Below are positions 1 to 52,455 of a DNA stretch of 52,455 nt, piece by piece. The notes below the pieces were generated by a model. That model did no database searches. It was not told the DNA's origin and saw nothing but the letters and a program-made list of their open reading frames with translations. The position numbers were made by a program, and so were the translations under genes. This DNA is from a virus (Duplodnaviria; Caudoviricetes), in IMG/VR virus record IMGVR_UViG_3300037962_000290, positions 1 through 52,455 of that record. One strand, given 5' to 3'. How positions within the stretch are numbered: the stretch's first letter is position 1; each line of letters begins with the position of its first letter.

Positions 1-268
1 TAAGCGTATTTGAGTCTGCTCCAACCAAACCTGTAATTTTAGACTTAACACTTGATGTAATAGATAACATGCTTATTGTTACACCACCTAAAGAAGAAGT
101 GTTAGTAGAAGAAGAAACCACTACCACGCAAGCAGATAGTGTATTAGATTTTAATGATCTTGATATAGATTATCTTGCAGAAGATTATTTAAAAGAAGAT
201 AGTCTTGAGTTTACAGAGTTAGATATAAATTATCTTGATGTAAATTACCTAGAAGATTTATTAAACGT
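1..268. repeat. Terminal direct repeat, left copy (assembly overlap marking a circular/permuted genome)
   Basis: 1-268 matches 52188-52455 except 6 substitutions (positions 89, 99, 101, 125, 179, 191). Confidence 0.95.
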
Positions 269-548
269 GTTAGATGCACTAGCAATAGATGAAGAAGAAG
301 ATGTGTTAGCTCAAGCTACGAGTACGCAAATAGCAGGAACTTTATTAGGCAAAGATCCTGACACACAAATAACAACATTTATAACAGGAAATGTAGTAAG
401 TTTACGTAGACAGGTTAATGAAAGTGTTAGAGTTGATCTAAATGGTAGTAATGCTTATACGGTAATTTTGATTCAAGACGGAGTTTCTAATATAATTAAA
501 ATTAACGGAGGGAGTGACAGCATTATTACTATCACTCAAAGTGATTAA
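3..548 (+). CDS. FecR-domain protein, C-terminal part (gene starts at 51617 and crosses the junction; about 372 aa in total)
   Basis: Frame is open from base 3 and continuous with the 51617 ORF through the terminal repeat. Acidic DxL-type repeats precede a beta-rich C-terminus; the stop abuts the ATG at 549. Confidence 0.85.
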   Translation, partial: SVFESAPTKPVILDLTLDVIDNMLIVTPPKEEVLVEEETTTTQADSVLDFNDLDIDYLAEDYLKEDSLEFTELDINYLDVNYLEDLLNVLDALAIDEEEDVLAQATSTQIAGTLLGKDPDTQITTFITGNVVSLRRQVNESVRVDLNGSNAYTVILIQDGVSNIIKINGGSDSIITITQSD

Positions 549-2315
549 ATGAAGCGACTAATATTACCATTACTTATATTACTAAGTTTACCTTTAATAT
601 TTCAATCTGGTCCTACAGAGATACTTAAATTAAAAACTTTTGACACTTTTATAAAAACACCTGAGCCATCAGGTAATTTTGTAATACTTAACATTACAGA
701 AGAAGACTTAGAAATAGAGGGGGGCTGGCCTTTACCCAGACGAAGATTAGCAGAAATACAAGTAGATCTTTTAAACAAAGGTGCAATAGGTGTTGGATGG
801 GTGATAAGCTTTCCGCAACCTGATCGTATGGGTGGAGATGAAATGTTTGCTGCATCACTAGATTATGCCCCATCAGTAATTGCTATGTTTGAAGACGGTA
901 AAGGCAATTTTCCTCCGAGTCCTGGTACAGTAGTGTTAGGTAACACAAATGGTGGTATAATGACCACGGGAGTAAAGGAAAACCTACCTCTATTATCCAA
1001 CTATTCACTACAAGGGTTGGCCGTTGCTCCCACAGATATTGATTTACTTGTAAGAAAAATACCTCTTTTAGTTAAAACACCTAATAACGAATGGATACCT
1101 AGTTTTGGTACACAAATATATAAAGCTCTGTTTGATGTAAAAACTTATATTATAAAAACTAATGATAATGGTATATCAGAAATATCAATAAAAGGTATAC
1201 CACCTGTTAAAACAGATAGCCTAGGTAGAAAGTGGATTAGTTGGGTAGATACACCACAAACAACCCTTTCTGAGATGGATGTATTTGGTAAATTTGTTTT
1301 TGTTGGAGTTACTGCTAATGGGGTTATGCCACAAATTGCTACACCCTCTAATGCAGGGTTATTAGAACCGCACAAAATACAAGCAGCTTTGGCTGAGTCA
1401 ATATTAATAGAAAATAGTCCCTATATACCAGAGTGGTCATTAGTTGTTGAGTTATTTATTTTATTGGTTTTTGTAACTTTAGTTTGGTTTGCGTTACATT
1501 ATTTTGGTATTACTTTAGGCATAATATCTGCTTTAGTGTTAATGATAATTACTGGATCAGGTGGTATTTATTGCATTCAACAAGGTACATTAATTGACGT
1601 ATCTTGGACAATAATATCTGAATTTATAGCAGGGTCTACGGCTTTTTACTTACGTTTTAGACAACAATATAAATTAAGACAACAAATAAAAAAACAATTC
1701 GAACACTATTTAGATCCAAGACAAGTAAAACATTTACAAGATAATCCAGACTCTTTAGTGTTGGGTGGAGAACGCAGATATTGTACTTTTCTATTCACAG
1801 ATGTACGTGGTTTTACAGCATTATCTGAAAAACTAGAGCCAGAAGAAGTAACTAAAATTATGAATGAGGTGCTTACTATACAAGCAGATACAGTCAAATT
1901 TTATGACGGTATGGTAGATAAATACATAGGTGACGCTATGATGGCAATATTTAATGCACCAGTTGATGTACCAGATCACGAAACAGCAGCAGTATTGTGT
2001 GCTAAAGAAATCCAAGATAAAGTAAAAATGGCTAATTTAGGAGTTGAAATAGGAGTTGGTATTAATACTGGATATGCCGTAGTTGGTAATATGGGTAGTG
2101 ATACAAGGTTTGATTATTCTGCTATTGGTGATGCAGTAAACTTAGCTGCAAGGCTTGAAAGCTCGACAAAGGAAGTTGGAGAAGATATTGTAATAGGTTA
2201 TGATACTATTAAATCTAGTTCATTTAGCGACCAAATTATGTTAAAAGAACTTGATAGTATTTTTGTTAAAGGCAAAAAAAAGCCTATTAAAATATATACA
2301 TTACAAAATGGTTAA
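549..2315 (+). CDS. CHASE2-domain membrane-bound class III adenylate/guanylate cyclase
   Basis: N-terminal hydrophobic segment; CHASE2 motifs (GGWPLPRRRLA, DRMGGD, D-LLVRKIPL, VFVGVTA); three TM helices; cyclase motifs LFTDVRGFT, VDKYIGDAMMA, GDAVNLAARLES, VKGK. Confidence 0.95.
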   Translation: MKRLILPLLILLSLPLIFQSGPTEILKLKTFDTFIKTPEPSGNFVILNITEEDLEIEGGWPLPRRRLAEIQVDLLNKGAIGVGWVISFPQPDRMGGDEMFAASLDYAPSVIAMFEDGKGNFPPSPGTVVLGNTNGGIMTTGVKENLPLLSNYSLQGLAVAPTDIDLLVRKIPLLVKTPNNEWIPSFGTQIYKALFDVKTYIIKTNDNGISEISIKGIPPVKTDSLGRKWISWVDTPQTTLSEMDVFGKFVFVGVTANGVMPQIATPSNAGLLEPHKIQAALAESILIENSPYIPEWSLVVELFILLVFVTLVWFALHYFGITLGIISALVLMIITGSGGIYCIQQGTLIDVSWTIISEFIAGSTAFYLRFRQQYKLRQQIKKQFEHYLDPRQVKHLQDNPDSLVLGGERRYCTFLFTDVRGFTALSEKLEPEEVTKIMNEVLTIQADTVKFYDGMVDKYIGDAMMAIFNAPVDVPDHETAAVLCAKEIQDKVKMANLGVEIGVGINTGYAVVGNMGSDTRFDYSAIGDAVNLAARLESSTKEVGEDIVIGYDTIKSSSFSDQIMLKELDSIFVKGKKKPIKIYTLQNG

Positions 2316-2523
2316 TAAAAAAATGACAGTTAATGATGTTGCAGAAAGACTAACAAAGTTAGAAACAATATCACATGAACGTTGGAAGACTGCATTTAAT
2401 GAGTTTTCTGATATAAAACAAGAAATAACCTATATTAATTCAACTATGAAAGCAGCCACCTTTGGCGTATTTGGCTTTCTTGGTGCTATTGGTATAGCTG
2501 TATTAACGAGTATATTAATATGA
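2308..2523 (+). CDS. Small coiled-coil protein with C-terminal TM helix (lysis-cassette membrane protein)
   Basis: ATG at 2308 overlaps the cyclase 3' end; ERLTKLE coiled coil; hydrophobic C-terminus. Confidence 0.65.
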   Translation: MVNKKMTVNDVAERLTKLETISHERWKTAFNEFSDIKQEITYINSTMKAATFGVFGFLGAIGIAVLTSILI

Positions 2524-2999
2524 AAGGAATACTTAAAAATATAGTTGGTGCTGTGGCTCCGACATTAGGTTCAGCTATGGGTGGTCCATTAGGCAATATG
2601 GCTATGGGTAAAATAGCAGAAGTATTAGGTGTATCTAATGATCAAAAATCTATACAACAAGCTATGCAAAGTGCTACACCTGAGCAAATGCTGGAACTTA
2701 AAAAAGCAGAACAAGAGTTTGAAGTGCAAATGAAAGAACTTGATGTAGATGTTTTTAAATTAGAAACACAAGACAAACAACATGCTAGAGGTATGTTTAG
2801 CAAAGACTGGACCGCAAGGATTATCGGTCTATTTACTATTGGTGGGTTCCTTGGTTATATATTTTTAGTTACCTTGCAGCCGCCAGAACAAAACTCAGAA
2901 GCATTAATAAACCTAGTCTTAGGTTATTTAGGAGGACTTGCAAGTGCAATTATTTCGTTTTATTTCGGAGCATCTCACACAAACGACAAAGGAGAGTAA
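2520..2999 (+). CDS. Putative holin
   Basis: Amphipathic N-terminus plus two C-terminal TM segments ending FYFG; directly upstream of the lysozyme. Confidence 0.65.
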   Translation: MKGILKNIVGAVAPTLGSAMGGPLGNMAMGKIAEVLGVSNDQKSIQQAMQSATPEQMLELKKAEQEFEVQMKELDVDVFKLETQDKQHARGMFSKDWTARIIGLFTIGGFLGYIFLVTLQPPEQNSEALINLVLGYLGGLASAIISFYFGASHTNDKGE

Positions 3000-3000
3000 G

Positions 3001-3444
3001 ATGAAAATATCCCAAGAAGGATTGTCTTTGATAAAAAAATTTGAAGGTTGCGAGCTTGAGGCCTATAAATGTGCAGCAGGAGTTTGGACTATAGGATATG
3101 GCTCTACAAAAGGAGTAAAAGAAGGAGATACAATAACTCAAGATGGAGCAGACAAATTATTAGCAGAAGAAATGCACGAATATGAAGGATACATAAATGA
3201 TATGGTCACTTCTGATTTAAAACAAAATGAATTTGATGCTTTGGTATCGTGGGTGTTTAATCTTGGACCTAGTAACTTATCTTCAAGTACTTTGTTAAAT
3301 AGATTAAACAACAAAATGTGGGATGATGTGCCGAATCAAATAAAGCGTTGGAACAAAGCTGGTGGTGAAGTTTTACAAGGCCTAGTAAGAAGAAGAGAAG
3401 CTGAAGCTTTGCTATTTGAAGGCAAAGAATGGCATGAGGTTTAA
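3001..3444 (+). CDS. Endolysin, GH24 phage lysozyme
   Basis: MKISQEGLSLIKKFEG...AYKCAAGVWTIGYG, FDALVSWVFNLG, GLVRRREAE; GGAG RBS before ATG 3001. Confidence 0.95.
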   Translation: MKISQEGLSLIKKFEGCELEAYKCAAGVWTIGYGSTKGVKEGDTITQDGADKLLAEEMHEYEGYINDMVTSDLKQNEFDALVSWVFNLGPSNLSSSTLLNRLNNKMWDDVPNQIKRWNKAGGEVLQGLVRRREAEALLFEGKEWHEV

Positions 3445-3446
3445 CT

Positions 3447-5315
3447 ATGCCATTAAAAAAAACAGTATTTAGACCAGGCATAAACAGAGAGGGTACTGCT
3501 TATGATAATGAGGGTGGCTGGTTTGATTGTAATTTAGTTCGTTTTCGTAAAGGTAGACCAGAAAAATTTGGTGGTTGGGAAAAACTTAGTTCTGCCACAT
3601 ACGAGGGTACTGCAAGAGCATTACATGGTTGGATCTCATTAGGCGGAACCAAGTATTTAGGTTTAGGAACACATTTAAAATATTATATTGAAACTGGTAC
3701 AGTATTTAATGACATAACTCCAATAAGACTAACGACATCTGCAGGAGATGTTACTTTTTCAGCCAGTAATGGTGATGCAACTATAACCGTTACAGATACA
3801 TCACATGGCGCAGTACAAAATGATTTTGTTACATTTAGTGGTGCATCTAGTTTAGGTGGTAACATTACAGCTGCAGTTTTAAATCAAGAGTATCAAATAG
3901 CCACTATAGTAAATGCTAATAGTTATACGGTAGAAGCAAAAGACACTTCAGGATCGACTGTAACAGCAAACGCTAGTGATAGCGGTAACGGTGGATCTTC
4001 TGTCGTTGGAACATACCAAATAAATGTGGGTTTAGATGTTTATGTGCCTGGAACTGGTTGGGGCATAAACGGTTGGGGTGAGGGTACTTTTGGTAGTGCT
4101 TCCTCATTAAGTAGCACAAATCAGTTGCGTTTATGGACACATGATAATTTTGGCGAAGATTTAATTATAAATGCTAGAAATGGAGGTATTTATAAGTGGA
4201 CAGAAAATAACGGCGTGTCTACAAGAGCAGTAGAATTATCTGGTATCTCAGGAGCAAACCTAGTGCCAACTGTAGGATTACAAGTAATAACATCAGAGGT
4301 TGATAGACATCTAATTGTATTAGGAGCAGATCCTATATCTGGAACAAGTAGAACTGGAACTATTGACCCCATGTTAATAGCTTTTAGCGATCAAGAAAAT
4401 GATCTTGAATTTGAACCACTATCAACTAATACAGCAGGATCTTTACGATTATCTTCTGGGTCATCAATTATTGGAGCGGTTAAATCAAGACAAGAAATAT
4501 TAGTTTGGACTGATACTGCTTTGTATAGTATGCAGTTTATTGGCCCTCCTTTCACTTTTGCAATAAATTTAATTAATGAAGGTACAGGCTTAGTAGGTCC
4601 TAATGCTGCAATAACAGCACCTTCTGCTGTATTTTTTATGAGTTACAACAGTTTTTATTCATACAACGGCACAGTACAAACGTTACCTTGCTCTGTACAA
4701 AACTATGTATTTAATGATATCAATCTTACACAATCGTTTAAAATTAACGCTTTTACTATAAAAGATAAAAACGAAGTAGGCTGGTTCTATTGTTCTAGTA
4801 GCTCTGATGAAATCGATAGATACGTTATTTACAATTATGCAGAACAATTGTGGTTTTATGGTCAATTGGTTAGAACAGCCTGGCTAGATTCTGGTATAGA
4901 AAATTATCCTAGAGCAGTAAGTGGTGGTTATTTATTTAAACAAGAAAGTGGTTTTAATGATGATGGATCGCCTATGACTGGTGTATTTATAGAGAGTTCT
5001 GACTTTGATTTAGATGATGGAGAAAAGTTTGCTTTTGCAAGAAGAATAATACCTGACTTTAAATTTATAGAAGATTCTAATAACGGAAGCGTAAATGTAG
5101 TAGTAAAAACAAGAAACTTTCCAGGCGATACTTTGACTACAAACTCAACAAACGAAGTATCTAGTACAACACAACAGGCACATATACGTGCTAGAGCAAG
5201 ACAAATGGCATTACGTATAGAAAGTAATGATGATGCAACAAATAACGGTAATTTATCAATAGGTTGGCGATTAGGAGCTACAAGAATAGATATAAAATCA
5301 GACGGTAAAAGATGA
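3447..5315 (+). CDS. Tail/portal-closure (P22 gp10-like DNA stabilization/nozzle) protein
   Basis: 622 aa, beta-propeller-like composition, PGINREGT N-terminus, position before the ejection-protein genes. Confidence 0.65.
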   Translation: MPLKKTVFRPGINREGTAYDNEGGWFDCNLVRFRKGRPEKFGGWEKLSSATYEGTARALHGWISLGGTKYLGLGTHLKYYIETGTVFNDITPIRLTTSAGDVTFSASNGDATITVTDTSHGAVQNDFVTFSGASSLGGNITAAVLNQEYQIATIVNANSYTVEAKDTSGSTVTANASDSGNGGSSVVGTYQINVGLDVYVPGTGWGINGWGEGTFGSASSLSSTNQLRLWTHDNFGEDLIINARNGGIYKWTENNGVSTRAVELSGISGANLVPTVGLQVITSEVDRHLIVLGADPISGTSRTGTIDPMLIAFSDQENDLEFEPLSTNTAGSLRLSSGSSIIGAVKSRQEILVWTDTALYSMQFIGPPFTFAINLINEGTGLVGPNAAITAPSAVFFMSYNSFYSYNGTVQTLPCSVQNYVFNDINLTQSFKINAFTIKDKNEVGWFYCSSSSDEIDRYVIYNYAEQLWFYGQLVRTAWLDSGIENYPRAVSGGYLFKQESGFNDDGSPMTGVFIESSDFDLDDGEKFAFARRIIPDFKFIEDSNNGSVNVVVKTRNFPGDTLTTNSTNEVSSTTQQAHIRARARQMALRIESNDDATNNGNLSIGWRLGATRIDIKSDGKR

Positions 5316-5653
5316 GTAAGCTATTACCAACTCAGCTACCTACAGCGCAAAACGAGGTAGATCCTAATACATTTAACCGTTTAGTCAGATTATTAGAAAT
5401 AAATTTAGGGGCGGTAGACCTAGACAATACGCGTCAAGTAAGCGAAAATGAGCTCAATACTATAAATTTTAATGCTGGTAGTATTATTTGGAATACAACA
5501 TTAGAAGTATTACAAGTATATACAGGCAATAAATGGGTAGATATTGGTACAAGACTTGTAGATGATGGTTTGCAAGCAACAAGTGCAGTAGGTAAGGTTA
5601 CAGTAAAAAACAACGGAGCCACATCTATAAAACTTGCTAATTTTGGTAAATAA
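5312..5653 (+). CDS. Hypothetical virion protein
   Basis: ATGA overlap; GSIIWNTT..LQVYTGNKW motif typical of tail-associated proteins. Confidence 0.6.
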   Translation: MSKLLPTQLPTAQNEVDPNTFNRLVRLLEINLGAVDLDNTRQVSENELNTINFNAGSIIWNTTLEVLQVYTGNKWVDIGTRLVDDGLQATSAVGKVTVKNNGATSIKLANFGK

Positions 5654-5672
5654 TAGATACTTTAAGTATCTA
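5654..5672. promoter_or_regulatory. Perfect palindrome TAGATACTT-T-AAGTATCTA before the ejection-protein genes
   Basis: 9-bp arms in a 40-bp intergenic gap; function unknown. Confidence 0.3.
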
Positions 5673-5693
5673 AAAATAACTTAGTAAAAAGCT

Positions 5694-6956
5694 ATGGAAT
5701 ATAACGTACAAAAATTAGCAGATATGGGCAGATTCGAGGACGATCAACTAGCTCATGTTGCAACAGGTGAAATGATCGTACCCCCAGTAATATCGCCAAA
5801 TACAAGAATGATGATTGAGCAAGACATGCTAAATCAAGGTATGGACCCTAATCAATATATCGTAGGCGGTAATCCCTCTATAAACCCGCAAACTGGGCTA
5901 CAAGAGTTTTTTATAAAAAAACTATTTAAAAAAATAAAAAAAGTAGTTAAAAAAGTAGCACCTATAGCAGCTATAGGTTTAGGTGTTGCTGGTTTTGCTG
6001 GCGCAGGTCCTTTAGGTGGATTTTTAGGTAAAGGTGCCGCAAAAGCAACATCAGGTAAAATATTTGGAGCTGGTGGTAAATTTAGAGCTGGTCTAAGTGG
6101 ATTTTTTAATCCAGCAAAAGGCACACCTGGTATTTTTGGTGGCAAAATTGGTCCAGGCATAAGAAGAGGCCTTGGAAGTATGTTTAAACCAGGTCAACAA
6201 TTACAACAAGTCACAACTAAAACTGGCGAGTTTGGTGAACCTGTTTACACTTTTGATGATGGAACAGAGGTGTCTGCCGCACAATTACAAGAAATGGGAT
6301 ATTCTTTTGATGCTAGTGGAAATCCAATAGCGCCAACACAAACAACAAGTGAGAGAGGTCCTTTAAATATGCCTTTTGGACCTATGTTAAGAAAAAGATT
6401 TTTAGGTGATGATTCACAACCTATATTTGGAAAATTAACAGATGCAGATAAAAAAGACGGTTTCAATTTTGGTGGGAAAGGCGGTCTTATGGGACTAGCT
6501 GCTCTGTATGGTTTAGCAACTAAAAGAGCCGCAGAAAAAACAGAAGGTGGTCTACGTGACATACGGTTATCTACAAGACCAGATCTCATGCCACAACAAG
6601 TATTTCAAGGCTTTGATACTGGCGTAAGACCAGGTATGTCTTATGGTGGTGCTTTAGGATACCGACCAGGCATGTCTTATGGAGGTCCTATGGATGAGGA
6701 TGAATTAGATTTGCGTATAGGCGGTCCATCTATCGGTCCTGGTACCGAAACAAGTGACGATATACCTGCTATGTTAAGTGATGGTGAATTTGTTATGACC
6801 GCTGCTGCAAATAAAGGACTAGGTGGTTTTAAGATAGAAAAAAACAAAGATAGTCTTACTATTTTTCCAACAGGTAAACCAGACAGAGAACAAGGATTCA
6901 AAAACAACGACAAGTTGATGAAGTTTTTTGAAAACTATCAAGATATGATGAGTTAA
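5694..6956 (+). CDS. Putative internal virion/DNA ejection protein
   Basis: D-x-x-LAHV..GE and SINPQTGLQEF motifs, Gly-rich amphipathic segments, GPGTETSDDIPAMLSDGEFV motif. Confidence 0.6.
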   Translation: MEYNVQKLADMGRFEDDQLAHVATGEMIVPPVISPNTRMMIEQDMLNQGMDPNQYIVGGNPSINPQTGLQEFFIKKLFKKIKKVVKKVAPIAAIGLGVAGFAGAGPLGGFLGKGAAKATSGKIFGAGGKFRAGLSGFFNPAKGTPGIFGGKIGPGIRRGLGSMFKPGQQLQQVTTKTGEFGEPVYTFDDGTEVSAAQLQEMGYSFDASGNPIAPTQTTSERGPLNMPFGPMLRKRFLGDDSQPIFGKLTDADKKDGFNFGGKGGLMGLAALYGLATKRAAEKTEGGLRDIRLSTRPDLMPQQVFQGFDTGVRPGMSYGGALGYRPGMSYGGPMDEDELDLRIGGPSIGPGTETSDDIPAMLSDGEFVMTAAANKGLGGFKIEKNKDSLTIFPTGKPDREQGFKNNDKLMKFFENYQDMMS

Positions 6957-6958
6957 TT

Positions 6959-8596
6959 ATGGGATTATTAAGAAGAGCTTTACAAAAAAGAAGAGGTAGA
7001 AGAGATTTTGGACCTCCTATGGGTAGACCAAGAATGGTTCCAAATATACCTGCACCAATACCTCCACTTGAGCCATTTGAAAGATTACCATTTGATGATC
7101 CAAGAAATGATTTCATGTCTATACAAAGGATTGAAGATGTTGGTGTTCCAGGCATAACTCCAATAGAACCTGTCATGCCACCTCCAATACCTTTACCAAT
7201 ACCTCCAGTTTTACCACAACCAATAATTCAACAACCACTAATTGGTGACACGGGACCTATTAGTAATTTAGATTTACGTATTCGTCAAATGCCCTCACAA
7301 CTTCCTGTTGACCCTCGTAAAATTCCACAAAGACCTCCATCTATAGGTGGCATAGGTGGTATTAGTGCTGTGCCACAAGAACCTATAGAATTAGAAACTG
7401 GACCAGTAACTATCGGTGGACCTAAAGATTTAGGTGGTGTAGGTCCTACACCAGGTTTAAATGTACCGCAGATTGGTAATTTTAATTTAGAAAAAATGCC
7501 TTTACTACCCAAGCGTGATGATTTCATGTCAATAGGTGGTCCAGGTGGTGGTCTATCAGATTTAAGGCAAGCAATAAATCCAGACACAGGTCAACCTTAT
7601 ACTCCCTTACCAGATATAGATGCTAGTTTAAGACGTGGTGATTTTGCTGGTAGACCTAATCAAGGCACACCATCAAGAATTGATGGTTTTTACGCAGCTT
7701 TTCCAGACGCACCAACTCCTCCTGTAATTGGCACCACGGATATAATGATGTTTACAGACCCAATCACAGGTAAACAAATGCAAGGTTCTTCCACAGATGC
7801 GAATTACAGACGTAGGCTCAAAGAATATTTAGACGCAAATCCTGGAGCTATGGAAAGTTATCAACAAAATGTGTTATCTGCTCCTACTACGCCAGCTGCA
7901 GTGGCGGATGATGTAGGGGCAGTACCCCCAACTACAATACCTGCTGACACAAGAGGACAAATTGACCCAGTTTTAGCGCAACAAGATACTAGTGAAGTTT
8001 TATCAGACCCATTATTACGTGCACTTTATTTTGGTACTGCTGATCAACCTGGGTTTATAAATCAATTGCAACAAGCAACCCAAAACGTTATGGGAGCAGA
8101 GCTACCGTCTACACAATTTGATCCAAATATGACACAGCAATTCTTTAATCCCTTTGAAGATAGAGTCGTACAACAAACCATACAAGATGTTATGGATTTT
8201 GGTGAGAAACAAGATGTTGCCGCTAGAGCAAGAGACATACAAACAGGCGGTTTATCAGCTTTTGGTTCTAGGGCTAGATTAACGGCTGATGAAAGAAGAG
8301 AGGCGCTAGGTAGAGGATTAGCTGAATCTTTAAGCGGTATAAGACAATCAGGCTTTAGCGAAGCACAAAGAGCAGCATTAGGTCAGTTTAGAGATCAATA
8401 CGAGAGGCAAATGGGACAAATAAATAGACCGATAGATTTACTAACAACTGTTGGCAGATCTTTGCCTGGATACGGAGCACAACAAACTGTAATAGACTCA
8501 CAATATAGACTTCCTGTAGATCCAACTGCCGCAGGACTTGGGGCTGCATTTAACACTTACTCAGCATTAAAACCAGGACAAACACCAGGAATTTAA
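6959..8596 (+). CDS. Putative internal virion/ejection protein with Pro-rich N-terminal half
   Basis: 545 aa; Gln/Ala-rich helical C-terminus with FFNPFEDRVV and AFGSR motifs; operon position. Confidence 0.55.
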   Translation: MGLLRRALQKRRGRRDFGPPMGRPRMVPNIPAPIPPLEPFERLPFDDPRNDFMSIQRIEDVGVPGITPIEPVMPPPIPLPIPPVLPQPIIQQPLIGDTGPISNLDLRIRQMPSQLPVDPRKIPQRPPSIGGIGGISAVPQEPIELETGPVTIGGPKDLGGVGPTPGLNVPQIGNFNLEKMPLLPKRDDFMSIGGPGGGLSDLRQAINPDTGQPYTPLPDIDASLRRGDFAGRPNQGTPSRIDGFYAAFPDAPTPPVIGTTDIMMFTDPITGKQMQGSSTDANYRRRLKEYLDANPGAMESYQQNVLSAPTTPAAVADDVGAVPPTTIPADTRGQIDPVLAQQDTSEVLSDPLLRALYFGTADQPGFINQLQQATQNVMGAELPSTQFDPNMTQQFFNPFEDRVVQQTIQDVMDFGEKQDVAARARDIQTGGLSAFGSRARLTADERREALGRGLAESLSGIRQSGFSEAQRAALGQFRDQYERQMGQINRPIDLLTTVGRSLPGYGAQQTVIDSQYRLPVDPTAAGLGAAFNTYSALKPGQTPGI

Positions 8597-8597
8597 T

Positions 8598-10121
8598 ATG
8601 GAAGAACAATTAATGATTGATCAACCATTTATAACTGATCCAGACGTTATAGCCCAATTTAATGAACTAGGTATAGATCCTACAGGCAAAACAGCAGATC
8701 AACTTAACGCTGAAATTGAAACTTTAATGATAAAAAAAGGAGCTACTACTTTTTTTGATCCAAAAGATCCATTAGATTACTTAACATTAGGTCTTGGACT
8801 AACTGGTATTGGAACAGGCGCAGCTGTAGGTATTAAAGGTTTGCGTACTGCTAAGAAAACTGCAGAAGCTGCAACCTTAATGCAAAAAGCTAAAAAATTA
8901 AAAGATTTGTTAAATCCATTTTATAGACGTGGCCCTACACCTGGACCAACAGTAACCCCGTTATCTCCGCCAGGACCAGCCTATTCAACCTTAATTAATC
9001 CAACCATACCTATTGGTATTAAGACACCACAAGGACTTATATATTCTGCGGGTGGCATCAAGGCTGCAGATGAAGCCTTGGAAGAAACAAGGCTAGCAGA
9101 TCAGGCTGCCTTAATTCAAGATGACATCAACGCTCTTAAAATAGAAGAGATAGGAATAGCCGACCAAGTTATAGAAGATGTCCAAAAAAATCTTGAAGCA
9201 CAAAAAAGTGAAGATAGTAAAGCAGCTGATGTAGCTGCTAGTTCTTTAGAAAAACCCACAGATAAAGTTACAGAACAAACAGACAGACCAAGCATTTCAG
9301 ATATTTTTGGTACACCACAGTTTGATAGATTTATTCGTAACGTAGGTGCTAAGTTAGTTGAAACAGGACAAGTCGGCGCAGGTCTTGCTCAAGGTGCCGC
9401 AGCAGCGGCAGAAGAAAGAGCTGCTGAAGAATTAGCACTACAACTTAAACTTATAGAAGCTGGCAAAAAAGAAGGAATCACAGCAAATAAGTTGTCTGAA
9501 ATTCGTCTTGAGTATCAAAATACTGCTAGTGAGTTTTCAAAAACTGCAGGCACAGAAAAATTATTATTTGATGTTATTGATATTATTAACAAGGGTAATG
9601 TTACAGGACTTCCTGCTTTGGTTGAGCAAATTAAATATAGATTTGGTGCTTTCTTTAATTATGATCAAAATGTACCTCCTGTTATAACTGCAGCTAATAT
9701 ATTAGAAGAAATTGCAAAAGCAAAACCAAAAGATGCAATAGGACAAGAAGGTAAATTATCAGATCAAGATATTATAATGGCACAGCAGATTATGGGCGCT
9801 ATTAAAAATGCAGATGGTTCATTTAAAACTAACCAAGAGGTAGAAGATATTTTACGTAGAAGACTAAGTGAAATAGGCACTGATCAAATTAATAAATTAA
9901 ATAAAATTAATGAATTAGAGTATCAAATAAGAAGAGCTGGTGATATACCGCCTGTTATAATTACAGACTTTTCAAGTGGTAGTGGTGTCACACCTGAATC
10001 AACAAACCAAGACGAAATTAATATTAAATTACAACCCGAAGAAGATGATACTGTAACTACTGATGAAAATAAAAAATATTCATTTGGTAGTGGTGGGGTC
10101 TACGTACCACAATCAGGGTAA
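8598..10121 (+). CDS. Putative internal virion/ejection protein
   Basis: 507 aa, helical, tightly coupled within the late operon. Confidence 0.5.
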   Translation: MEEQLMIDQPFITDPDVIAQFNELGIDPTGKTADQLNAEIETLMIKKGATTFFDPKDPLDYLTLGLGLTGIGTGAAVGIKGLRTAKKTAEAATLMQKAKKLKDLLNPFYRRGPTPGPTVTPLSPPGPAYSTLINPTIPIGIKTPQGLIYSAGGIKAADEALEETRLADQAALIQDDINALKIEEIGIADQVIEDVQKNLEAQKSEDSKAADVAASSLEKPTDKVTEQTDRPSISDIFGTPQFDRFIRNVGAKLVETGQVGAGLAQGAAAAAEERAAEELALQLKLIEAGKKEGITANKLSEIRLEYQNTASEFSKTAGTEKLLFDVIDIINKGNVTGLPALVEQIKYRFGAFFNYDQNVPPVITAANILEEIAKAKPKDAIGQEGKLSDQDIIMAQQIMGAIKNADGSFKTNQEVEDILRRRLSEIGTDQINKLNKINELEYQIRRAGDIPPVIITDFSSGSGVTPESTNQDEINIKLQPEEDDTVTTDENKKYSFGSGGVYVPQSG

Positions 10122-10126
10122 TATAT

Positions 10127-13100
10127 ATGCCGTTATACAAAGTAGAAATAGCTCCAGGTGTTTTTGAAAGAGTTGAAGCTGCAAACCCTAGTGATGCAAG
10201 AAAGCTAGTAAAAGCACAAATCATGAAGGGTACTTTAAACCCAGTTATAAATGATTTATTTTTTGATTCTGAAACAGGCGTAGATGATTTACAAATAAGA
10301 CGTTTATTATCAAGAGCGGAAACCTACGAAGAAAAGGAATCAGTATTAAGAAACTATGTTGGGTCATCTGGGTTTACTAGAACTTCAGATGGACAACTTG
10401 CTTTAACACCTACTGGATTAAGAGCAAGAGGGCAGCCAGTTCAAACAAAAACTCTTAATGACGGTACCGTATTAGAATTAAATACAATTATAGACGCTAA
10501 CAAATTTGAAGGCAGAGCAGATATTGCTGACTTTGCAGGAATAGCAGGACCCGTTATAGGAAGTGTGTATGGTGTTTTACCGCAAAGTAGACTGTACAAA
10601 GGACTTAGAGGTTTGTCAGGAGGTAATGTTCGTTTTCAAAGAATTTTAGGTTCGGGCTTTGGGGGAGCAGGCGGTAAGGGTATTGAAGAGGTTGCAGATG
10701 CAGTGCAAGGTTTTCAACTACAAGATGCACAAGATTTAGCTTATTTGGGAATTGGTGAGTTAGCTCTAGGGGCTGGCGGTCAAGCAGTTGGTGAAGGTGC
10801 AGCAGCGTTATATAGAATGCATTTTGGCGCAAAAGCCCCAATATCCACACAAAGGTTAGCAAATCAAGCCGCAAAGGGTAGAGATGTGTTAGATATTAAA
10901 AAATTAGACGAATCTCTTGGCAAAGAAGCAACTGAAGCACAAATAAAAAAAGCTGTAGCAGAGGGTAAAGTTAAATCATTAGACTCAAGTTATGCGATTG
11001 CTTTACAAGGATTAGATGTAAATTTAGGTGCGAGAACACAACAAATAGCAGAGGCGGTTCTTAAGTCATCAAGAGAAAAAGGCAACATAAATTATTTAAA
11101 AGAATTATTTGACACTATGACAGATTCTTTTAGAAAAAGAGGAGCAACCTTAAATGCTTATGTAGATGATGTTACTGCAGACAGTATTGGTCAAACCATT
11201 AATCAAACAAAAAGAAATTTAGAAATGGCAACGAATGAAGCAGCAAAGGTTACAAAAAATACCGTTGAAGATTTAGCTGATAGTTTTATTGCTACTGCTC
11301 CATACAGAGATGCTCCTGGTATGAGAGAATACGGAGAGCAGGTTTTAGATTTACTTGGTAATGCAAAAGGTGTTGTTAATAGACAAGTTGGTGATATGTA
11401 CGATGCAGTAGATGATGCCTTTTTTAGCGTGGCAAAATATGACGGTCTAAATCCAGCTAATGCTACGGCAAAAGCTATAGAAAACGTGATTGACCATTAC
11501 AAACGCAAAGGTATACAAGCAATAGACTATTTCAAAGCGAGACAGGGTATAGATCCTAAACTTAAGCTTGGTGGATTAGAAGATCCGATTGGAGATATTA
11601 ACGTTAGAAATGTTTTGGAGGCAGAACAAGAAATAAGAAATTTAGGCAGACCTTTACCACGATTTGACCAAGACTTTGCTGAAATGCAACCTTTTGGTAA
11701 ATTAACAAGGGTTTTGGAAACAAAAAGAAAATTAAATGCTTTTATATCGCAAGCAAATGACTCGAAAGAAAGAGAACTATTTTACACTTTAACAAGATTA
11801 CTTGATGATGCTGACTTACACGCTTTAAAAGGTGAAGATTTTTTAAAAAATAATCCAAAGGAAGCAGATAGCATATTTACTGTTTTGGGGCTAAACGGCA
11901 GAGAAATTATTAAATTAGAAAATGCTAAAGGTAAAAACATTTTTGGTACTATGTCTTTTGATGAAATAAAAAAAATTAATGAAAGTATTGATTTATTAAG
12001 AGAAGCAGACAGACTAAATGCAAAATTAAATGAACCTTTTAAAAATGCAACAATCAAAAATATCACAAATGCTGCTAGAGGCACAGGAGCTTTTGATCCT
12101 GATGAGGTTTACGATAAACTAATATTTAATGGTTCACTCAGACAATTAGATGATTTCTTTAAGGCAGTAGACGATTACGATAAATATTTAAAAAATCATG
12201 ATAAAGCTGAGTTTGCAACAAACCTCAATAGAGTAAAAACACAAACTGCACAAAAATTGTTTGCTAATGCTTTTGACAAAAGCATAGATCCTGTTACAGA
12301 TATGTTAAATTACACTGCTTTTGCAAAAGAAATATTAAAATTTGAATCTAAACATCCAGGAAAAATAAATTCTTTATTTAAAGCATCTGATGGCACATCA
12401 AGCGGTCCAACAATATTAAAAACTATAAATCAATTAATAAAAGTAGCTCCAAAACTAAAATCTACTGATGTTGAGGATTTAGTAAAAGTTTTTAGAGGAC
12501 AAGACGGCTTAAGCACAACACCTAAAGGCAGAGCTTTTATTAATGCTTTAGAGGCACAAGCCAAAGCATCAGCTAGAGAAGCTGATTTGTTAGCTAACCG
12601 TAATCTCTCAGAATTGCCAAACAGAACTCCTAGCGAAATTGTAGAAACAATTTTTAGGCCAAAAAATAGTGAAAATATTGCAAGGCTAAAAAATATGATG
12701 GAACCAGATGACTTTGCAAAAGTACAGGAAGCTAGCATCGGAAGGCTTTTAGAGGATGCTATTGATTACAACGTCAAAGGTGGTAACGTAACAGATATTT
12801 TTAAAGCAAAAAACTTAAACAAAGCCTTGGATCAATATAGTGATGAAACATTAGAAGCTATGTTTGGTAAAGAATTTACAAAAGACTTAAAACATTTTGC
12901 TGATACGATTGACGTATTAACAAAAGGAGAAATAGGTAGAGGCAACTTTCCTGGTGCTATAGTGGCTGCTGGTATTGGTGCCGCTATAATATTTCAACCA
13001 CTTGCATCTTTATCTACACTTGCAGGTTTAGAAGTTGCTAAAAGATTATTAGGTAGTAAACTTTTTATTAAGTATGCATCAAAAACAGATAAAGGATCAA

Positions 13101-13387
13101 TCGCTCAAGCATTTGAAATTTTTAGAAGAATAACAGCACAGCTTGGTTATAGGTATGTTAATGGCGAACTAATAAAAGGAACAGAAACTATAACTAATTT
13201 ATTAGAAGAAAACATACCAGATTTTAGTGAAACAGATATTGTAGAACAACCCGAACAGACTAGAGCACCTCAAGTTAATATAAGCTTACCGCAGGTTGCA
13301 CCTGTACAAATTTCTGATCCATTAAGACAAGCACAGCAAGACAGAATAGAATTTGCTGAACGTCTATTTAGAAGACCTGTTATATAA
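10127..13387 (+). CDS. Large internal virion/DNA transfer protein
   Basis: 1086 aa, alpha-helical, Gly-rich hydrophobic segments; last gene of the late operon, as in podovirus ejectosome modules. Confidence 0.6.
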   Translation: MPLYKVEIAPGVFERVEAANPSDARKLVKAQIMKGTLNPVINDLFFDSETGVDDLQIRRLLSRAETYEEKESVLRNYVGSSGFTRTSDGQLALTPTGLRARGQPVQTKTLNDGTVLELNTIIDANKFEGRADIADFAGIAGPVIGSVYGVLPQSRLYKGLRGLSGGNVRFQRILGSGFGGAGGKGIEEVADAVQGFQLQDAQDLAYLGIGELALGAGGQAVGEGAAALYRMHFGAKAPISTQRLANQAAKGRDVLDIKKLDESLGKEATEAQIKKAVAEGKVKSLDSSYAIALQGLDVNLGARTQQIAEAVLKSSREKGNINYLKELFDTMTDSFRKRGATLNAYVDDVTADSIGQTINQTKRNLEMATNEAAKVTKNTVEDLADSFIATAPYRDAPGMREYGEQVLDLLGNAKGVVNRQVGDMYDAVDDAFFSVAKYDGLNPANATAKAIENVIDHYKRKGIQAIDYFKARQGIDPKLKLGGLEDPIGDINVRNVLEAEQEIRNLGRPLPRFDQDFAEMQPFGKLTRVLETKRKLNAFISQANDSKERELFYTLTRLLDDADLHALKGEDFLKNNPKEADSIFTVLGLNGREIIKLENAKGKNIFGTMSFDEIKKINESIDLLREADRLNAKLNEPFKNATIKNITNAARGTGAFDPDEVYDKLIFNGSLRQLDDFFKAVDDYDKYLKNHDKAEFATNLNRVKTQTAQKLFANAFDKSIDPVTDMLNYTAFAKEILKFESKHPGKINSLFKASDGTSSGPTILKTINQLIKVAPKLKSTDVEDLVKVFRGQDGLSTTPKGRAFINALEAQAKASAREADLLANRNLSELPNRTPSEIVETIFRPKNSENIARLKNMMEPDDFAKVQEASIGRLLEDAIDYNVKGGNVTDIFKAKNLNKALDQYSDETLEAMFGKEFTKDLKHFADTIDVLTKGEIGRGNFPGAIVAAGIGAAIIFQPLASLSTLAGLEVAKRLLGSKLFIKYASKTDKGSIAQAFEIFRRITAQLGYRYVNGELIKGTETITNLLEENIPDFSETDIVEQPEQTRAPQVNISLPQVAPVQISDPLRQAQQDRIEFAERLFRRPVI

Positions 13388-13847
13388 GTCCTATCTCATC
13401 CCTATCAAAACCCAACGGTACATCTGATAAACATGTTAAATGTTCTTTTGGTATGTGTATGTATGGTTCGTTATCCTCATCATAATTAGGTGTTGGATTG
13501 ATATTCATACGTATATCGTAAACGTGATCTGGCATCCATTCATGCATCCAGATACCGTCCGTCATACCGTACACAGTTATAAACGGATAGCCTGTAGATT
13601 GACTAAACGAAGCACCTTTACGTAGTTTATTTGCAGATAGGATAAAGGTATCGTATTTAGTGCTAGCAAAACTACGGCATTTGATTTCACACCAATACCA
13701 TTTATCGGCTGATTCTATCCAATAATCTATACCGTAACTAACTGGTAGTTTATGACAGCTTACTTGCCAAAGGCCTTCTAAAAAACCTGCTACTCTATCT
13801 TCTCTTTTTTTATCTTGTATTGTTTCAAAACTTGGTGTTTTAAACAT
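13380..13847 (-). CDS. PD-(D/E)XK-family nuclease
   Basis: E...IDY...CEIKCR catalytic pattern; GGAGG RBS. Confidence 0.6.
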   Translation of the reverse strand: MFKTPSFETIQDKKREDRVAGFLEGLWQVSCHKLPVSYGIDYWIESADKWYWCEIKCRSFASTKYDTFILSANKLRKGASFSQSTGYPFITVYGMTDGIWMHEWMPDHVYDIRMNINPTPNYDEDNEPYIHIPKEHLTCLSDVPLGFDRDEIGLI

Positions 13848-13856
13848 AATTACCTC

Positions 13857-15980
13857 CTACTCTTCAAAGAATGTAGGATCAACAGCAACAAACCTTTTAG
13901 TCGGTCTACCTTTGCCCCCTACTTTTATATCTATTTCCTGGATCTCTCCAGCGTTTTTAAGTCTTTCTATAATCTCTTTAACCTCATGTGACTTCATGCT
14001 TCTAAATAATTCATGACGGTCAACCTCTCTTTTAGATATGCCCTCGCTCTCCCTAGACCTGATATAAGACAATACTTGCTTAATCTTAGCTTCGGTTGCA
14101 GAACTTGCTACTTTGTCTCTACAGGCTTCTATAAAGAGCATATCGTAATATCTAACATAATCTATTGCCCACTTAGTTACGTCCGCTGTAATCGTTGGTG
14201 TCTGAGCATTTGATGCTAAGGCACATATTAGAGCCAATCGCATAGCTTTTTCCTTAGAACGGCTTAGAAGCGGCTCTAGGCCATCTCTTTCTAATATATC
14301 TTGTCTTTGTACTATTTCACTAGCAAACTCTTGTAATAACTGCTCTGAATCGTGATCAAAGGCTAAAACCTCTTGCGGTATGTTATATTCAGAGTTATTT
14401 ACCATAGGGGCTGACAAGCCACCTCTATCTCTCCTAATATAATTTACCCAGTTGACTATTGTTAGTGGCGGGCTTTTTATCTTTTTAAGATTAGATACAC
14501 GTCTTGGTTCTTTAGACTCTATAACCATAAACCTATTTAAAAAACCGTCTGCAATACGACCAGAGTTCAGAGCTTTATAAAAGTTTTTGGGTACAGATAA
14601 ACCAACCATAGTTATAGCAGGTTTATGTGTCACACGATTCATAATCTTTTCTTTTATGTCTTCTACTTGTATGCCCATTAAAGAATAATTATCTGGTCTT
14701 AAGGTGCCGTGACATCTACCCCAAGCTTCCATAAGTGTTTGTATGCCGTCTTCTTTGTTAGTATTACCAGCTTGGCTTATGCTTTCTAATCTTTTACCAA
14801 ACTCGTCCATAATAGTTATATGTGTCGGTCTCATCTTCAATACTGAATGAACTGCACCACTAGAGGTATAGCCGTCTCCTACTATTAATTTATCGTGTTC
14901 AGAAGCGTTTAAAACTGCTTCAACAAAGGTTTTTATGTTTTCCTTGCCCTGTCCTGACTTAGCAATACACATGAAATACATACTAGAAAAGTTATTCATG
15001 TCTGTTTTAAATATCCTGCCACAAACAACACTAGCAAGTGATAGAGCGGCCACCAAAGATAATTCAGGTTGTGATACTTGTGCTATCTCCTCTGCATACT
15101 CATACATATCTTTTAGCAGTCCTGGTGGATTAAATAAATCATCAGGCGGTCTTATATCTTCTTTGGTTTGCACAAACAGAGGAGCTATCTGATTTTTTCT
15201 ATCGTGTGTTTTTTTTACATTATCTACAACTGAATCTATTTCTTGTTGTGGTAAAGGTGGTTTATTATCCCTATTCCAATTGTGTAAAAATATTCTTACA
15301 AAGTCTAGGTTAAGGTTTTTGGATATTAAATACCCCGCAATACGTGCAGCATTATCGTTTCTTGATCCCTCATTAACACCGTGTAAAGAAAAAGGAGCTG
15401 TTTTTTTAGCGGTATCATGTTTTGGTACTCCAGTTATTTTCTCAAACTCTTTTGGAGTAAAGTCTGGTAAATCTTTGTGATCAAAAATATCCCAACCTGG
15501 TAGAGGTATTGGCTTATACATTTGACCGTTTGCATGACGGTTATATGGAGCAATTATAAGTCCGCCAACACCCCTTAAATCTATCAACCTTTCAACAGGC
15601 GTATCGTTTGTTCTTCTTGTAGCAAAGGTGGTGTAATTTTCTGGATTATTGTAATAATAATGCATACCCTTACCAGTCCTAACTTTGTATGGACAGGTAG
15701 GTAAATTTTCTTCTACCCAAGTCATAGCTTCTGGAGAGTCTGCGTCTACAACAATAAATTTACCACAAACTAAAGCTACAACTAAGTTATCGCGATCAGT
15801 AAACCACTCCTCAACGGTGGATCTACAAGGCCTTTCGTTTTTGTATTGCTCCCAACCTTTTAAAAAAGGCGGAGGTTTTTTGTTAGATCTTTGTAGAGGT
15901 ACAACATTATATCCCTCATCATAATAAGCCAGTGCAATATCTAACGCTGCCTCTCCCTCAGACAGATTAAAATTAAACAT
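13857..15980 (-). CDS. Bifunctional primase-polymerase (Prim-Pol/PriCT) fused to a P-loop helicase-like domain
   Basis: VVDAD, TGKGMHYYY, IDLRGVGGLIIAP (Prim-Pol); EGSRND (PriCT); AKSGQGKE and IMDEFG (Walker A/B). Confidence 0.9.
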   Translation of the reverse strand: MFNFNLSEGEAALDIALAYYDEGYNVVPLQRSNKKPPPFLKGWEQYKNERPCRSTVEEWFTDRDNLVVALVCGKFIVVDADSPEAMTWVEENLPTCPYKVRTGKGMHYYYNNPENYTTFATRRTNDTPVERLIDLRGVGGLIIAPYNRHANGQMYKPIPLPGWDIFDHKDLPDFTPKEFEKITGVPKHDTAKKTAPFSLHGVNEGSRNDNAARIAGYLISKNLNLDFVRIFLHNWNRDNKPPLPQQEIDSVVDNVKKTHDRKNQIAPLFVQTKEDIRPPDDLFNPPGLLKDMYEYAEEIAQVSQPELSLVAALSLASVVCGRIFKTDMNNFSSMYFMCIAKSGQGKENIKTFVEAVLNASEHDKLIVGDGYTSSGAVHSVLKMRPTHITIMDEFGKRLESISQAGNTNKEDGIQTLMEAWGRCHGTLRPDNYSLMGIQVEDIKEKIMNRVTHKPAITMVGLSVPKNFYKALNSGRIADGFLNRFMVIESKEPRRVSNLKKIKSPPLTIVNWVNYIRRDRGGLSAPMVNNSEYNIPQEVLAFDHDSEQLLQEFASEIVQRQDILERDGLEPLLSRSKEKAMRLALICALASNAQTPTITADVTKWAIDYVRYYDMLFIEACRDKVASSATEAKIKQVLSYIRSRESEGISKREVDRHELFRSMKSHEVKEIIERLKNAGEIQEIDIKVGGKGRPTKRFVAVDPTFFEE

Positions 15981-15983
15981 GTT

Positions 15984-16322
15984 TTAATCTTCTGCAATTA
16001 ATTCATCTAGTGAGCCGTATATTGACTCCCAATCTAGCCTACCGCTAGTTAATTTAATTATACGTTTTGCTTGTTTTACAGACGGTTGCCTATGTCCATA
16101 CCTCCAAGCCTCTACTGTATGTTCTGAAACATCCCAGTCCTTAGCTGCTTTTTCTTTTCCTAAAAATTGTATATACATAGGTAAAGTAATTCTTTCTACT
16201 TTTCTATCTTTATATTTTGGTGTGATGCCCATACTTTCTAACCTCCTTAGTTTTTCTCGCGATATTGAATTTAGTCTGTGGTAGTAATTTGCAATCCATT
16301 GTAGACTTTCTATTTCCTCCAT
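15984..16322 (-). CDS. Cro-like helix-turn-helix transcriptional regulator
   Basis: GKEKAAKDWDVSEHTVEAWRYGHRQPS is an XRE/Cro-type HTH. Confidence 0.75.
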   Translation of the reverse strand: MEEIESLQWIANYYHRLNSISREKLRRLESMGITPKYKDRKVERITLPMYIQFLGKEKAAKDWDVSEHTVEAWRYGHRQPSVKQAKRIIKLTSGRLDWESIYGSLDELIAED

Positions 16323-16344
16323 TTTACTCTCCTGAAAAATTAAT

Positions 16345-16374
16345 TTTACACATTGTAATCTTTTAGTGTATAAT
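16345..16374 (+). promoter_or_regulatory. Sigma70-like promoter overlapping the palindrome TTACA-N3-TGTAA
   Basis: TTTACA-18-TATAAT in the divergent gap; palindrome at 16346-16358. Confidence 0.6.
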
Positions 16375-16411
16375 TAGCAAATCAATTATTTATTTACGGA
16401 GGACCCATATT

Positions 16412-17152
16412 ATGAATAATGATTTATCGAGCAGGATTGTAACGCCTGAAAAGTTAGTCCAAGATCAAGGAGCAAAAGTTCTTGTGTATGGAATGGCTGG
16501 AGCAGGTAAAACATCTCTTGCTAAAACTGCACCAGGTAAGGTGTTAGTAATTAGTGCTGAAGCAGGATTGTTATCTATTAAAGATGCAACTAATGTTGAT
16601 GCTATAGAAGTGAAAGAAGCTTCTGAACTTATGCAACTTCATGAGTTGCTCAATACTGGACAACTTCAATACGATACGGTTTGTCTTGACTCTATATCAG
16701 AGATTAGCGAACTGTTATTGCAACAGGAGAAAGCCAGACACAAAGATCCTCGTAAGGCATACGGGGAGGTACAAGAATCTGTAACAAATGTCATGCGTGC
16801 TTTTCGTGATTTACACATGCACGTTATGTTTATTTGTAAAGAAGAAAAGGTAAATAGTGACGGTATCTTTATGCACGAACCTAAAATGGTTGGTACAAAG
16901 TTAGGTCAGTCCATTACTTATTTCTTTGATGAAGTCTTAGCTCTTAGAGTTATTGACGATACAGACGCGGAGGGTAATGCAGTTCAGGCCAGATGGTTGC
17001 AAACCAGAGTTGGCCAAGGCTACGTTGCCAAGGATAGGAGTGGTAAGTTAGAAGCTTTTGAGGTTCCAGATCTTACTGCATTAATACAAAAGCTAGGCTT
17101 TACGGCTGTAGCAAACAACACAGATAATGTGAAGGAGATAACAAATGTCTGA
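16412..17152 (+). CDS. sak4: Sak4-like AAA ATPase / single-strand annealing recombinase
   Basis: YGMAGAGKT Walker A, CLDSISE Walker B, AKDRSGKL C-terminal motif; followed by an SSB-like gene. Confidence 0.8.
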   Translation: MNNDLSSRIVTPEKLVQDQGAKVLVYGMAGAGKTSLAKTAPGKVLVISAEAGLLSIKDATNVDAIEVKEASELMQLHELLNTGQLQYDTVCLDSISEISELLLQQEKARHKDPRKAYGEVQESVTNVMRAFRDLHMHVMFICKEEKVNSDGIFMHEPKMVGTKLGQSITYFFDEVLALRVIDDTDAEGNAVQARWLQTRVGQGYVAKDRSGKLEAFEVPDLTALIQKLGFTAVANNTDNVKEITNV

Positions 17153-17612
17153 CTTTGATGACATTACGTATGTTGAGGTGGAGGACAAACCTGCGGGGCC
17201 TGGAGTGGCTCCGTCTGGCGACCACCCTGCAAAGATTATCCAAGCTGAGAAGTATAAATCTCAAAAGGGTAATTGGACACTAAAGATGACTTTCCAGATA
17301 GCTGGGGGTAATTATAGAGATCACAATGAGTGGTTTAACTTGTGGGATCCTAGAGAAGAAATCAAACAAATATCAACAGATATATTTACTAGACTTAGTA
17401 AGGCTGTTGGTTTTGTAAAACAACCACCTAGTTCTGCTCAGGACTATGTAGGCAAGGAGCTTACACTCACTCTTAAGGAAGTTGAAAACAACTGGACTGA
17501 TGATGAGGGTAATGAGAGAACTGGTAGTAAAAATAAAGTTTTACGCTATTTACCTGCGGATACTGGTGGTATGTCGCCACCCCCTGCGGCAGTTCCACCC
17601 GATCTGGGATAA
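17145..17612 (+). CDS. Phage single-stranded DNA-binding protein (DUF669-like)
   Basis: PSGDHPAKIIQAE..SQKGNWTLKMTFQI; Pro-rich tail; Sak4 neighbour. Confidence 0.7.
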   Translation: MSDFDDITYVEVEDKPAGPGVAPSGDHPAKIIQAEKYKSQKGNWTLKMTFQIAGGNYRDHNEWFNLWDPREEIKQISTDIFTRLSKAVGFVKQPPSSAQDYVGKELTLTLKEVENNWTDDEGNERTGSKNKVLRYLPADTGGMSPPPAAVPPDLG

Positions 17613-17616
17613 AACT

Positions 17617-17639
17617 AAGGGGCGTTAAGCCCCTTTTTT
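17617..17639 (+). terminator. Rho-independent terminator
   Basis: AAGGGGC-GTTAA-GCCCCTT hairpin with T tract after the SSB stop. Confidence 0.85.
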
Positions 17640-17765
17640 ATTGTCTTTGTCTTTTTGTTTTTTTTCTACAAGTAAACAAAATAGCTCATCTTTTTTTTCT
17701 TTTAATACCATTTCAATATACTTGATGTGCTTTTCTAGTTCTTGTATGTCTTTTTCTAAACTCAT
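17625..17765 (-). CDS. Small coiled-coil hypothetical protein (46 aa, not in ORF track)
   Basis: MSLEKDIQELEKHIKYIEMVLKEKKDELF...; ATGA overlap with the upstream 23-aa ORF (17762-17833). Confidence 0.5.
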   Translation of the reverse strand: MSLEKDIQELEKHIKYIEMVLKEKKDELFCLLVEKKQKDKDNKKGA

Positions 17766-17832
17766 CTATTTAAAAATATTTGATGTATAACTAACAATAT
17801 GATACCGACTAAAGCATAAAAACTAAGATCCA

Positions 17833-18057
17833 TTATCTGTTCTCCATTTTGTTTCTTAGCCTGTTTAAATACCATATTGCTTTATCTAAATCCTGGATAT
17901 TATTACCCTTATGATCTTCACGCCAAATGTATTTAAACGCTGCTGCTTTACAATAACCTTTAAACTCTTCAAAGGTAAGAGCCGATTCGATTGCGTCAAT
18001 ACACTCTACAGAACCTTGTTTGGAGTAATGTGGGGGGTGGTTTACATTATCTGTCAT
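17833..18057 (-). CDS. DUF3310 (T7 gp1.7-like nucleotide kinase family) protein
   Basis: DNVNHPPHY...ECIDAI...KYIWR..HK....DLDKAIWYL signature. Confidence 0.85.
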   Translation of the reverse strand: MTDNVNHPPHYSKQGSVECIDAIESALTFEEFKGYCKAAAFKYIWREDHKGNNIQDLDKAIWYLNRLRNKMENR

Positions 18058-18301
18058 TTGGTTGATGCTCCTCTTCTTTTTTTATTTGTTGTTTTAATTC
18101 TTTGATTGTTTTTTTGTACCAAGCAATATGTTTTTTATACACATCATCATCTAAGGAATTAACAAAAGCACTATTGCGTCTATTGTAAAATCTAAGCCAA
18201 GTTTTATAGTAAAATAATTTTTGTTCTTTAGTTGCTTTGTCAATATTTTTAAAATTAAATCTTCCGTCTATTATGTTTTTCCAATTAACTTTTTTTTCCA
18301 T
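18047..18301 (-). CDS. Hypothetical protein
   Basis: GAGGAG RBS; overlaps the next gene. Confidence 0.6.
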   Translation of the reverse strand: MEKKVNWKNIIDGRFNFKNIDKATKEQKLFYYKTWLRFYNRRNSAFVNSLDDDVYKKHIAWYKKTIKELKQQIKKEEEHQPNDR

Positions 18302-18328
18302 TTGGTTGGTACTCCTCTGCTTCTTTAA

Positions 18329-18544
18329 TCATTTTGTTTCCTCAAATGTTTTTATTTTTTTAATTAAATCTTTTATCCACTCTCGTTCTTTTTGTTTTCG
18401 TTGTGTTTCTATAAAAGGGATTGTTTTTACAATCATTCCACGAGCTGTTACTCCAATATCCTCACTAGGCCTCCACAATATTTTTTTTTCATATTGATTT
18501 AAACTTTTCACTATAATTTCTTTTTCTTTTTTAGTCAGATTCAT
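18329..18544 (-). CDS. Hypothetical protein
   Basis: Likely start MNLTKKEK overlapping the upstream gene end. Confidence 0.5.
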   Translation of the reverse strand: MNLTKKEKEIIVKSLNQYEKKILWRPSEDIGVTARGMIVKTIPFIETQRKQKEREWIKDLIKKIKTFEETK

Positions 18545-18764
18545 TTTGTTTTTCCAACATTTTTTCATGCACCATTCTAAGATGAAAGGTATTCATATAT
18601 TTTGATATTTCCTCATAATGGCAATTTATAAGTTGTTTTATTATTTCACTATTTGTGACTCTTTTACTTACTTCAGAATCCTCAAAATAATAATTTTTTA
18701 TGAATAATAAATTTTTACTTGTTTGTGAATCTAACTTAATAGATAAAGATTTAGCTTTATTCAT
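18531..18764 (-). CDS. Hypothetical protein, possible ribbon-helix-helix DNA binder
   Basis: KSLSIKLD...TNSEIIKQLI pattern; GGGGAG RBS. Confidence 0.5.
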   Translation of the reverse strand: MNKAKSLSIKLDSQTSKNLLFIKNYYFEDSEVSKRVTNSEIIKQLINCHYEEISKYMNTFHLRMVHEKMLEKQNESD

Positions 18765-18910
18765 TTTGTTTCTCCCCTTTTACTAGATCTTTCTTCCCAC
18801 ACGTTTTTAAGTTTAGTTATGTCTTTTGTCTTTTTTTTGTTAAATATTCTGTCCCAACCCTTGCTCCATTTATCATGATCGCCAGGCCTAGGTTTACTAC
18901 CTTTACTCAA
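18761..18910 (-). CDS. Small basic hypothetical protein (49 aa, TTG start, not in ORF track)
   Basis: MSKGSKPRPG...WDRIF; fills the gap and overlaps both neighbours. Confidence 0.55.
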   Translation of the reverse strand: MSKGSKPRPGDHDKWSKGWDRIFNKKKTKDITKLKNVWEERSSKRGETK

Positions 18911-19787
18911 ACTCGTATCCCAACATAACCTCAACTATGCTTGGAGTATTATAGATCGTAGGTCTTTCCCCGTCCCTAACGGCCTTATAATCTCCAAGCG
19001 TTTTCTCTAGTTGATCCCAACCCCTGTCCATATCCTCATCATGCATTTTGAATATTTTTGTTGCGTAGGGTTGTTTAGTTTCTTGTGCAACAAACAAGAA
19101 GTCTTCTACTTTAAAGCCTGCTCTTTCATACCCTCTCTTGTAAAAAGCAGCTTGTAAATCGTATTGGTAACGCCTGATAGAGCGAGTAAATCCAGATACG
19201 GAGCAATCACTCGTAGTTTTGTAATCAATAACTACAATAGACTCATCTGAATAGGGTTGCACTACTGGGTGTCTGATCACATCAGATCTTAGCTTGAGGA
19301 GTACGTCTTGCTCCCACCAGTACAAGGCGTTTTCATACGGCTTAGTAAAAACACCAGGATACTCGCCCTGATCAACGTTAAGGAACTTCTTTGCTTCTTC
19401 AATCAGATTATCTTTCATGCGAAACAAAGTGTCCCTTTTGTCTTGTGTGATTACTAACATACCTCTGTCTTCGTAATCACGTTTTAGTTGTTTGTTTGCA
19501 TTTGTGTATGGAGATCCAGATATAACTGCTACCTCGTTATTAAATGCGTTCTCGCCCTCTACTATTAGAGAGTGGGCAGCAGAACCGAACTGCATAGCAG
19601 GTGTCGGCTCTACCACCTCTTGCATAGCATGTAGCTGCGATTGTCTAAACCTCCTTAAGGTAGATGAAGACACGCCAGGCGATTGATGATAATATGCATT
19701 ATCCATATCAGGAAAATATATAGTATCTCCAATAGCTACATGCTGATGACTTTTTAGTGAATCTGGTAGTGGTGGGTTATCTATCAC
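18903..19787 (-). CDS. RecE/exonuclease VIII-like PD-(D/E)XK exonuclease
   Basis: YH...GVSSS, MQFGSAAH, LKLRSD, VIDYKTT, YDLQAAFY. Confidence 0.9.
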   Translation of the reverse strand: MIDNPPLPDSLKSHQHVAIGDTIYFPDMDNAYYHQSPGVSSSTLRRFRQSQLHAMQEVVEPTPAMQFGSAAHSLIVEGENAFNNEVAVISGSPYTNANKQLKRDYEDRGMLVITQDKRDTLFRMKDNLIEEAKKFLNVDQGEYPGVFTKPYENALYWWEQDVLLKLRSDVIRHPVVQPYSDESIVVIDYKTTSDCSVSGFTRSIRRYQYDLQAAFYKRGYERAGFKVEDFLFVAQETKQPYATKIFKMHDEDMDRGWDQLEKTLGDYKAVRDGERPTIYNTPSIVEVMLGYEFE

Positions 19788-20077
19788 GATACCTCCTTTA
19801 ACATTTTGATTATTTTTTTTCTGAGCATTGGCTCGAAAGCCTCAACAAAATCATTACTATATTTAGTTTTACCGCCATATGCACCTCTCAATTTTAATTC
19901 AGGGTAATTAGCTTTATCTTCCATAGAATTAGAAATAGCGTGTAAAGTATCGACAACCAGAGCATCAACCAATTTTTTGGTTACGTCTAGTTTTTGTACT
20001 TTTATTAGTTCATCTAACATCTTATTTATACTTTGTTTTTTTACTGTGTCTTTTTCACACTTACAATTATCTGTCAT
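19784..20077 (-). CDS. Hypothetical protein
   Basis: 4-nt overlaps with both neighbours; AAGGA RBS. Confidence 0.6.
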   Translation of the reverse strand: MTDNCKCEKDTVKKQSINKMLDELIKVQKLDVTKKLVDALVVDTLHAISNSMEDKANYPELKLRGAYGGKTKYSNDFVEAFEPMLRKKIIKMLKEVS

Positions 20078-20259
20078 GATACGTCCTTAATTGTTTCTAC
20101 TCTTTTAACTAAAACATCAAGTTCGTCAGATATTTCTTTGAGTGCTTTTCTTAACTCAAAGATTGAGTAGTTCAAAGCATCTTGTTTTTGTTGTTGTTGA
20201 ATGTTGTCTACTTGTGCATCTATAAGTGCATAAGCAATACTGTTTTTATCTAATGACAT
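20074..20259 (-). CDS. Hypothetical coiled-coil protein
   Basis: GGAGGT RBS precedes the ATG at 20259 (MSLDK...). Confidence 0.65.
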   Translation of the reverse strand: MSLDKNSIAYALIDAQVDNIQQQQKQDALNYSIFELRKALKEISDELDVLVKRVETIKDVS

Positions 20260-20300
20260 ATTTACCTCCGTCAAAATATTTACTTAGTATAAACAAAGAC

Positions 20301-20329
20301 TAGACATTTTACAATACAAATAGTAAAAT
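20301..20329 (+). promoter_or_regulatory. Sigma70-like promoter
   Basis: TAGACA-17-TAAAAT upstream of the 20359 ORF. Confidence 0.45.
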
Positions 20330-20358
20330 TAATTTATTACAAATAAAAAGAGGTAATT

Positions 20359-20562
20359 ATGAGTAAGTCAGGAACACTATATATGATGATGCGATTGTCG
20401 TATGAACAAGCCGTTGATGATTATAACAGCAAGAAAACAAACTCTTTGTTAGATGCTTATAAGAAGTATTATCAAATTAACGTAGGCATGAGTCCAACAG
20501 ATCCACAAGGAGACCTAATTAATTTTTATGATGAAGATAATAGCCAGGAATGTCCAATATGA
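20359..20562 (+). CDS. Hypothetical protein
   Basis: GAGGT RBS. Confidence 0.65.
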   Translation: MSKSGTLYMMMRLSYEQAVDDYNSKKTNSLLDAYKKYYQINVGMSPTDPQGDLINFYDEDNSQECPI

Positions 20563-20735
20563 ATTGTTGGGCATGTCAAACAAAATTAATTTGGGGTGGT
20601 GATCATACTGGAGAAGATTATGGTAGCGAGGACTATCACATAGTTAGTAATCTATCTTGTCCAAAATGCGAAGCCTTTGTATTGGTTTATTGGGATAAGG
20701 TTGAAGAAACAGAAAAAGAGAGTTCAGATGATTGA
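20550..20735 (+). CDS. Small zinc-ribbon protein
   Basis: CWAC...LIWGGD...NLSCPKC. Confidence 0.7.
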   Translation: MSNMNCWACQTKLIWGGDHTGEDYGSEDYHIVSNLSCPKCEAFVLVYWDKVEETEKESSDD

Positions 20736-20817
20736 AACACTACAATTCTTTTTTTGGTTTTTTGTGGCCACAATTGTAATACCAGCAATCTTTATTGTTT
20801 TGTTTGATAAAACATAA
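20728..20817 (+). CDS. Small membrane peptide (29 aa, not in ORF track)
   Basis: MIETLQFFFWFFVATIVIPAIFIVLFDKT; overlaps the upstream gene end. Confidence 0.45.
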   Translation: MIETLQFFFWFFVATIVIPAIFIVLFDKT

Positions 20818-20906
20818 GTTTTGTATGCAACAACTTTCCATATAGTGAGCATACTAGGGCAACAAGAATACCCCTCTTTATTCATAGTGTTTTTGTTGCC
20901 CACTTA

Positions 20907-20998
20907 TTATTGTCAATTATTGTCATGACATATATGACGGCCTCAAAGCCTTTGTTTATAAGGGTTTCAGGATTATTTCATTTTTGTCATTATTGTCA
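20907..20998. repeat. Iteron-like TTATTGTCA repeats (candidate replication origin)
   Basis: Copies at 20907, 20917, 20981 (TTTTTGTCA) and 20990; inverted TGACA at 20926; non-coding. Confidence 0.45.
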
Positions 20999-21038
20999 TA
21001 GGCAATAAAGAAATCTATCTATATTTTTAAAATAATTC

Positions 21039-21068
21039 TTGACAAGTAATAGATCTATAAACTATCCT
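21039..21068 (+). promoter_or_regulatory. Sigma70-like promoter for terS
   Basis: TTGACA-18-TATCCT. Confidence 0.45.
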
Positions 21069-21129
21069 CTCTATACATATTAGGGTAATGTGGGGGTAGG
21101 TAGTATTAAAATAAGCATAACACCCTAAT

Positions 21130-21753
21130 TTGCTAAATATGGGATTCAAGAAACATAAACTAGAATACGAACCAATCATATCTGATGAAAAAGACGTTCC
21201 TGTCGAATTTGCCAACCTAGATAATAAACTTACCAGGAGACAAAGAAACTTTGTATGGATAGCTGTTAATAATCCAAGACTATCTTTAATAGAGTGTGCC
21301 AGTAAAGCTGGGTATAAAGATCCACGCCAAGCGGCAGTAAATGTATTTAAGAATGAACTGGTTAGAAAAGAGTTTAATTTTTTATCAAATGAAGTTAAAA
21401 AGAAGTATGAACTTAATTATGATAGGGCAGTCCAGGACTTATATGATATTAGGGACAAGGCTTTAGCGGCAGGATCTTTTAATGCTGCAATATCTGCCCA
21501 AAACTCTCTTTTAAGGGTTGGTGGCCTGATAGTAGATAGAAAAGAGGTTATGTTCGGTAAAATAGATCAAATGAGTAGAAAAGAAGTAGAACAGCGTTTA
21601 GCACAGCTTATGGGTAATATTATTGAGATAGGCGTTGAAACTAAGAAAGAAGATCCAAAGGTAATTGAGGAAGTTAAAGAAAAATCATCTTCTCCTGCTA
21701 AAACTAGCATTAATGAGAATATAGATGATAGCAACGAAGCCAATCCAGTTTAA
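21130..21753 (+). CDS. terS: Terminase small subunit
   Basis: LTRRQRNFV...ECASKAGY HTH; A..AGSFNAAISA...GGLIVDRKEV; the true start may be ATG 21139. Confidence 0.75.
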   Translation: MLNMGFKKHKLEYEPIISDEKDVPVEFANLDNKLTRRQRNFVWIAVNNPRLSLIECASKAGYKDPRQAAVNVFKNELVRKEFNFLSNEVKKKYELNYDRAVQDLYDIRDKALAAGSFNAAISAQNSLLRVGGLIVDRKEVMFGKIDQMSRKEVEQRLAQLMGNIIEIGVETKKEDPKVIEEVKEKSSSPAKTSINENIDDSNEANPV

Positions 21754-21774
21754 AAAAGTCCAATCTTCAAACAT
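21685..21774 (-). CDS. Small membrane peptide (29 aa, not in ORF track)
   Basis: MFEDWTFLNWIGFVAIIYILINASFSRRR with GGAG RBS; overlaps the terS 3' end convergently. Confidence 0.45.
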   Translation of the reverse strand: MFEDWTFLNWIGFVAIIYILINASFSRRR

Positions 21775-21861
21775 TACAAGGCACTCCAATCAATTATTTC
21801 GGAGAGGAGTGTTATGAAGTAATATTTGTGAAAAGAGTGCCTAACTTTCATCTTATGTGCT

Positions 21862-22062
21862 TTACGGTAATTGTGCAACATATTTAGCGACTCCTTGCCA
21901 CCTTAGTTTATTAGTTGCATACCAAAAAGCCTGGTCATATACGGTTGACTTAGGCTTATAGACTAAGAAACCAAACTTAGAGTGTGGATCTAAATTTGGG
22001 TCTGTATGTGCTGATACCTCGTCCCAGGAAACAAGTTTGATACGGTATTGAGGTTTAGTCAT
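21862..22062 (-). CDS. Early hypothetical protein
   Basis: GGAGGAG RBS; coupled array. Confidence 0.65.
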   Translation of the reverse strand: MTKPQYRIKLVSWDEVSAHTDPNLDPHSKFGFLVYKPKSTVYDQAFWYATNKLRWQGVAKYVAQLP

Positions 22063-22240
22063 CTTTCATCTCCTCCTGAAAAGATACATGATCTAAACAT
22101 TCTGAGTAGCTATCTTGCTCAATAGAATCCCATTCGCATAAAGGCTCTCCTTGTGCTACTTCTAATGCTTGTTCTTTGTTATCTGCTTTTACTGTTTTAC
22201 ATACTTTGTATGTGTATCTTCCATAAACTTTATAAATCAT
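22055..22240 (-). CDS. Early hypothetical protein, paralogue of 22989-23183
   Basis: YKVY...VKADNKEQALE motif. Confidence 0.65.
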   Translation of the reverse strand: MIYKVYGRYTYKVCKTVKADNKEQALEVAQGEPLCEWDSIEQDSYSECLDHVSFQEEMKDD

Positions 22241-22448
22241 CTTTTATTTCCTCTTGTATAACTCTATATTTTGCTATTGGTTTTGTGGCGTTAGTTTCTA
22301 TCCAACCTTTATGATTTGTAAAAGTGGGATAAAAAGCTAAGTATTGTCTACCAGACTTATCATCTGTCCAAAGATTAACATCTACACTTACACCCTCTTC
22401 TAACTCTAAATCAGTCCAGTTATCTTCTTGCCATTTAATATCAATCAT
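22230..22448 (-). CDS. Early hypothetical protein
   Basis: GGAGGAG RBS; overlaps neighbours. Confidence 0.65.
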   Translation of the reverse strand: MIDIKWQEDNWTDLELEEGVSVDVNLWTDDKSGRQYLAFYPTFTNHKGWIETNATKPIAKYRVIQEEIKDDL

Positions 22449-22665
22449 TTTTTATCTCCTCCAAATCTTCATGATCTGGTAATTCTGCTATTAAGTGATG
22501 TGGAAAGTCGTGCCTAGTAGTAAACAGCTTTACACTTCCGTCTTTATAAGTAAGTTCGTTTCCGTTTTCATCTAGCTTATAGAATTGAATATCATATAAC
22601 CCTCCAGTTAAAACTAAGTGGTAGTTTTTCAGTCCCGAAGTAACTACCAACTCCTCCAACAGCAA
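22441..22665 (-). CDS. Early hypothetical protein (start uncertain)
   Basis: Ends with the same EEIKxD junction as its neighbours. Confidence 0.5.
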   Translation of the reverse strand: MLLEELVVTSGLKNYHLVLTGGLYDIQFYKLDENGNELTYKDGSVKLFTTRHDFPHHLIAELPDHEDLEEIKND

Positions 22666-22693
22666 CTTGAACTATAGGTTTTTATAGTGCCTG

Positions 22694-22996
22694 TCAACAC
22701 TCGCAAATTAATAAATCTTTAAATTTGTAATAAGCTATGGTCAATCTTGCTTTTAAAGTTCTGCTATTTTCATAATAACAAGCATGACATAAGACTTCGT
22801 ATGGGTGGCAATTTACATTTTCTTCCCAATCAAAATCTCCTTTACAATATACTTCTCCTTCCCATCTTTGTATAAGACCACACTTATCGCAACAAGTTAA
22901 TTCTGAAAAATCATTTAGCAACTCTTTTTGTTTGCTACTCAGCTTATGATAGTAATTATCATGAAGCTGATCAAAACATTCATAGTATTCACTCAT
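22694..22996 (-). CDS. Early Zn-finger protein
   Basis: CDKC...CHAC. Confidence 0.6.
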   Translation of the reverse strand: MSEYYECFDQLHDNYYHKLSSKQKELLNDFSELTCCDKCGLIQRWEGEVYCKGDFDWEENVNCHPYEVLCHACYYENSRTLKARLTIAYYKFKDLLICEC

Positions 22997-23183
22997 CTTT
23001 TATTTCCTCTACTTTATAGACTTCTTCTTCATCTCCACCATAATCCAGACCATTAAATGTAAGTCTTTCGTTACAAGGATCATAGCTTCCTTCATCAACT
23101 ATTTCACTAGCTTCTTCTTCTGATTTAGCTTCAACTTCTATTTCAGAATATCCAATCCATTTTGTATATACTTTATATTTCAT
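22989..23183 (-). CDS. Early acidic hypothetical protein
   Basis: MKYKVY...IEVEAKSEEEA motif; very acidic. Confidence 0.7.
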   Translation of the reverse strand: MKYKVYTKWIGYSEIEVEAKSEEEASEIVDEGSYDPCNERLTFNGLDYGGDEEEVYKVEEIKDE

Positions 23184-23418
23184 CTGACACTTCCTTTAAT
23201 TTATCATTCACACTTTGTCTAAAATCACAAGCTAAGTTATCTATATTTTCCCAGACATCTTCTGCTGGATAGCCCTCAAAAGGTTGCCATACATTATCTA
23301 AAATAAATTTGTTAACTTGTTCTTCCTCCCAATTTATAAAATCTTCTGGAAAGTGTTCACAAAGAAAATGCCCACTTGCCCAAATTAATGCTTCATTTTC
23401 TGTAATTAATCTACTCAT
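23173..23418 (-). CDS. Early acidic hypothetical protein
   Basis: GGGGGT RBS; overlaps the next gene. Confidence 0.65.
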   Translation of the reverse strand: MSRLITENEALIWASGHFLCEHFPEDFINWEEEQVNKFILDNVWQPFEGYPAEDVWENIDNLACDFRQSVNDKLKEVSDEI

Positions 23419-23642
23419 CTGACACCCCCTACAGAATAATAAATGCTATAACGGTTAATATTAAGGCTATTGGTTTTAATATATACCAACTAACCCATTC
23501 CATTCCTTGCATATTTGCAAAGTATTCTTTTAGATCATTCATGTTTACCTCCTTGGTCTAAATAAATAAAATAATGCTCTTAACTTCCATTCTGGTAAGT
23601 GTTGTAAGTGTTTTGGTATTGGATTTGGATATACTGGTTTAG

Positions 23643-23831
23643 TCATTTTTTCCACCCTATAACAAGAAAATCTATATCTTCAAATTCAGTATCTTTTAAG
23701 GCTTCATCTGGTAGATATTCAGATAATTGGTTATGTGTCTTACCACCAAACCAAGCTGTTCCTTGATCGGTAGCTAAAGGCTTCCACCCTAAATTTCTTA
23801 TTTGTTTTATTGTAAGTCTTTTTTTTGCCAT
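23643..23831 (-). CDS. Early hypothetical protein
   Basis: GAGGT RBS. Confidence 0.6.
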   Translation of the reverse strand: MAKKRLTIKQIRNLGWKPLATDQGTAWFGGKTHNQLSEYLPDEALKDTEFEDIDFLVIGWKK

Positions 23832-24002
23832 AATTAATTACCTCTTTTTTTGTTTATGATTTTAATATAAATTTCTTGTTCTAATTCACTAAGCATTTTT
23901 ATATGTATGTTATCTAAAGTTTTAGCTTTGTATTTGTGCATTAAGTGGTCAAAGAAACGAGCCTTAAACCAATTATTAACATGTTTGCTTATGTGTGTAG
24001 GA

Positions 24003-24332
24003 TTAGACATTTGTATTTACCTCTTCAAATAAATTAAGTTGTCTTGCGTTTAATAGACCATTTTGCATTTCTACTCGTGATAAATTTCTTATTGGAGAAT
24101 AATCTCCGTCATCAACAATAATAAGACTATATTTAATACCTTGCTCTTTTAGATTATTAAGATACATGGTTGCGTCACAATCTTCTTCTAAATAATAGTT
24201 ATTGTTATCCTGGTAAGAAAAACAGCTGATATGTTTAGCGGTCAAATTAGTCTTATTGTGTAAGTCTTTGGACACTTTTAACCAAGCGTGTCCACCGTCT
24301 TGATGAAAATCAAATATTAAATGTTTAGACAT
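24003..24332 (-). CDS. Early conserved phage protein (DxGHxWL...YLEEDCD family)
   Basis: DGGHAWLKV, ISCFSY and YLEEDCDA motifs recalled from phage early regions. Confidence 0.65.
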   Translation of the reverse strand: MSKHLIFDFHQDGGHAWLKVSKDLHNKTNLTAKHISCFSYQDNNNYYLEEDCDATMYLNNLKEQGIKYSLIIVDDGDYSPIRNLSRVEMQNGLLNARQLNLFEEVNTNV

Positions 24333-24582
24333 TAGATAACCTCTCTTTTATTTCTGGTATATCTTTATCTGATATGTATTCCCAAAGTATGTCTTTGGCT
24401 TTATCGTTGTATTCGCCCTCTTTGGCAATATAATTTATTATTGTTTTCCAAGATTCATCTAAATCTTTTTGTGCTTTTTTATCGCTAGAGATATTATCTT
24501 CAGCATAAGACATCAAAGCATTTTCAATATTTAGTAATGCAGTTGCTACTGTAATATCATTTATTATTTCTGGTTTATTCAT
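24325..24582 (-). CDS. Early hypothetical protein
   Basis: GAGGT RBS; first gene after the leftward promoter. Confidence 0.65.
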   Translation of the reverse strand: MNKPEIINDITVATALLNIENALMSYAEDNISSDKKAQKDLDESWKTIINYIAKEGEYNDKAKDILWEYISDKDIPEIKERLSNV

Positions 24583-24602
24583 ATTTATTACCTCTAACTA
24601 TT

Positions 24603-24630
24603 ATTATACGGATAACTTACAAAATGTAAA
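24603..24630 (-). promoter_or_regulatory. Leftward early promoter with TTACA-N3-TGTAA palindrome
   Basis: Minus strand TTTACA-16-TATAAT; palindrome at 24617-24629. Confidence 0.6.
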
Positions 24631-24727
24631 GACATAATATTATTAATATAAATATATGTATGAGTTTCTAGGAATTAATAGCATAATCTTTGTTAGTCGC
24701 TCATACGCTTAAAAAAAATCATCTTTT

Positions 24728-24758
24728 CTTACAAAATGTAAGCAATATCATGTATAAT
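24728..24758 (+). promoter_or_regulatory. Rightward early promoter with CTTACA-AAA-TGTAAG palindrome
   Basis: Palindrome at 24728-24742; TATAAT at 24753. Confidence 0.55.
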
Positions 24759-24795
24759 ACATATTACATATTAATAAAAGCGAGGTAATAACAAT

Positions 24796-25236
24796 ATGAG
24801 TACAAAAGAAAAGAAATGTATTGACTTGGTAGCCGACAAGTTCGCAGAACAAGAGCAAATATACAAAGATGCTCAACAGTTCTTTGAGGAATACGAGAAC
24901 GCAACCGAGGGCGAACAAATAGCCTTAAAAGTAATTGATAAACATAAAGGAAACTATTACCACGAATACGAGGATTTATTTGATTATGTAAATCAAACAT
25001 CATTAAGTTGGGATTATGTTGATCCATTTACATTTGATGACCAACGCGAGGGATATTACAGACTACAATTATCTTGGGGTGGCCCTAGTGATGAGTTTAG
25101 AATATATACTGATATGAACAAAACAATACATGAGATTGAATATTGGTATTTAGACTGGTATGACGGAGCATGTGTAAATGTTCCAAAGGATACTATTTCT
25201 TGGGATATATGTTCTTGGTATATGGATTTAGCCTAA
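24796..25236 (+). CDS. Early conserved acidic phage protein
   Basis: QLSWGGPSDEFRI...YWYLDWYDGA; own promoter, RBS and terminator. Confidence 0.8.
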   Translation: MSTKEKKCIDLVADKFAEQEQIYKDAQQFFEEYENATEGEQIALKVIDKHKGNYYHEYEDLFDYVNQTSLSWDYVDPFTFDDQREGYYRLQLSWGGPSDEFRIYTDMNKTIHEIEYWYLDWYDGACVNVPKDTISWDICSWYMDLA

Positions 25237-25257
25237 TCTAAATCATACACAATAAAC

Positions 25258-25282
25258 AAGGGAGTATTAACTCCCTTTTTTT
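25258..25282 (+). terminator. Rho-independent terminator
   Basis: AAGGGAGT-ATTA-ACTCCCTT with T tract. Confidence 0.85.
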
Positions 25283-25292
25283 ATGCAATTAT

Positions 25293-25323
25293 TTTACAAA
25301 TTGTCAGTAAATTAGTTTATAAT
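25293..25323 (+). promoter_or_regulatory. Early promoter with TTACA-AAT-TGTCA near-palindrome
   Basis: Same geometry and TATAATACATAT downstream sequence as the 24728 promoter. Confidence 0.55.
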
Positions 25324-25361
25324 ACATATATGTTAAACAACAAATACGGAGGTTAATTAAC

Positions 25362-25559
25362 ATGAAAACTAAAAAATCAAGTGATCAATTAAATGCAGAG
25401 GGTTTAATAGATTTAGCTTTAATATTTACACAAAGAAACTGTAATGAGTTTTTTAAAATGAATTTATTAAAGGAAACAACTTTTAAGCACAAACATTTAG
25501 ATAACCTGGTTCAAAACTATATAACTAAAAAAAAGGTTAGTATAAAGGAGGTTAATTAA
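25362..25559 (+). CDS. Early hypothetical protein
   Basis: GGAGGT RBS. Confidence 0.65.
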   Translation: MKTKKSSDQLNAEGLIDLALIFTQRNCNEFFKMNLLKETTFKHKHLDNLVQNYITKKKVSIKEVN

Positions 25560-25560
25560 T

Positions 25561-25905
25561 ATGAACGCACAAGAACGCTGGAACAAAGAGCAAGAAATGG
25601 CTCTTGATTATCAAAAGATAAAAGAGAGAGAATCTAAACATGATCTATTTATTGCTTTTGTTAATCTTAAAAGATCATTTATTGAAGAAGCAAAAGATAT
25701 GGTTGAATGGATCAAAAAAGAAGATAGCTTATGCGAGGACTTTGCATATTTTATGGATAAGGGATTCTTAGATCATAAACCAGATCGATATGAATATAGA
25801 TCAGCAGTATTTAATGATCTAAAAAAATTGATCGTAGATCAAGATGATCATGATCCTAATGTTTACGAGATCGTGCAAAAGTGGGATATGTGGTATCACT
25901 CGTAA
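25561..25905 (+). CDS. Early hypothetical protein (coding sequence unusually GATC-rich)
   Basis: GGAGGT RBS; followed by a terminator. Confidence 0.7.
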   Translation: MNAQERWNKEQEMALDYQKIKERESKHDLFIAFVNLKRSFIEEAKDMVEWIKKEDSLCEDFAYFMDKGFLDHKPDRYEYRSAVFNDLKKLIVDQDDHDPNVYEIVQKWDMWYHS

Positions 25906-25926
25906 GATCATAAGATCGTAAGATCA
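25903..25926. repeat. Tandem 8-bp repeat TAAGATC(A/G) x3 within the GATC cluster
   Basis: TAAGATCA TAAGATCG TAAGATCA. Confidence 0.85.
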
Positions 25927-25927
25927 T

Positions 25928-25954
25928 AAAAGGGGATCGTATGATCCCTTTTTT
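25928..25954 (+). terminator. Rho-independent terminator
   Basis: AAAAGGGGATC-GTAT-GATCCCTTTT with T tract. Confidence 0.8.
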
Positions 25955-26145
25955 ATTGCTATAACAACTAGGTTCCCTAGACCCCCCTTTTTTATGCACA
26001 AATAGATCTATTTAACCCCCCCACCCCCAAAAAACTAACCCTATAATATATATACATATACAAGTACAAGATTTCTCTCACACAATTTTAATTTTTAAAA
26101 GAATCTAGTATTTTTTGTTTTTAATGATACAATCGGATAAAACAA

Positions 26146-26194
26146 GGGTGTGGTCACACTTGTACTTCATATTACCTCCGTACAGACTGCACCC
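26146..26194 (+). ncRNA. Structured RNA hairpin with anti-SD/anti-AUG loop (candidate sRNA or leader element)
   Basis: GGGTGTGGTC/GACTGCACCC (two G-U pairs) and TGTAC/GTACA stems enclose the loop TTCATATTACCTCC; TG-A-TACAAT extended -10 at 26125-26133. Confidence 0.45.
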
Positions 26195-26210
26195 GATTTG
26201 GAGTAGAAAT

Positions 26211-27443
26211 ATGGCAGAAAAGAATAAGAAATCAGTCACCCAAAAAGATGTTGACGGATTTGTTAAGTACATATTAACCCCACAAGCAGATTTAAACGCA
26301 CTCAGGCGTAGCGGCAATTTTTTCAAAATGGGTGATGAAAACCCAGATGACAATCCTCTTATTAAATATTACTTAGGTGTTGGTGGAATTGATGGTTACA
26401 ACCAACAAGTTATGCTTTTGCAAAATCCAAAATTTGCAGAAGATTTAACTCCATTACAAATTAAGACTATGTCTGAAGCTTTATATTTTGCTATTAATAA
26501 TCCGTTAATTTATGACGATCCTTACGCAAATCCTAGTATGTTTAGTAGAGACTTACCAAACAAAAAAATAGGTCCAGATTACTACATCAAAAATCCTGAA
26601 ATTCAAAATGATGTGCAATCCATATATGAATTATTTAAAGCTGGTGATATAACTAGACCAGAAGCATCCAGTAGAATAAGTGGTTTATTGTCACAATCTG
26701 CAGCAGGTGATTTACCAAATATAGTATTTAATGATTTAGATATGATAGCTTTTCGTGGTGATATTAGCGGCAACTTTATGGATAGCGGTATTCAAGATCG
26801 TTTTGATGCTAGAAAAGATATGAGTAGAATATTAAGTACAATTGACCCTTTGCTACAATATTCTTTGCCATTTAGCGCGTTTCAACAACCAGATGAAGTT
26901 AAGCGTGCAGGTATAACAAAAGCTAATAACGCTATGCAAATATTAGCTAGTTTTGGTTACGATAGACAAAAAGTAGCGGATGCTCTGGGTTTAAGCGTAG
27001 AAGCATTAGATATAATACTAGAGGGAACTATTGGAATGAAAGAGGTGTATAGATCTCCAGAATTAAAAGAGGTACCCACTCAAAGATTTGAAGCAGGGGA
27101 AGATATACCAGGATTTTCATATTACGGTGTTCCTGGCGAAGGTGCTATAGGTTATATTAGCCCAGAAGGTGTCAGAGACGACACTATCAGTATTATGTCA
27201 AATGAAGAGCTAAGAAGACAAGCAGCACAAGGTCTTGGTACAGGATTAGATCCAGCTGGAAAAGTCATATATCAAGAACGTGTTTACGGAACTGGTGACG
27301 ATACAAAATATTCATACAATTTTAGCCCAAAATTACTAGAAATTATTTCACAAAACCCAGACTTTAGTTTACAAGGTTTAAATCCAGTTGATTATGGCTT
27401 AGAAATGCGTTACTTACCTAAAGAACAAGGAGTATCTAATTAA
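26211..27443 (+). CDS. Hypothetical protein, first of the late operon (possible internal virion protein)
   Basis: GGAG RBS supports ATG 26211 (MAEKNKK) rather than 26115. Confidence 0.7.
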   Translation: MAEKNKKSVTQKDVDGFVKYILTPQADLNALRRSGNFFKMGDENPDDNPLIKYYLGVGGIDGYNQQVMLLQNPKFAEDLTPLQIKTMSEALYFAINNPLIYDDPYANPSMFSRDLPNKKIGPDYYIKNPEIQNDVQSIYELFKAGDITRPEASSRISGLLSQSAAGDLPNIVFNDLDMIAFRGDISGNFMDSGIQDRFDARKDMSRILSTIDPLLQYSLPFSAFQQPDEVKRAGITKANNAMQILASFGYDRQKVADALGLSVEALDIILEGTIGMKEVYRSPELKEVPTQRFEAGEDIPGFSYYGVPGEGAIGYISPEGVRDDTISIMSNEELRRQAAQGLGTGLDPAGKVIYQERVYGTGDDTKYSYNFSPKLLEIISQNPDFSLQGLNPVDYGLEMRYLPKEQGVSN

Positions 27444-28180
27444 TGTTACCTGAAGAACAAGCTATGCAAATGCCTATGCAAGGCAATATGATGCAACCAC
27501 AAATGCCTATGGATGAAGTTAGTCAGATGGAGGTGCAAGAGGCTCAAGAGGGATTAATGCAAATATTACAAGTTATTGAAACTTTAGTGCAACAAGGCTT
27601 AAGTGAAGACGAAATACTTGCACTTTTAGCACAATACGGTATTACTGAGGCTGAACTAGAGCAAGCAGCTCAAGTATTAGGCGTAGATATAGAGCAGTTA
27701 TTAGGTGGCGCACAAATGGAGCAACCGCAAATGGAAGCTCCACAACAGCCTATGATGATGGCTAATGGTGGAGCATTATCAAGTCAAGATACAGGTATAA
27801 TAAATTCTGCTTTAAATACTATAAAAGAAGAAGTAGAAAAAAATGCTAGATTCAAAGATATTTCTGCAAACATGCCTATGTATGATCAATATCAATTACA
27901 ACAATTTGTTGAAAAACAAAATGCTACGGATAGACCATTTATTGCTCGTCCATTTTATGAAGATATATTGGAAGCTAGAACATCAGATGAACAAATATTT
28001 TCTTTAAATGCTAGAATTAACAATCTTATGACATCCTACGATATGTTGGTTAGAAATAAAGAATTTGATAGAGCACAAGAGGTAGCAGATCAAATTGATG
28101 AAGTCCAACAACAAATTATTGCTATTCAGTCACAAAATGTCCCACAAATGGGTATGGGATTAGGTCAAAAAAAAAACTAA
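27443..28180 (+). CDS. Gln/Met-rich acidic protein ending at a slippery A-tract
   Basis: TAATG coupling; MANGG motif; ends CAA AAA AAA AAC TAA. Confidence 0.75.
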   Translation: MLPEEQAMQMPMQGNMMQPQMPMDEVSQMEVQEAQEGLMQILQVIETLVQQGLSEDEILALLAQYGITEAELEQAAQVLGVDIEQLLGGAQMEQPQMEAPQQPMMMANGGALSSQDTGIINSALNTIKEEVEKNARFKDISANMPMYDQYQLQQFVEKQNATDRPFIARPFYEDILEARTSDEQIFSLNARINNLMTSYDMLVRNKEFDRAQEVADQIDEVQQQIIAIQSQNVPQMGMGLGQKKN

Positions 28181-29985
28181 ATTTTAGTGCTGGTGGATCA
28201 ACAGATATTGGTTCAATAACTCCAAGTACAAATAATAACTTAAATATAGGTAATATAGGTGCTGGTCTTGCATTATCTCAATTTTTACCCACTTCTACAG
28301 CTTTAAATTTAGCAAATAAAATAAATTTAACCCCAGCTCAATCTGCTTATTTAGCTAGTATGTTTGCACCTGGCTCAGGTGTTATAGATGCTTCTGGACA
28401 GTTTCCATCTTTTCCTGGTCGAGACGTTCCTTTAGAACAGGCATTTGCTGGTGAACCTATGCCAAGCATTAAAGAAAATATAGCAGCAGGCGGTATAGAT
28501 AGATATCTATTTGCACCATTACAAGGTTTGGGGGTTTTAAGCGATGCAGCTTATGGCATACCTGTAGCAGGACCACTTATTGCTAGCGGTCTTAAAACTC
28601 CTCTCGTACTAGCTAGTATGGTTTCTGGAATAGCTAAAGCTGGCAAATCAAGTAAATCTTTACCAATACAAAAAGAAATGTTTAGGATTCAAGGGGATGT
28701 ACAAAATAAATTAAACCCAACGCTCAAATATGATTTAGAAGGTATCCCGATAAATTATGAAAAATTAACAGAAGGCCAAAAAAAACGCAGAGGATATTCT
28801 TATGAACAAAAATATAATCAAATAGCTTTAAATGTAGACGAAATAGATGAAATAGCAGATTGGGTTAGTGGAGATTTAAGCAAAAAAAATAAATCTCAAG
28901 AGTATTTAGAAGATATAAATCCATTTATTGAAAATTTAGAAAAAACTGGATTAACATCTAATTCACAAGCTTTTTTACGTCAGTTTGCTGATAAGAATGG
29001 CAACATTAAAGTATACAGATATCTTAGTATAGGTGAAGGTGGTGGGAAAAAGCTCATGCCAGAAAAAGGTATAGTAAGCACTACCATAAATCCAAATCAT
29101 GCTGTAGAACAAGGATTAATTGAAAAGACAAAAAATATTACTGTAGCTACAAAAGATTATGTGCAACCTGATATGATGGCAGATCCATTTGAAAAACAAA
29201 TAGCATTTGAAAAAGCATTAAAAGAAGGTACTTTAAAAAGAAAAAAATTAATACGTGATACTTATATATTAGAGTACGATATACCTGTAGAAAAAGTTAA
29301 AGGTTATATGCCTGCTGTATATGCATCAATACCTGAAAGAGCTAAAGATAATTATGTTCGTAACATTGCTGAAGATAATTATGAAGTTGACCAAATAATG
29401 GAGGAATTAGCAGAGTATTCAGATGTGGATGTAGAAGATATTGCGAGAGATGACGCAATAGATGAAGTAATTCGTAAGTATCAATTACGAGAAGATTTAG
29501 ACTATAGTATACATGCGCCTGACGAGTTTGAAGTAATAGCTAATTTAAAAAATGTTAAACCAACTGCAACATATAAAGTGTCTGATAAAAATACAATCGA
29601 GGCTGTTAAAGGATTAAAAGGAGGCGGTGAGGTAAGTTCTATATCAAATGTTGGGTCCATAACCCCTATACCTCCATCAGAAATGCGTGAGGCTTTTGGT
29701 GGTCCTTTTTATCAGATGATGAATCCTGGTGCTCAACGTATGGTTGATGCTATGGGTTTACGTGGTGCGGGCATGAAAGGATTGTTATCTGAAGCTATAG
29801 GACCAGGAGGTAAATTTAAGCTAAGTAAGGCTGCTATGGCTAAAATAAAACCTTTATTACAGCAAAGAAAAAGAGAGTTAGACTTATCTACTAATTATGA
29901 TGCAGTAGAAAGAACAGCCGCACAAAATAGAGTCAAACAAATTGAAAAACAAATAGATAAAATAATAGCAGATGACCAATCCTAA
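28177..29985 (+). CDS. Probable -1 frameshift extension containing an ADP-ribosyltransferase-like domain (annotated ORF 28360-29985)
   Basis: Frame open from 28102 with no ATG until 28360; VYR, STT and EFE motifs. Confidence 0.55.
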   Translation, partial: LNFSAGGSTDIGSITPSTNNNLNIGNIGAGLALSQFLPTSTALNLANKINLTPAQSAYLASMFAPGSGVIDASGQFPSFPGRDVPLEQAFAGEPMPSIKENIAAGGIDRYLFAPLQGLGVLSDAAYGIPVAGPLIASGLKTPLVLASMVSGIAKAGKSSKSLPIQKEMFRIQGDVQNKLNPTLKYDLEGIPINYEKLTEGQKKRRGYSYEQKYNQIALNVDEIDEIADWVSGDLSKKNKSQEYLEDINPFIENLEKTGLTSNSQAFLRQFADKNGNIKVYRYLSIGEGGGKKLMPEKGIVSTTINPNHAVEQGLIEKTKNITVATKDYVQPDMMADPFEKQIAFEKALKEGTLKRKKLIRDTYILEYDIPVEKVKGYMPAVYASIPERAKDNYVRNIAEDNYEVDQIMEELAEYSDVDVEDIARDDAIDEVIRKYQLREDLDYSIHAPDEFEVIANLKNVKPTATYKVSDKNTIEAVKGLKGGGEVSSISNVGSITPIPPSEMREAFGGPFYQMMNPGAQRMVDAMGLRGAGMKGLLSEAIGPGGKFKLSKAAMAKIKPLLQQRKRELDLSTNYDAVERTAAQNRVKQIEKQIDKIIADDQS

Positions 29986-31441
29986 TTTTTCGCATTTATC
30001 TGATTCAGAAATACGCGAAACTCTTATGTTGCAAGAGCGTCTTGCTCTAATAGAACAGCAAAATAAATGTCAAGAATCTTTTTTGGATTTTGTTAATTAC
30101 ATGTGGCCAGAGTTTATTTGTGGCAGACACCATAAAATTTTTGCACAAAAGTTAGAAGAAGTTGCTAATGGTACTTGTAAACGTTTGATTGTTAATATGC
30201 CACCAAGACACACCAAGTCTGAGTTTTGCTCCACCTATTTCCCTGCTTGGATTATGGGTAAACAGCCCAACCGTAAAATAATGCAGACCACTCATACAGG
30301 CGAGCTAGCTGTAAGGTTTGGTCGTAAAGTTAGAAACATGATGGATACCGAAGAATATAAAAAAATATTTAGTAAGGTAGAACTACAAGCCGATTCAAAG
30401 TCTGCAGGACGTTGGGAAACTAACAAAGGGGGCGAATATTTCGCAGCAGGTGTAGGTGGAGCTATAACAGGTCGTGGTGCTGATTTGTTAATTATTGACG
30501 ATCCACACTCAGAACAAGATGCACTTAGTCCTACAGCTATGGAGGCATGTTGGGAATGGTACACCTCTGGACCTAGACAACGTTTACAACCAGGCGGAGC
30601 TATCATATTGGTTATGACTAGGTGGAGTTCACTAGATCTTACAGAAAAGTTATTAGAGGCGCAAAAGGAAGAGTTAGCTGACCAGTGGGATATTGTAGAG
30701 TTTCCTGCTATTTTTGAGGATTCTGGTAATCCTTTGTGGCCTGAGTTTTGGAATATAGACGAACTTAGTAAAGTAAAAGCTTCACTCCCTACACAAAAAT
30801 GGAACGCCCAGTGGATGCAAACCCCAACTGCAGAAGAAGGTTCTATAATTAAACGTGAGTGGTGGAACGCTTGGGAATATGATTCCTTGCCGCCTGTAAA
30901 ATATATTATTCAAAGTTATGATACTGCCTACAGTAAAAAGCAAAATAGTGACTACTCTGCTATTTCTACTTGGGGTGTATTTAATCCTACACCTGATGAC
31001 CCAGATTCTATTATTTTGCTAGATGCACAAAAGGGTAGGTGGGACTTTCCTGAATTAAAACGGGTAGCTTACGAAGAATATAAGTATTGGGATCCTGACA
31101 TGACTTTGGTTGAAGCAAAAGCATCTGGTACGCCACTTACACATGAATTGCGTAGATTAGGTATTCCTGTCGTAAATTACTCTCCGACCAGAGGACACGA
31201 CAAATCAACGAGGATGCACTCTGTTGCACCTATATTTGAATCTGGGTTAGTGTGGGCACCACAAAAAAAGTTTGCAGAAGATATGATTGAAGAATGTGCA
31301 GCCTTTCCTTTTGGTAAAAATGACGATTTATGTGATACTATGTCTCAAGCCCTAATGCGTTTTAGGGAGGGCGGTCTGGTTTCGCTACATGATGATTATG
31401 CAGACGAAGAAAGAGCGGTAATTAAAAGAGCGTATTACTGA
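29972..31441 (+). CDS. terL: Terminase large subunit
   Basis: NMPPRHTKSE, GRGADLLIIDDPH, QSYDTAY, VEAKASG, FPFGKNDDLCD. Confidence 0.97.
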   Translation: MTNPNFSHLSDSEIRETLMLQERLALIEQQNKCQESFLDFVNYMWPEFICGRHHKIFAQKLEEVANGTCKRLIVNMPPRHTKSEFCSTYFPAWIMGKQPNRKIMQTTHTGELAVRFGRKVRNMMDTEEYKKIFSKVELQADSKSAGRWETNKGGEYFAAGVGGAITGRGADLLIIDDPHSEQDALSPTAMEACWEWYTSGPRQRLQPGGAIILVMTRWSSLDLTEKLLEAQKEELADQWDIVEFPAIFEDSGNPLWPEFWNIDELSKVKASLPTQKWNAQWMQTPTAEEGSIIKREWWNAWEYDSLPPVKYIIQSYDTAYSKKQNSDYSAISTWGVFNPTPDDPDSIILLDAQKGRWDFPELKRVAYEEYKYWDPDMTLVEAKASGTPLTHELRRLGIPVVNYSPTRGHDKSTRMHSVAPIFESGLVWAPQKKFAEDMIEECAAFPFGKNDDLCDTMSQALMRFREGGLVSLHDDYADEERAVIKRAYY

Positions 31442-31761
31442 TGACAGTAGAAAATTTTGAAAAAGACAATACATTCAATAAAAATTTTTCTTTTTTAAAA
31501 AATTGGCATGAAGAAAATTACACTTTATTACCAAAAGGTAGTAAAAACAAAGACACTTCTATGCAGTTAGGTACGTTTGAGTTTGATGGTATTACATATA
31601 TTTTACCAACTTATAAAAAAGGTAAAGGTAAGATTGGATCTAATGAGTTTTTAGATGAAATTAAGACTGGCAAAATATTAGGATATAATTCTGACAGTGC
31701 TGCACAAAAAGATCTTGAAAAAATTAGAGCAAAAATTTTAGGTAAGCAAAATGGCAATTGA
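31441..31761 (+). CDS. Hypothetical protein between terL and portal
   Basis: TGATG coupling; overlaps the portal start. Confidence 0.6.
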   Translation: MTVENFEKDNTFNKNFSFLKNWHEENYTLLPKGSKNKDTSMQLGTFEFDGITYILPTYKKGKGKIGSNEFLDEIKTGKILGYNSDSAAQKDLEKIRAKILGKQNGN

Positions 31762-34213
31762 AAAACAAGACAATACCCCAGAACCAATAGATTCTTTACA
31801 AGGTACTGAAGATATGACGGTTGCTGTGGAGGCAATAGAAGAAGCAAACGAAGAGGAATTTGAATTACAAGAAGACGGTAGTGCTATTTTAGGTGGTATG
31901 GATGACATGCCAATAGATGATGGCTTTGGATCTAATTTAGCTGAGTTTTTGGACGACAACCAACTAAATACAATATCTATAGAATTAACAGCAGGTATTG
32001 AAAAAGATAAATCCTCCAGAGAAGACTGGGAAAAAACTTATACAGACGGTCTTAAATACCTAGGCATGAAGTTTGACCAAGAAAGGTCAGAGCCTTTTGC
32101 TGGTGCATCTGGTGTCATACATCCCTTGTTAGGTGAAGCTGTCACAAATTTCCAAGCTCAAGCCTACAAAGAGTTATTACCTTCAGGTGGTCCCGTAAAA
32201 ACTCAAGTAGTTGGCAAATATGATTCAATAGTAGAAGAACAAGCGCAAAGAGTTGCTGATTTTATGAACTATCAAATTGTGCATGTTATGGAAGAGTTTG
32301 ATGAAGAGTTAGATCAAATGCTTTTTTATCTACCACTAGCAGGTTCAGCGTTTAAAAAAATATATTATGATGAAAACCTTGGTCGTGCTGTATCTAAATT
32401 TATAGCACCAGAGGATTTAATTGTCCCTTATTTTTCAACTGACCTAGAAACCTGTCCTAGAATAACAAATGTAGTAAAAATGCCTGAAAATGAGCTCAAA
32501 AAGCTGCAAGCTATAGGTTTTTACAAGAAAGTTGACGTAAGTAATAGTTATTCTCCTGAAAATAGTCAAGTACAAGAAGAAATAGATGAGTTATCAGGCC
32601 TTGAACCTAGTTATGATCTGGGTGAAGTATCTGTTTTATACGAAGTCCACTGTAATTTAGATATAGATGGTTTTGAAGATGTGGATGAAAACGGTAACAT
32701 GACTGGTGTAAAGCTACCTTATATCGTAACTATAGATGCTAGTAGTAATAGTGTCTTAAGTATTTACCGTAATTATGCAGAAAATGATCCTTTACGTAAA
32801 AAAATAGAGTATTTTGTGCACTTTAAGTTTTTACCTGGCCTAGGATTCTATGGATTTGGCCTAACACACATGATAGGCGGTCTTTCAAAGGCTTCTACAA
32901 GCATATTAAGGCAGTTAATTGACGCTGGTACCCTTGCAAACTTACCTGCAGGATTTAAAACGCGTGGAATTAGAATTAGAGACGAAGATACACCATTACA
33001 ACCAGGTGAATTTAGAGATGTTGATGCTCCAGGTGGTATTTTAGGGCAAGCTATACAGCCATTACCTTTTAAAGAGCCTAGTCAAACACTTTTAAGCTTA
33101 TTAAATTTATTGGTAAATGCAGGCCAAAGGTTTGCATCTATTGCTGAAATAAACGTAGGTCAAGGCAATCCAAATGCCCCTGTTGGAACAACACTAGCCT
33201 TGCTTGAAAGATCTACAAAAGTTTTGTCTGCCATACATAAAAGACTACATAACTCACAAAAGAAAGAATTTCGTATTCTAGCTAATGTATTTCAAGAATA
33301 TTTACCGCAAGAGTATCCGTATAACGTAGCAAATGCTAATAACAGTATTAAATTAACTGATTTTGATGAAAGAGTTGATATTTTTCCAATATCTAATCCA
33401 GATATATTTAGTCAATCACAACGTATTGCTATGGCACAAGAAATGATGCAATTAGTGCAATCTAACCCAGAAGTACACGGCGCAGCAGGTATTTATGAGT
33501 CATACAAGCGTATGTATGCTGCAATTGGAGTAGATAATATAGAACAAATATTAATGCCGCCGCCATCAACTGAACCACAACCACAAGAAGCTGGTTTTGA
33601 AAATAACGCATTATTACTGGGTAATCCTGCTAAGGCTTTTCCAGAACAAAACCATGACGCACATGTTGCAACACACATGAGTTTGTTAAATACACCTCCT
33701 GTTCAAATGAACGCACAGGTACAAGCTTTAATACATGCACATATTATGGAGCATTTACAAATGAAAGCTGATATTGTAGCCCAGCAACAAATGCCACCAG
33801 AGGCTATGCAACAGTTCCAACAGTTACAACAGCAAGCTCAACAAGTTAGCCCAGCTGAACAGCAAGCTATTATGCGAGAGGCTAATAATTTGTTAGCACA
33901 ATTTTCTGCTCCAATCATGTCTCAGCTTATTGCCGAATATACATCTAAAATAGCATCTCCTGATGACGAAGATCCATTAGTAGCTATAAGAAAACAAGAG
34001 TTAGCTTTAAAAGGACAGGAATTGGCTATGGAGCAGCAACAATTTATAGCACAAGAAAATAGAAAAGCACAAGACGCTGCAACCAGAGCTCAAATAGATC
34101 GAGAAAGAATTGACGCATCAGAAGAAATAGCTGAAATGCGTGATGAAACAGCTAGAGCTAGACTAGATCAACAACGTGAATTTAAAAATTTAGATATACT
34201 TACTAGAAATTAA
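31751..34213 (+). CDS. Portal protein (P22-like long portal)
   Basis: 820 aa downstream of terL; HPLLGEAV, GSAFKKIYYD, PGLGFYGFGL; long C-terminal coiled coil. Confidence 0.9.
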   Translation: MAIEKQDNTPEPIDSLQGTEDMTVAVEAIEEANEEEFELQEDGSAILGGMDDMPIDDGFGSNLAEFLDDNQLNTISIELTAGIEKDKSSREDWEKTYTDGLKYLGMKFDQERSEPFAGASGVIHPLLGEAVTNFQAQAYKELLPSGGPVKTQVVGKYDSIVEEQAQRVADFMNYQIVHVMEEFDEELDQMLFYLPLAGSAFKKIYYDENLGRAVSKFIAPEDLIVPYFSTDLETCPRITNVVKMPENELKKLQAIGFYKKVDVSNSYSPENSQVQEEIDELSGLEPSYDLGEVSVLYEVHCNLDIDGFEDVDENGNMTGVKLPYIVTIDASSNSVLSIYRNYAENDPLRKKIEYFVHFKFLPGLGFYGFGLTHMIGGLSKASTSILRQLIDAGTLANLPAGFKTRGIRIRDEDTPLQPGEFRDVDAPGGILGQAIQPLPFKEPSQTLLSLLNLLVNAGQRFASIAEINVGQGNPNAPVGTTLALLERSTKVLSAIHKRLHNSQKKEFRILANVFQEYLPQEYPYNVANANNSIKLTDFDERVDIFPISNPDIFSQSQRIAMAQEMMQLVQSNPEVHGAAGIYESYKRMYAAIGVDNIEQILMPPPSTEPQPQEAGFENNALLLGNPAKAFPEQNHDAHVATHMSLLNTPPVQMNAQVQALIHAHIMEHLQMKADIVAQQQMPPEAMQQFQQLQQQAQQVSPAEQQAIMREANNLLAQFSAPIMSQLIAEYTSKIASPDDEDPLVAIRKQELALKGQELAMEQQQFIAQENRKAQDAATRAQIDRERIDASEEIAEMRDETARARLDQQREFKNLDILTRN

Positions 34214-34216
34214 TAG

Positions 34217-34245
34217 TTGCAAAATTTAATTTAAGTATTCATAAT
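34217..34245 (+). promoter_or_regulatory. Sigma70-like promoter
   Basis: TTGCAA-17-CATAAT just upstream of ATG 34253 (near-leaderless). Confidence 0.45.
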
Positions 34246-34252
34246 ACCAAAC

Positions 34253-34459
34253 ATGATTAAAAGAACAGAAATCAATCAACAAAAAACACCTACTGTGATG
34301 AAAAATAAAAATCCTTACAGTAACAAAGGCAGCGTGTCTTTGAAAACAAACCAAGGAACTTTTGATACAAATGTAAAACCTAAGCCTGGTATGGGCAAAG
34401 GCAAAGCTAGAGGCATGGGTATTGCAGAGTTTGGCGGTAAGTTTTCTGGTGTTTATTGA
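34253..34459 (+). CDS. Small basic protein with C-terminal ARGMGIA motif
   Basis: Lys-rich; motif shared with the 40273 and 40587 proteins. Confidence 0.7.
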   Translation: MIKRTEINQQKTPTVMKNKNPYSNKGSVSLKTNQGTFDTNVKPKPGMGKGKARGMGIAEFGGKFSGVY

Positions 34460-34668
34460 TGGATGCGGTTTGGCTTGCTAAAAAGTTTTTAAAAGAAATA
34501 GAAGCAAGGCGAGAAGACACTAAAGATGCTATGTTAGCAGGCTGTAGTGATTTTTCTCAGTACGAGTTTTTGCGTGGGCGGTACAGTTCTCTCGCTGACG
34601 CAGAAAATATATTTAGAGAGCTGCTAGGGAAAAACATACAAGATGACATCAAAGATACAGGTACCTGA
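34459..34668 (+). CDS. Conserved small head-module protein
   Basis: GCSDFSQYEFLRG pattern; located between portal and groES. Confidence 0.7.
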   Translation: MDAVWLAKKFLKEIEARREDTKDAMLAGCSDFSQYEFLRGRYSSLADAENIFRELLGKNIQDDIKDTGT

Positions 34669-35158
34669 CCACGTAGCCAAGTCAATAGAAGCAGAACAAA
34701 AACACAAAGAACAACAAGAACAAGAAATTTCGCAAACAGCAGAGGTTGAAGAAAATAATGAAAATTCAGCCTACGTATCACAATCAGCGAGAGTTTTAGA
34801 TCCAACGTTATTAGAAAAATCATTTTTAGACCGTATGCCACAACCTACAGGGTGGAGGATATTAATCTTGCCCTATAAAGGCAAAGCGGTTACTGAAGGT
34901 GGAATACACTTAGTTCAACAAACAGTAGACAGAGAATCTTTGGCTACGGTTGTTGGTTATGTGGTAAAAATGGGTCCTGATTGCTATAAGGATGCAAGTA
35001 AATTTGATAATCCCTGGTGTCAGGAAAAACAATGGGTATTGATAGGTAGATATGCTGGAGCTAGATTTAGACTTGGTGACGAGTCTGAGTGCCGTATCAT
35101 AAATGATGATGAGGTTATAGCGACTATATTAGACCCTGACGATATTCTTGCAGTATAA
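34643..35158 (+). CDS. groES: GroES-like co-chaperonin with N-terminal extension
   Basis: PTGWRILI, TEGGIHL mobile loop, VVKMGPD, RYAG, RIINDDEVIA. Confidence 0.9.
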   Translation: MTSKIQVPDHVAKSIEAEQKHKEQQEQEISQTAEVEENNENSAYVSQSARVLDPTLLEKSFLDRMPQPTGWRILILPYKGKAVTEGGIHLVQQTVDRESLATVVGYVVKMGPDCYKDASKFDNPWCQEKQWVLIGRYAGARFRLGDESECRIINDDEVIATILDPDDILAV

Positions 35159-35167
35159 GGAGAAAAA

Positions 35168-36076
35168 ATGTCTGAAGAAGCAGTAAAAAACGAAGAAATA
35201 GTTGAAGAGGGTGAAATAGTAGAACTAGAAGATAGTGTTGAGTCTACTGATGCACCTGAAGAACAAACTGAATTAGTACAAAGTAAAGACAACAATAATG
35301 TTGAATCTGAAGTCGAATCTGATAAAGAAGAATTACAAGACTATTCAGATAAAGTACAAAAAAGAATAAATACACTAACTAGAAAGCTAAGAGAGGCTGA
35401 AAGAGGTCAAGACTCTGCTTTGCAGTATGCTCAATCATTACAGCAAAAAGTTAGTAGACTTGAAACTTCTGTAAATACAGTTCAACAAAATAGCTTATCA
35501 GAATCAGAAACTAGATTAGAAGCACAAAAAGCACAAGCTATGGCATCTTTACAAAAAGCACATGAAGTTGCTGATTACGAAAAAGTTGCACAAGCTCAAG
35601 ATGTTTTAGCTAAATTAGCAGTGCAAGAGCAAAAAGTGCAAGAGGGTAAATTAAATATTGCAAGACAAAAAAATTTAGTAAATCAAAATGTACAAAACTA
35701 TGTACAACCACAAGTTCAACAACAAAGTACCTTTTCTCCTAAAATGCAAGAATGGATTGATAATGGTAACGGGTGGTTTTTAAACAACCCAGTTATGCAC
35801 GAAAGTGGCGTTCAAATACATCAAGAGTTAGAGGACGAGGGTTTTGTAATTGAAAGTGATGAATATTTTACTGAGGTCAACAAAAGAATTAAGGCTAAAC
35901 ACCCTGATTATTTTGGAGAATCAGCTCAATCTAAGCCATCACAAAAGGTTGCTTCAGCTGGTAGAGTAAGCGGTAACTCTGGTAAAAAACAGATAAAACT
36001 GTCTCCAAGTGAAGTTCAAATGGCAAAAAAATTAAACGTACCTTTGAAAGAGTACGCAAAATATGTTAAAAGGTAA
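35168..36076 (+). CDS. Capsid scaffolding protein
   Basis: Acidic N-terminus; VQKRINTLT coiled coil; C-terminal LSPSEVQMAKKLNVPLKEYAK. Confidence 0.75.
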   Translation: MSEEAVKNEEIVEEGEIVELEDSVESTDAPEEQTELVQSKDNNNVESEVESDKEELQDYSDKVQKRINTLTRKLREAERGQDSALQYAQSLQQKVSRLETSVNTVQQNSLSESETRLEAQKAQAMASLQKAHEVADYEKVAQAQDVLAKLAVQEQKVQEGKLNIARQKNLVNQNVQNYVQPQVQQQSTFSPKMQEWIDNGNGWFLNNPVMHESGVQIHQELEDEGFVIESDEYFTEVNKRIKAKHPDYFGESAQSKPSQKVASAGRVSGNSGKKQIKLSPSEVQMAKKLNVPLKEYAKYVKR

Positions 36077-36081
36077 TAGTT

Positions 36082-36567
36082 ATGACTGAAAAAGATAACA
36101 ACAATTCAAACAGAACACCACGTTCTGCCGACACACGAGCTAAAAAAGAAGCTCGCAAACCATGGAGCCCACCATCTACGTTGGATACTCCTCCTGCACC
36201 TGAAGGTTACACTTACAGGTGGATTAGAGCCGAAATTGTAGGCCAAGAAGATCGTAAGAATGTTTCTTCAAGATTAAGCGAAGGTTTTGACCTAGTAAGA
36301 TCTGAAGAATTAGATGATTCTGACCAAGATCGTTTTGATAGCGTGCAACAAGGTAAACATGCAGGAGTTGTAGCGCGAGGTGGTTTGCTATTGGCTAAGA
36401 TTCCGAATGAAACACGTGAAGAGAGAAACTCCTACTATGCTGCACGTGCTCAAACACAGCAAGACGCTGTAGATAACGATTTAATGAGGGAATCAGACCC
36501 AAACTCTCCGATTTTAAATCCAGAGAGAAGTAGCAAAGTAACTTTTGGCGGTGGTCAACGTAGTTGA
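36082..36567 (+). CDS. Conserved head-module protein
   Basis: WSPPSTL..P..PEGYTYRWIR, GGLLLAKIP. Confidence 0.7.
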   Translation: MTEKDNNNSNRTPRSADTRAKKEARKPWSPPSTLDTPPAPEGYTYRWIRAEIVGQEDRKNVSSRLSEGFDLVRSEELDDSDQDRFDSVQQGKHAGVVARGGLLLAKIPNETREERNSYYAARAQTQQDAVDNDLMRESDPNSPILNPERSSKVTFGGGQRS

Positions 36568-36605
36568 TTACCAAACTTTAAATAACAAATATAAGGTGAC
36601 TTATT

Positions 36606-37166
36606 ATGGCTAACAAAAATGCCCCTTTCGGAGCACGAGTAGTAGGTAAATTAGGTTCTGGAGTCCAAAATGGTGGAGTTACAGAATATGAAATTGCCTC
36701 TGGTGCTTCTGGGAATATTTTTTCTGGCGATTTAGTAAAAATGCTCAACACAGGTACTATTTTAGTAGCTGGTGCTGGGGATGAAGCCTTGGGTGTATTT
36801 AGAGGTTGTACTTTTACAAACTCTTCAGGTGAGACTGTTTTCAGTTCTCATTTCCCAGATGGCACTGTATCGTCCGATATTAAAGCATTTGTCGTAGATG
36901 ATCCTGATGCTGTATTTGAAATTCAAAGTGCAGGTTCTCCAGCTCAAACTGATGTCGGTTTGAACGCAGATATTTCCTATACTTCTGGCTCAACCAAAAC
37001 TGGTATGTCAGCTATGGAACTGTCTGGAACAACAGCAGCTACAACTGCAACGTTCAGAATTATGGGCTTTTCGAGTGACCCAGATAACAGTACAACAGGT
37101 TCAGCAAACGTAAATGTGATTGTTAAATTTAATGAGCATTTCTATATCGACCCAACAGGAGTATAA
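36606..37166 (+). CDS. Putative capsid decoration/minor capsid protein
   Basis: MANKNAPFG, IFSGDLV, VVDDPDAVFEIQ; immediately upstream of the MCP. Confidence 0.65.
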   Translation: MANKNAPFGARVVGKLGSGVQNGGVTEYEIASGASGNIFSGDLVKMLNTGTILVAGAGDEALGVFRGCTFTNSSGETVFSSHFPDGTVSSDIKAFVVDDPDAVFEIQSAGSPAQTDVGLNADISYTSGSTKTGMSAMELSGTTAATTATFRIMGFSSDPDNSTTGSANVNVIVKFNEHFYIDPTGV

Positions 37167-37169
37167 ATA

Positions 37170-38072
37170 ATGGCAATTAATAGAGCGCAATTAGCGAAAG
37201 AATTAGAGCCAGGTCTTAACGCCTTGTTCGGTATGGAATATGCCAGATACGAATCTCAACATGAAGAAATTTATGAAACTGAGTCTTCTGATAGAGCGTT
37301 TGAAGAAGAAACCCTAATAGTAGGGTTTGGTAACGCAGAAGTAAAAGCTGAAGGTAGTGGTGTCAGATTTGATACAGCTAACGAAGGTTATACTTCACGT
37401 TATACCCACGAAACAGTGGCTTTAGCTTTCGCACTAACTGAAGAAGCAATTGAAGATAATCTTTATGATAGACTCGGCGCAAGATACACTAAAGCTTTAG
37501 CAAGATCTATGGCTAACACAAAGCAAATCAAAGCAGCTGCAGTATTAAACAACGCGTTTAGTACAACAGGCGGTGACGGTAAAACGCTTGTGGCTACAGA
37601 TCATCCACTAGGCGGCGGTGGTTCACTAGCAAATAGAGCTACCACTATGGCGGATCTTAATGAAACTTCACTAGAAGACTCACTTATTAATATTTCTACA
37701 TTTACAGATGATAGAGGTCTTAATATTGCGTTAAAAGGTATGAAGTTAATTATTCCACCACAATTAGTGTTTGTTGCTGACAGATTACTACAAAGCCCAG
37801 GCAGAGTAGGAACATCTGACAACGACATTAATGCTATAGCAAATACTGGTATGCTTCCTGATGGATATGTTGTAAACAACTATCTAACAGATACAGATGC
37901 GTATTTCATTAAAACTGACTGCCCAGACGGGTTTAAGTATTTTGAAAGATCTCCTATGCAAACTGCATTAGAGGGTGACTTCGATACAGGTAACATGAGA
38001 TACAAAGCTAGAGAGCGTTATAGTTTTGGATATTCTAACTTTAGAGCCGTTTACGGTTCTCAAGGAGCTTAA
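37170..38072 (+). CDS. Major capsid protein (HK97 fold)
   Basis: MAINRAQLAKELEPGLNALFG, TEEAIEDNLY, LIIPPQL, YKARERYSFG; followed by a strong terminator. Confidence 0.9.
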   Translation: MAINRAQLAKELEPGLNALFGMEYARYESQHEEIYETESSDRAFEEETLIVGFGNAEVKAEGSGVRFDTANEGYTSRYTHETVALAFALTEEAIEDNLYDRLGARYTKALARSMANTKQIKAAAVLNNAFSTTGGDGKTLVATDHPLGGGGSLANRATTMADLNETSLEDSLINISTFTDDRGLNIALKGMKLIIPPQLVFVADRLLQSPGRVGTSDNDINAIANTGMLPDGYVVNNYLTDTDAYFIKTDCPDGFKYFERSPMQTALEGDFDTGNMRYKARERYSFGYSNFRAVYGSQGA

Positions 38073-38113
38073 GGAACGGATTATTGTAGCGTTTCTCACT
38101 CAACTACAATTTT

Positions 38114-38138
38114 AAAGGGAGCTTCGGCTCCCTTTTTT
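38114..38138 (+). terminator. Rho-independent terminator
   Basis: AAAGGGAGC-TTCG-GCTCCCTTT with T tract (cUUCGg tetraloop). Confidence 0.92.
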
Positions 38139-38139
38139 G

Positions 38140-38168
38140 TTGCTTCATTTGATTATGAGGTGTAAACT
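38140..38168 (+). promoter_or_regulatory. Sigma70-like promoter
   Basis: TTGCTT-17-TAAACT directly after the terminator. Confidence 0.4.
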
Positions 38169-38241
38169 TTAGGTAGTTTTAAATTAATTAGCTTAATGAG
38201 GATCGTAAAGATTTCCATTAATACAAGTAAAGGAGTTCATA

Positions 38242-38958
38242 ATGGCTAATCCACATTTTCAAAACTTAATATTATGGGCAGGTAATACTGTTGCAACTGA
38301 GCACAAGAAAAACCAGCCTATGTTCGCACCATATCCATCAGATCAAACATTTTATATGTATCATAATGACTTTTTTACATATAATTCTGGTGATTGGACT
38401 ATAACAACTACTGAGGCTGGTACTGGTAGTGCGTCTGAAGCTGTAACTTCATCAGCAGGAGGAGCTTTATTGCTTACTAATGCTGCAGGAGATAACGATT
38501 TAGACTTTTTACAATTAAAAGGTGAAGGGTTTAAATTAAGCACAAGTAAGAAAGCATATTTTTCTGCCAGATTCAAAGTAAATGATGTAGACCAATCTGA
38601 CTTTGTTATGGGTCTTGGTATAACAGATACAACACCTCTTGATACTACAGACGGTGTTTTCTTCATTTCTGCAGACGGTGACGCAGGTTTAGATTTCTTG
38701 GTTGAGAAAGACAATACTGCAACTACAACAGAAGATGTAGCAACTATGGCAGATGATACATTTATCACAACAACCTGGTTTATTGATCCTGACGCTTCAA
38801 AAGTATTTTATTCAATAAATAATGCTGCACCAGTTGGAGTTGCTATTACAAATCTACCTGATGATGAAGAATTAACCGTATCATTTGGTATTCAAAATGG
38901 TGAAGCTTCAGCACAAACTATGACTATTGACTACGTTGTAGCAGCTGTAGAAAGATAG
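38242..38958 (+). CDS. Putative structural protein (beta-sandwich)
   Basis: Thr/Ala/Asp-rich, beta-rich; AAGGAG RBS; downstream of the MCP. Confidence 0.6.
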   Translation: MANPHFQNLILWAGNTVATEHKKNQPMFAPYPSDQTFYMYHNDFFTYNSGDWTITTTEAGTGSASEAVTSSAGGALLLTNAAGDNDLDFLQLKGEGFKLSTSKKAYFSARFKVNDVDQSDFVMGLGITDTTPLDTTDGVFFISADGDAGLDFLVEKDNTATTTEDVATMADDTFITTTWFIDPDASKVFYSINNAAPVGVAITNLPDDEELTVSFGIQNGEASAQTMTIDYVVAAVER

Positions 38959-38967
38959 GAGTAAACA

Positions 38968-39369
38968 ATGGCAGATACAGTAACTTCGCAAACTATTCAA
39001 GATGGTGAAAAAACTGCTGTCTTGAAATTTACAAATGTATCAGATGGAACGGGTGAATCTGCTGTAAAAAAAGTAGATGTGTCAGCACTTACTACTAATA
39101 GTGCTGGTGAATCTTGTACCTCCGTATCAGTTGCTAGAATTTATTGGGCCTGTAGAGGTATGGGCGTAAATATAGAGTTTGATGCATCAACTAACGTATT
39201 AATTACTGGCTTACCGTCAGATAGTACAGGTGATGAGTATTATGATATTTTTACAGGCATACCTAACAACGCTGGTTCTGGAGTAACAGGAGATATTGAT
39301 TTTACAACTGTTGGACACTCTAGTGGTGATACATATTCAATAATACTTGTTTTGAATAAGAATTATTAA
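38968..39369 (+). CDS. Putative structural protein
   Basis: MADTVTSQTIQDG...TGDIDFTT; AGGAG RBS. Confidence 0.6.
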   Translation: MADTVTSQTIQDGEKTAVLKFTNVSDGTGESAVKKVDVSALTTNSAGESCTSVSVARIYWACRGMGVNIEFDASTNVLITGLPSDSTGDEYYDIFTGIPNNAGSGVTGDIDFTTVGHSSGDTYSIILVLNKNY

Positions 39370-39372
39370 TGA

Positions 39373-39651
39373 ATGGCACAGTACAAAGGCAAAACCGTTA
39401 CTCTTAATAGACCTAGGGCTCTTCGTAAAGGAGAGCCTGGTTATGGTAAAAAAAGAAAAGTAGTTTTTGTAAAAGGCTGTAGCAGTGAAAAATCAAGAGT
39501 AAAACGTATTACTTTTGGTGATGCCAAGCTAGGTATGCATAAAAATAATCCCAAACGTAAAAAATCATACTGTGCTAGAAGTAAAGGTATGGGTGGGACA
39601 ACAGACAGATGTAGTGCTAACTACTGGGCTAGACGAGATTGGGATTGTTAA
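39373..39651 (+). CDS. Small basic (Lys/Arg-rich) protein
   Basis: ITFGD, RKKSYCARS, ANYWARRDWDC. Confidence 0.75.
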   Translation: MAQYKGKTVTLNRPRALRKGEPGYGKKRKVVFVKGCSSEKSRVKRITFGDAKLGMHKNNPKRKKSYCARSKGMGGTTDRCSANYWARRDWDC

Positions 39652-39945
39652 ATGGCAAAAAAACGTGATCCTAAGGTTGGGACAGGTAAAAAACCAAAAG
39701 GCAGCGGTAGAAGGCTATATACAGACGAAAATCCTAAAGATACCGTATCAATTAAGTATGCAACAGTACAAGATGCCAGAGATACAGTAGCAAAGGTAAA
39801 ACGCACCAGAAAACCTTTTGCAAGATTAATACAAATACTTACTGTAGGAGAACAAAGATCTAAATATGGTGGTAAGCCAAAACAAGCTGAAATATTTAGA
39901 CGTGGTAAAGACTCAATACGTAAAAAGTTTGGTAGAACTAAATAA
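39652..39945 (+). CDS. Small basic protein
   Basis: DPKVGTGKKPKGSGRRLYTDENPKDTVSI. Confidence 0.75.
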   Translation: MAKKRDPKVGTGKKPKGSGRRLYTDENPKDTVSIKYATVQDARDTVAKVKRTRKPFARLIQILTVGEQRSKYGGKPKQAEIFRRGKDSIRKKFGRTK

Positions 39946-40280
39946 TGTATCCTGTTTATAACAAATTTTATTACAAACCTTTACCAGACTGTATAGAAGT
40001 TCAAAAAAGTCCTATAGAAGGATTTGGTCTGTTTGCTGTAGATAATATTCATGAAGAATTTGATTTAGGTATGTCACATATAAAAGTGCCGATTATTCAA
40101 GGATATGTTAGAACCTCTATAGGAGGCTTTTTAAATCACTCAGAAGATTCTAATTGTTACCTTAGCGAAGAGCTAGACTGGGACGATTACAGAGTTTATA
40201 ACGTAATAACATCAAAAAAAATTAGTGTTGGCGAGGAGCTTACGCTAAACTATCACTTAGACGGATTAAATTATGGCTAA
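39945..40280 (+). CDS. SET-domain protein-lysine methyltransferase
   Basis: SPIEGFGLFA (motif I), GGFLNHSEDSNC (NHS motif), GEELTLNY (catalytic Tyr motif). Confidence 0.9.
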   Translation: MYPVYNKFYYKPLPDCIEVQKSPIEGFGLFAVDNIHEEFDLGMSHIKVPIIQGYVRTSIGGFLNHSEDSNCYLSEELDWDDYRVYNVITSKKISVGEELTLNYHLDGLNYG

Positions 40281-40590
40281 AGAAAAATTAAAAAAAGTAA
40301 TTAAGGGTTTGCAAAAAGCAAGTAAAACTCATGCAAAACAAGCTAAGACCTTACAGTCATTAAAAATGAAAAAAGGTGGTGCAGCTAAAAGCAAAGGTAA
40401 AATATGTAAAAAAGGTATAGAATGGGCCAAAAGGACTTTTGATGTTTATCCTTCTGCGTACGCAAATTTAGCTGCTTCTAAATATTGTAAAGATCCTAAT
40501 TACGCAAAGAAAGATAAAAAAAGAAGGAAAGCTAGATTTGGTGGGCCAATAAGAGGACAAGGTATTGTTATGTCGGATAGGCTAAGATGA
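40273..40590 (+). CDS. Small Lys-rich protein
   Basis: MKKGG, YPSAYAN, FGGPIRGQGIVM. Confidence 0.75.
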   Translation: MAKEKLKKVIKGLQKASKTHAKQAKTLQSLKMKKGGAAKSKGKICKKGIEWAKRTFDVYPSAYANLAASKYCKDPNYAKKDKKRRKARFGGPIRGQGIVMSDRLR

Positions 40591-41024
40591 GTAAAGGACA
40601 ACTACAAGAATGGGTAGATAATGAATGGGTAAGAATAGGGGCAGACGGTTCAATATTAGGATCTTGCGGTGGTAGAGAGGAAGCTGAGGGTAAACCAAAG
40701 TGTTTGCCTAAGAAAAAAGCACAAAGTTTATCTAAAGAAGAAAGAAAAAAATTAGTTGAAAGGAAAAGAAGAAAAGATCCAAACCCAAATAGAAAAGGTA
40801 AACCTATTATGGTTTCTAATAAATTAAAATCAGGAGGCAAAGTGAAAAAACTAAAACCTATACCGCCAGGCAACAAAGGTTTGCCTAAATTACCAAAAGA
40901 AGTTCGTAATAAAATGGGTTATTTTGTTGAAGGTGGAAGAGCAGAAAAAAAGAAAGGTGGCAAGATAGCTAGAGGTTGTGGTAAAGTTATGTCTAATAGG
41001 CGTAAATATACAACCATAAGTTAG
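40587..41024 (+). CDS. Small Lys-rich protein
   Basis: LQEWV.NEWV, CG...PKCLP, three xxGG motifs, ARGCGKVM. Confidence 0.75.
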   Translation: MSKGQLQEWVDNEWVRIGADGSILGSCGGREEAEGKPKCLPKKKAQSLSKEERKKLVERKRRKDPNPNRKGKPIMVSNKLKSGGKVKKLKPIPPGNKGLPKLPKEVRNKMGYFVEGGRAEKKKGGKIARGCGKVMSNRRKYTTIS

Positions 41025-41033
41025 GAGATAAAT

Positions 41034-41198
41034 ATGCCAAAATCAAAAACTAAAGTAGATCCAAAAATGCAAGCAAGATTGGATGCAAAAGTTAGACCAG
41101 ATGAGCCAGTAAAGGAAGATCGTATTTACATAAATATGAAACCAAAAAAGAAAGCTCCTGCAAAAAAAACGACAAAAAAGAAATTAAGTAAAAAGTAA
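41034..41198 (+). CDS. Small Lys-rich protein (54 aa, not in ORF track)
   Basis: AGGAG RBS; MPKSKTK...KPKKKAPAKKTTKKKLSKK (histone H1-like tail). Confidence 0.7.
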   Translation: MPKSKTKVDPKMQARLDAKVRPDEPVKEDRIYINMKPKKKAPAKKTTKKKLSKK

Positions 41199-41209
41199 GG
41201 AGTACTATT

Positions 41210-41479
41210 ATGCCAGGTCATTATAAAAAGTCTAAAAACGGCAGTATGATGAAAAAGTCTAAAGGCGGTATGATGATGAAAAAATCCAAAGGCGGTTCAC
41301 TTATGAAAAAGTCTAAAGGTGGCTCATTAATGAAGAAGTCTAAAGGTGGAAGCATGATGAAGAAATCTAAAGGCGGGTCTTTAATGAAAAAATCTAAAGG
41401 CGGAAGTATGATGAAAATGTCCAAAGGTGGTTCAGTCATGATTGCAGGCAACGCTAATAGAAGAAGAAGCAAGTTCTAA
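41210..41479 (+). CDS. Basic repeat protein, 8 x (KKSKGGSxM)
   Basis: AAGGAG RBS; 9-aa repeat. Confidence 0.8.
   Translation: MPGHYKKSKNGSMMKKSKGGMMMKKSKGGSLMKKSKGGSLMKKSKGGSMMKKSKGGSLMKKSKGGSMMKMSKGGSVMIAGNANRRRSKF
41225..41440 (+). repeat. 27-bp coding tandem repeat x8
   Basis: Units such as aaaaagtctaaaggtggctcattaatg differ mainly at synonymous sites. Confidence 0.9.
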
Positions 41480-41480
41480 A

Positions 41481-42155
41481 GTGTCGTATTTGATAAGTAA
41501 TATCCCACATTTTAAATGTTGGGTTAGGAGAGAGTTTACGCACAATCACGAGAATTACCAAGGTGAGTATTTACATGCCTTGGCCATAGCAGTTAATACA
41601 ATACCTGATAGATCATTAAGTTTCCAAGTAGTCTTTACTGGAGAGGAAGCAAACTGTGAAGATTGGGACGAAGGAAATATCCATGGTGGTGCTATGTGGG
41701 CTCGTATGCCTATCCAAGGTTTAGTTGCGGATATACCTATGGACGATTTCCCTAGGCCTATGGAGGACCATTTAGCACAGCCTTGGGATTGTGAAGCTAG
41801 AGATCATAGTGTTGTTGTAATGGATAGAGTAAGTTCTTCACCTTGGATCGCAAAAATTCATGGTAATTTTTATCAAGCAAAATATTTATTTACCGTAGAT
41901 TACACAAATACTGATATTGCAGATGACCCTGCACAACATAAACAAAGTCATGTATTATATATAACTGAAGACTGTGAATGGAAAGGTAACTTAGTTGCTT
42001 TGCCTAATAATAGAGTAAGAGCTACTAGCCCTGCTTTATGGGTAACGGGTGAAGGACCTCCACAGTTTAAACCCTCGCAGTGGAAACACTCTGCAGAGGG
42101 GCATGAAAGTTATTTAGATCCCTCAATAACTTTTGATAATTTATATGAGGATTAG
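41481..42155 (+). CDS. Conserved hypothetical phage protein (likely GTG start at 41481)
   Basis: SYLISNIP..CWVRREF, GAMWARMPI, YLFTVDY, ALPNNR; the GTG follows the upstream stop. Confidence 0.75.
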   Translation: MSYLISNIPHFKCWVRREFTHNHENYQGEYLHALAIAVNTIPDRSLSFQVVFTGEEANCEDWDEGNIHGGAMWARMPIQGLVADIPMDDFPRPMEDHLAQPWDCEARDHSVVVMDRVSSSPWIAKIHGNFYQAKYLFTVDYTNTDIADDPAQHKQSHVLYITEDCEWKGNLVALPNNRVRATSPALWVTGEGPPQFKPSQWKHSAEGHESYLDPSITFDNLYED

Positions 42156-42157
42156 TT

Positions 42158-42829
42158 ATGGCAACATCAAATAGTACAGATTTTGAACCAAATGTAGCCG
42201 AGTTTGTAGAAGAAGCTTTTGAAAGATGTGGTTTAGAGTTAAGAACAGGATATGATCTAAAAACTGCACGAAGATCTATAAATCTTATGTTAGCTGAATG
42301 GGCTAATAGGGGATTAAACCAGTGGACTATAGAACAAGCTACACAAACAGTCACAGAGGGCACAACAGATTATTCTTTAAACTCGAATGTTATTGATATT
42401 TTAGACGTTGTTCTACGTAGAACAATTAATCAAACTCAGACAGATATTAGTATGAATCGTATTAGTAGATCTGAATATATCAACATACCAAACAAAACAA
42501 CAAAAGCTAGACCGTCACAATTTTTTCTTGATAAATTGTCAATACCTACGTTAAAAGTATGGCCAGCACCTGAAAACTCTACAGATATTTTAGTGTTTAA
42601 TAAAATAGTTAGAATGGATGATGCAGATAAGCCAACAAATACTATGGATATGCCATTTAGATTTTATCCTTGTTTTGCAGCTGGATTAGCTTACTACATA
42701 TCGTTAAAAAGAGCTCCAGAAAGAACATCACAGTTAAAAGCTTTATATGAAGAGGAATTTGACAGAGCTATGTCTCAAGATGAGGATAGAGCCTCTTATA
42801 GGGTTAGACCAGACATAAGGATGAATTGA
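42158..42829 (+). CDS. Head-tail connector/adaptor protein
   Basis: EEAFERCG, YDLKTARRSINLM..EWANRG, LKALYEEEF. Confidence 0.65.
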   Translation: MATSNSTDFEPNVAEFVEEAFERCGLELRTGYDLKTARRSINLMLAEWANRGLNQWTIEQATQTVTEGTTDYSLNSNVIDILDVVLRRTINQTQTDISMNRISRSEYINIPNKTTKARPSQFFLDKLSIPTLKVWPAPENSTDILVFNKIVRMDDADKPTNTMDMPFRFYPCFAAGLAYYISLKRAPERTSQLKALYEEEFDRAMSQDEDRASYRVRPDIRMN

Positions 42830-43170
42830 TGGCTTACGCATCTGGCAAATTTGCAAAAGCTTTATGTGATAGATGTGCTTTTGAATACAAATTAAATGAT
42901 TTAAAAGAAGAATGGAATGGTTTAAAAGTATGTCCAGATTGTTACGAACCTAAACATCCACAACTAGAGCCTTTGACTGCTACAGCTGATCCAGAGGCTT
43001 TGTACAAGCCAAGACCCAATAACGATAAGGAAGAAGGAGAGGGTTTTGTCGTGGTAGTTAGTTCAGATATATTTAAACCAGATTTTTTAAACCCTGCAAC
43101 ACTACCAACCAACTTTACGGTTGATAAGATGACAGGTGGCGTTGGCGAGGTTACAATAGTTATATCATGA
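42829..43170 (+). CDS. Zn-finger protein
   Basis: CDRC...EWNGLKVCPDCYEPKHPQ. Confidence 0.7.
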   Translation: MAYASGKFAKALCDRCAFEYKLNDLKEEWNGLKVCPDCYEPKHPQLEPLTATADPEALYKPRPNNDKEEGEGFVVVVSSDIFKPDFLNPATLPTNFTVDKMTGGVGEVTIVIS

Positions 43171-43841
43171 CCTTAGCAGAGCTGAAAACTTTAATACAAA
43201 ATTATACTGAGAATACAGAGACTACTTTTGTAAATACCTTAGATGATTTTATTAAAAATGCAGAGGAAAGAATATTTGAATTAATACAATTTGATTATTT
43301 TAGAAAAAATGTTACAGGAACTTTAACTACTGGAAACACATACTTAACTGCGCCTACTGATTACCAATTAAGTTTTTCACTAGCGATTATAGATAGTAGT
43401 GGAGATTATCACTATTTGGATAAAAAACACGTTACTTTTATGCGTGAATACTCTGTAGATCCAACAGATTCAACCGCTAGAGGCAGACCTTTATATTATG
43501 CAGATTTTGACAAAGATTTATCTACAGCTTCTGACAACGGCTCTACGTTAATCGTAAGCCCTGTTCCAGATGCAGATTATAATGTTGAATTACATTATTT
43601 ATTTAAGCCAAACTCTTTAGTGACAGACACAACAGGTACTTGGCTGTCTAATAATGCAAGAAATGCTTTGCTTTACGGTAGTTTAGCTGAAGCATATATA
43701 TTTATGAAAGGTGAAAATGATTTGACACAGCAATACGAGCAACGCTTTGCAAATGAAATATCGAGGTTAAAAAACCTTGCAGAAGCTCGCGGAAGGAGAG
43801 ATGAATACCGTTATGATTCTTTGAGGTCATCGGTAACGTAA
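43167..43841 (+). CDS. Head-tail adaptor / tail tubular protein
   Basis: MTLAELKTLIQNY, FIKNAEERI, P.PDADY.VEL.Y, LLYGSLAEA. Confidence 0.7.
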   Translation: MTLAELKTLIQNYTENTETTFVNTLDDFIKNAEERIFELIQFDYFRKNVTGTLTTGNTYLTAPTDYQLSFSLAIIDSSGDYHYLDKKHVTFMREYSVDPTDSTARGRPLYYADFDKDLSTASDNGSTLIVSPVPDADYNVELHYLFKPNSLVTDTTGTWLSNNARNALLYGSLAEAYIFMKGENDLTQQYEQRFANEISRLKNLAEARGRRDEYRYDSLRSSVT

Positions 43842-43847
43842 AAAGTT

Positions 43848-44579
43848 ATGAAACAAATAAAAAGTCTTAAGGGCAAATCAGTTGCTATAGTTGGCATGGG
43901 AAAAAGCTGGTTTGATTATAATTTAGCAAAATCACACGGCGTGCACTTTGATGAGGTTTGGGCTATAAATGGCGTAGCTTCAGTTATATACCACGATAGG
44001 GTATTTATGATGGATCCTGCATCAAGATTTTTAGATACAGATGATGCAGGAGGCCAAACAAAAAGTATGGCAGACATGTTGCAAGAACATGAGGGTCCTA
44101 TATATACATGTGAGCTAGATGATAGATGTCCAGGTCTTGTAGAGTTTCCATTAGAGGAAGTCGTACAATATTCAAACTGTCACTACCTAAATAATACAGT
44201 TGCCTACGCTGTAGCCTTTGCCTATTGGAACGAGGTATCTAACCTTAAAATGTTTGGTATAGATTTTAGTTATAAAGGTAATTTACACTTCGCAGAAGCA
44301 GGTAGAGGATGTGTAGAGTTTTGGTTAAGTAAATGTATATCTGCTGGTATGCAAGTAGAAGTTGCACATAGTTCTGGATTATTAGATACAGACGTTCCAG
44401 CAGAACAAAAATTATATGGCTATCACAGGTTAAAAAACCCCTACATAATTTTGGTTGGAGAAGATGGTATAAAACTAGAAAGAATCGATACCTTAGATAT
44501 CATTAAAAAAACACAAGAGCCTATACTAATAGATAGGAACGATTCACATTTAAAACCTATTGAACCTAAAAAATGGTAA
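43848..44579 (+). CDS. Putative glycosyltransferase-like / Rossmann-type transferase
   Basis: VAIVGMGKS, VWAIN, NTVAYAVAFA, MFGIDFSY..H resemble GT29/GT42/MptE-like motifs. Confidence 0.5.
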   Translation: MKQIKSLKGKSVAIVGMGKSWFDYNLAKSHGVHFDEVWAINGVASVIYHDRVFMMDPASRFLDTDDAGGQTKSMADMLQEHEGPIYTCELDDRCPGLVEFPLEEVVQYSNCHYLNNTVAYAVAFAYWNEVSNLKMFGIDFSYKGNLHFAEAGRGCVEFWLSKCISAGMQVEVAHSSGLLDTDVPAEQKLYGYHRLKNPYIILVGEDGIKLERIDTLDIIKKTQEPILIDRNDSHLKPIEPKKW

Positions 44580-44836
44580 AAAAATACATACACGTCAATC
44601 AACATAAAATAAGATCTAACAAAAAAAATAATCTTAATGAACCAGTTATTACTGTAAAAGAGGGTAAAACAAATACTTATTGTCATGAAGTAAAAATTAC
44701 AGGAGAAGTAACCGTAAAATATGGTGGCAACAATAAACCTATATTACCTTGTGGTGCTAGAGTAGTAATTGAAACAGAGGGATTTGTTGAAATTATAGAA
44801 CCAAAAAAACATTTAGAAGCTTCTTTAAATGAATAA
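44573..44836 (+). CDS. Conserved hypothetical phage protein
   Basis: IHVNQHKIRSN...PVITVK...CGARVVIET. Confidence 0.7.
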   Translation: MVKKYIHVNQHKIRSNKKNNLNEPVITVKEGKTNTYCHEVKITGEVTVKYGGNNKPILPCGARVVIETEGFVEIIEPKKHLEASLNE

Positions 44837-45125
44837 AATAACACCTGCAGGTATGCCTAGTTTAGGCCTTATAGAGGCTAAAACATCTAGTCACGGTGGA
44901 CATCCTCCTGAGTTTTGGGCAGAAAGATTAACAGAAAAAATAGTAAGCGGTAGCGATAGCGAAGATCCTTACATACAGGAGCAAGCTAAGGCATATAAAG
45001 ATTTGATTTACAAGGTTTGTTTGATTTATATAAAAAATGCGTTAAAATCCTATAAAGCTACTCTGATACAAGATTTTATAAAACAAGGAGACGCAGAGTT
45101 AGCAGATATTATAAAAAGGATTTAA
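44829..45125 (+). CDS. Conserved hypothetical protein
   Basis: GGHPPEFWAE...IQEQAKAYK. Confidence 0.7.
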   Translation: MNKITPAGMPSLGLIEAKTSSHGGHPPEFWAERLTEKIVSGSDSEDPYIQEQAKAYKDLIYKVCLIYIKNALKSYKATLIQDFIKQGDAELADIIKRI

Positions 45126-45126
45126 T

Positions 45127-45555
45127 ATGGCTATTACATCAACATTAACCACTAGCTTTAAAAAAGAACTACTTGAAGCTGTGCATAACTTTAAAAACTC
45201 AGGCGGAGATACTTTTAAATTAGCTTTATATACAAGCTCTGCTACTTTAGGTGCAACGACTACAGCTTTTACCACAACAGGTCAAGCAAGTGGTACTAAT
45301 TACACATCTGGTGGTAGTAATTTGACTAGAGTAGATCCTACTTCAAGTGGCACTACAGGATTTACTGATTTTGCTGATTTAACTTTTGGTACAGCTACAA
45401 TTACGGCTAGAGGTTGTATGATTTACAACTCCTCGGATAGTAATAAGTCAGTAGCTACAATCGACTTTGGTGGTGATAAAACTTCAACCGCAGGTGATTT
45501 TACAATAGTTTTTCCAGCCGCAGCAGCAAGTACAGCTATTATAAGAATAGCCTAG
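45127..45555 (+). CDS. Virion structural (tail-associated) protein
   Basis: MAITS..TTSFKKELL, DTFKLALYTS, DFGGDKTST.GDFTI.FP. Confidence 0.7.
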   Translation: MAITSTLTTSFKKELLEAVHNFKNSGGDTFKLALYTSSATLGATTTAFTTTGQASGTNYTSGGSNLTRVDPTSSGTTGFTDFADLTFGTATITARGCMIYNSSDSNKSVATIDFGGDKTSTAGDFTIVFPAAAASTAIIRIA

Positions 45556-45559
45556 CCTT

Positions 45560-46321
45560 ATGGCTAACATAACTGGTTGGGGTCGAGGCACCTGGGGTGA
45601 AGGTACTTGGGGCGAACCTATACCAGTTAGTTTATCTGGATTAGCTGCTACAAGTGCTTTAGGCACAATATCAGTAGTAGCAAAAGCTAATGTAACTCCC
45701 TCCTCTCAAGTTGGCACTACAGCAGTAGGAACTCCTACTTTTGATTGTGAAGCTAATCTAACTCTTACAGGACAAACATCTACATCTGCTCTTGGAACAG
45801 CTACGGTTGTAGCAAAGGCTAATGTTTCGCCTTCTACACAAGTTGGTACAAGTGCTTTAGGATCTCTTACAGTCGTTGCCAAAGCAAATGTGACACCTAG
45901 CTCACAAGTTGGCACATCTGCTATAGGAGGTGTTGGTGTTAATGGAGATGCAGTTGCTAATGCACCTGGAGCCGTAGGGTCTCTTGGTAGTGTTGGCGTA
46001 GACGTTGATGGAGAGGCTAATGTCGTTATATCTGGACTGTCAAGTACATCTGCTGTTGGATCAGTCACGGTTCATCATAATGAAAAATTTAATATTGATG
46101 GTGTAAGTAGCACAGGTAGTGTTGGAACCGTAACTTTTATTGCAAAAGCAAATATAAACATAACTGGGGTTGAAGCTACGGGCTTTGTAACAGATGTATT
46201 AGTTTGGGGTCTAATAGATGATACACAAACGAAAAATTATGCTAATATAAATACTGACCAAAGTTCATCCTTTGCTGAAATTAATGAAACACAAACCCCA
46301 AATTGGGAAGAGGTAGCATAA
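45560..46321 (+). CDS. Tail-fibre-like repeat protein
   Basis: GWGRGTWGEGTWG followed by about 21-aa repeats (VVAKANVTPSSQVGTSALG). Confidence 0.7.
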   Translation: MANITGWGRGTWGEGTWGEPIPVSLSGLAATSALGTISVVAKANVTPSSQVGTTAVGTPTFDCEANLTLTGQTSTSALGTATVVAKANVSPSTQVGTSALGSLTVVAKANVTPSSQVGTSAIGGVGVNGDAVANAPGAVGSLGSVGVDVDGEANVVISGLSSTSAVGSVTVHHNEKFNIDGVSSTGSVGTVTFIAKANINITGVEATGFVTDVLVWGLIDDTQTKNYANINTDQSSSFAEINETQTPNWEEVA

Positions 46322-46324
46322 AAA

Positions 46325-48070
46325 ATGGCAACTTATGTAAATGATTTAAGGTTAAAAGAAATAGCTACAGGTGACGAATCAGGAACCTGGGGCACATCTA
46401 CGAACACAAATTTAGAGCTAATAGCAGAAGCTTTTAGCTTCGGCACAGAGGCGATAACTACTAACGCTGATACTCATACAACCACGATAGCTGATGGATC
46501 TACTGATCCTGGCAGATCAATTTATCTTAAATACACAGGTGCTCTTGATAGTGCTTGTACTATTACCATAGGACCGAACACAGTGTCAAAACTATGGTTC
46601 ATAGAAAATGCAACTACAGATAGTGGATCTTCTGGACCTTATAACATCGTTATTTCTCAAGGTAGTGGTGCTAATGTAACTATACCTAACGGTCATGTGA
46701 AAGCTATATATTCTGATGGTGCTGGTTCTGGTGCAGCTATGGTTGATGCCTTTACTGATTTAAACTTAGCAGGAACTACAACAGTAGATGATTTAACAGT
46801 ATCTGATGATTTGTCAGTTACAGATGATGCAACTATAGGAGGTACATTAGGAGTAACAGGTGCCGTAACAGCCAACGCAGGCGTGTCAATAGATAATATA
46901 ACTATAGACGGAACAGAAATAGATTTATCTTCTGGCGACCTCTCAATAGATGTAGCTGGAAACTTACAAATAGATGCAGATGATAATGGAGAAATTAGAT
47001 TTTTAGATGGTGGTACTCAATATGCAGCAATTAAAAAAGATGGCAATAATGCTCTTTTCCAATCTATTGTAGCTGATGGCGATTTTGTAATACAGGGTAT
47101 TGATGGTTCTTCATTTATATCTGCTCTTACTTTTGATATGTCAGATGCAGGAGCAGCACAATTTAATAGTAATGTGGGTATAGGCACAGCACCAACCTCT
47201 ACATTACATCTTAAAAATAGTAATAGGGACCTAAACTTTACACTTGCAGATAGTCCTGCTACAGGAGATGCAGGAGTTCAAATAACAGCAGGTGCTAGTG
47301 ATTTTTTAGGTATTTTTGCTGGTTCTAGTAATGGTGAGTTATTGCTTGGTTCTAATGGTACTGAAAAAGCTCGCATTAATAGTTCAGGCTCTATTGGCGT
47401 GGGGACAACTTCGCCGAGTGGTGGCTCGGTTGGGGGTAAGGTTTTACATCTTGTAAATTCAGGTGCTACAGCATCAGTAAGAGTTGATAGAAGTGATAGC
47501 TCAACTACAGGTACAATATCTTTACTAGATGCTAACTCTACACATGGTTTATTTGGTACTGGTAGTAAACCTATGGCATTTTCTACGGATAGTACAGAAA
47601 GAATGCGTATAGATAGTTCTGGATTTTTGCAAATAGCCACAACTGGTAAAAGTGGGCGAATTAATTTACAACCAAATCCTAGTAATAATCATTTTGTTGA
47701 ATTTTATACTACTGCTGATGGTAAGGTTGGAGAAATCAATACTACAGGTGGTACAACAACAAATTATGTAACAAGTTCAGACTACAGATTAAAAGAAAAT
47801 GTAGACTATACATGGGATGCAACTACAAGATTAAAACAATTAAAACCTGCAAGATTTAATTGGATATCTGATGAAACAAACACATTAGTTGAGGGTTTTT
47901 TAGCTCACGAAGTTTCAGACATAGTTCCAGAAGCTATATCAGGTAAAAAAGATGCAGTTGATGGTCAAGGTAATCCTGAATATCAAGGAATAGATCACAG
48001 CAAACTTGTACCTCTTTTAACTAAAGCTATACAAGAACTAGAAGCAAGAATAACAGCTTTAGAAAGCTAA
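46325..48070 (+). CDS. Tail fibre with C-terminal intramolecular chaperone (peptidase S74)
   Basis: SGTWGTSTN.NL N-terminus; VGIGT and ERMRIDSSG repeats; TSSDYRLKEN, GFLAHEV, KLVPLLTKAIQEL. Confidence 0.92.
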   Translation: MATYVNDLRLKEIATGDESGTWGTSTNTNLELIAEAFSFGTEAITTNADTHTTTIADGSTDPGRSIYLKYTGALDSACTITIGPNTVSKLWFIENATTDSGSSGPYNIVISQGSGANVTIPNGHVKAIYSDGAGSGAAMVDAFTDLNLAGTTTVDDLTVSDDLSVTDDATIGGTLGVTGAVTANAGVSIDNITIDGTEIDLSSGDLSIDVAGNLQIDADDNGEIRFLDGGTQYAAIKKDGNNALFQSIVADGDFVIQGIDGSSFISALTFDMSDAGAAQFNSNVGIGTAPTSTLHLKNSNRDLNFTLADSPATGDAGVQITAGASDFLGIFAGSSNGELLLGSNGTEKARINSSGSIGVGTTSPSGGSVGGKVLHLVNSGATASVRVDRSDSSTTGTISLLDANSTHGLFGTGSKPMAFSTDSTERMRIDSSGFLQIATTGKSGRINLQPNPSNNHFVEFYTTADGKVGEINTTGGTTTNYVTSSDYRLKENVDYTWDATTRLKQLKPARFNWISDETNTLVEGFLAHEVSDIVPEAISGKKDAVDGQGNPEYQGIDHSKLVPLLTKAIQELEARITALES

Positions 48071-48088
48071 TTAAAAAGGAGAATAAAT

Positions 48089-48436
48089 ATGGCAATAGGA
48101 TATACTTGGGATTGTAAAAAATGTGATACATATCCCTCTAAAAGTAGTAAATCTAATGTAGTGCATAACGTACATTGGAGGCTTACTGCAACAGACGATA
48201 ATAATAAAGATAGTGACGGTAACAACTGGACAGCATCTTGTTATGGTACACAATCATTAGACACATCTGACTTATCTAGTTTTATAAACTGGTCTAGTCT
48301 AAAAGAGAGTGACGTACAAAGTTGGGTAGAAACAGCTATGGGTTCAGATACTGTTACTGCTATGAAAGCATCATTAGATGCAAATATAGCTAAAAAAATT
48401 ACACCAACTTCTGTAACAAAAACATTAAGCTCTTAA
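48089..48436 (+). CDS. Tail-fibre-associated protein
   Basis: NVVHNVHWRLTATD; AAGGAG RBS; follows the fibre gene. Confidence 0.65.
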   Translation: MAIGYTWDCKKCDTYPSKSSKSNVVHNVHWRLTATDDNNKDSDGNNWTASCYGTQSLDTSDLSSFINWSSLKESDVQSWVETAMGSDTVTAMKASLDANIAKKITPTSVTKTLSS

Positions 48437-48437
48437 T

Positions 48438-48686
48438 ATGGCTACGCAAGAACCAGTAGTAATGATTGATGATAAAGAGGTCAAAGTAAGTGAGCTTACA
48501 AACGAACAACAATATTTTCATAGTCAAATACTAGATTTAACCAATAAACAAAAACGCATACAGTTTGAACTTGACCAAATTAACGCCAGTTTAAGTGTGT
48601 TTCAAAACGCATTTATAGAGTCTGCTAAACAAAAAGCAGATGAAGTCTTAAATAATCCAGAGGAGGATCAAAATGACAATACTTAA
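48438..48686 (+). CDS. Small coiled-coil protein
   Basis: IDDKE...ELTNEQ; coupled in the operon. Confidence 0.65.
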   Translation: MATQEPVVMIDDKEVKVSELTNEQQYFHSQILDLTNKQKRIQFELDQINASLSVFQNAFIESAKQKADEVLNNPEEDQNDNT

Positions 48687-48837
48687 TATATTAATGTGGG
48701 TAACTGCAATTATATCTATAGCTTCAGTTATAGCAGCAATAACACCTACACCTAAAGATGATCATTGGTTTAGTTACTTATACAAAGTAATTGATTGGTG
48801 TGCGTTAAATGTTTTAAAAGCAAAGGATAAAGGATGA
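48673..48837 (+). CDS. Small membrane protein, holin-like (54 aa, not in ORF track)
   Basis: GGAGG RBS; TM segment followed by TPTPKDD. Confidence 0.65.
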   Translation: MTILNILMWVTAIISIASVIAAITPTPKDDHWFSYLYKVIDWCALNVLKAKDKG

Positions 48838-48995
48838 GTTGGTTAGAAAAAATGTGGAGCAAAGTTACTGGTACTGAAAAAGTAAAAGTAAGAGCTAGAA
48901 ACAAAAAAGGACATTATGTGGCTGACGATAAATCTACACCTGATGTTAACGAAGCCTGGACTACTAAAAGAGTTAAAAAATCTAAAGAGTCATAA
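48834..48995 (+). CDS. Small basic protein (53 aa, not in ORF track)
   Basis: ATGA and TAATG coupling on both sides; RARNKKGHYVADDKSTPDVNEAW. Confidence 0.7.
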   Translation: MSWLEKMWSKVTGTEKVKVRARNKKGHYVADDKSTPDVNEAWTTKRVKKSKES

Positions 48996-49375
48996 TGGCT
49001 AAGTCACCTGATGCGTTTGTTTACAACGCTACATTAGAACGGATTGTAGATGGAGACACATTTGATTGTTGTCTTGATCTTGGTTTCGATGTGAAGTTAC
49101 ATAAACAACGTGTCAGACTTGCAGGTATAGACACACCCGAAAGCAGGACTAGAGATCTTGCAGAAAAGAAACTAGGGCTAGCTGCAAAAGCAAGACTAAA
49201 AGAACTATGTATTGGTAATTTTAAGGTCAAATCGTTAGGTAAAGGCAAGTACGGTCGTATTTTAGGCATACCTTATACAGAAGACGGTAGAGATATATGC
49301 CAAGTGCTTATTAAAGAAGGTCATGCTGTAGAATATGACGGAGGCAAAAAGAAAAAAGTTTGGGGTGACTACTAA
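48995..49375 (+). CDS. Staphylococcal nuclease (SNase/thermonuclease)-like protein
   Basis: IVDGDT, VRLAGIDTPES, GKYGRILG, EGHA. Confidence 0.9.
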   Translation: MAKSPDAFVYNATLERIVDGDTFDCCLDLGFDVKLHKQRVRLAGIDTPESRTRDLAEKKLGLAAKARLKELCIGNFKVKSLGKGKYGRILGIPYTEDGRDICQVLIKEGHAVEYDGGKKKKVWGDY

Positions 49376-49725
49376 TGGAGTCAGCCGTAACTTTAATACA
49401 AGAGGTTGGTTTTCCTATTGCCGCAGCACTTGGACTTGGTTGGTTTATTTATAAACTTATTATGCGTATTGTTGACGGTATGGAAACTAAACTTGATACC
49501 GTGGATGAAAAAGTAGAAAGTCAAATAGCTGCAATAGAAGAAAGGCTTGGTACAAAACTTGATTCACAACACGGTATTTTGGTAGCATTAATAGACAGAG
49601 TGCGTAGTTTAGACAACGAAATAATACGACAAGACACTTTAATTAAAACTATATTAGGAGTGCCTAATTTAATAGACAGTGGAAAAATAGCTAAGGCAGG
49701 TAGAGATGACCAACGAAAAGACTGA
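49375..49725 (+). CDS. Membrane-anchored coiled-coil protein preceding csgF
   Basis: GFPIAAALGLGWFIY TM segment; LIDRVRSLDNEIIR. Confidence 0.7.
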   Translation: MESAVTLIQEVGFPIAAALGLGWFIYKLIMRIVDGMETKLDTVDEKVESQIAAIEERLGTKLDSQHGILVALIDRVRSLDNEIIRQDTLIKTILGVPNLIDSGKIAKAGRDDQRKD

Positions 49726-50191
49726 AAATATTTGGATATATAGAATTGCATTTGCTTTAGGTATTTTCTTTTTTCTTGCAATTTTAACTAATCCTTTATG
49801 GTCTGATACTATTACACATAAATTTAAGTCACCAAGTTTTAACGGTGTAGGAACATCTAGTCATTACCTCACAATAGAAAATCAACAATACACTCGTAAG
49901 CTTACGATCAAAGAAGAAATAAAAGCATTACAAGATGAAATTAAGAGAGAAAAAGAAAACTCTACTCTTGCAAGGTTTATGCGTAATCTTGAGTCTAGGG
50001 TTTACGCAGAATTATCAAGACAGTTAGTAAATAACTTATTCGGAGAAACACCGCAAAGCGAAGGTGTCATCACTTTAGAAGGCAATACTATTGAATACAC
50101 AAGTGATGGTGTAACTTTAACCCTTAAAATTACTGAGGCGGATGGAACAATTACCGAAATCGTTATACCTATTGGCACTTTTACTTTCTAG
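49706..50191 (+). CDS. csgF: Curli assembly protein CsgF-like
   Basis: Signal peptide, then HKFKSPSFNG (cf. CsgF FxNPxFGG), F...LESRVYAELS..L, and terminal TEIVIP; upstream of csgG. Confidence 0.8.
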   Translation: MTNEKTENIWIYRIAFALGIFFFLAILTNPLWSDTITHKFKSPSFNGVGTSSHYLTIENQQYTRKLTIKEEIKALQDEIKREKENSTLARFMRNLESRVYAELSRQLVNNLFGETPQSEGVITLEGNTIEYTSDGVTLTLKITEADGTITEIVIPIGTFTF

Positions 50192-51041
50192 TTGTTCTAC
50201 ATTTGATCAACTGGAAGATACATACGAACAAAGGTTTTCCAAAGACGTAGCAACAATTCAAGACCTACAATCAGCAGAACTTAAAAATGTTGCCATACCA
50301 GAGGTTAGTCCTGTAGTTGCTGTGTATCCTACATCATTTACAGATCAAACAGGACAGCGTAAAAGCAATAGCGAGTTTGCTTTATTTAGCACAGCCATAA
50401 CACAACAACCAAACGCCTTACTTATTAGAGCTTTAAAACACGCAGGAGACGGCAAGTTTTTTAGGGTTGTAGAAAGGGTGGGATTAGACAACTTAACAAA
50501 AGAAAGACAGCTTATTAGATCAGCACGAGAGCAATCAACTAACGAAGAAGAAAAAAAGAAAGCACTAAGACCTTTGTTGTTCGCAGGTATTTTAATAGAG
50601 GGTGCTGTTATATCTTACGAGGCAAACCTTGAAAGCGGTGGAGCAGGAGCTAGGTACCTGGGCATAGGCAAAAGTGTTATGTATAGAGAGGATAACATAA
50701 CAATTAGTATGCGTATGGTATCTGTTGCCACAGGAGAGGTATTGTTAGAGGTACTAAGTCAAAAAACAATATTTAGTTATGGCAAGTCTGAAGATGTATT
50801 TAGGTTTGTTGAAGCTGAAAGCGAGCTAGTAGAAATAGAACTAGGCAACGCAAGAAATGAGTCATCAACCATAGCTTTAATGAAAGCTATAGAAGGAGGT
50901 GTGCTAGAAATCATAAATACTGGTTATGATCGTGGTTTCTGGATTTTACAAAATAATAACCAAGGAGTAGAATTAAATAATGAAATTAAAATTGATAAGC
51001 CTAATTGTGATGCTGACTGCGTTGACGACATACGCGGCTGA
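50142..51041 (+). CDS. csgG: Curli secretion channel CsgG (outer-membrane lipoprotein)
   Basis: Lipobox LLLSSC; F.DQTGQRK, STAITQ, FRVVERVGLDNLTKERQLIRS, LLFAG.LIEG, SGGAGARYLGIG, VATGEVL. Confidence 0.93.
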   Translation: MEQLPKSLYLLALLLSSCSTFDQLEDTYEQRFSKDVATIQDLQSAELKNVAIPEVSPVVAVYPTSFTDQTGQRKSNSEFALFSTAITQQPNALLIRALKHAGDGKFFRVVERVGLDNLTKERQLIRSAREQSTNEEEKKKALRPLLFAGILIEGAVISYEANLESGGAGARYLGIGKSVMYREDNITISMRMVSVATGEVLLEVLSQKTIFSYGKSEDVFRFVEAESELVEIELGNARNESSTIALMKAIEGGVLEIINTGYDRGFWILQNNNQGVELNNEIKIDKPNCDADCVDDIRG

Positions 51042-51708
51042 CAACGAGATATATGTAGATCAATCTGGTACTGGAGCTAATATAGACCTAGAACAACTAG
51101 GTATTTCTAATATTATAGGTGGATTAAATTCAACTGCTGGAGATCTAAATCCTTTTGATTTAGATGGTAATAGCATGACACTTGATATAAACATGATTGG
51201 TGCAACCAATAAATTTCTTGGTGATATATTTGCTGATAACTTTACTGGGTTTTATGAGTTTGATGGCGGTACTAATACCTTTACTATTCAAGTTGACCCT
51301 ACAGATACCTATAGTGCTGATGGATCAAACCAATATGTAGATGTGACAGGTAGTGGTAATACTTTTACTTTAAATCAAGGCACTACAGCATTAGCAGCTT
51401 CTCTTGATTTAGACTGGATAATAAACGGTTCTAATAACACAGTAACATCAAACATTAATATAGATGGTGCTACTAATTATATGGATATAGACGGCTCTGA
51501 TAATACAGTTACTTATACAGGTACAGGAGTTACAGCCTCAGCAGGTGGATATTTCTATCTTGATCACACAGGTGGCTCAAGAACTTTTAATATTTCACAA
51601 CTAAGCACCCAAGATAATGACTGGCTTAAAATTATATCCGTTTCTGGCACTGCTGCTTCTACCGTTTGTGTTGTTCAAAACGACCAAGGTACAAGCACAA
51701 GTTGTTGA
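50980..51708 (+). CDS. Secreted curlin-like beta-solenoid protein (CsgA/CsgB-like)
   Basis: Signal peptide; repeats IYVDQSG, IDLEQLGISN, VDVTGSGN, FTLNQG, IINGSNN, IDGSDN; Asn/Gly/Thr/Asp-rich. Confidence 0.7.
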   Translation: MKLKLISLIVMLTALTTYAADNEIYVDQSGTGANIDLEQLGISNIIGGLNSTAGDLNPFDLDGNSMTLDINMIGATNKFLGDIFADNFTGFYEFDGGTNTFTIQVDPTDTYSADGSNQYVDVTGSGNTFTLNQGTTALAASLDLDWIINGSNNTVTSNINIDGATNYMDIDGSDNTVTYTGTGVTASAGGYFYLDHTGGSRTFNISQLSTQDNDWLKIISVSGTAASTVCVVQNDQGTSTSC

Positions 51709-52455
51709 TATTGGAGATATATCTGAACTAAACGGTACGGCTCAAATTGTCAGAGACAGGCCTTATGATGCAAATTTAAAGTTTGCTATTCAAAGTAATG
51801 ATGAAGCCATAACCAAAGATGGCCGTATGGCTATTACTTTTCTTGATGATTCTACCGTAAAACTTACAGAACATAGTCAGTTACTTATTGACGAGTACAT
51901 ATATGATCCAGATCCAAGCAAAGCAAAAATGGCTCTTACCTTTGGCCTTGGTACAGCTAGGTTTATTACAGGCAATTTAAACCGTATAGATAAACAAAAC
52001 ATAACTCTCAAAACACCAACAGCTAACATAGCAATACGTGGCACTGATTTTACGGCTACAGTTGATGAATTAGGGCGTAGCCTTATTATTTTGCTACCAG
52101 ACGCTCTAGGGCTTTCTAGTGGCGAAATAGAGGTAGTTACTGCTATGGGCACCGTTATACTAAACAAACCCTACGAAGCCACTACAGTAAGCGTATTTGA
52201 GTCTGCTCCAACCAAACCTGTAATTTTAGACTTAACACTTGATGTAATAGATAACATGCTTATTGTTACACCACCCAAAGAAGAAATATTAGTAGAAGAA
52301 GAAACCACTACTACGCAAGCAGATAGTGTATTAGATTTTAATGATCTTGATATAGATTATCTTGCGGAAGATTATTTGAAAGAAGATAGTCTTGAGTTTA
52401 CAGAGTTAGATATAAATTATCTTGATGTAAATTACCTAGAAGATTTATTAAACGT
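51617..52455 (+). CDS. FecR-domain periplasmic protein, N-terminal part (not in ORF track; continues across the junction to 548)
   Basis: Manual translation: MTGLKLYPFLALLLLPFVLF...ITFLDDSTVKLTEHSQLLIDEY...GTARFITG...KTPTANIAIRGTDF (FecR signature). Confidence 0.88.
   Translation, partial: MTGLKLYPFLALLLLPFVLFKTTKVQAQVVDIGDISELNGTAQIVRDRPYDANLKFAIQSNDEAITKDGRMAITFLDDSTVKLTEHSQLLIDEYIYDPDPSKAKMALTFGLGTARFITGNLNRIDKQNITLKTPTANIAIRGTDFTATVDELGRSLIILLPDALGLSSGEIEVVTAMGTVILNKPYEATTVSVFESAPTKPVILDLTLDVIDNMLIVTPPKEEILVEEETTTTQADSVLDFNDLDIDYLAEDYLKEDSLEFTELDINYLDVNYLEDLLN
52188..52455. repeat. Terminal direct repeat, right copy
   Basis: Matches 1-268. Confidence 0.95.

Follow-up and report, generated by a model that had tools for sequence, protein, structure and literature searches.

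The SET protein A612L (vSET) of Paramecium bursaria chlorella virus 1 is active as a dimer and is carried in the virion. It methylates the host histone H3 at lysine 27, as described in the available text of PMC3089700. The phage protein considered here resembles vSET in being virus-encoded, about 110-120 aa long and devoid of pre- and post-SET domains, but differs from it in its setting: the target of vSET is a host histone, whereas the phage SET gene sits among genes for phage-encoded basic proteins. In functional terms, the closest analogy to an enzyme that modifies such neighbours is found on the prokaryotic side, where SET enzymes act on small basic DNA-binding proteins: according to the accessible part of PMC3980110, Go1-SET of Methanosarcina mazei acts on MC1-alpha and BaSET of Bacillus anthracis acts on H1. 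These are cellular enzymes with tested substrates, whereas the phage candidates belong to unrelated, virus-only families encoded in a structural operon.

Basic internal or core proteins are known from other viruses, among them the internal proteins of phage T4 and the adenovirus core proteins VII, V and mu. In the available text of Iyer et al. (2017; PMC5512222), polyvalent proteins are described whose modules stand alone or form part of portal, MuF or large virion proteins, and for which packaging and injection are deduced. The locus presented here recalls them through two kinds of fusion found elsewhere, of a B4 module with Phage_portal_3 and of DUF6321 with DUF5872 (see below), and differs from them in that its own modules are all free-standing and extremely basic. 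The same source treats T4 Alt, which has no homology to the genes discussed here, as a protein-modifying enzyme that is made late, packed in the head with the DNA and injected (PMC5512222). The terms 'SET domain', 'lysine methyl' and 'protein methyltransferase' are absent from the main text of that paper in the form available. Moreover, a full-text literature search yielded no publication in which a SET enzyme from a phage methylates protein lysines, and in public sources such phage genes are auto-annotated only as 'SET domain-containing protein'. The main text of the paper on HTVC023P-type genomes (PMC9599517) contains none of the terms SET domain, methyltransferase, lysine, histone or basic, and its supplementary tables might list the gene.

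A cassette of basic genes in the late structural operon

The window, that is, the whole stretch of DNA analysed (52,455 nt), is one whole virus record and derives from a marine podophage related to the HTVC023P-type pelagiphages. Its capsid gene is 63-69% identical at the nucleotide level to those of 023Pt_psg01, HTVC023P, HTVC027P and DSL-LC04. Pelagibacter is the host of these phage relatives, and to our knowledge the bacterial hosts of HTVC023P-type phages have no histones.

All the features described here lie on the plus strand. The late structural operon is marked by the major capsid protein gene (37170..38072; phrog_371 major head protein, E 1.4e-26), directly 3' of which a predicted intrinsic-terminator-like hairpin is found (38114..38135; 9-bp stem with 5 GC pairs and a T run after it, a consensus match). 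Downstream of the hairpin, two acidic genes that are kept in related loci, g238 (238 aa, net charge -23) and g133 (133 aa, net -9; together 38242..39369), form the upstream boundary of the cassette. The cassette itself consists of B1 (39373..39651; 92 aa, net +20), B2 (39652..39945; 97 aa, net +21), the SET gene (39945..40280; 111 aa, net -9), B3 (40273..40590; 105 aa, net +26), B4 (40587..41024; 145 aa, net +27), B5 (41034..41198; 54 aa, net +14) and B6 (41210..41479; 89 aa, net +27). The downstream boundary is g237, which encodes an acidic conserved protein (41481..42155; phrog_3704, E 1.1e-23); a start for this gene at TTG 41442 was rejected, given that its orthologues begin with MSYLISNIP, which aligns to GTG 41481. 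The structural genes g223, g114 and g224 of a head-tail or tail module follow (42158..43841; phrog_12985, phrog_28581, and phrog_2941 virion structural or phrog_10775 tail protein). B1-B6 reach net charges of +14 to +27 and pI values of 10.4-11.9, the next highest net charge in the window being +9 (63 ORFs tabulated).

The first-pass annotation of this DNA had recognised six highly basic ORFs with a SET gene among them, and all seven were found where it had placed them. It had also proposed translational coupling, which stands for the run from B1 to B4, where B1 and B2 abut (TAAATG) and overlaps of 1 nt (B2/SET), 8 nt (SET/B3) and 4 nt (B3/B4, ATGA) follow, but not for B5 and B6, each of which follows a gap of 9-11 nt and has an AGGAG site of its own. 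Purifying selection acts on all seven genes, with median dN/dS values of 0.07-0.33 for B1-B6 (15-45 distinct orthologues each).

Four metatranscriptome runs from three studies contain contigs that match parts of the capsid gene, B1-B2, B4-B6 and g237; some are free of differences, e.g., at 39683-39833 and 41097-41259. Contigs in RNA libraries are no proof of transcription, gaps in their coverage carry no weight either way, and no claim on expression is drawn from them.

A minimal SET protein

The product of the SET gene passes the PF00856 model (32.4 bits against a cut-off of 22.4, E 1.3e-7) and matches phrog_28741 (E 2.8e-22), in line with a minimal SET-domain protein lysine methyltransferase. 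The GxG, NHS and ELxxxY motifs read at first pass as intact are all present (G26-F-G28, N64-H65-S66 and E97-E98-L-T-L-N-Y103) and invariant in 26 of 26 relatives. In the same 26 sequences 20 columns are invariant, including GxG, NH, NC, EE and Y103, and the residues of the NHS...PNC pseudoknot (N64, H65, N70 and C71) are constant throughout. Y103 falls at the position of the catalytic tyrosine of the SET family, and the protein can be aligned to MLL1 at SPIHGRGLF (GxG), FINHSCEPNCY and GEELTYDY. As in the minimal core of vSET, the 111 aa leave 8 residues after Y103 and no post-SET zinc cluster.

The AF2 model (pLDDT 83.7) contains the SET beta fold as predicted. Its best solved structural match is vSET itself (3kma_A; E 1.1e-6, TM 0.65/0.69, 24% identity), which bears out the earlier comparison with that enzyme, and a sequence match to vSET was also obtained (1n3j_A, E 3e-4). 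A total of 240 solved chains match the model at E<=0.001, and among the matches listed 44 of 44 are SET enzymes; in BFVD, viral SET proteins head the match list. With a median dN/dS of 0.056, which denotes strong purifying selection, we infer a bona fide conserved minimal SET protein with predicted methyltransferase activity. The protein could instead lack catalytic activity and, being acidic, bind or chaperone the basic proteins, since its net charge of -9 stands among charges of +14 to +27; this is very improbable, because catalytic and SAM-binding motifs invariant in 26/26 sequences, together with a dN/dS of 0.056, are what one expects of an active enzyme.

A tandem SET-SET fusion in the family (P0157) hints at a dimer, and among the 8 longer SET forms there is no fusion of SET to a basic protein. 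The complex prediction for SET and B3 with SAM scored 0.00 in both runs, which counts neither for nor against binding.

The basic proteins and their probable place inside the head

B1 (dN/dS 0.13; phrog_7595, E 1.4e-7) can be described as a diverged DUF6321-type basic protein. It reaches 16.4 bits against DUF6321 (PF19846), under the cut-off of 28.5, while the model is passed by the proteins that occupy the same slot in L018 (38.0 bits), L068 (46.2 bits) and HTVC023P (gp43, 49.5 bits), and a C-terminal K-S-[YF]-C-A-R-S motif is common to B1 and these proteins. B2 has no Pfam or PHROG match; it possesses a conserved core (dN/dS 0.07), is present in 55 of 80 related loci and adjoins SET in the L082 and L097 arrangements. 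In B3 (phrog_27331, E 1.5e-19) the core residues P60, S61, A62 and Y63 are invariant in 16/16 sequences. Its C terminus carries a tag, RGQGxVMxxRLR, in common with B4; this tag was found in 88 of 1958 distinct ORFs, every one of them B3 or B4, and its confinement to the two suggests a common fate for them.

B4 (phrog_23735, E 2.2e-11, also phrog_727) is regarded as a free-standing DUF5872-type module. Over residues 5-82 it shares 69% identity with P0121 (residues 564-641), within the region of that protein that matches DUF5872 (45.2 bits). B3 and B4 of the window themselves have no Pfam match to DUF5872 (PF19197), and HTVC023P gp52 scores 19.3 bits, under the cut-off. In the ESM Atlas the neighbour of B3 is a DUF5872 cluster (score 0.92), which is a lead only, and the search otherwise gave unnamed viral clusters. 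With the low-complexity filter on, tblastn searches with B3 and B4 against deposited phages matched only phage C75C1; unfiltered local searches recovered the homologues in HTVC023P and psg01. For DUF5872 and DUF6321, one incidental mention was found in the literature.

B5, an ORF with a dN/dS of 0.16, is present in 46 of 80 related loci and ends in the Lys-rich tail KKAPAKKTTKKK. B6 (dN/dS 0.09) is encoded by a 27-nt tandem array and contains seven KKSKGG copies, one of which reads KMSKGG. Both the tail of B5 and the repeats of B6 had been noticed at first pass and are present. The six B6 repeat units compared differ by 58 synonymous and 14 amino-acid-changing codon differences, an excess which argues that the protein repeat is under selection. 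In relatives the same slot holds KGSKYMAKGG, KASKYMAKGG or KKTKYMAKGG, so that B6 is best described, as judged from these variants, as one variant of a K-x-S/T-K...KGG repeat family. The Pfam 'KGG' stress-protein repeat, considered as a possible relative, was discarded on the ground that B6 has no Pfam match. The motif [KR]x?GG is enriched (14 occurrences against 4.4 expected, P 0.0002; 7 against 2.6 when B6 is left out, P 0.023). These KGG motifs were also considered as adenovirus-protease-like or double-glycine cleavage sites, an idea set aside because their spacing does not suit the (M/L/I)xGG-x rule and because no prohead protease was identified.

The basic proteins had been called histone-like, and this likeness turned out to lie in composition alone. 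Pfam gave no histone or H1 family for B1-B6 at E<=0.1, nor for B1-B4 at E<=10, and a sequence search of solved structures with B1-B4 at E<=1 gave chance-level rows with no histone chain. B1-B6 are considered real genes but not relatives of histones. They are instead described, from family matches and motifs, as free-standing copies of modules seen only in viruses (DUF6321-type, DUF5872-like and KGG-repeat).

Elsewhere these modules occur in larger proteins. In P0121 and P0122 a Phage_portal_3 domain (228.9 bits in P0121) is followed by DUF5872 (B4-like) and DUF3721, and proteins of 448-523 aa combine DUF6321 with DUF5872. According to the available text of PMC5512222, fusion to a portal is a sign of packaging in the head, and by this rule packaging is indicated for the B4 module, the one module of the cassette for which a portal fusion is shown. 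As modules of this kind are elsewhere fused to the portal or to each other, the cassette proteins are probably head-internal; packing together with the DNA is their most likely location, and they are perhaps ejected with it.

Linkage of SET to basic genes and its possible targets

In the lineage of the window the association of SET with basic genes is strict. In each of the 51 related loci that reach from g133 to g237, SET is the sole acidic or neutral gene in between; 45 of these loci otherwise contain only ORFs with a net charge of at least +10, and 6 also contain B3/B4 fragments (+5 to +8). The content of the cassette varies, in that the basic ORFs number from 4 to 7 and both DUF6321 and the repeat protein come in alternative forms. 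Its order varies as well, and a second phage group has these families differently arranged. While the window has the order DUF6321-B2-SET-B3-B4, the 10 loci of the L097 type have DUF6321-B3-SET-B2-B4 beside an acidic gene of about 700 aa, in the L068 type four basic ORFs precede SET and g237 and three follow, and in the L082 type a basic ORF, B2 and SET stand in this order between g223 and g114. SET stays inside the cassette despite these changes of order and position. Overall, 6 of 42 SET lineages (clusters at 80% identity, with neighbours taken from the strand of SET) have the gene within a cassette of this kind, with two gene orders and several locations, and in these lineages 19 of 30 ORFs within three genes of SET are basic against 3 of 39 farther away. 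The cassette is lineage-specific and conserved. In a quick, unfinished tree that misses the SET of 18 loci (10 of the L097 type), the basic-flanked SETs lie in one clade, which is given as an illustration only.

In the other 36 of the 42 lineages SET has no B1-B4 homologue in its neighbourhood, and small basic ORFs show no enrichment close to it (30/198, against 42/327 at a greater distance). SET lies in these lineages beside genes for RusA, ribonucleotide reductase, helicase, primase, clamp-loader, DNA polymerase or UvsY. B3 and B4 are missing from all four deposited phage records that carry SET, of which only P-SSM7 has DUF6321, 7 kb from SET; a complete 203-kb record has none of the three families. 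Two further virus records contain both SET and the basic cluster in one genome, 17-21 kb apart. Conversely, at least 596 B4-like stretches are found in the viral collection, SET is present in 0 of 80 B4-centred loci, and HTVC023P and 023Pt_psg01 have the basic genes and lack SET. Furthermore, the lysine preference K/(K+R) of B3/B4 is no higher in loci with SET (0.74/0.70) than in those lacking it (0.81/0.74). The first-pass annotation had read the locus as a 'phage chromatin' module and had held that a position of SET random with respect to the basic genes in other genomes would speak against it. This reading has partial support: the real SET protein, the real basic cluster and their linkage in the window's lineage stand, but most lineages, unlike that of the window, show just such a random position and the proteins have no histone homology. 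Since the enzyme and the basic genes are mostly apart in other phages, their link as writer and substrate is only a possible one.

Two kinds of target have to be weighed above all. The preferred reading, to which we give a probability of about 0.4, is that SET acts on the cassette proteins. SET would be made late, alongside them, and would use SAM to methylate lysines in at least one of them, ahead of packaging or while it proceeds; the modification would keep their charge and alter their behaviour, through DNA binding or release, protease sensitivity or the blocking of other lysine modifications. A fuller version, more doubtful, is that the Lys-rich proteins methylated by this phage-encoded writer are packed with the genome and maybe enter the host, the DNA arriving pre-coated. 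In its boldest form g237 may read the methyl mark. This protein has invariant QHKxxH, PNNR and FTxD motifs and is encoded near SET in several distant lineages too; in its model, which is poor (pLDDT 58.8), VIA-align places Tudor, chromo, PWWP, SH3 and KOW-type barrels on residues 6-92 with Z 5.0-6.4, under the meaningful level and a lead only.

Only slightly less probable is that SET targets a host protein or any Lys-rich basic protein of the infected cell, such as a nucleoid-associated or ribosomal protein. Members of this SET family (43-99% identity) are found in podo-, sipho- and myophage settings, for the most part within modules for replication or nucleotide metabolism, and such a spread speaks for a target that many phage-host pairs share; phages that bear SET often lack the basic families. 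In addition, vSET, the sole characterised viral SET, methylates host H3K27 (available text of PMC3089700), and T4 Alt offers the example of a host-modifying enzyme that is late-made, head-packaged and injected (available text of PMC5512222). The place of SET in the cassette would then reflect a slot for packaged and injected proteins, with SET delivered like T4 Alt, or a tolerated insertion site within a rapidly changing region, for which the variable content of 4-7 basic ORFs speaks. However, SET has been kept inside the cassette through changes of order and position, and within the window's lineage no other non-basic gene is found in it, unlike in a general dumping site. Against an injected SET, the 8 longer SET forms include no fusion to portal, MuF or large cargo proteins, which is weak evidence.

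Finally, SET might methylate major structural proteins (capsid, decoration, portal or adaptor), e.g., to make them more resistant to proteases or to host defences directed at lysine; the basic neighbours would then be bystanders. This would suit its place within the late structural operon, between capsid and head-tail genes, as well as the SET of P-RSM6, which adjoins baseplate genes, and the L217 type, which adjoins scaffold, capsid and tail-tube genes. It is nevertheless improbable: replication modules hold SET in most lineages, the capsid protein, g238 and g133 are Lys-poor (K fraction 0.03-0.05), and no specific pointer to structural proteins was found.

Pelagiphages are among the commonest viruses in the sea, and the SET family is abundant in marine viral contigs, pelagiphage relatives included, with 240 confirmed stretches (three scans, with possible overlap). 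For the uncharacterised DUF6321 and DUF5872-type modules a likely location in the head interior is now offered. The lineage of the window provides a small, testable set of candidate substrates encoded beside the enzyme. If the cassette proteins are methylated, this would be the first case of a phage that modifies the lysines of its own packaged proteins; if they are not, the SET family would represent a widespread host-directed enzyme, and either answer would be new.

The basic cassette and its SET gene

The window, 52,455 bases long, is a virus record in its entirety; its G+C content is about 35%, and almost every gene is on the + strand. The PHROG scan placed the large terminase at 29972-31441, the portal at 31751-34213, the major capsid protein at 37170-38072 and virion or tail genes from 42158 onward. 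Among deposited phages, DNA-level relatives amount to only five records, with most of the matching sequence in the capsid gene (63-69% identical): 023Pt_psg01, the Pelagibacter phages HTVC023P and HTVC027P, DSL-LC04 and C75C1 (a short match). On these matches, the window is assigned to a marine podophage in or near the HTVC023P-type pelagiphage group. A strong terminator-like hairpin (38114-38135) lies directly 3' of the capsid gene, and none as strong occurs inside the cassette (39373-41479). In two RNA libraries contig depth, a measure that cannot rank genes, was far higher on capsid pieces than on the cassette.

All seven ORFs of the first-pass annotation are present, the six basic ones (B1 to B6) starting at 39373, 39652, 40273, 40587, 41034 and 41210, and that of the SET-domain protein lying between B2 and B3. 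The basic products have net charges of +14 to +27 and pI values of 10.4-11.9; among the other ORFs (63 tabulated in all) none exceeds +9, so that the basic cluster is not merely a result of the A+T-rich genome, and SET itself is at -9. The proposed translational coupling holds at B1/B2 (TAAATG), B2/SET (1-nt overlap), SET/B3 (8-nt overlap) and B3/B4 (ATGA) but not for B5 and B6, which have their own AGGAG sites. Purifying selection acts on all seven genes (15-45 distinct orthologues each), with median dN/dS values of 0.056 for SET, 0.13 for B1, 0.07 for B2, 0.12 for B3, 0.33 for B4, 0.16 for B5 and 0.09 for B6. The B6 gene is a 27-nt tandem array, and the six repeat units compared show 58 synonymous vs 14 amino-acid-changing codon differences, an excess indicating that the peptide repeat is maintained by selection. 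An 83-aa antisense ORF (41221-41472), wholly within this repeat, is read as its probable mirror image.

The 111-aa SET protein scores above the Pfam SET cut-off (32.4 vs 22.4 bits). Its motifs had been described as intact, and in fact G26 and G28 (GxG), N64-H65 (NHS), N70-C71, E97-E98 and Y103 are all invariant in 26 family members, whose alignment has 20 invariant columns at identities down to 39%. HMMER pairs the motifs with SPIHGRGLF, FINHSCEPNCY and GEELTYDY of MLL1. A non-catalytic role for such a protein appears highly improbable. The AlphaFold model (pLDDT 83.7) finds structural matches among SET enzymes only, and by this prediction the closest is chlorovirus vSET (3kma_A; E 1.1e-6, TM 0.65/0.69), which, like the phage protein, is devoid of a post-SET zinc module. 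Among predicted viral structures, uncultured tailed phages and giant viruses supply the top matches, which are again SET proteins. The family is common: of 440 candidates with lengths of 61-195 aa, 437 matched at E<=0.001, and three scans of viral contigs gave 102, 57 and 81 confirmed SET stretches. One relative of 199 aa, P0157, is composed of two units of the phage family fused in tandem, which hints that the minimal unit may work as a dimer.

Families of the basic proteins

The description of these proteins as histone-tail-like does not stand at the level of homology: no histone or H1 family was found in Pfam, and no histone among solved structures for B1-B4. Judging from their sequence matches, B1, B3 and B4 are members of virus-only families. 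B1 has a match in phrog_7595 and a weak one in DUF6321, a family with clear members (38-49.5 bits) in HTVC023P gp43 and in the proteins from the B1 slot of relatives; B3, with its invariant P-S-A-Y core, matches phrog_27331, and B4 matches phrog_23735 and phrog_727. No family was assigned to B2, B5 or B6. The core of B2 is well conserved, and the B6 slot in relatives is occupied by a repeat-protein family with variants of K-x-S/T-K...K-G-G. The motif [KR]x?GG is enriched over the six basic proteins (14 vs 4.4 in shuffles, P 0.0002) as well as without B6 (7 vs 2.6, P 0.023).

B3 and B4, otherwise unrelated, end alike, with the C-terminal tag [RK]G[QC]Gx[VI]M and a basic stretch after it (40534-40590 and 40960-41024). 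A count over 1958 distinct ORFs from related loci gave 88 with the tag, every one of B3 or B4 type and always with the tag ending 5 or 10 residues before the C-terminus; 5 of 80 SET-less loci have it as well. It may serve both proteins as a signal for targeting or processing.

Two small genes of the relatives have no like in the window. The first, a basic gene of 41 aa, lies between g237 (the acidic gene bounding the cassette downstream) and the structural gene g223 in some relatives (L027 3793-3918, L020 7232-7354 and others), and is a free-standing mini-gene whose match to B3 is limited to its N-terminal helix part (K-A-S-x-x-H-A-K-Q-A-K). The second, HTVC023P gp53 (L002 14361-14726), follows the B3/B4 pair, and its EF-hand-type matches are weak, at 19.9 bits not reaching the cut-off.

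SET inside and outside the cassette

The basic cassette is an old and widespread part of the structural module in this large marine podophage group. A scan of the viral collection with HTVC023P gp52 gave at least 600 stretches, at least 596 of them confirmed, and in the best 80 of these matching loci B4 was found in 78, B3 in 69 and SET in none. HTVC023P itself has DUF6321 (gp43), B3 (gp51) and B4 (gp52) without SET, and 023Pt_psg01 has B3 and B4 after the portal gene, again without SET.

SET, for its part, belongs to the small, mobile accessory genes of marine phages and is found in many contexts. In 211 loci with a SET ORF, basic small ORFs occur on both sides in 79 and on one side only in 28, while in 104 none occurs on any examinable side (a contig end cuts 9 of the 104 and 5 of the 28). 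Clustering at 80% identity gave 42 SET lineages, in only 6 of which the locus includes a homologue of B1-B4. The first-pass annotation had asked whether SET lies at random with respect to basic genes elsewhere, and the answer differs by lineage: in these six it does not (basic small ORFs 19/30 within three genes of SET vs 3/39 farther off), whereas in the other 36 it does (30/198 vs 42/327), basic neighbours being not enriched near SET.

The contexts in the 36 lineages include RusA/2OG-Fe(II) oxygenase, a position after ribonucleotide reductase, helicase/endonuclease, primase-helicase/DNA polymerase, T4-type clamp-loader, RegA and polymerase genes, and tail-tube/UvsY. L114-type lineages (27 of 217 surveyed loci; e.g. 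L114 3989-4856) have a RusA-like resolvase, SET and then a 186-aa 2OG-Fe(II) oxygenase (phrog_61), and in another lineage (L150) a 2OG-Fe(II) oxygenase lies three genes downstream of SET. In deposited phages SET follows an AAA protein (Kolga), lies between nrdB and talC (P-SSM7) or precedes baseplate gp25 (P-RSM6), and none of the three has a basic cluster next to SET; B3 or B4 is present in none of four deposited SET-bearing records, and DUF6321 only in P-SSM7, 7 kb from SET. A complete 203-kb SET record has none of DUF6321, B3 and B4, and in two further records, a complete one of 53 kb and another of 60% completeness, SET and the basic cluster are both present but lie about 17 and 21 kb apart.

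This wide occurrence without the cassette proteins argues that at least the ancestral target of SET was another one, for example a host protein or any basic protein rich in Lys. In the window lineage too the enzyme, possibly co-packaged and injected, could act on a host or generic target, a serious if tentative alternative. Lys preference of B3 and B4 is not higher in loci with SET than in those without it. Ribosomal proteins are methylated by yeast SET enzymes. A viral precedent is the action of vSET on host H3K27, as described in passages of PMC3089700.

In a minority of lineages, including that of the window, SET has taken a place inside the cassette and kept it through several rearrangements as the sole non-basic member. 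The 80 closest viral loci, whose SET is 74-99% identical, are syntenic for the module; many of them are truncated, so that the gene counts are lower bounds: at least 66 each for B3 and B4, at least 55 each for B1 and B2, at least 46 for B5 and at least 21 for B6. The 51 loci spanning the two bounding acidic genes, g133 (upstream) and g237, have 4-7 basic ORFs per cassette; in 45 all ORFs in between except SET have a net charge of at least +10, and in the remaining 6 the exceptions are B3 or B4 fragments of +5 to +8, so that no acidic gene other than SET has been seen in the cassette. Moreover, SET stays inside it despite changed order and place: L068-type loci have four basic ORFs, SET, g237, B2 and two further basic ORFs; in the L082 type a basic ORF, B2 and SET are located between the structural genes g223 and g114; and in a second phage group (10 L097-type loci with L120, L127, L130 and L131) the order DUF6321-B3-SET-B2-B4 adjoins an acidic gene of about 700 aa.

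The bounding gene g237 (41442-42155, true start GTG 41481) is conserved, and its QHKxxH, PNNR and FTxD motifs are invariant. The labels given to it, 'PurM' for the HTVC023P homologue and 'ferredoxin' for its PHROG, are not supported by Pfam, and its low-confidence model (pLDDT 58.8) has only Tudor/chromo/SH3-like barrel matches (Z 5-6.4). A homologue lies at most four genes from SET in several distant lineages (L133, L162, L164, L168-170, L172-174, L224).

Candidate substrates and probable virion location

The SET-cassette pattern within these lineages is more than chance and fits a functional tie, with the cassette proteins as candidate substrates. That SET would methylate them in the window lineage is given a probability of about 0.4; passages of PMC3980110 describe precedents in Go1-SET on MC1-alpha and BaSET on H1. 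Methylation of other structural proteins is an unlikely alternative to this tie with the basic neighbours.

Phage SET genes in public sources are auto-annotated. The statement that no phage system of this kind had been characterised agrees with the full-text literature on SET domains or lysine methylation with bacteriophage, pelagiphage or cyanophage, where none of the papers listed characterises a phage SET; the polyvalent-protein paper (PMC5512222) likewise does not use 'SET domain' in its main text. The finding itself is a putative vSET-like enzyme in a bacteriophage, accompanied by phage-encoded proteins that are candidate substrates.

Longer relatives of B4 number 36 proteins. Two of these, the portal proteins P0121 and P0122 of other phages (754 and 757 aa), have an N-terminal Phage_portal_3 domain (228.9 bits), then DUF5872 (45.2 bits) and DUF3721, and residues 5-82 of B4 are 69% identical to residues 564-641 of P0121; others, of 448-523 aa, have DUF5872 and a C-terminal DUF6321 in one protein. 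In the relevant passages of Iyer et al. (PMC5512222), a portal/MuF fusion with free-standing copies elsewhere is the signature of head-packed proteins co-delivered with the DNA. By this rule the most likely site of the cassette proteins is the head interior, the fusions examined being those of the B4 and DUF6321 modules. The portal and DUF6321 fusions also suggest where two uncharacterised Pfam families, DUF5872 and DUF6321, are likely to lie in the virion.

Follow-up and report, generated by a model that had tools for sequence, protein, structure and literature searches.

A phage genome that carries genes for a curli-type secretion channel beside a gene for a receptor-type adenylate cyclase raises the question of whether such a set is real, whether it is new, and whether it builds a fibre or sends a signal across the envelope of the infected cell. 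The DNA analysed here is a stretch of 52,455 nt (the window) from a marine phage. An earlier note, made from the sequence alone, described six consecutive overlapping or abutting genes (transmembrane protein, CsgF, CsgG, curlin-like protein, FecR-domain protein, CHASE2 cyclase) after circle closure, and the ORF layout, Pfam matches and an end repeat of 98% identity bear this out. The cassette lies on the + strand and runs across the point of circle closure (ORF listing). The cassette and its flanks are as follows.

48995..49375, + strand: SNase-type nuclease gene abutting the cassette start, context (Pfam PF00565, 2.2e-13)
49375..49725, + strand: TM116, membrane/coiled-coil protein of 116 aa, cassette gene 1 (ORF listing; no Pfam family over the cut-off)
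49706..50191, + strand: CsgF homologue, channel-associated curli factor (Pfam PF10614; 20 nt overlap with the TM116 ORF)
50142..51041, + strand: CsgG homologue, outer-membrane lipoprotein channel (Pfam PF03783; 50 nt overlap with the CsgF ORF)
50980..51708, + strand: probable secreted, divergent curlin-repeat protein, beta-solenoid model (62 nt overlap with the CsgG ORF)
51617..52455, + strand: 5' part of the gene for the FecR-domain periplasmic protein (PF04773; 92 nt overlap with the curlin-like ORF; runs off the window end)
1..548, + strand: 3' part of the FecR-protein gene, coding for an acidic linker rich in Leu and Asp and, at the C-terminus, a beta-rich domain (ORF listing)
549..2315, + strand: receptor-type class III adenylate cyclase with CHASE2 (Pfam CHASE2 and Guanylate_cyc; abuts the ORF ending at 548)
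2251..3444, + strand: lysis region adjoining the cyclase, context (phrog matches, hydrophobic segments)
2251-2523, + strand: small membrane protein 1 of the lysis region (hydrophobic segments)
2520-2999, + strand: small membrane protein 2 of the lysis region, 159 aa (phrog_1544; hydrophobic segments)
2998-3444, + strand: endolysin (phrog_7, 1e-60)
52188..52455, no strand: terminal direct repeat of window positions 1-268 (98% identity; sign of a circularly closed assembly)

The end repeat is 268 nt long with 6 mismatches (repeat positions 89, 99, 101, 125, 179, and 191). Because positions 1-268 are repeated at 52188-52455, circle closure yields a single FecR gene, in which the 5' part resumes at 269-548. 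An unbroken FecR gene of 372 aa is present on two independent contigs, L004 and L005 (intact orthologue at L005:6882-7997). The cassette takes up 5,128 nt of the 52,187-nt circle (9.8%), close to the 5 kb and 10% first estimated, and its GC content is 35.2% (35.5% for the window). The imperfect repeat is the sole oddity in favour of an assembly artefact, in which a host fragment was misjoined to phage DNA. Against this, scores of independent contigs show the gene order again, many with identical junctions to the SNase gene upstream and lysis genes downstream, and the GC content matches the remaining genome. Four runs, from four studies, gave contigs that cover 29-30 of 30 bins of the cassette region and bridge both the end region and the FecR-cyclase border, and the cultured phages HTVC008M and Melnitz also have the cassette. 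The artefact reading, to which we give virtually no chance, is therefore refuted; the cassette is genuine, and its conservation is tight.

CsgG and CsgF are homologues of the curli channel proteins. CsgF matches PF10614 (1.8e-13, 51 bits against a cut-off of 25.8), and its N-terminal motif FK[SN]PSF[NS]G is found in 32/33 relatives. CsgG matches PF03783 (3e-44) and, over residues 46-273, the solved E. coli CsgG structure (5.6e-49). The lipobox LSSC is present, as the earlier note had it, and 32 of 34 relatives have a lipobox-type motif, which reads LSSC in 30. The constriction-loop string is unlike that of E. coli CsgG, and the window yields no match to the CsgE family. The curlin-like ORF has no Pfam match at E<=0.1, and the only window match of the Curlin_rpt model, at 51040-51102 inside this ORF, scores 15 bits, under the cut-off of 20.7. 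Its profile aligns with the HTVC008M and Melnitz proteins at the same position (hhalign probability 99%, E 4e-19 and 2e-17), and the Melnitz orthologue clears the Curlin_rpt cut-off. The AF2 model is all-beta (pLDDT 77), with parallel beta-helices as best structural matches (Z 15.6, rmsd 2.7, 198 residues aligned). By transitivity and fold, this ORF probably encodes a divergent curlin-repeat protein. A second Curlin_rpt gene lies 3' of FecR in many relatives (L001, L002, and L361), and 8/72 podophage loci have a gap after FecR roomy enough for an extra gene; the window has no such second gene.

The FecR protein has a hydrophobic leader at its N-terminus, a PF04773 domain (2.1e-9, 38 bits against a cut-off of 24), and a strongly acidic stretch (24 D/E and 1 K/R in residues 225-300). 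Among 401 Pseudomonadota genomes, bacterial FecR matches reach no further than query position 244, so they lack the acidic linker and C-terminal domain of the phage protein. The cyclase matches CHASE2 (2.8e-25) and Guanylate_cyc (1.5e-20). Its hydrophobic segments (1-23 and 291-344) define an N-terminal transmembrane segment, a periplasmic CHASE2 domain, a transmembrane cluster and a cytoplasmic catalytic domain. Residues D418, K458, D462, D528, N531, and R535, which we take to be the catalytic positions, are invariant across 53 aligned phage and bacterial sequences, in keeping with the initial impression of an intact active site. Over 97% of its length, the protein shares 34% identity with the HTVC008M cyclase. 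No cNMP-binding domain is encoded in the window, and no cAMP receptor was found.

TM116 has a single hydrophobic segment (residues 11-33, approximately), matches phrog_18771 of unknown function (1.8e-16), and falls in virus-only Atlas clusters. Its nearest named look-alikes are lysis proteins at lead level only: a weak match to a holin phrog (E 0.007), and Holin_BhlA and Mu releasin (0.86-0.87). It was found in 36/36, 66/66, and 74/74 loci having enough upstream sequence. The protein at this position has been labelled a histidine kinase (PMC9599517), but the window's first gene shows no kinase domain and the domain search found no HATPase_c anywhere in the window, so the label has no domain support here.

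With counts limited to loci that have enough flanking sequence, the gene set is retained by almost all contigs of adequate length in four phage samples, rearranged cases included. Podophage loci centred on the cyclase have FecR in 48/48, curlin in 45/45, CsgG in 38/38, CsgF in 37/37, and TM116 in 36/36, and those centred on CsgG have the cyclase in 47/47 and FecR in 67/67. HTVC008M-like loci have FecR in 44/44 and the cyclase in 18/19; in the exception, the myophage-type locus L341, the cyclase is missing within 5.2 kb. Distant metagenome loci have CsgG in 50/50, CsgF in 43/44, and the cyclase in 22/22, at -99 to 5,835 nt from FecR and inverted in three. Co-conservation had been set beforehand as a test that could refute the earlier proposal, which came through it in podophage, HTVC008M-like and metagenome loci; the possibility of a chimeric host fragment, raised there too, is refuted. 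The best cultured matches of a structural protein are just 33-40% identical, and those phages infect Gammaproteobacteria, Roseobacter, and Pelagibacter. The dN/dS values are 0.07-0.18 over all six genes (CsgF 0.18, CsgG 0.13) and 0.20 for the endolysin, rough figures with dS near saturation (1.0-1.4), and all six genes are under purifying selection.

Divergence within the podophage lineage separates the cassette into two parts. Among 66 unique cassettes, as related and hence non-independent observations, CsgF, CsgG, curlin, and FecR correlate with one another at rho 0.76-0.85 (0.64-0.85 with FecR halved), the FecR C-half follows curlin (0.84) and CsgG/CsgF (0.75), and the whole cyclase follows the four-gene block only weakly (0.19-0.30). 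With the same dependence among sequences, CHASE2 follows the FecR N-domain most closely (rho 0.43, Mantel p 0.002), more so than it follows the transmembrane region of the cyclase itself (0.37) or the FecR C-half (0.27), which is encoded closer to it. In the near-identical backgrounds L008 and L014 the cyclase has been swapped (83-84% identity, with FecR at 96-98% and orf159 at 96-99%). Thus CsgF, CsgG, curlin, and FecR form a single diverging block with the cyclase exchanged independently, and any FecR-CHASE2 interface would be generic, or absent.

The cassette is one member of the viral T8SS/curli module published in 2020-2022 for HTVC023P-type podophages and pelagimyophages (Zaragoza-Solas et al., 2020, PMC7029224; Buchholz et al., 2022, PMC9004378; Wittmers et al., 2022, PMC9599517). 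The whole podophage set, FecR and cyclase included, appeared in 2022 (PMC9599517), so the novelty implied at the outset does not stand. The published order is that found here ("HK" protein, CsgF, CsgG, curlin-repeat, FecR, optional second curlin, adenylate cyclase), with a genome share of 7.8 +/- 1.6% (9.8% here), and the window differs in nothing essential beyond lacking the second curlin gene; the HTVC008M and Melnitz cassettes are syntenic with it. Our reading departs from that paper in placing the FecR protein with the secretion genes instead of the cyclase and in identifying the cyclase sensor as CHASE2, a word missing from the paper's main text. As described there, podophage modules have the cyclase "frequently", not always, so the four-gene unit can work without it.

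In the bacterial loci sampled, the two units that the cassette unites, csgF-csgG-curlin and FecR/CHASE2-cyclase, are not found together. Of the 80 loci with the closest bacterial CHASE2 cyclases (27-35% identity), none has CsgG or CsgF (0/80), and 26 have a FecR-domain ORF, which abuts the cyclase 5' end in nine. The phage cyclase is of an alphaproteobacterial type, a sensor type that in bacteria often has a neighbouring FecR-domain gene. Phage-like CsgG (36-46% identity) occurs in 7/401 genomes searched, and in none of the five genomes holding the closest cyclases. The seven closest alphaproteobacterial CsgG genes all have csgF adjacent, and at locus L193 Curlin_rpt genes lie beside the pair as in the phage, but FecR, the CHASE2 cyclase, and TM116 are each absent within +-10 kb (0/7). 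Alphaproteobacterial curli loci are also without CsgE, according to PMC9599517, as is the window by the family search.

The FecR-CHASE2 pairing itself is a real one in bacteria. SMc02177 of S. meliloti presumably adjoins cyaD1, going by its gene number. It carries a FecR domain (PMC5498481), and a COG4254-type FecR-domain gene is paired with a CHASE2 sensor in the Burkholderia "BiofilmReg" operon (PMC5192318). As in the phage, a secreted FecR-domain protein is encoded beside an inner-membrane CHASE2 receptor in the 26 loci above; unlike in the phage, many partners are LysM-FecR or giant multi-domain proteins, outputs are often histidine kinases, and no curli genes are nearby. To our knowledge, the outer-membrane beta-barrel NsrA is not of the CsgG family. 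In Sinorhizobium meliloti the inner-membrane CHASE2 cyclases CyaK, CyaD1, and CyaD2 depend on NsrA for their response to a protein signal from outside (PMC7529298; PMC13001267), which offers a functioning precedent for a relay from the outer membrane to cAMP. That system is cellular with a known downstream receptor, Clr, whereas the phage cassette has no known receptor. With FecA-FecR-FecI the cassette shares the periplasmic PF04773 domain and the logic of an outer-membrane protein signalling to FecR. Membership is rejected: the phage FecR protein carries a leader peptide in place of the cytoplasmic anti-sigma domain, no ECF sigma is encoded in the window (no Sigma70_r2), and CsgG/CsgF would stand where that system has a TonB-dependent transducer.

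How the cassette works can be read in several ways. PMC9599517 and PMC7029224 favour plain curli biogenesis, an extracellular amyloid on the infected cell for aggregation, "sibling capture" or a superinfection shield, with FecR, the small membrane protein, and the cyclase merely regulating expression. The conserved CsgG, CsgF, and curlin-repeat protein, the Curlin_rpt genes adjoining the closest cellular csgF-csgG pairs, the second curlin gene of many relatives and four-gene blocks that can occur without a cyclase all fit this, yet we consider it rather unlikely, regulatory roles included. Phages almost always retain the FecR and CHASE2 genes that sampled bacterial curli loci lack, and a periplasm-facing receptor cyclase is an odd regulator for a phage operon without a transcription factor among its cassette genes and with no Sigma70_r2, HATPase_c or cNMP-binding domain in the window. 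The window protein also falls short of the Curlin_rpt cut-off, and clumping was not seen by Buchholz et al. in cells infected with Melnitz (PMC9004378).

The same paper is the source of the idea (PMC9004378) that CsgG-CsgF, perhaps with the small membrane protein, is a gated pore or secretin-like device that sets the moment of lysis, with the cyclase as timing signal. The resemblances of TM116 and the position of the podophage cassette, directly 5' of two small membrane proteins and the endolysin, speak for it; the endolysin lies 0.5-1.5 kb 3' of the cyclase in 68 loci and is missing in only three podophage loci with >2.5 kb of downstream sequence. It is nevertheless improbable, since an outer-membrane channel alone cannot depolarise the inner membrane and the conserved curlin and FecR proteins are left without a role. 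Moreover, in HTVC008M and Melnitz the cassette lies between replication and baseplate/tail genes, away from annotated lysis genes, and in metagenome loci its neighbours are unrelated genes. Uptake of nutrients or cofactors through an ungated CsgG pore, raised in PMC7029224 and PMC9599517, agrees with the missing CsgE match and the divergent constriction loop, but it leaves purifying selection on CsgF, the curlin-repeat protein, FecR, and the cyclase unexplained and is very improbable.

We tentatively favour a two-part envelope device, a copy of the phage T8SS/curli module in which a four-protein channel unit is joined to a CHASE2 cyclase relay. The loose tie of the cyclase to the four-gene block and the lack of a cNMP-binding domain in the window are counted against it. 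They also weaken the earlier proposal of a relay from the envelope to cAMP, which is partly supported, with the real FecR-CHASE2 pairing in bacteria and the NsrA precedent in its favour. In the two-part device, CsgG and CsgF would form a curli-type outer-membrane channel with the beta-solenoid curlin-repeat protein as likely secreted substrate, and the phage-specific FecR protein, with its acidic, beta-rich C-half, may replace the missing CsgE-type periplasmic factor. The cassette lies within a tail-fibre-to-lysis block and is probably expressed late; the phage would install a channel and fibre in a host having none. The FecR domain, through contacts with CsgG or curlin and with CHASE2, may report the state of the channel unit or envelope to the second part, the inner-membrane adenylate cyclase, which would then make cytoplasmic cAMP and might act on a host regulon or on lysis timing. 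By analogy with NsrA-CyaK of Sinorhizobium, trans-envelope signalling by this phage module is plausible.

The window is a complete phage genome (97% complete by CheckV) in which the following landmark genes were located.

29972-31441, terminase large subunit
31751-34213, portal
13857-15980, minus strand, primase
46325-48070, tail fibre
2998-3444, endolysin

The ends repeat (1-268 corresponds to 52188-52455 at 98% identity, with six mismatches), and therefore the molecule closes to about 52,187 nt. The imperfect repeat probably reflects a circular assembly over a mixed population, which would explain the IMG/VR class "linear"; one of the six mismatches gives an Ile to Val change in the FecR protein. 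Six plus-strand ORFs cross the closure, with successive overlaps of 20, 50, 62, and 92 nt before the last two genes abut.

49375-49725, plus strand, ORF for a 116-aa protein with one hydrophobic segment (TM116)
49706-50191, plus strand, CsgF (Pfam PF10614), overlapping csgG by 50 nt
50142-51041, plus strand, CsgG (Pfam PF03783)
50980-51708, plus strand, ORF for a 242-aa secreted protein (curlin-like)
51617-52455 continuing to 548, plus strand, FecR-domain protein (Pfam PF04773)
549-2315, plus strand, CHASE2 plus class III cyclase (Pfam PF05226, PF00211)

The CsgF, CsgG, FecR, CHASE2, and Guanylate_cyc matches all exceed the curated Pfam cut-offs. ORFs, end repeat, and Pfam together confirm the order that the earlier note had read (TM protein, CsgF, CsgG, curlin-like protein, FecR, CHASE2/cyclase), and its estimate of about 5 kb (10%) of the genome was accurate, as the cassette occupies 5,128 nt (9.8%). 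The cassette is embedded in a co-directional stretch extending from the tail-fibre gene, past the lysis genes, into the structural genes, and promoter and terminator scans gave results at or near chance, with no convincing internal promoter or terminator; from this arrangement we infer late co-expression. In the window, a gene for an SNase-type nuclease (48995-49375) stands immediately before the cassette and abuts it. In five relatives (L034, L051, L053, L058, L060) a copy 50-54% identical is found downstream instead, between the membrane proteins and the endolysin, so this gene has been moved or replaced among relatives.

The cassette has already been published and its gene set is known. Searched as DNA, it matched no cultured phage. 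Wittmers et al. (2022) found this very cassette in nine of the 80 HTVC023P-type podophage genomes they treated, in the order "HK", CsgF, CsgG, CsgA/B, FecR, an optional second CsgA/B, and adenylate cyclase; they showed that it is syntenic with the myophage version, that four of the genes have alphaproteobacterial affinity, and that it is present at all 65 GOV2.0 stations, and they reported metatranscriptome matches (PMC9599517). The records of two cultured myophages, HTVC008M (from Pelagibacter) and Melnitz (from Methylophilales/OM43), have the same order: CsgF, CsgG, curlin, FecR/hypothetical, a second curlin-type gene, and cyclase. One structural protein of the window is 33-35% identical to those of HTVC027P, HTVC023P, and 023Pt_psg01 and 40% identical to that of phage DSL-LC04, and thus the window is a distant relative of the HTVC023P-type group. 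The word CHASE2 has 0 occurrences in the main text of PMC9599517, and our literature search found no paper treating CHASE2 together with CsgG; for later functional work on phage CsgG it returned only known papers and a review.

The CsgG protein matches PF03783 at 3e-44 and the solved E. coli CsgG at 5.6e-49. Its LSSC lipobox, which the earlier note had judged intact, is present, and a lipobox-type motif occurs in 32 of 34 relatives. CsgF matches PF10614 at 1.8e-13, above the cut-off, and had no relevant match among solved sequences; its N-terminal motif presumably resembles the constriction peptide of E. coli CsgF. Like a T8SS, the cassette joins a lipobox-bearing CsgG-family outer-membrane lipoprotein to an adjoining CsgF, but it differs in the gammaproteobacterial-type periplasmic gate/adaptor CsgE: PF10627 gave no match at E ≤ 0.1 across the window, and the E. 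coli control was detected. Alphaproteobacterial curli loci are likewise described as being without CsgE (PMC9599517). The stretch of the window CsgG (50142-51041) that aligns to the E. coli constriction loop differs from the E. coli version. Of the 34 sequences examined, 24 (the window among them) share the window's version exactly, and one more has a one-residue variant; the phages thus have a conserved pore lining that differs from that of the model system.

The curlin-like protein had no Pfam match at E ≤ 0.1, and the sole Curlin_rpt (PF07012) match in the whole 52 kb falls within its ORF (51040-51102) at 15 bits, against a cut-off of 20.7. A profile of 30 podophage orthologues matched the proteins at the same position in HTVC008M and Melnitz with 99% probability (E 4e-19 and 2e-17, respectively), and the Melnitz orthologue exceeds the Curlin_rpt cut-off (26 bits). 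AF2 modelled it entirely as beta structure, with short, regular strands (pLDDT 77, pTM 0.75). Foldseek found no match to this model in the PDB at E ≤ 0.001; in a wide structural search (VIA), the proteins that aligned with residues ~20-240 were parallel beta-helices. The top one scored Z 15.6 (rmsd 2.7 over 198 residues), and numerous unrelated beta-helices came next at Z 10-14. The 50 structural matches listed do not include CsgA, an absence that excludes nothing. The profile matched only antibody chains at chance level among solved sequences, and its alignment with a bacterial curlin was limited to the leader and a shared N-terminal motif (probability 41%). We call the protein a putative divergent curlin-repeat beta-solenoid protein, itself below the Curlin_rpt cut-off. 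In HTVC008M, the "hypothetical protein" between FecR and cyclase (L001:4592-5914) has a PA14 domain (2.7e-6) and curlin repeats (5.2e-8), and it could be a carbohydrate-binding fibre component.

The FecR protein has a hydrophobic leader (residues 1-22) followed directly by the FecR domain (PF04773, 2.1e-9), and its gene abuts the cyclase gene at 548/549. The C-terminal half of the protein is made up of an acidic linker (residues 225-300 have 24 D/E and 1 K/R) and a beta-rich domain. Matches at E ≤ 1e-8 were found in 72 of 401 Pseudomonadota genomes, and all end by query position 244; on these searches, the C-terminal half appears to have no bacterial counterpart in the genomes covered. At 30 of these bacterial FecR loci, flanks of 1.5 kb held CsgG in 0 of 30 and CHASE2/cyclase in 2 of 30. 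The idea that the C-terminus is a curlin repeat gained no support: hhalign of the curlin and FecR profiles aligned the leader peptides only (probability 6.6%), Pfam gives the FecR domain alone, and an Atlas search with residues 200-372 returned no usable match. A Fec-type system (FecA-FecR-FecI) was rejected as well, with no match to Sigma70_r2 (ECF sigma) in the window and a leader peptide rather than an anti-sigma domain in FecR. The AF2 model of the full protein reached a pLDDT of 35.7, too low to give a fold for the C-terminal half, and complex prediction of CHASE2 (residues 21-296) with FecR (29-232), both with alignments, gave a non-diagnostic score of 0.00, from which nothing is drawn.

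In receptor-type cyclases, an N-terminal TM segment precedes CHASE2, and a TM cluster separates CHASE2 from the cyclase domain; the window protein has this architecture. Its hydrophobic segments are at 1-23 and 291-344, CHASE2 (PF05226, 2.8e-25) at 11-309, and the cyclase domain (PF00211, 1.5e-20) at 412-586. D418, K458, D462, D528, N531, and R535 are invariant across 53 aligned phage and bacterial cyclases; we take them to be the metal-binding Asp pair (D418/D462), the adenine-specifying Lys/Asp pair (K458/D528), and the transition-state Asn and Arg (N531/R535). All six positions are kept, in agreement with the earlier note's description of intact catalytic residues. Full-length relatives are encoded by HTVC008M (34% identity) and Melnitz (31%). 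The Melnitz cyclase (L002:5917-7965) alone in a five-sequence alignment has Ser at the otherwise invariant Asn531, and it has a C-terminal extension of ~70 residues; it may work differently or be weakened. No cNMP-binding protein encoded by the phage was found in the window search, so the cAMP receptor, if any, must be the host's; a literature search for a Pelagibacter cAMP receptor gave nothing useful.

The first gene is labeled "HK" (histidine kinase) in PMC9599517, a label that would call for a HATPase_c catalytic domain and a HisKA dimerisation domain. TM116 has 116 aa and no Pfam family above cut-off, and HATPase_c gave no match anywhere in the window, although 14 of 14 control genomes gave one. 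TM116 falls in virus-only Atlas clusters without a Pfam family, with a likeness, at the level of a lead, to coiled-coil and lysis proteins. By every test applied here, the first gene does not appear to be a histidine kinase.

Conservation of the set was compared in four samples of 80 contigs each, where counts come only from loci with enough flank and represent related lineages rather than independent draws. The first sample comprised 80 viral contigs picked by the cyclase, at 65-98% identity (relatives number at least 592), and in it the other genes were found wherever they could be scored (FecR 48/48, curlin 45/45, CsgG 38/38, CsgF 37/37, TM116 36/36). In 8 of 72 loci the FecR-cyclase gap could accommodate an additional gene, and endolysin was 0.5-1.5 kb downstream in 68 loci and missing in three that had room. 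Picking contigs by the window CsgG gave TM116 66/66, CsgF 69/69, curlin 72/72, FecR 67/67, and cyclase 47/47; with HTVC008M CsgG as the query, the counts were TM116 74/74, CsgF 76/76, curlin 59/59, FecR 44/44, and cyclase 18/19, the exception (L341) having no cyclase within 5.2 kb. The fourth sample, metagenome contigs picked by a distant FecR representative, had curlin in 64/64, CsgG in 50/50, CsgF in 43/44, and cyclase in 22/22 (-99 to 5,835 nt after FecR, three on the opposite strand), and TM116-like genes in 15/16, always as two copies and often relocated to the far side on the other strand. The earlier note had staked its reading on co-conservation; the genes were kept together in all four samples, and on this point it is not refuted. 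That the set persists despite rearrangement, and in different phage types, strongly indicates that its genes work together. Median dN/dS was 0.07-0.18 for all six genes, compared to 0.20 for endolysin and 0.24 for a structural gene, values that are rough because dS is 1.0-1.4; this points to purifying selection on all six cassette genes.

Variation in layout was observed among these relatives. In the distant metagenome loci (L353-L432; e.g., L375, L382, L393, L395, L401, L411) the cyclase is sometimes inverted, and the cassette is accompanied by two TM116-like paralogues, which often lie past the cyclase on the other strand; the window has one TM116 gene. In L361 (11094-16073), the FecR-to-cyclase gap holds accessory genes inserted inside the cassette, namely a Curlin_rpt gene, an unknown gene, a metallophosphoesterase, a GT4 glycosyltransferase, and a RimK-type ATP-grasp ligase. 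Three contigs of 337-364 kb (L403, L418, L422) carry the full cassette, with neighbouring ORFs that match PHROG families, including metallophosphoesterase, endonuclease, and phrog_4339; going by these flanking matches, they may be very large phages.

Correlation of pairwise protein distances among 66 unique complete podophage cassettes separated the genes. CsgF, CsgG, curlin, and FecR intercorrelate strongly (Spearman rho 0.76-0.85), the cyclase correlates weakly with those four (0.19-0.30), and TM116 correlates with no gene (0.06-0.22). Physical distance does not explain this, because FecR abuts the cyclase gene, yet CsgF is two genes from FecR. Within FecR, the C-terminal half tracks curlin (0.84) and CsgG/CsgF (0.75), whereas CHASE2 correlates best with the FecR N-domain (0.43, Mantel p 0.002), ahead of the cyclase's own TM region (0.37), the physically nearer FecR C-terminal half (0.27), and the catalytic domain (0.14). 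As correlations among kin, these values suggest a co-adapted four-protein unit accompanied by a freely exchanged cyclase; they also hint, modestly and indirectly, at a fit between the FecR domain and CHASE2. Compared to contigs L008 and L014, the window FecR is 96-98% identical, the downstream 159-aa protein 96-99%, and the cyclase 83-84%, with the cyclase differences spread over the entire gene, a pattern that resembles recombinational exchange of alleles under purifying selection. With L006 added to the two (FecR 95-98%, downstream membrane protein 95-99%, cyclase 83-84%), the cyclase gene (549-2315) stands out as a local diversity hot spot.

The bacterial sources of the two parts appear to be separate. 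One genome per prokaryotic species was scanned with the cyclase alignment, and the best 80 loci were taken; these are 27-35% identical and mostly from Alphaproteobacteria, many of them Bradyrhizobium. HMMs built on the phage CsgG, CsgF, curlin, and TM116 detected none of these genes in the flanks (up to 10 kb) of any of the 80. A FecR-domain ORF is in the flanks of 26, and in nine of these it is directly upstream on the same strand and abuts the cyclase gene. The CsgG family was found in none of the five genomes that hold the closest cyclases. From the curli side, phage CsgG matched 19 of 401 alphaproteobacterial genomes at E ≤ 1e-5, seven of them strongly (36-46% identity); within 10 kb on either side of the seven, csgF was adjacent in 7/7, and FecR and cyclase were found in 0/7 each. 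The CsgG neighbours in L193 are Curlin_rpt proteins. FecR-CHASE2 pairing is known from Burkholderia (PMC5192318), and S. meliloti SMc02177 carries a FecR domain (PMC5498481); like this sensor pair, the cassette sets a secreted FecR-domain protein beside a CHASE2 receptor. In the bacterial samples searched, the cassette thus has the appearance of a phage-side fusion of a curli unit and a FecR/CHASE2 sensor pair. At Bradyrhizobium-type loci (L085, L086, L088, L090, L095, L097, L099), stop-to-stop frames of ~1,400-2,100 codons with a FecR domain immediately precede the CHASE2 cyclase gene in the same orientation, a putative giant-protein version of the pairing.

We tentatively favour, at somewhat less than an even chance, a coupled sensor in which FecR makes cyclase output responsive to the condition of the channel, fibre, or envelope. 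CsgG and CsgF would assemble a curli-type outer-membrane channel in a host having none, with the curlin-repeat protein as its cargo; the FecR protein would be a periplasmic member of the channel unit through its C-terminal half, and its FecR domain would face the CHASE2 receptor and couple cyclase output to those states. In S. meliloti, outer-membrane NsrA is needed for CHASE2 cyclases to answer an external protein (PMC7529298, PMC13001267), which shows that a relay from outer membrane to cyclase exists in nature. A further step, which we consider speculative and rather unlikely, is a phage-built trans-envelope sensor that produces cAMP and adjusts lysis timing, a functional analogue of T4 lysis inhibition made from borrowed bacterial signalling parts. 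The CsgG-CsgF channel and curlin-repeat protein would be the surface-exposed end, a two-faced FecR (C-terminal half tied to channel and fibre, N-domain to CHASE2) the periplasmic link, and the CHASE2 cyclase the converter of the signal into cAMP; the phage could sense surface contact, a second attacking phage, or envelope damage, and then adjust lysis timing. The trans-envelope relay suggested by the earlier note is partly supported: it passed both refutation tests that could be run, and the relay itself is still something that we infer.

Plain fibre production with regulators is a doubtful alternative, though a real one. A lysis-timing pore was proposed for Melnitz, where no clumping was seen (Buchholz et al., 2022; PMC9004378); as an account of this cassette, we consider it improbable. 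Uptake or "sibling capture" was proposed for the curli cluster of pelagimyophages (Zaragoza-Solas et al., 2020; PMC7029224), and an uptake pore seems to us more improbable still. The chance of an assembly artefact, for which the imperfect end repeat is the only oddity, is close to nil. The FecR gene (372 aa) is unbroken on independent contigs (e.g., L005).

To the published cassette, this study adds the identification of CHASE2, the fusion of a pair of bacterial units that were never found side by side in the bacteria sampled, the phage-specific C-terminal half of FecR, the four-gene co-divergence block with an independently exchanged cyclase, the persistence of the set in rearranged loci, very long contigs among them, and a first gene without a kinase domain. 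Three results turn the published "curli plus regulators" view into testable partners: the FecR protein goes with the channel and fibre genes, the supposed kinase is, by the tests applied, no kinase, and the CHASE2 receptor domain of the cyclase is a type often paired with FecR in bacteria. Two cultured systems exist, HTVC008M with Pelagibacter and Melnitz with OM43. These phages of very abundant, streamlined marine bacteria give almost a tenth of a small genome to a secretion channel and a second-messenger enzyme, and their hosts, as the cited papers describe them, are without such a channel and enzyme. That a set of this size survives transfer between phage families and rearrangement argues for an important infection step in the ocean's commonest virus-host pairs.
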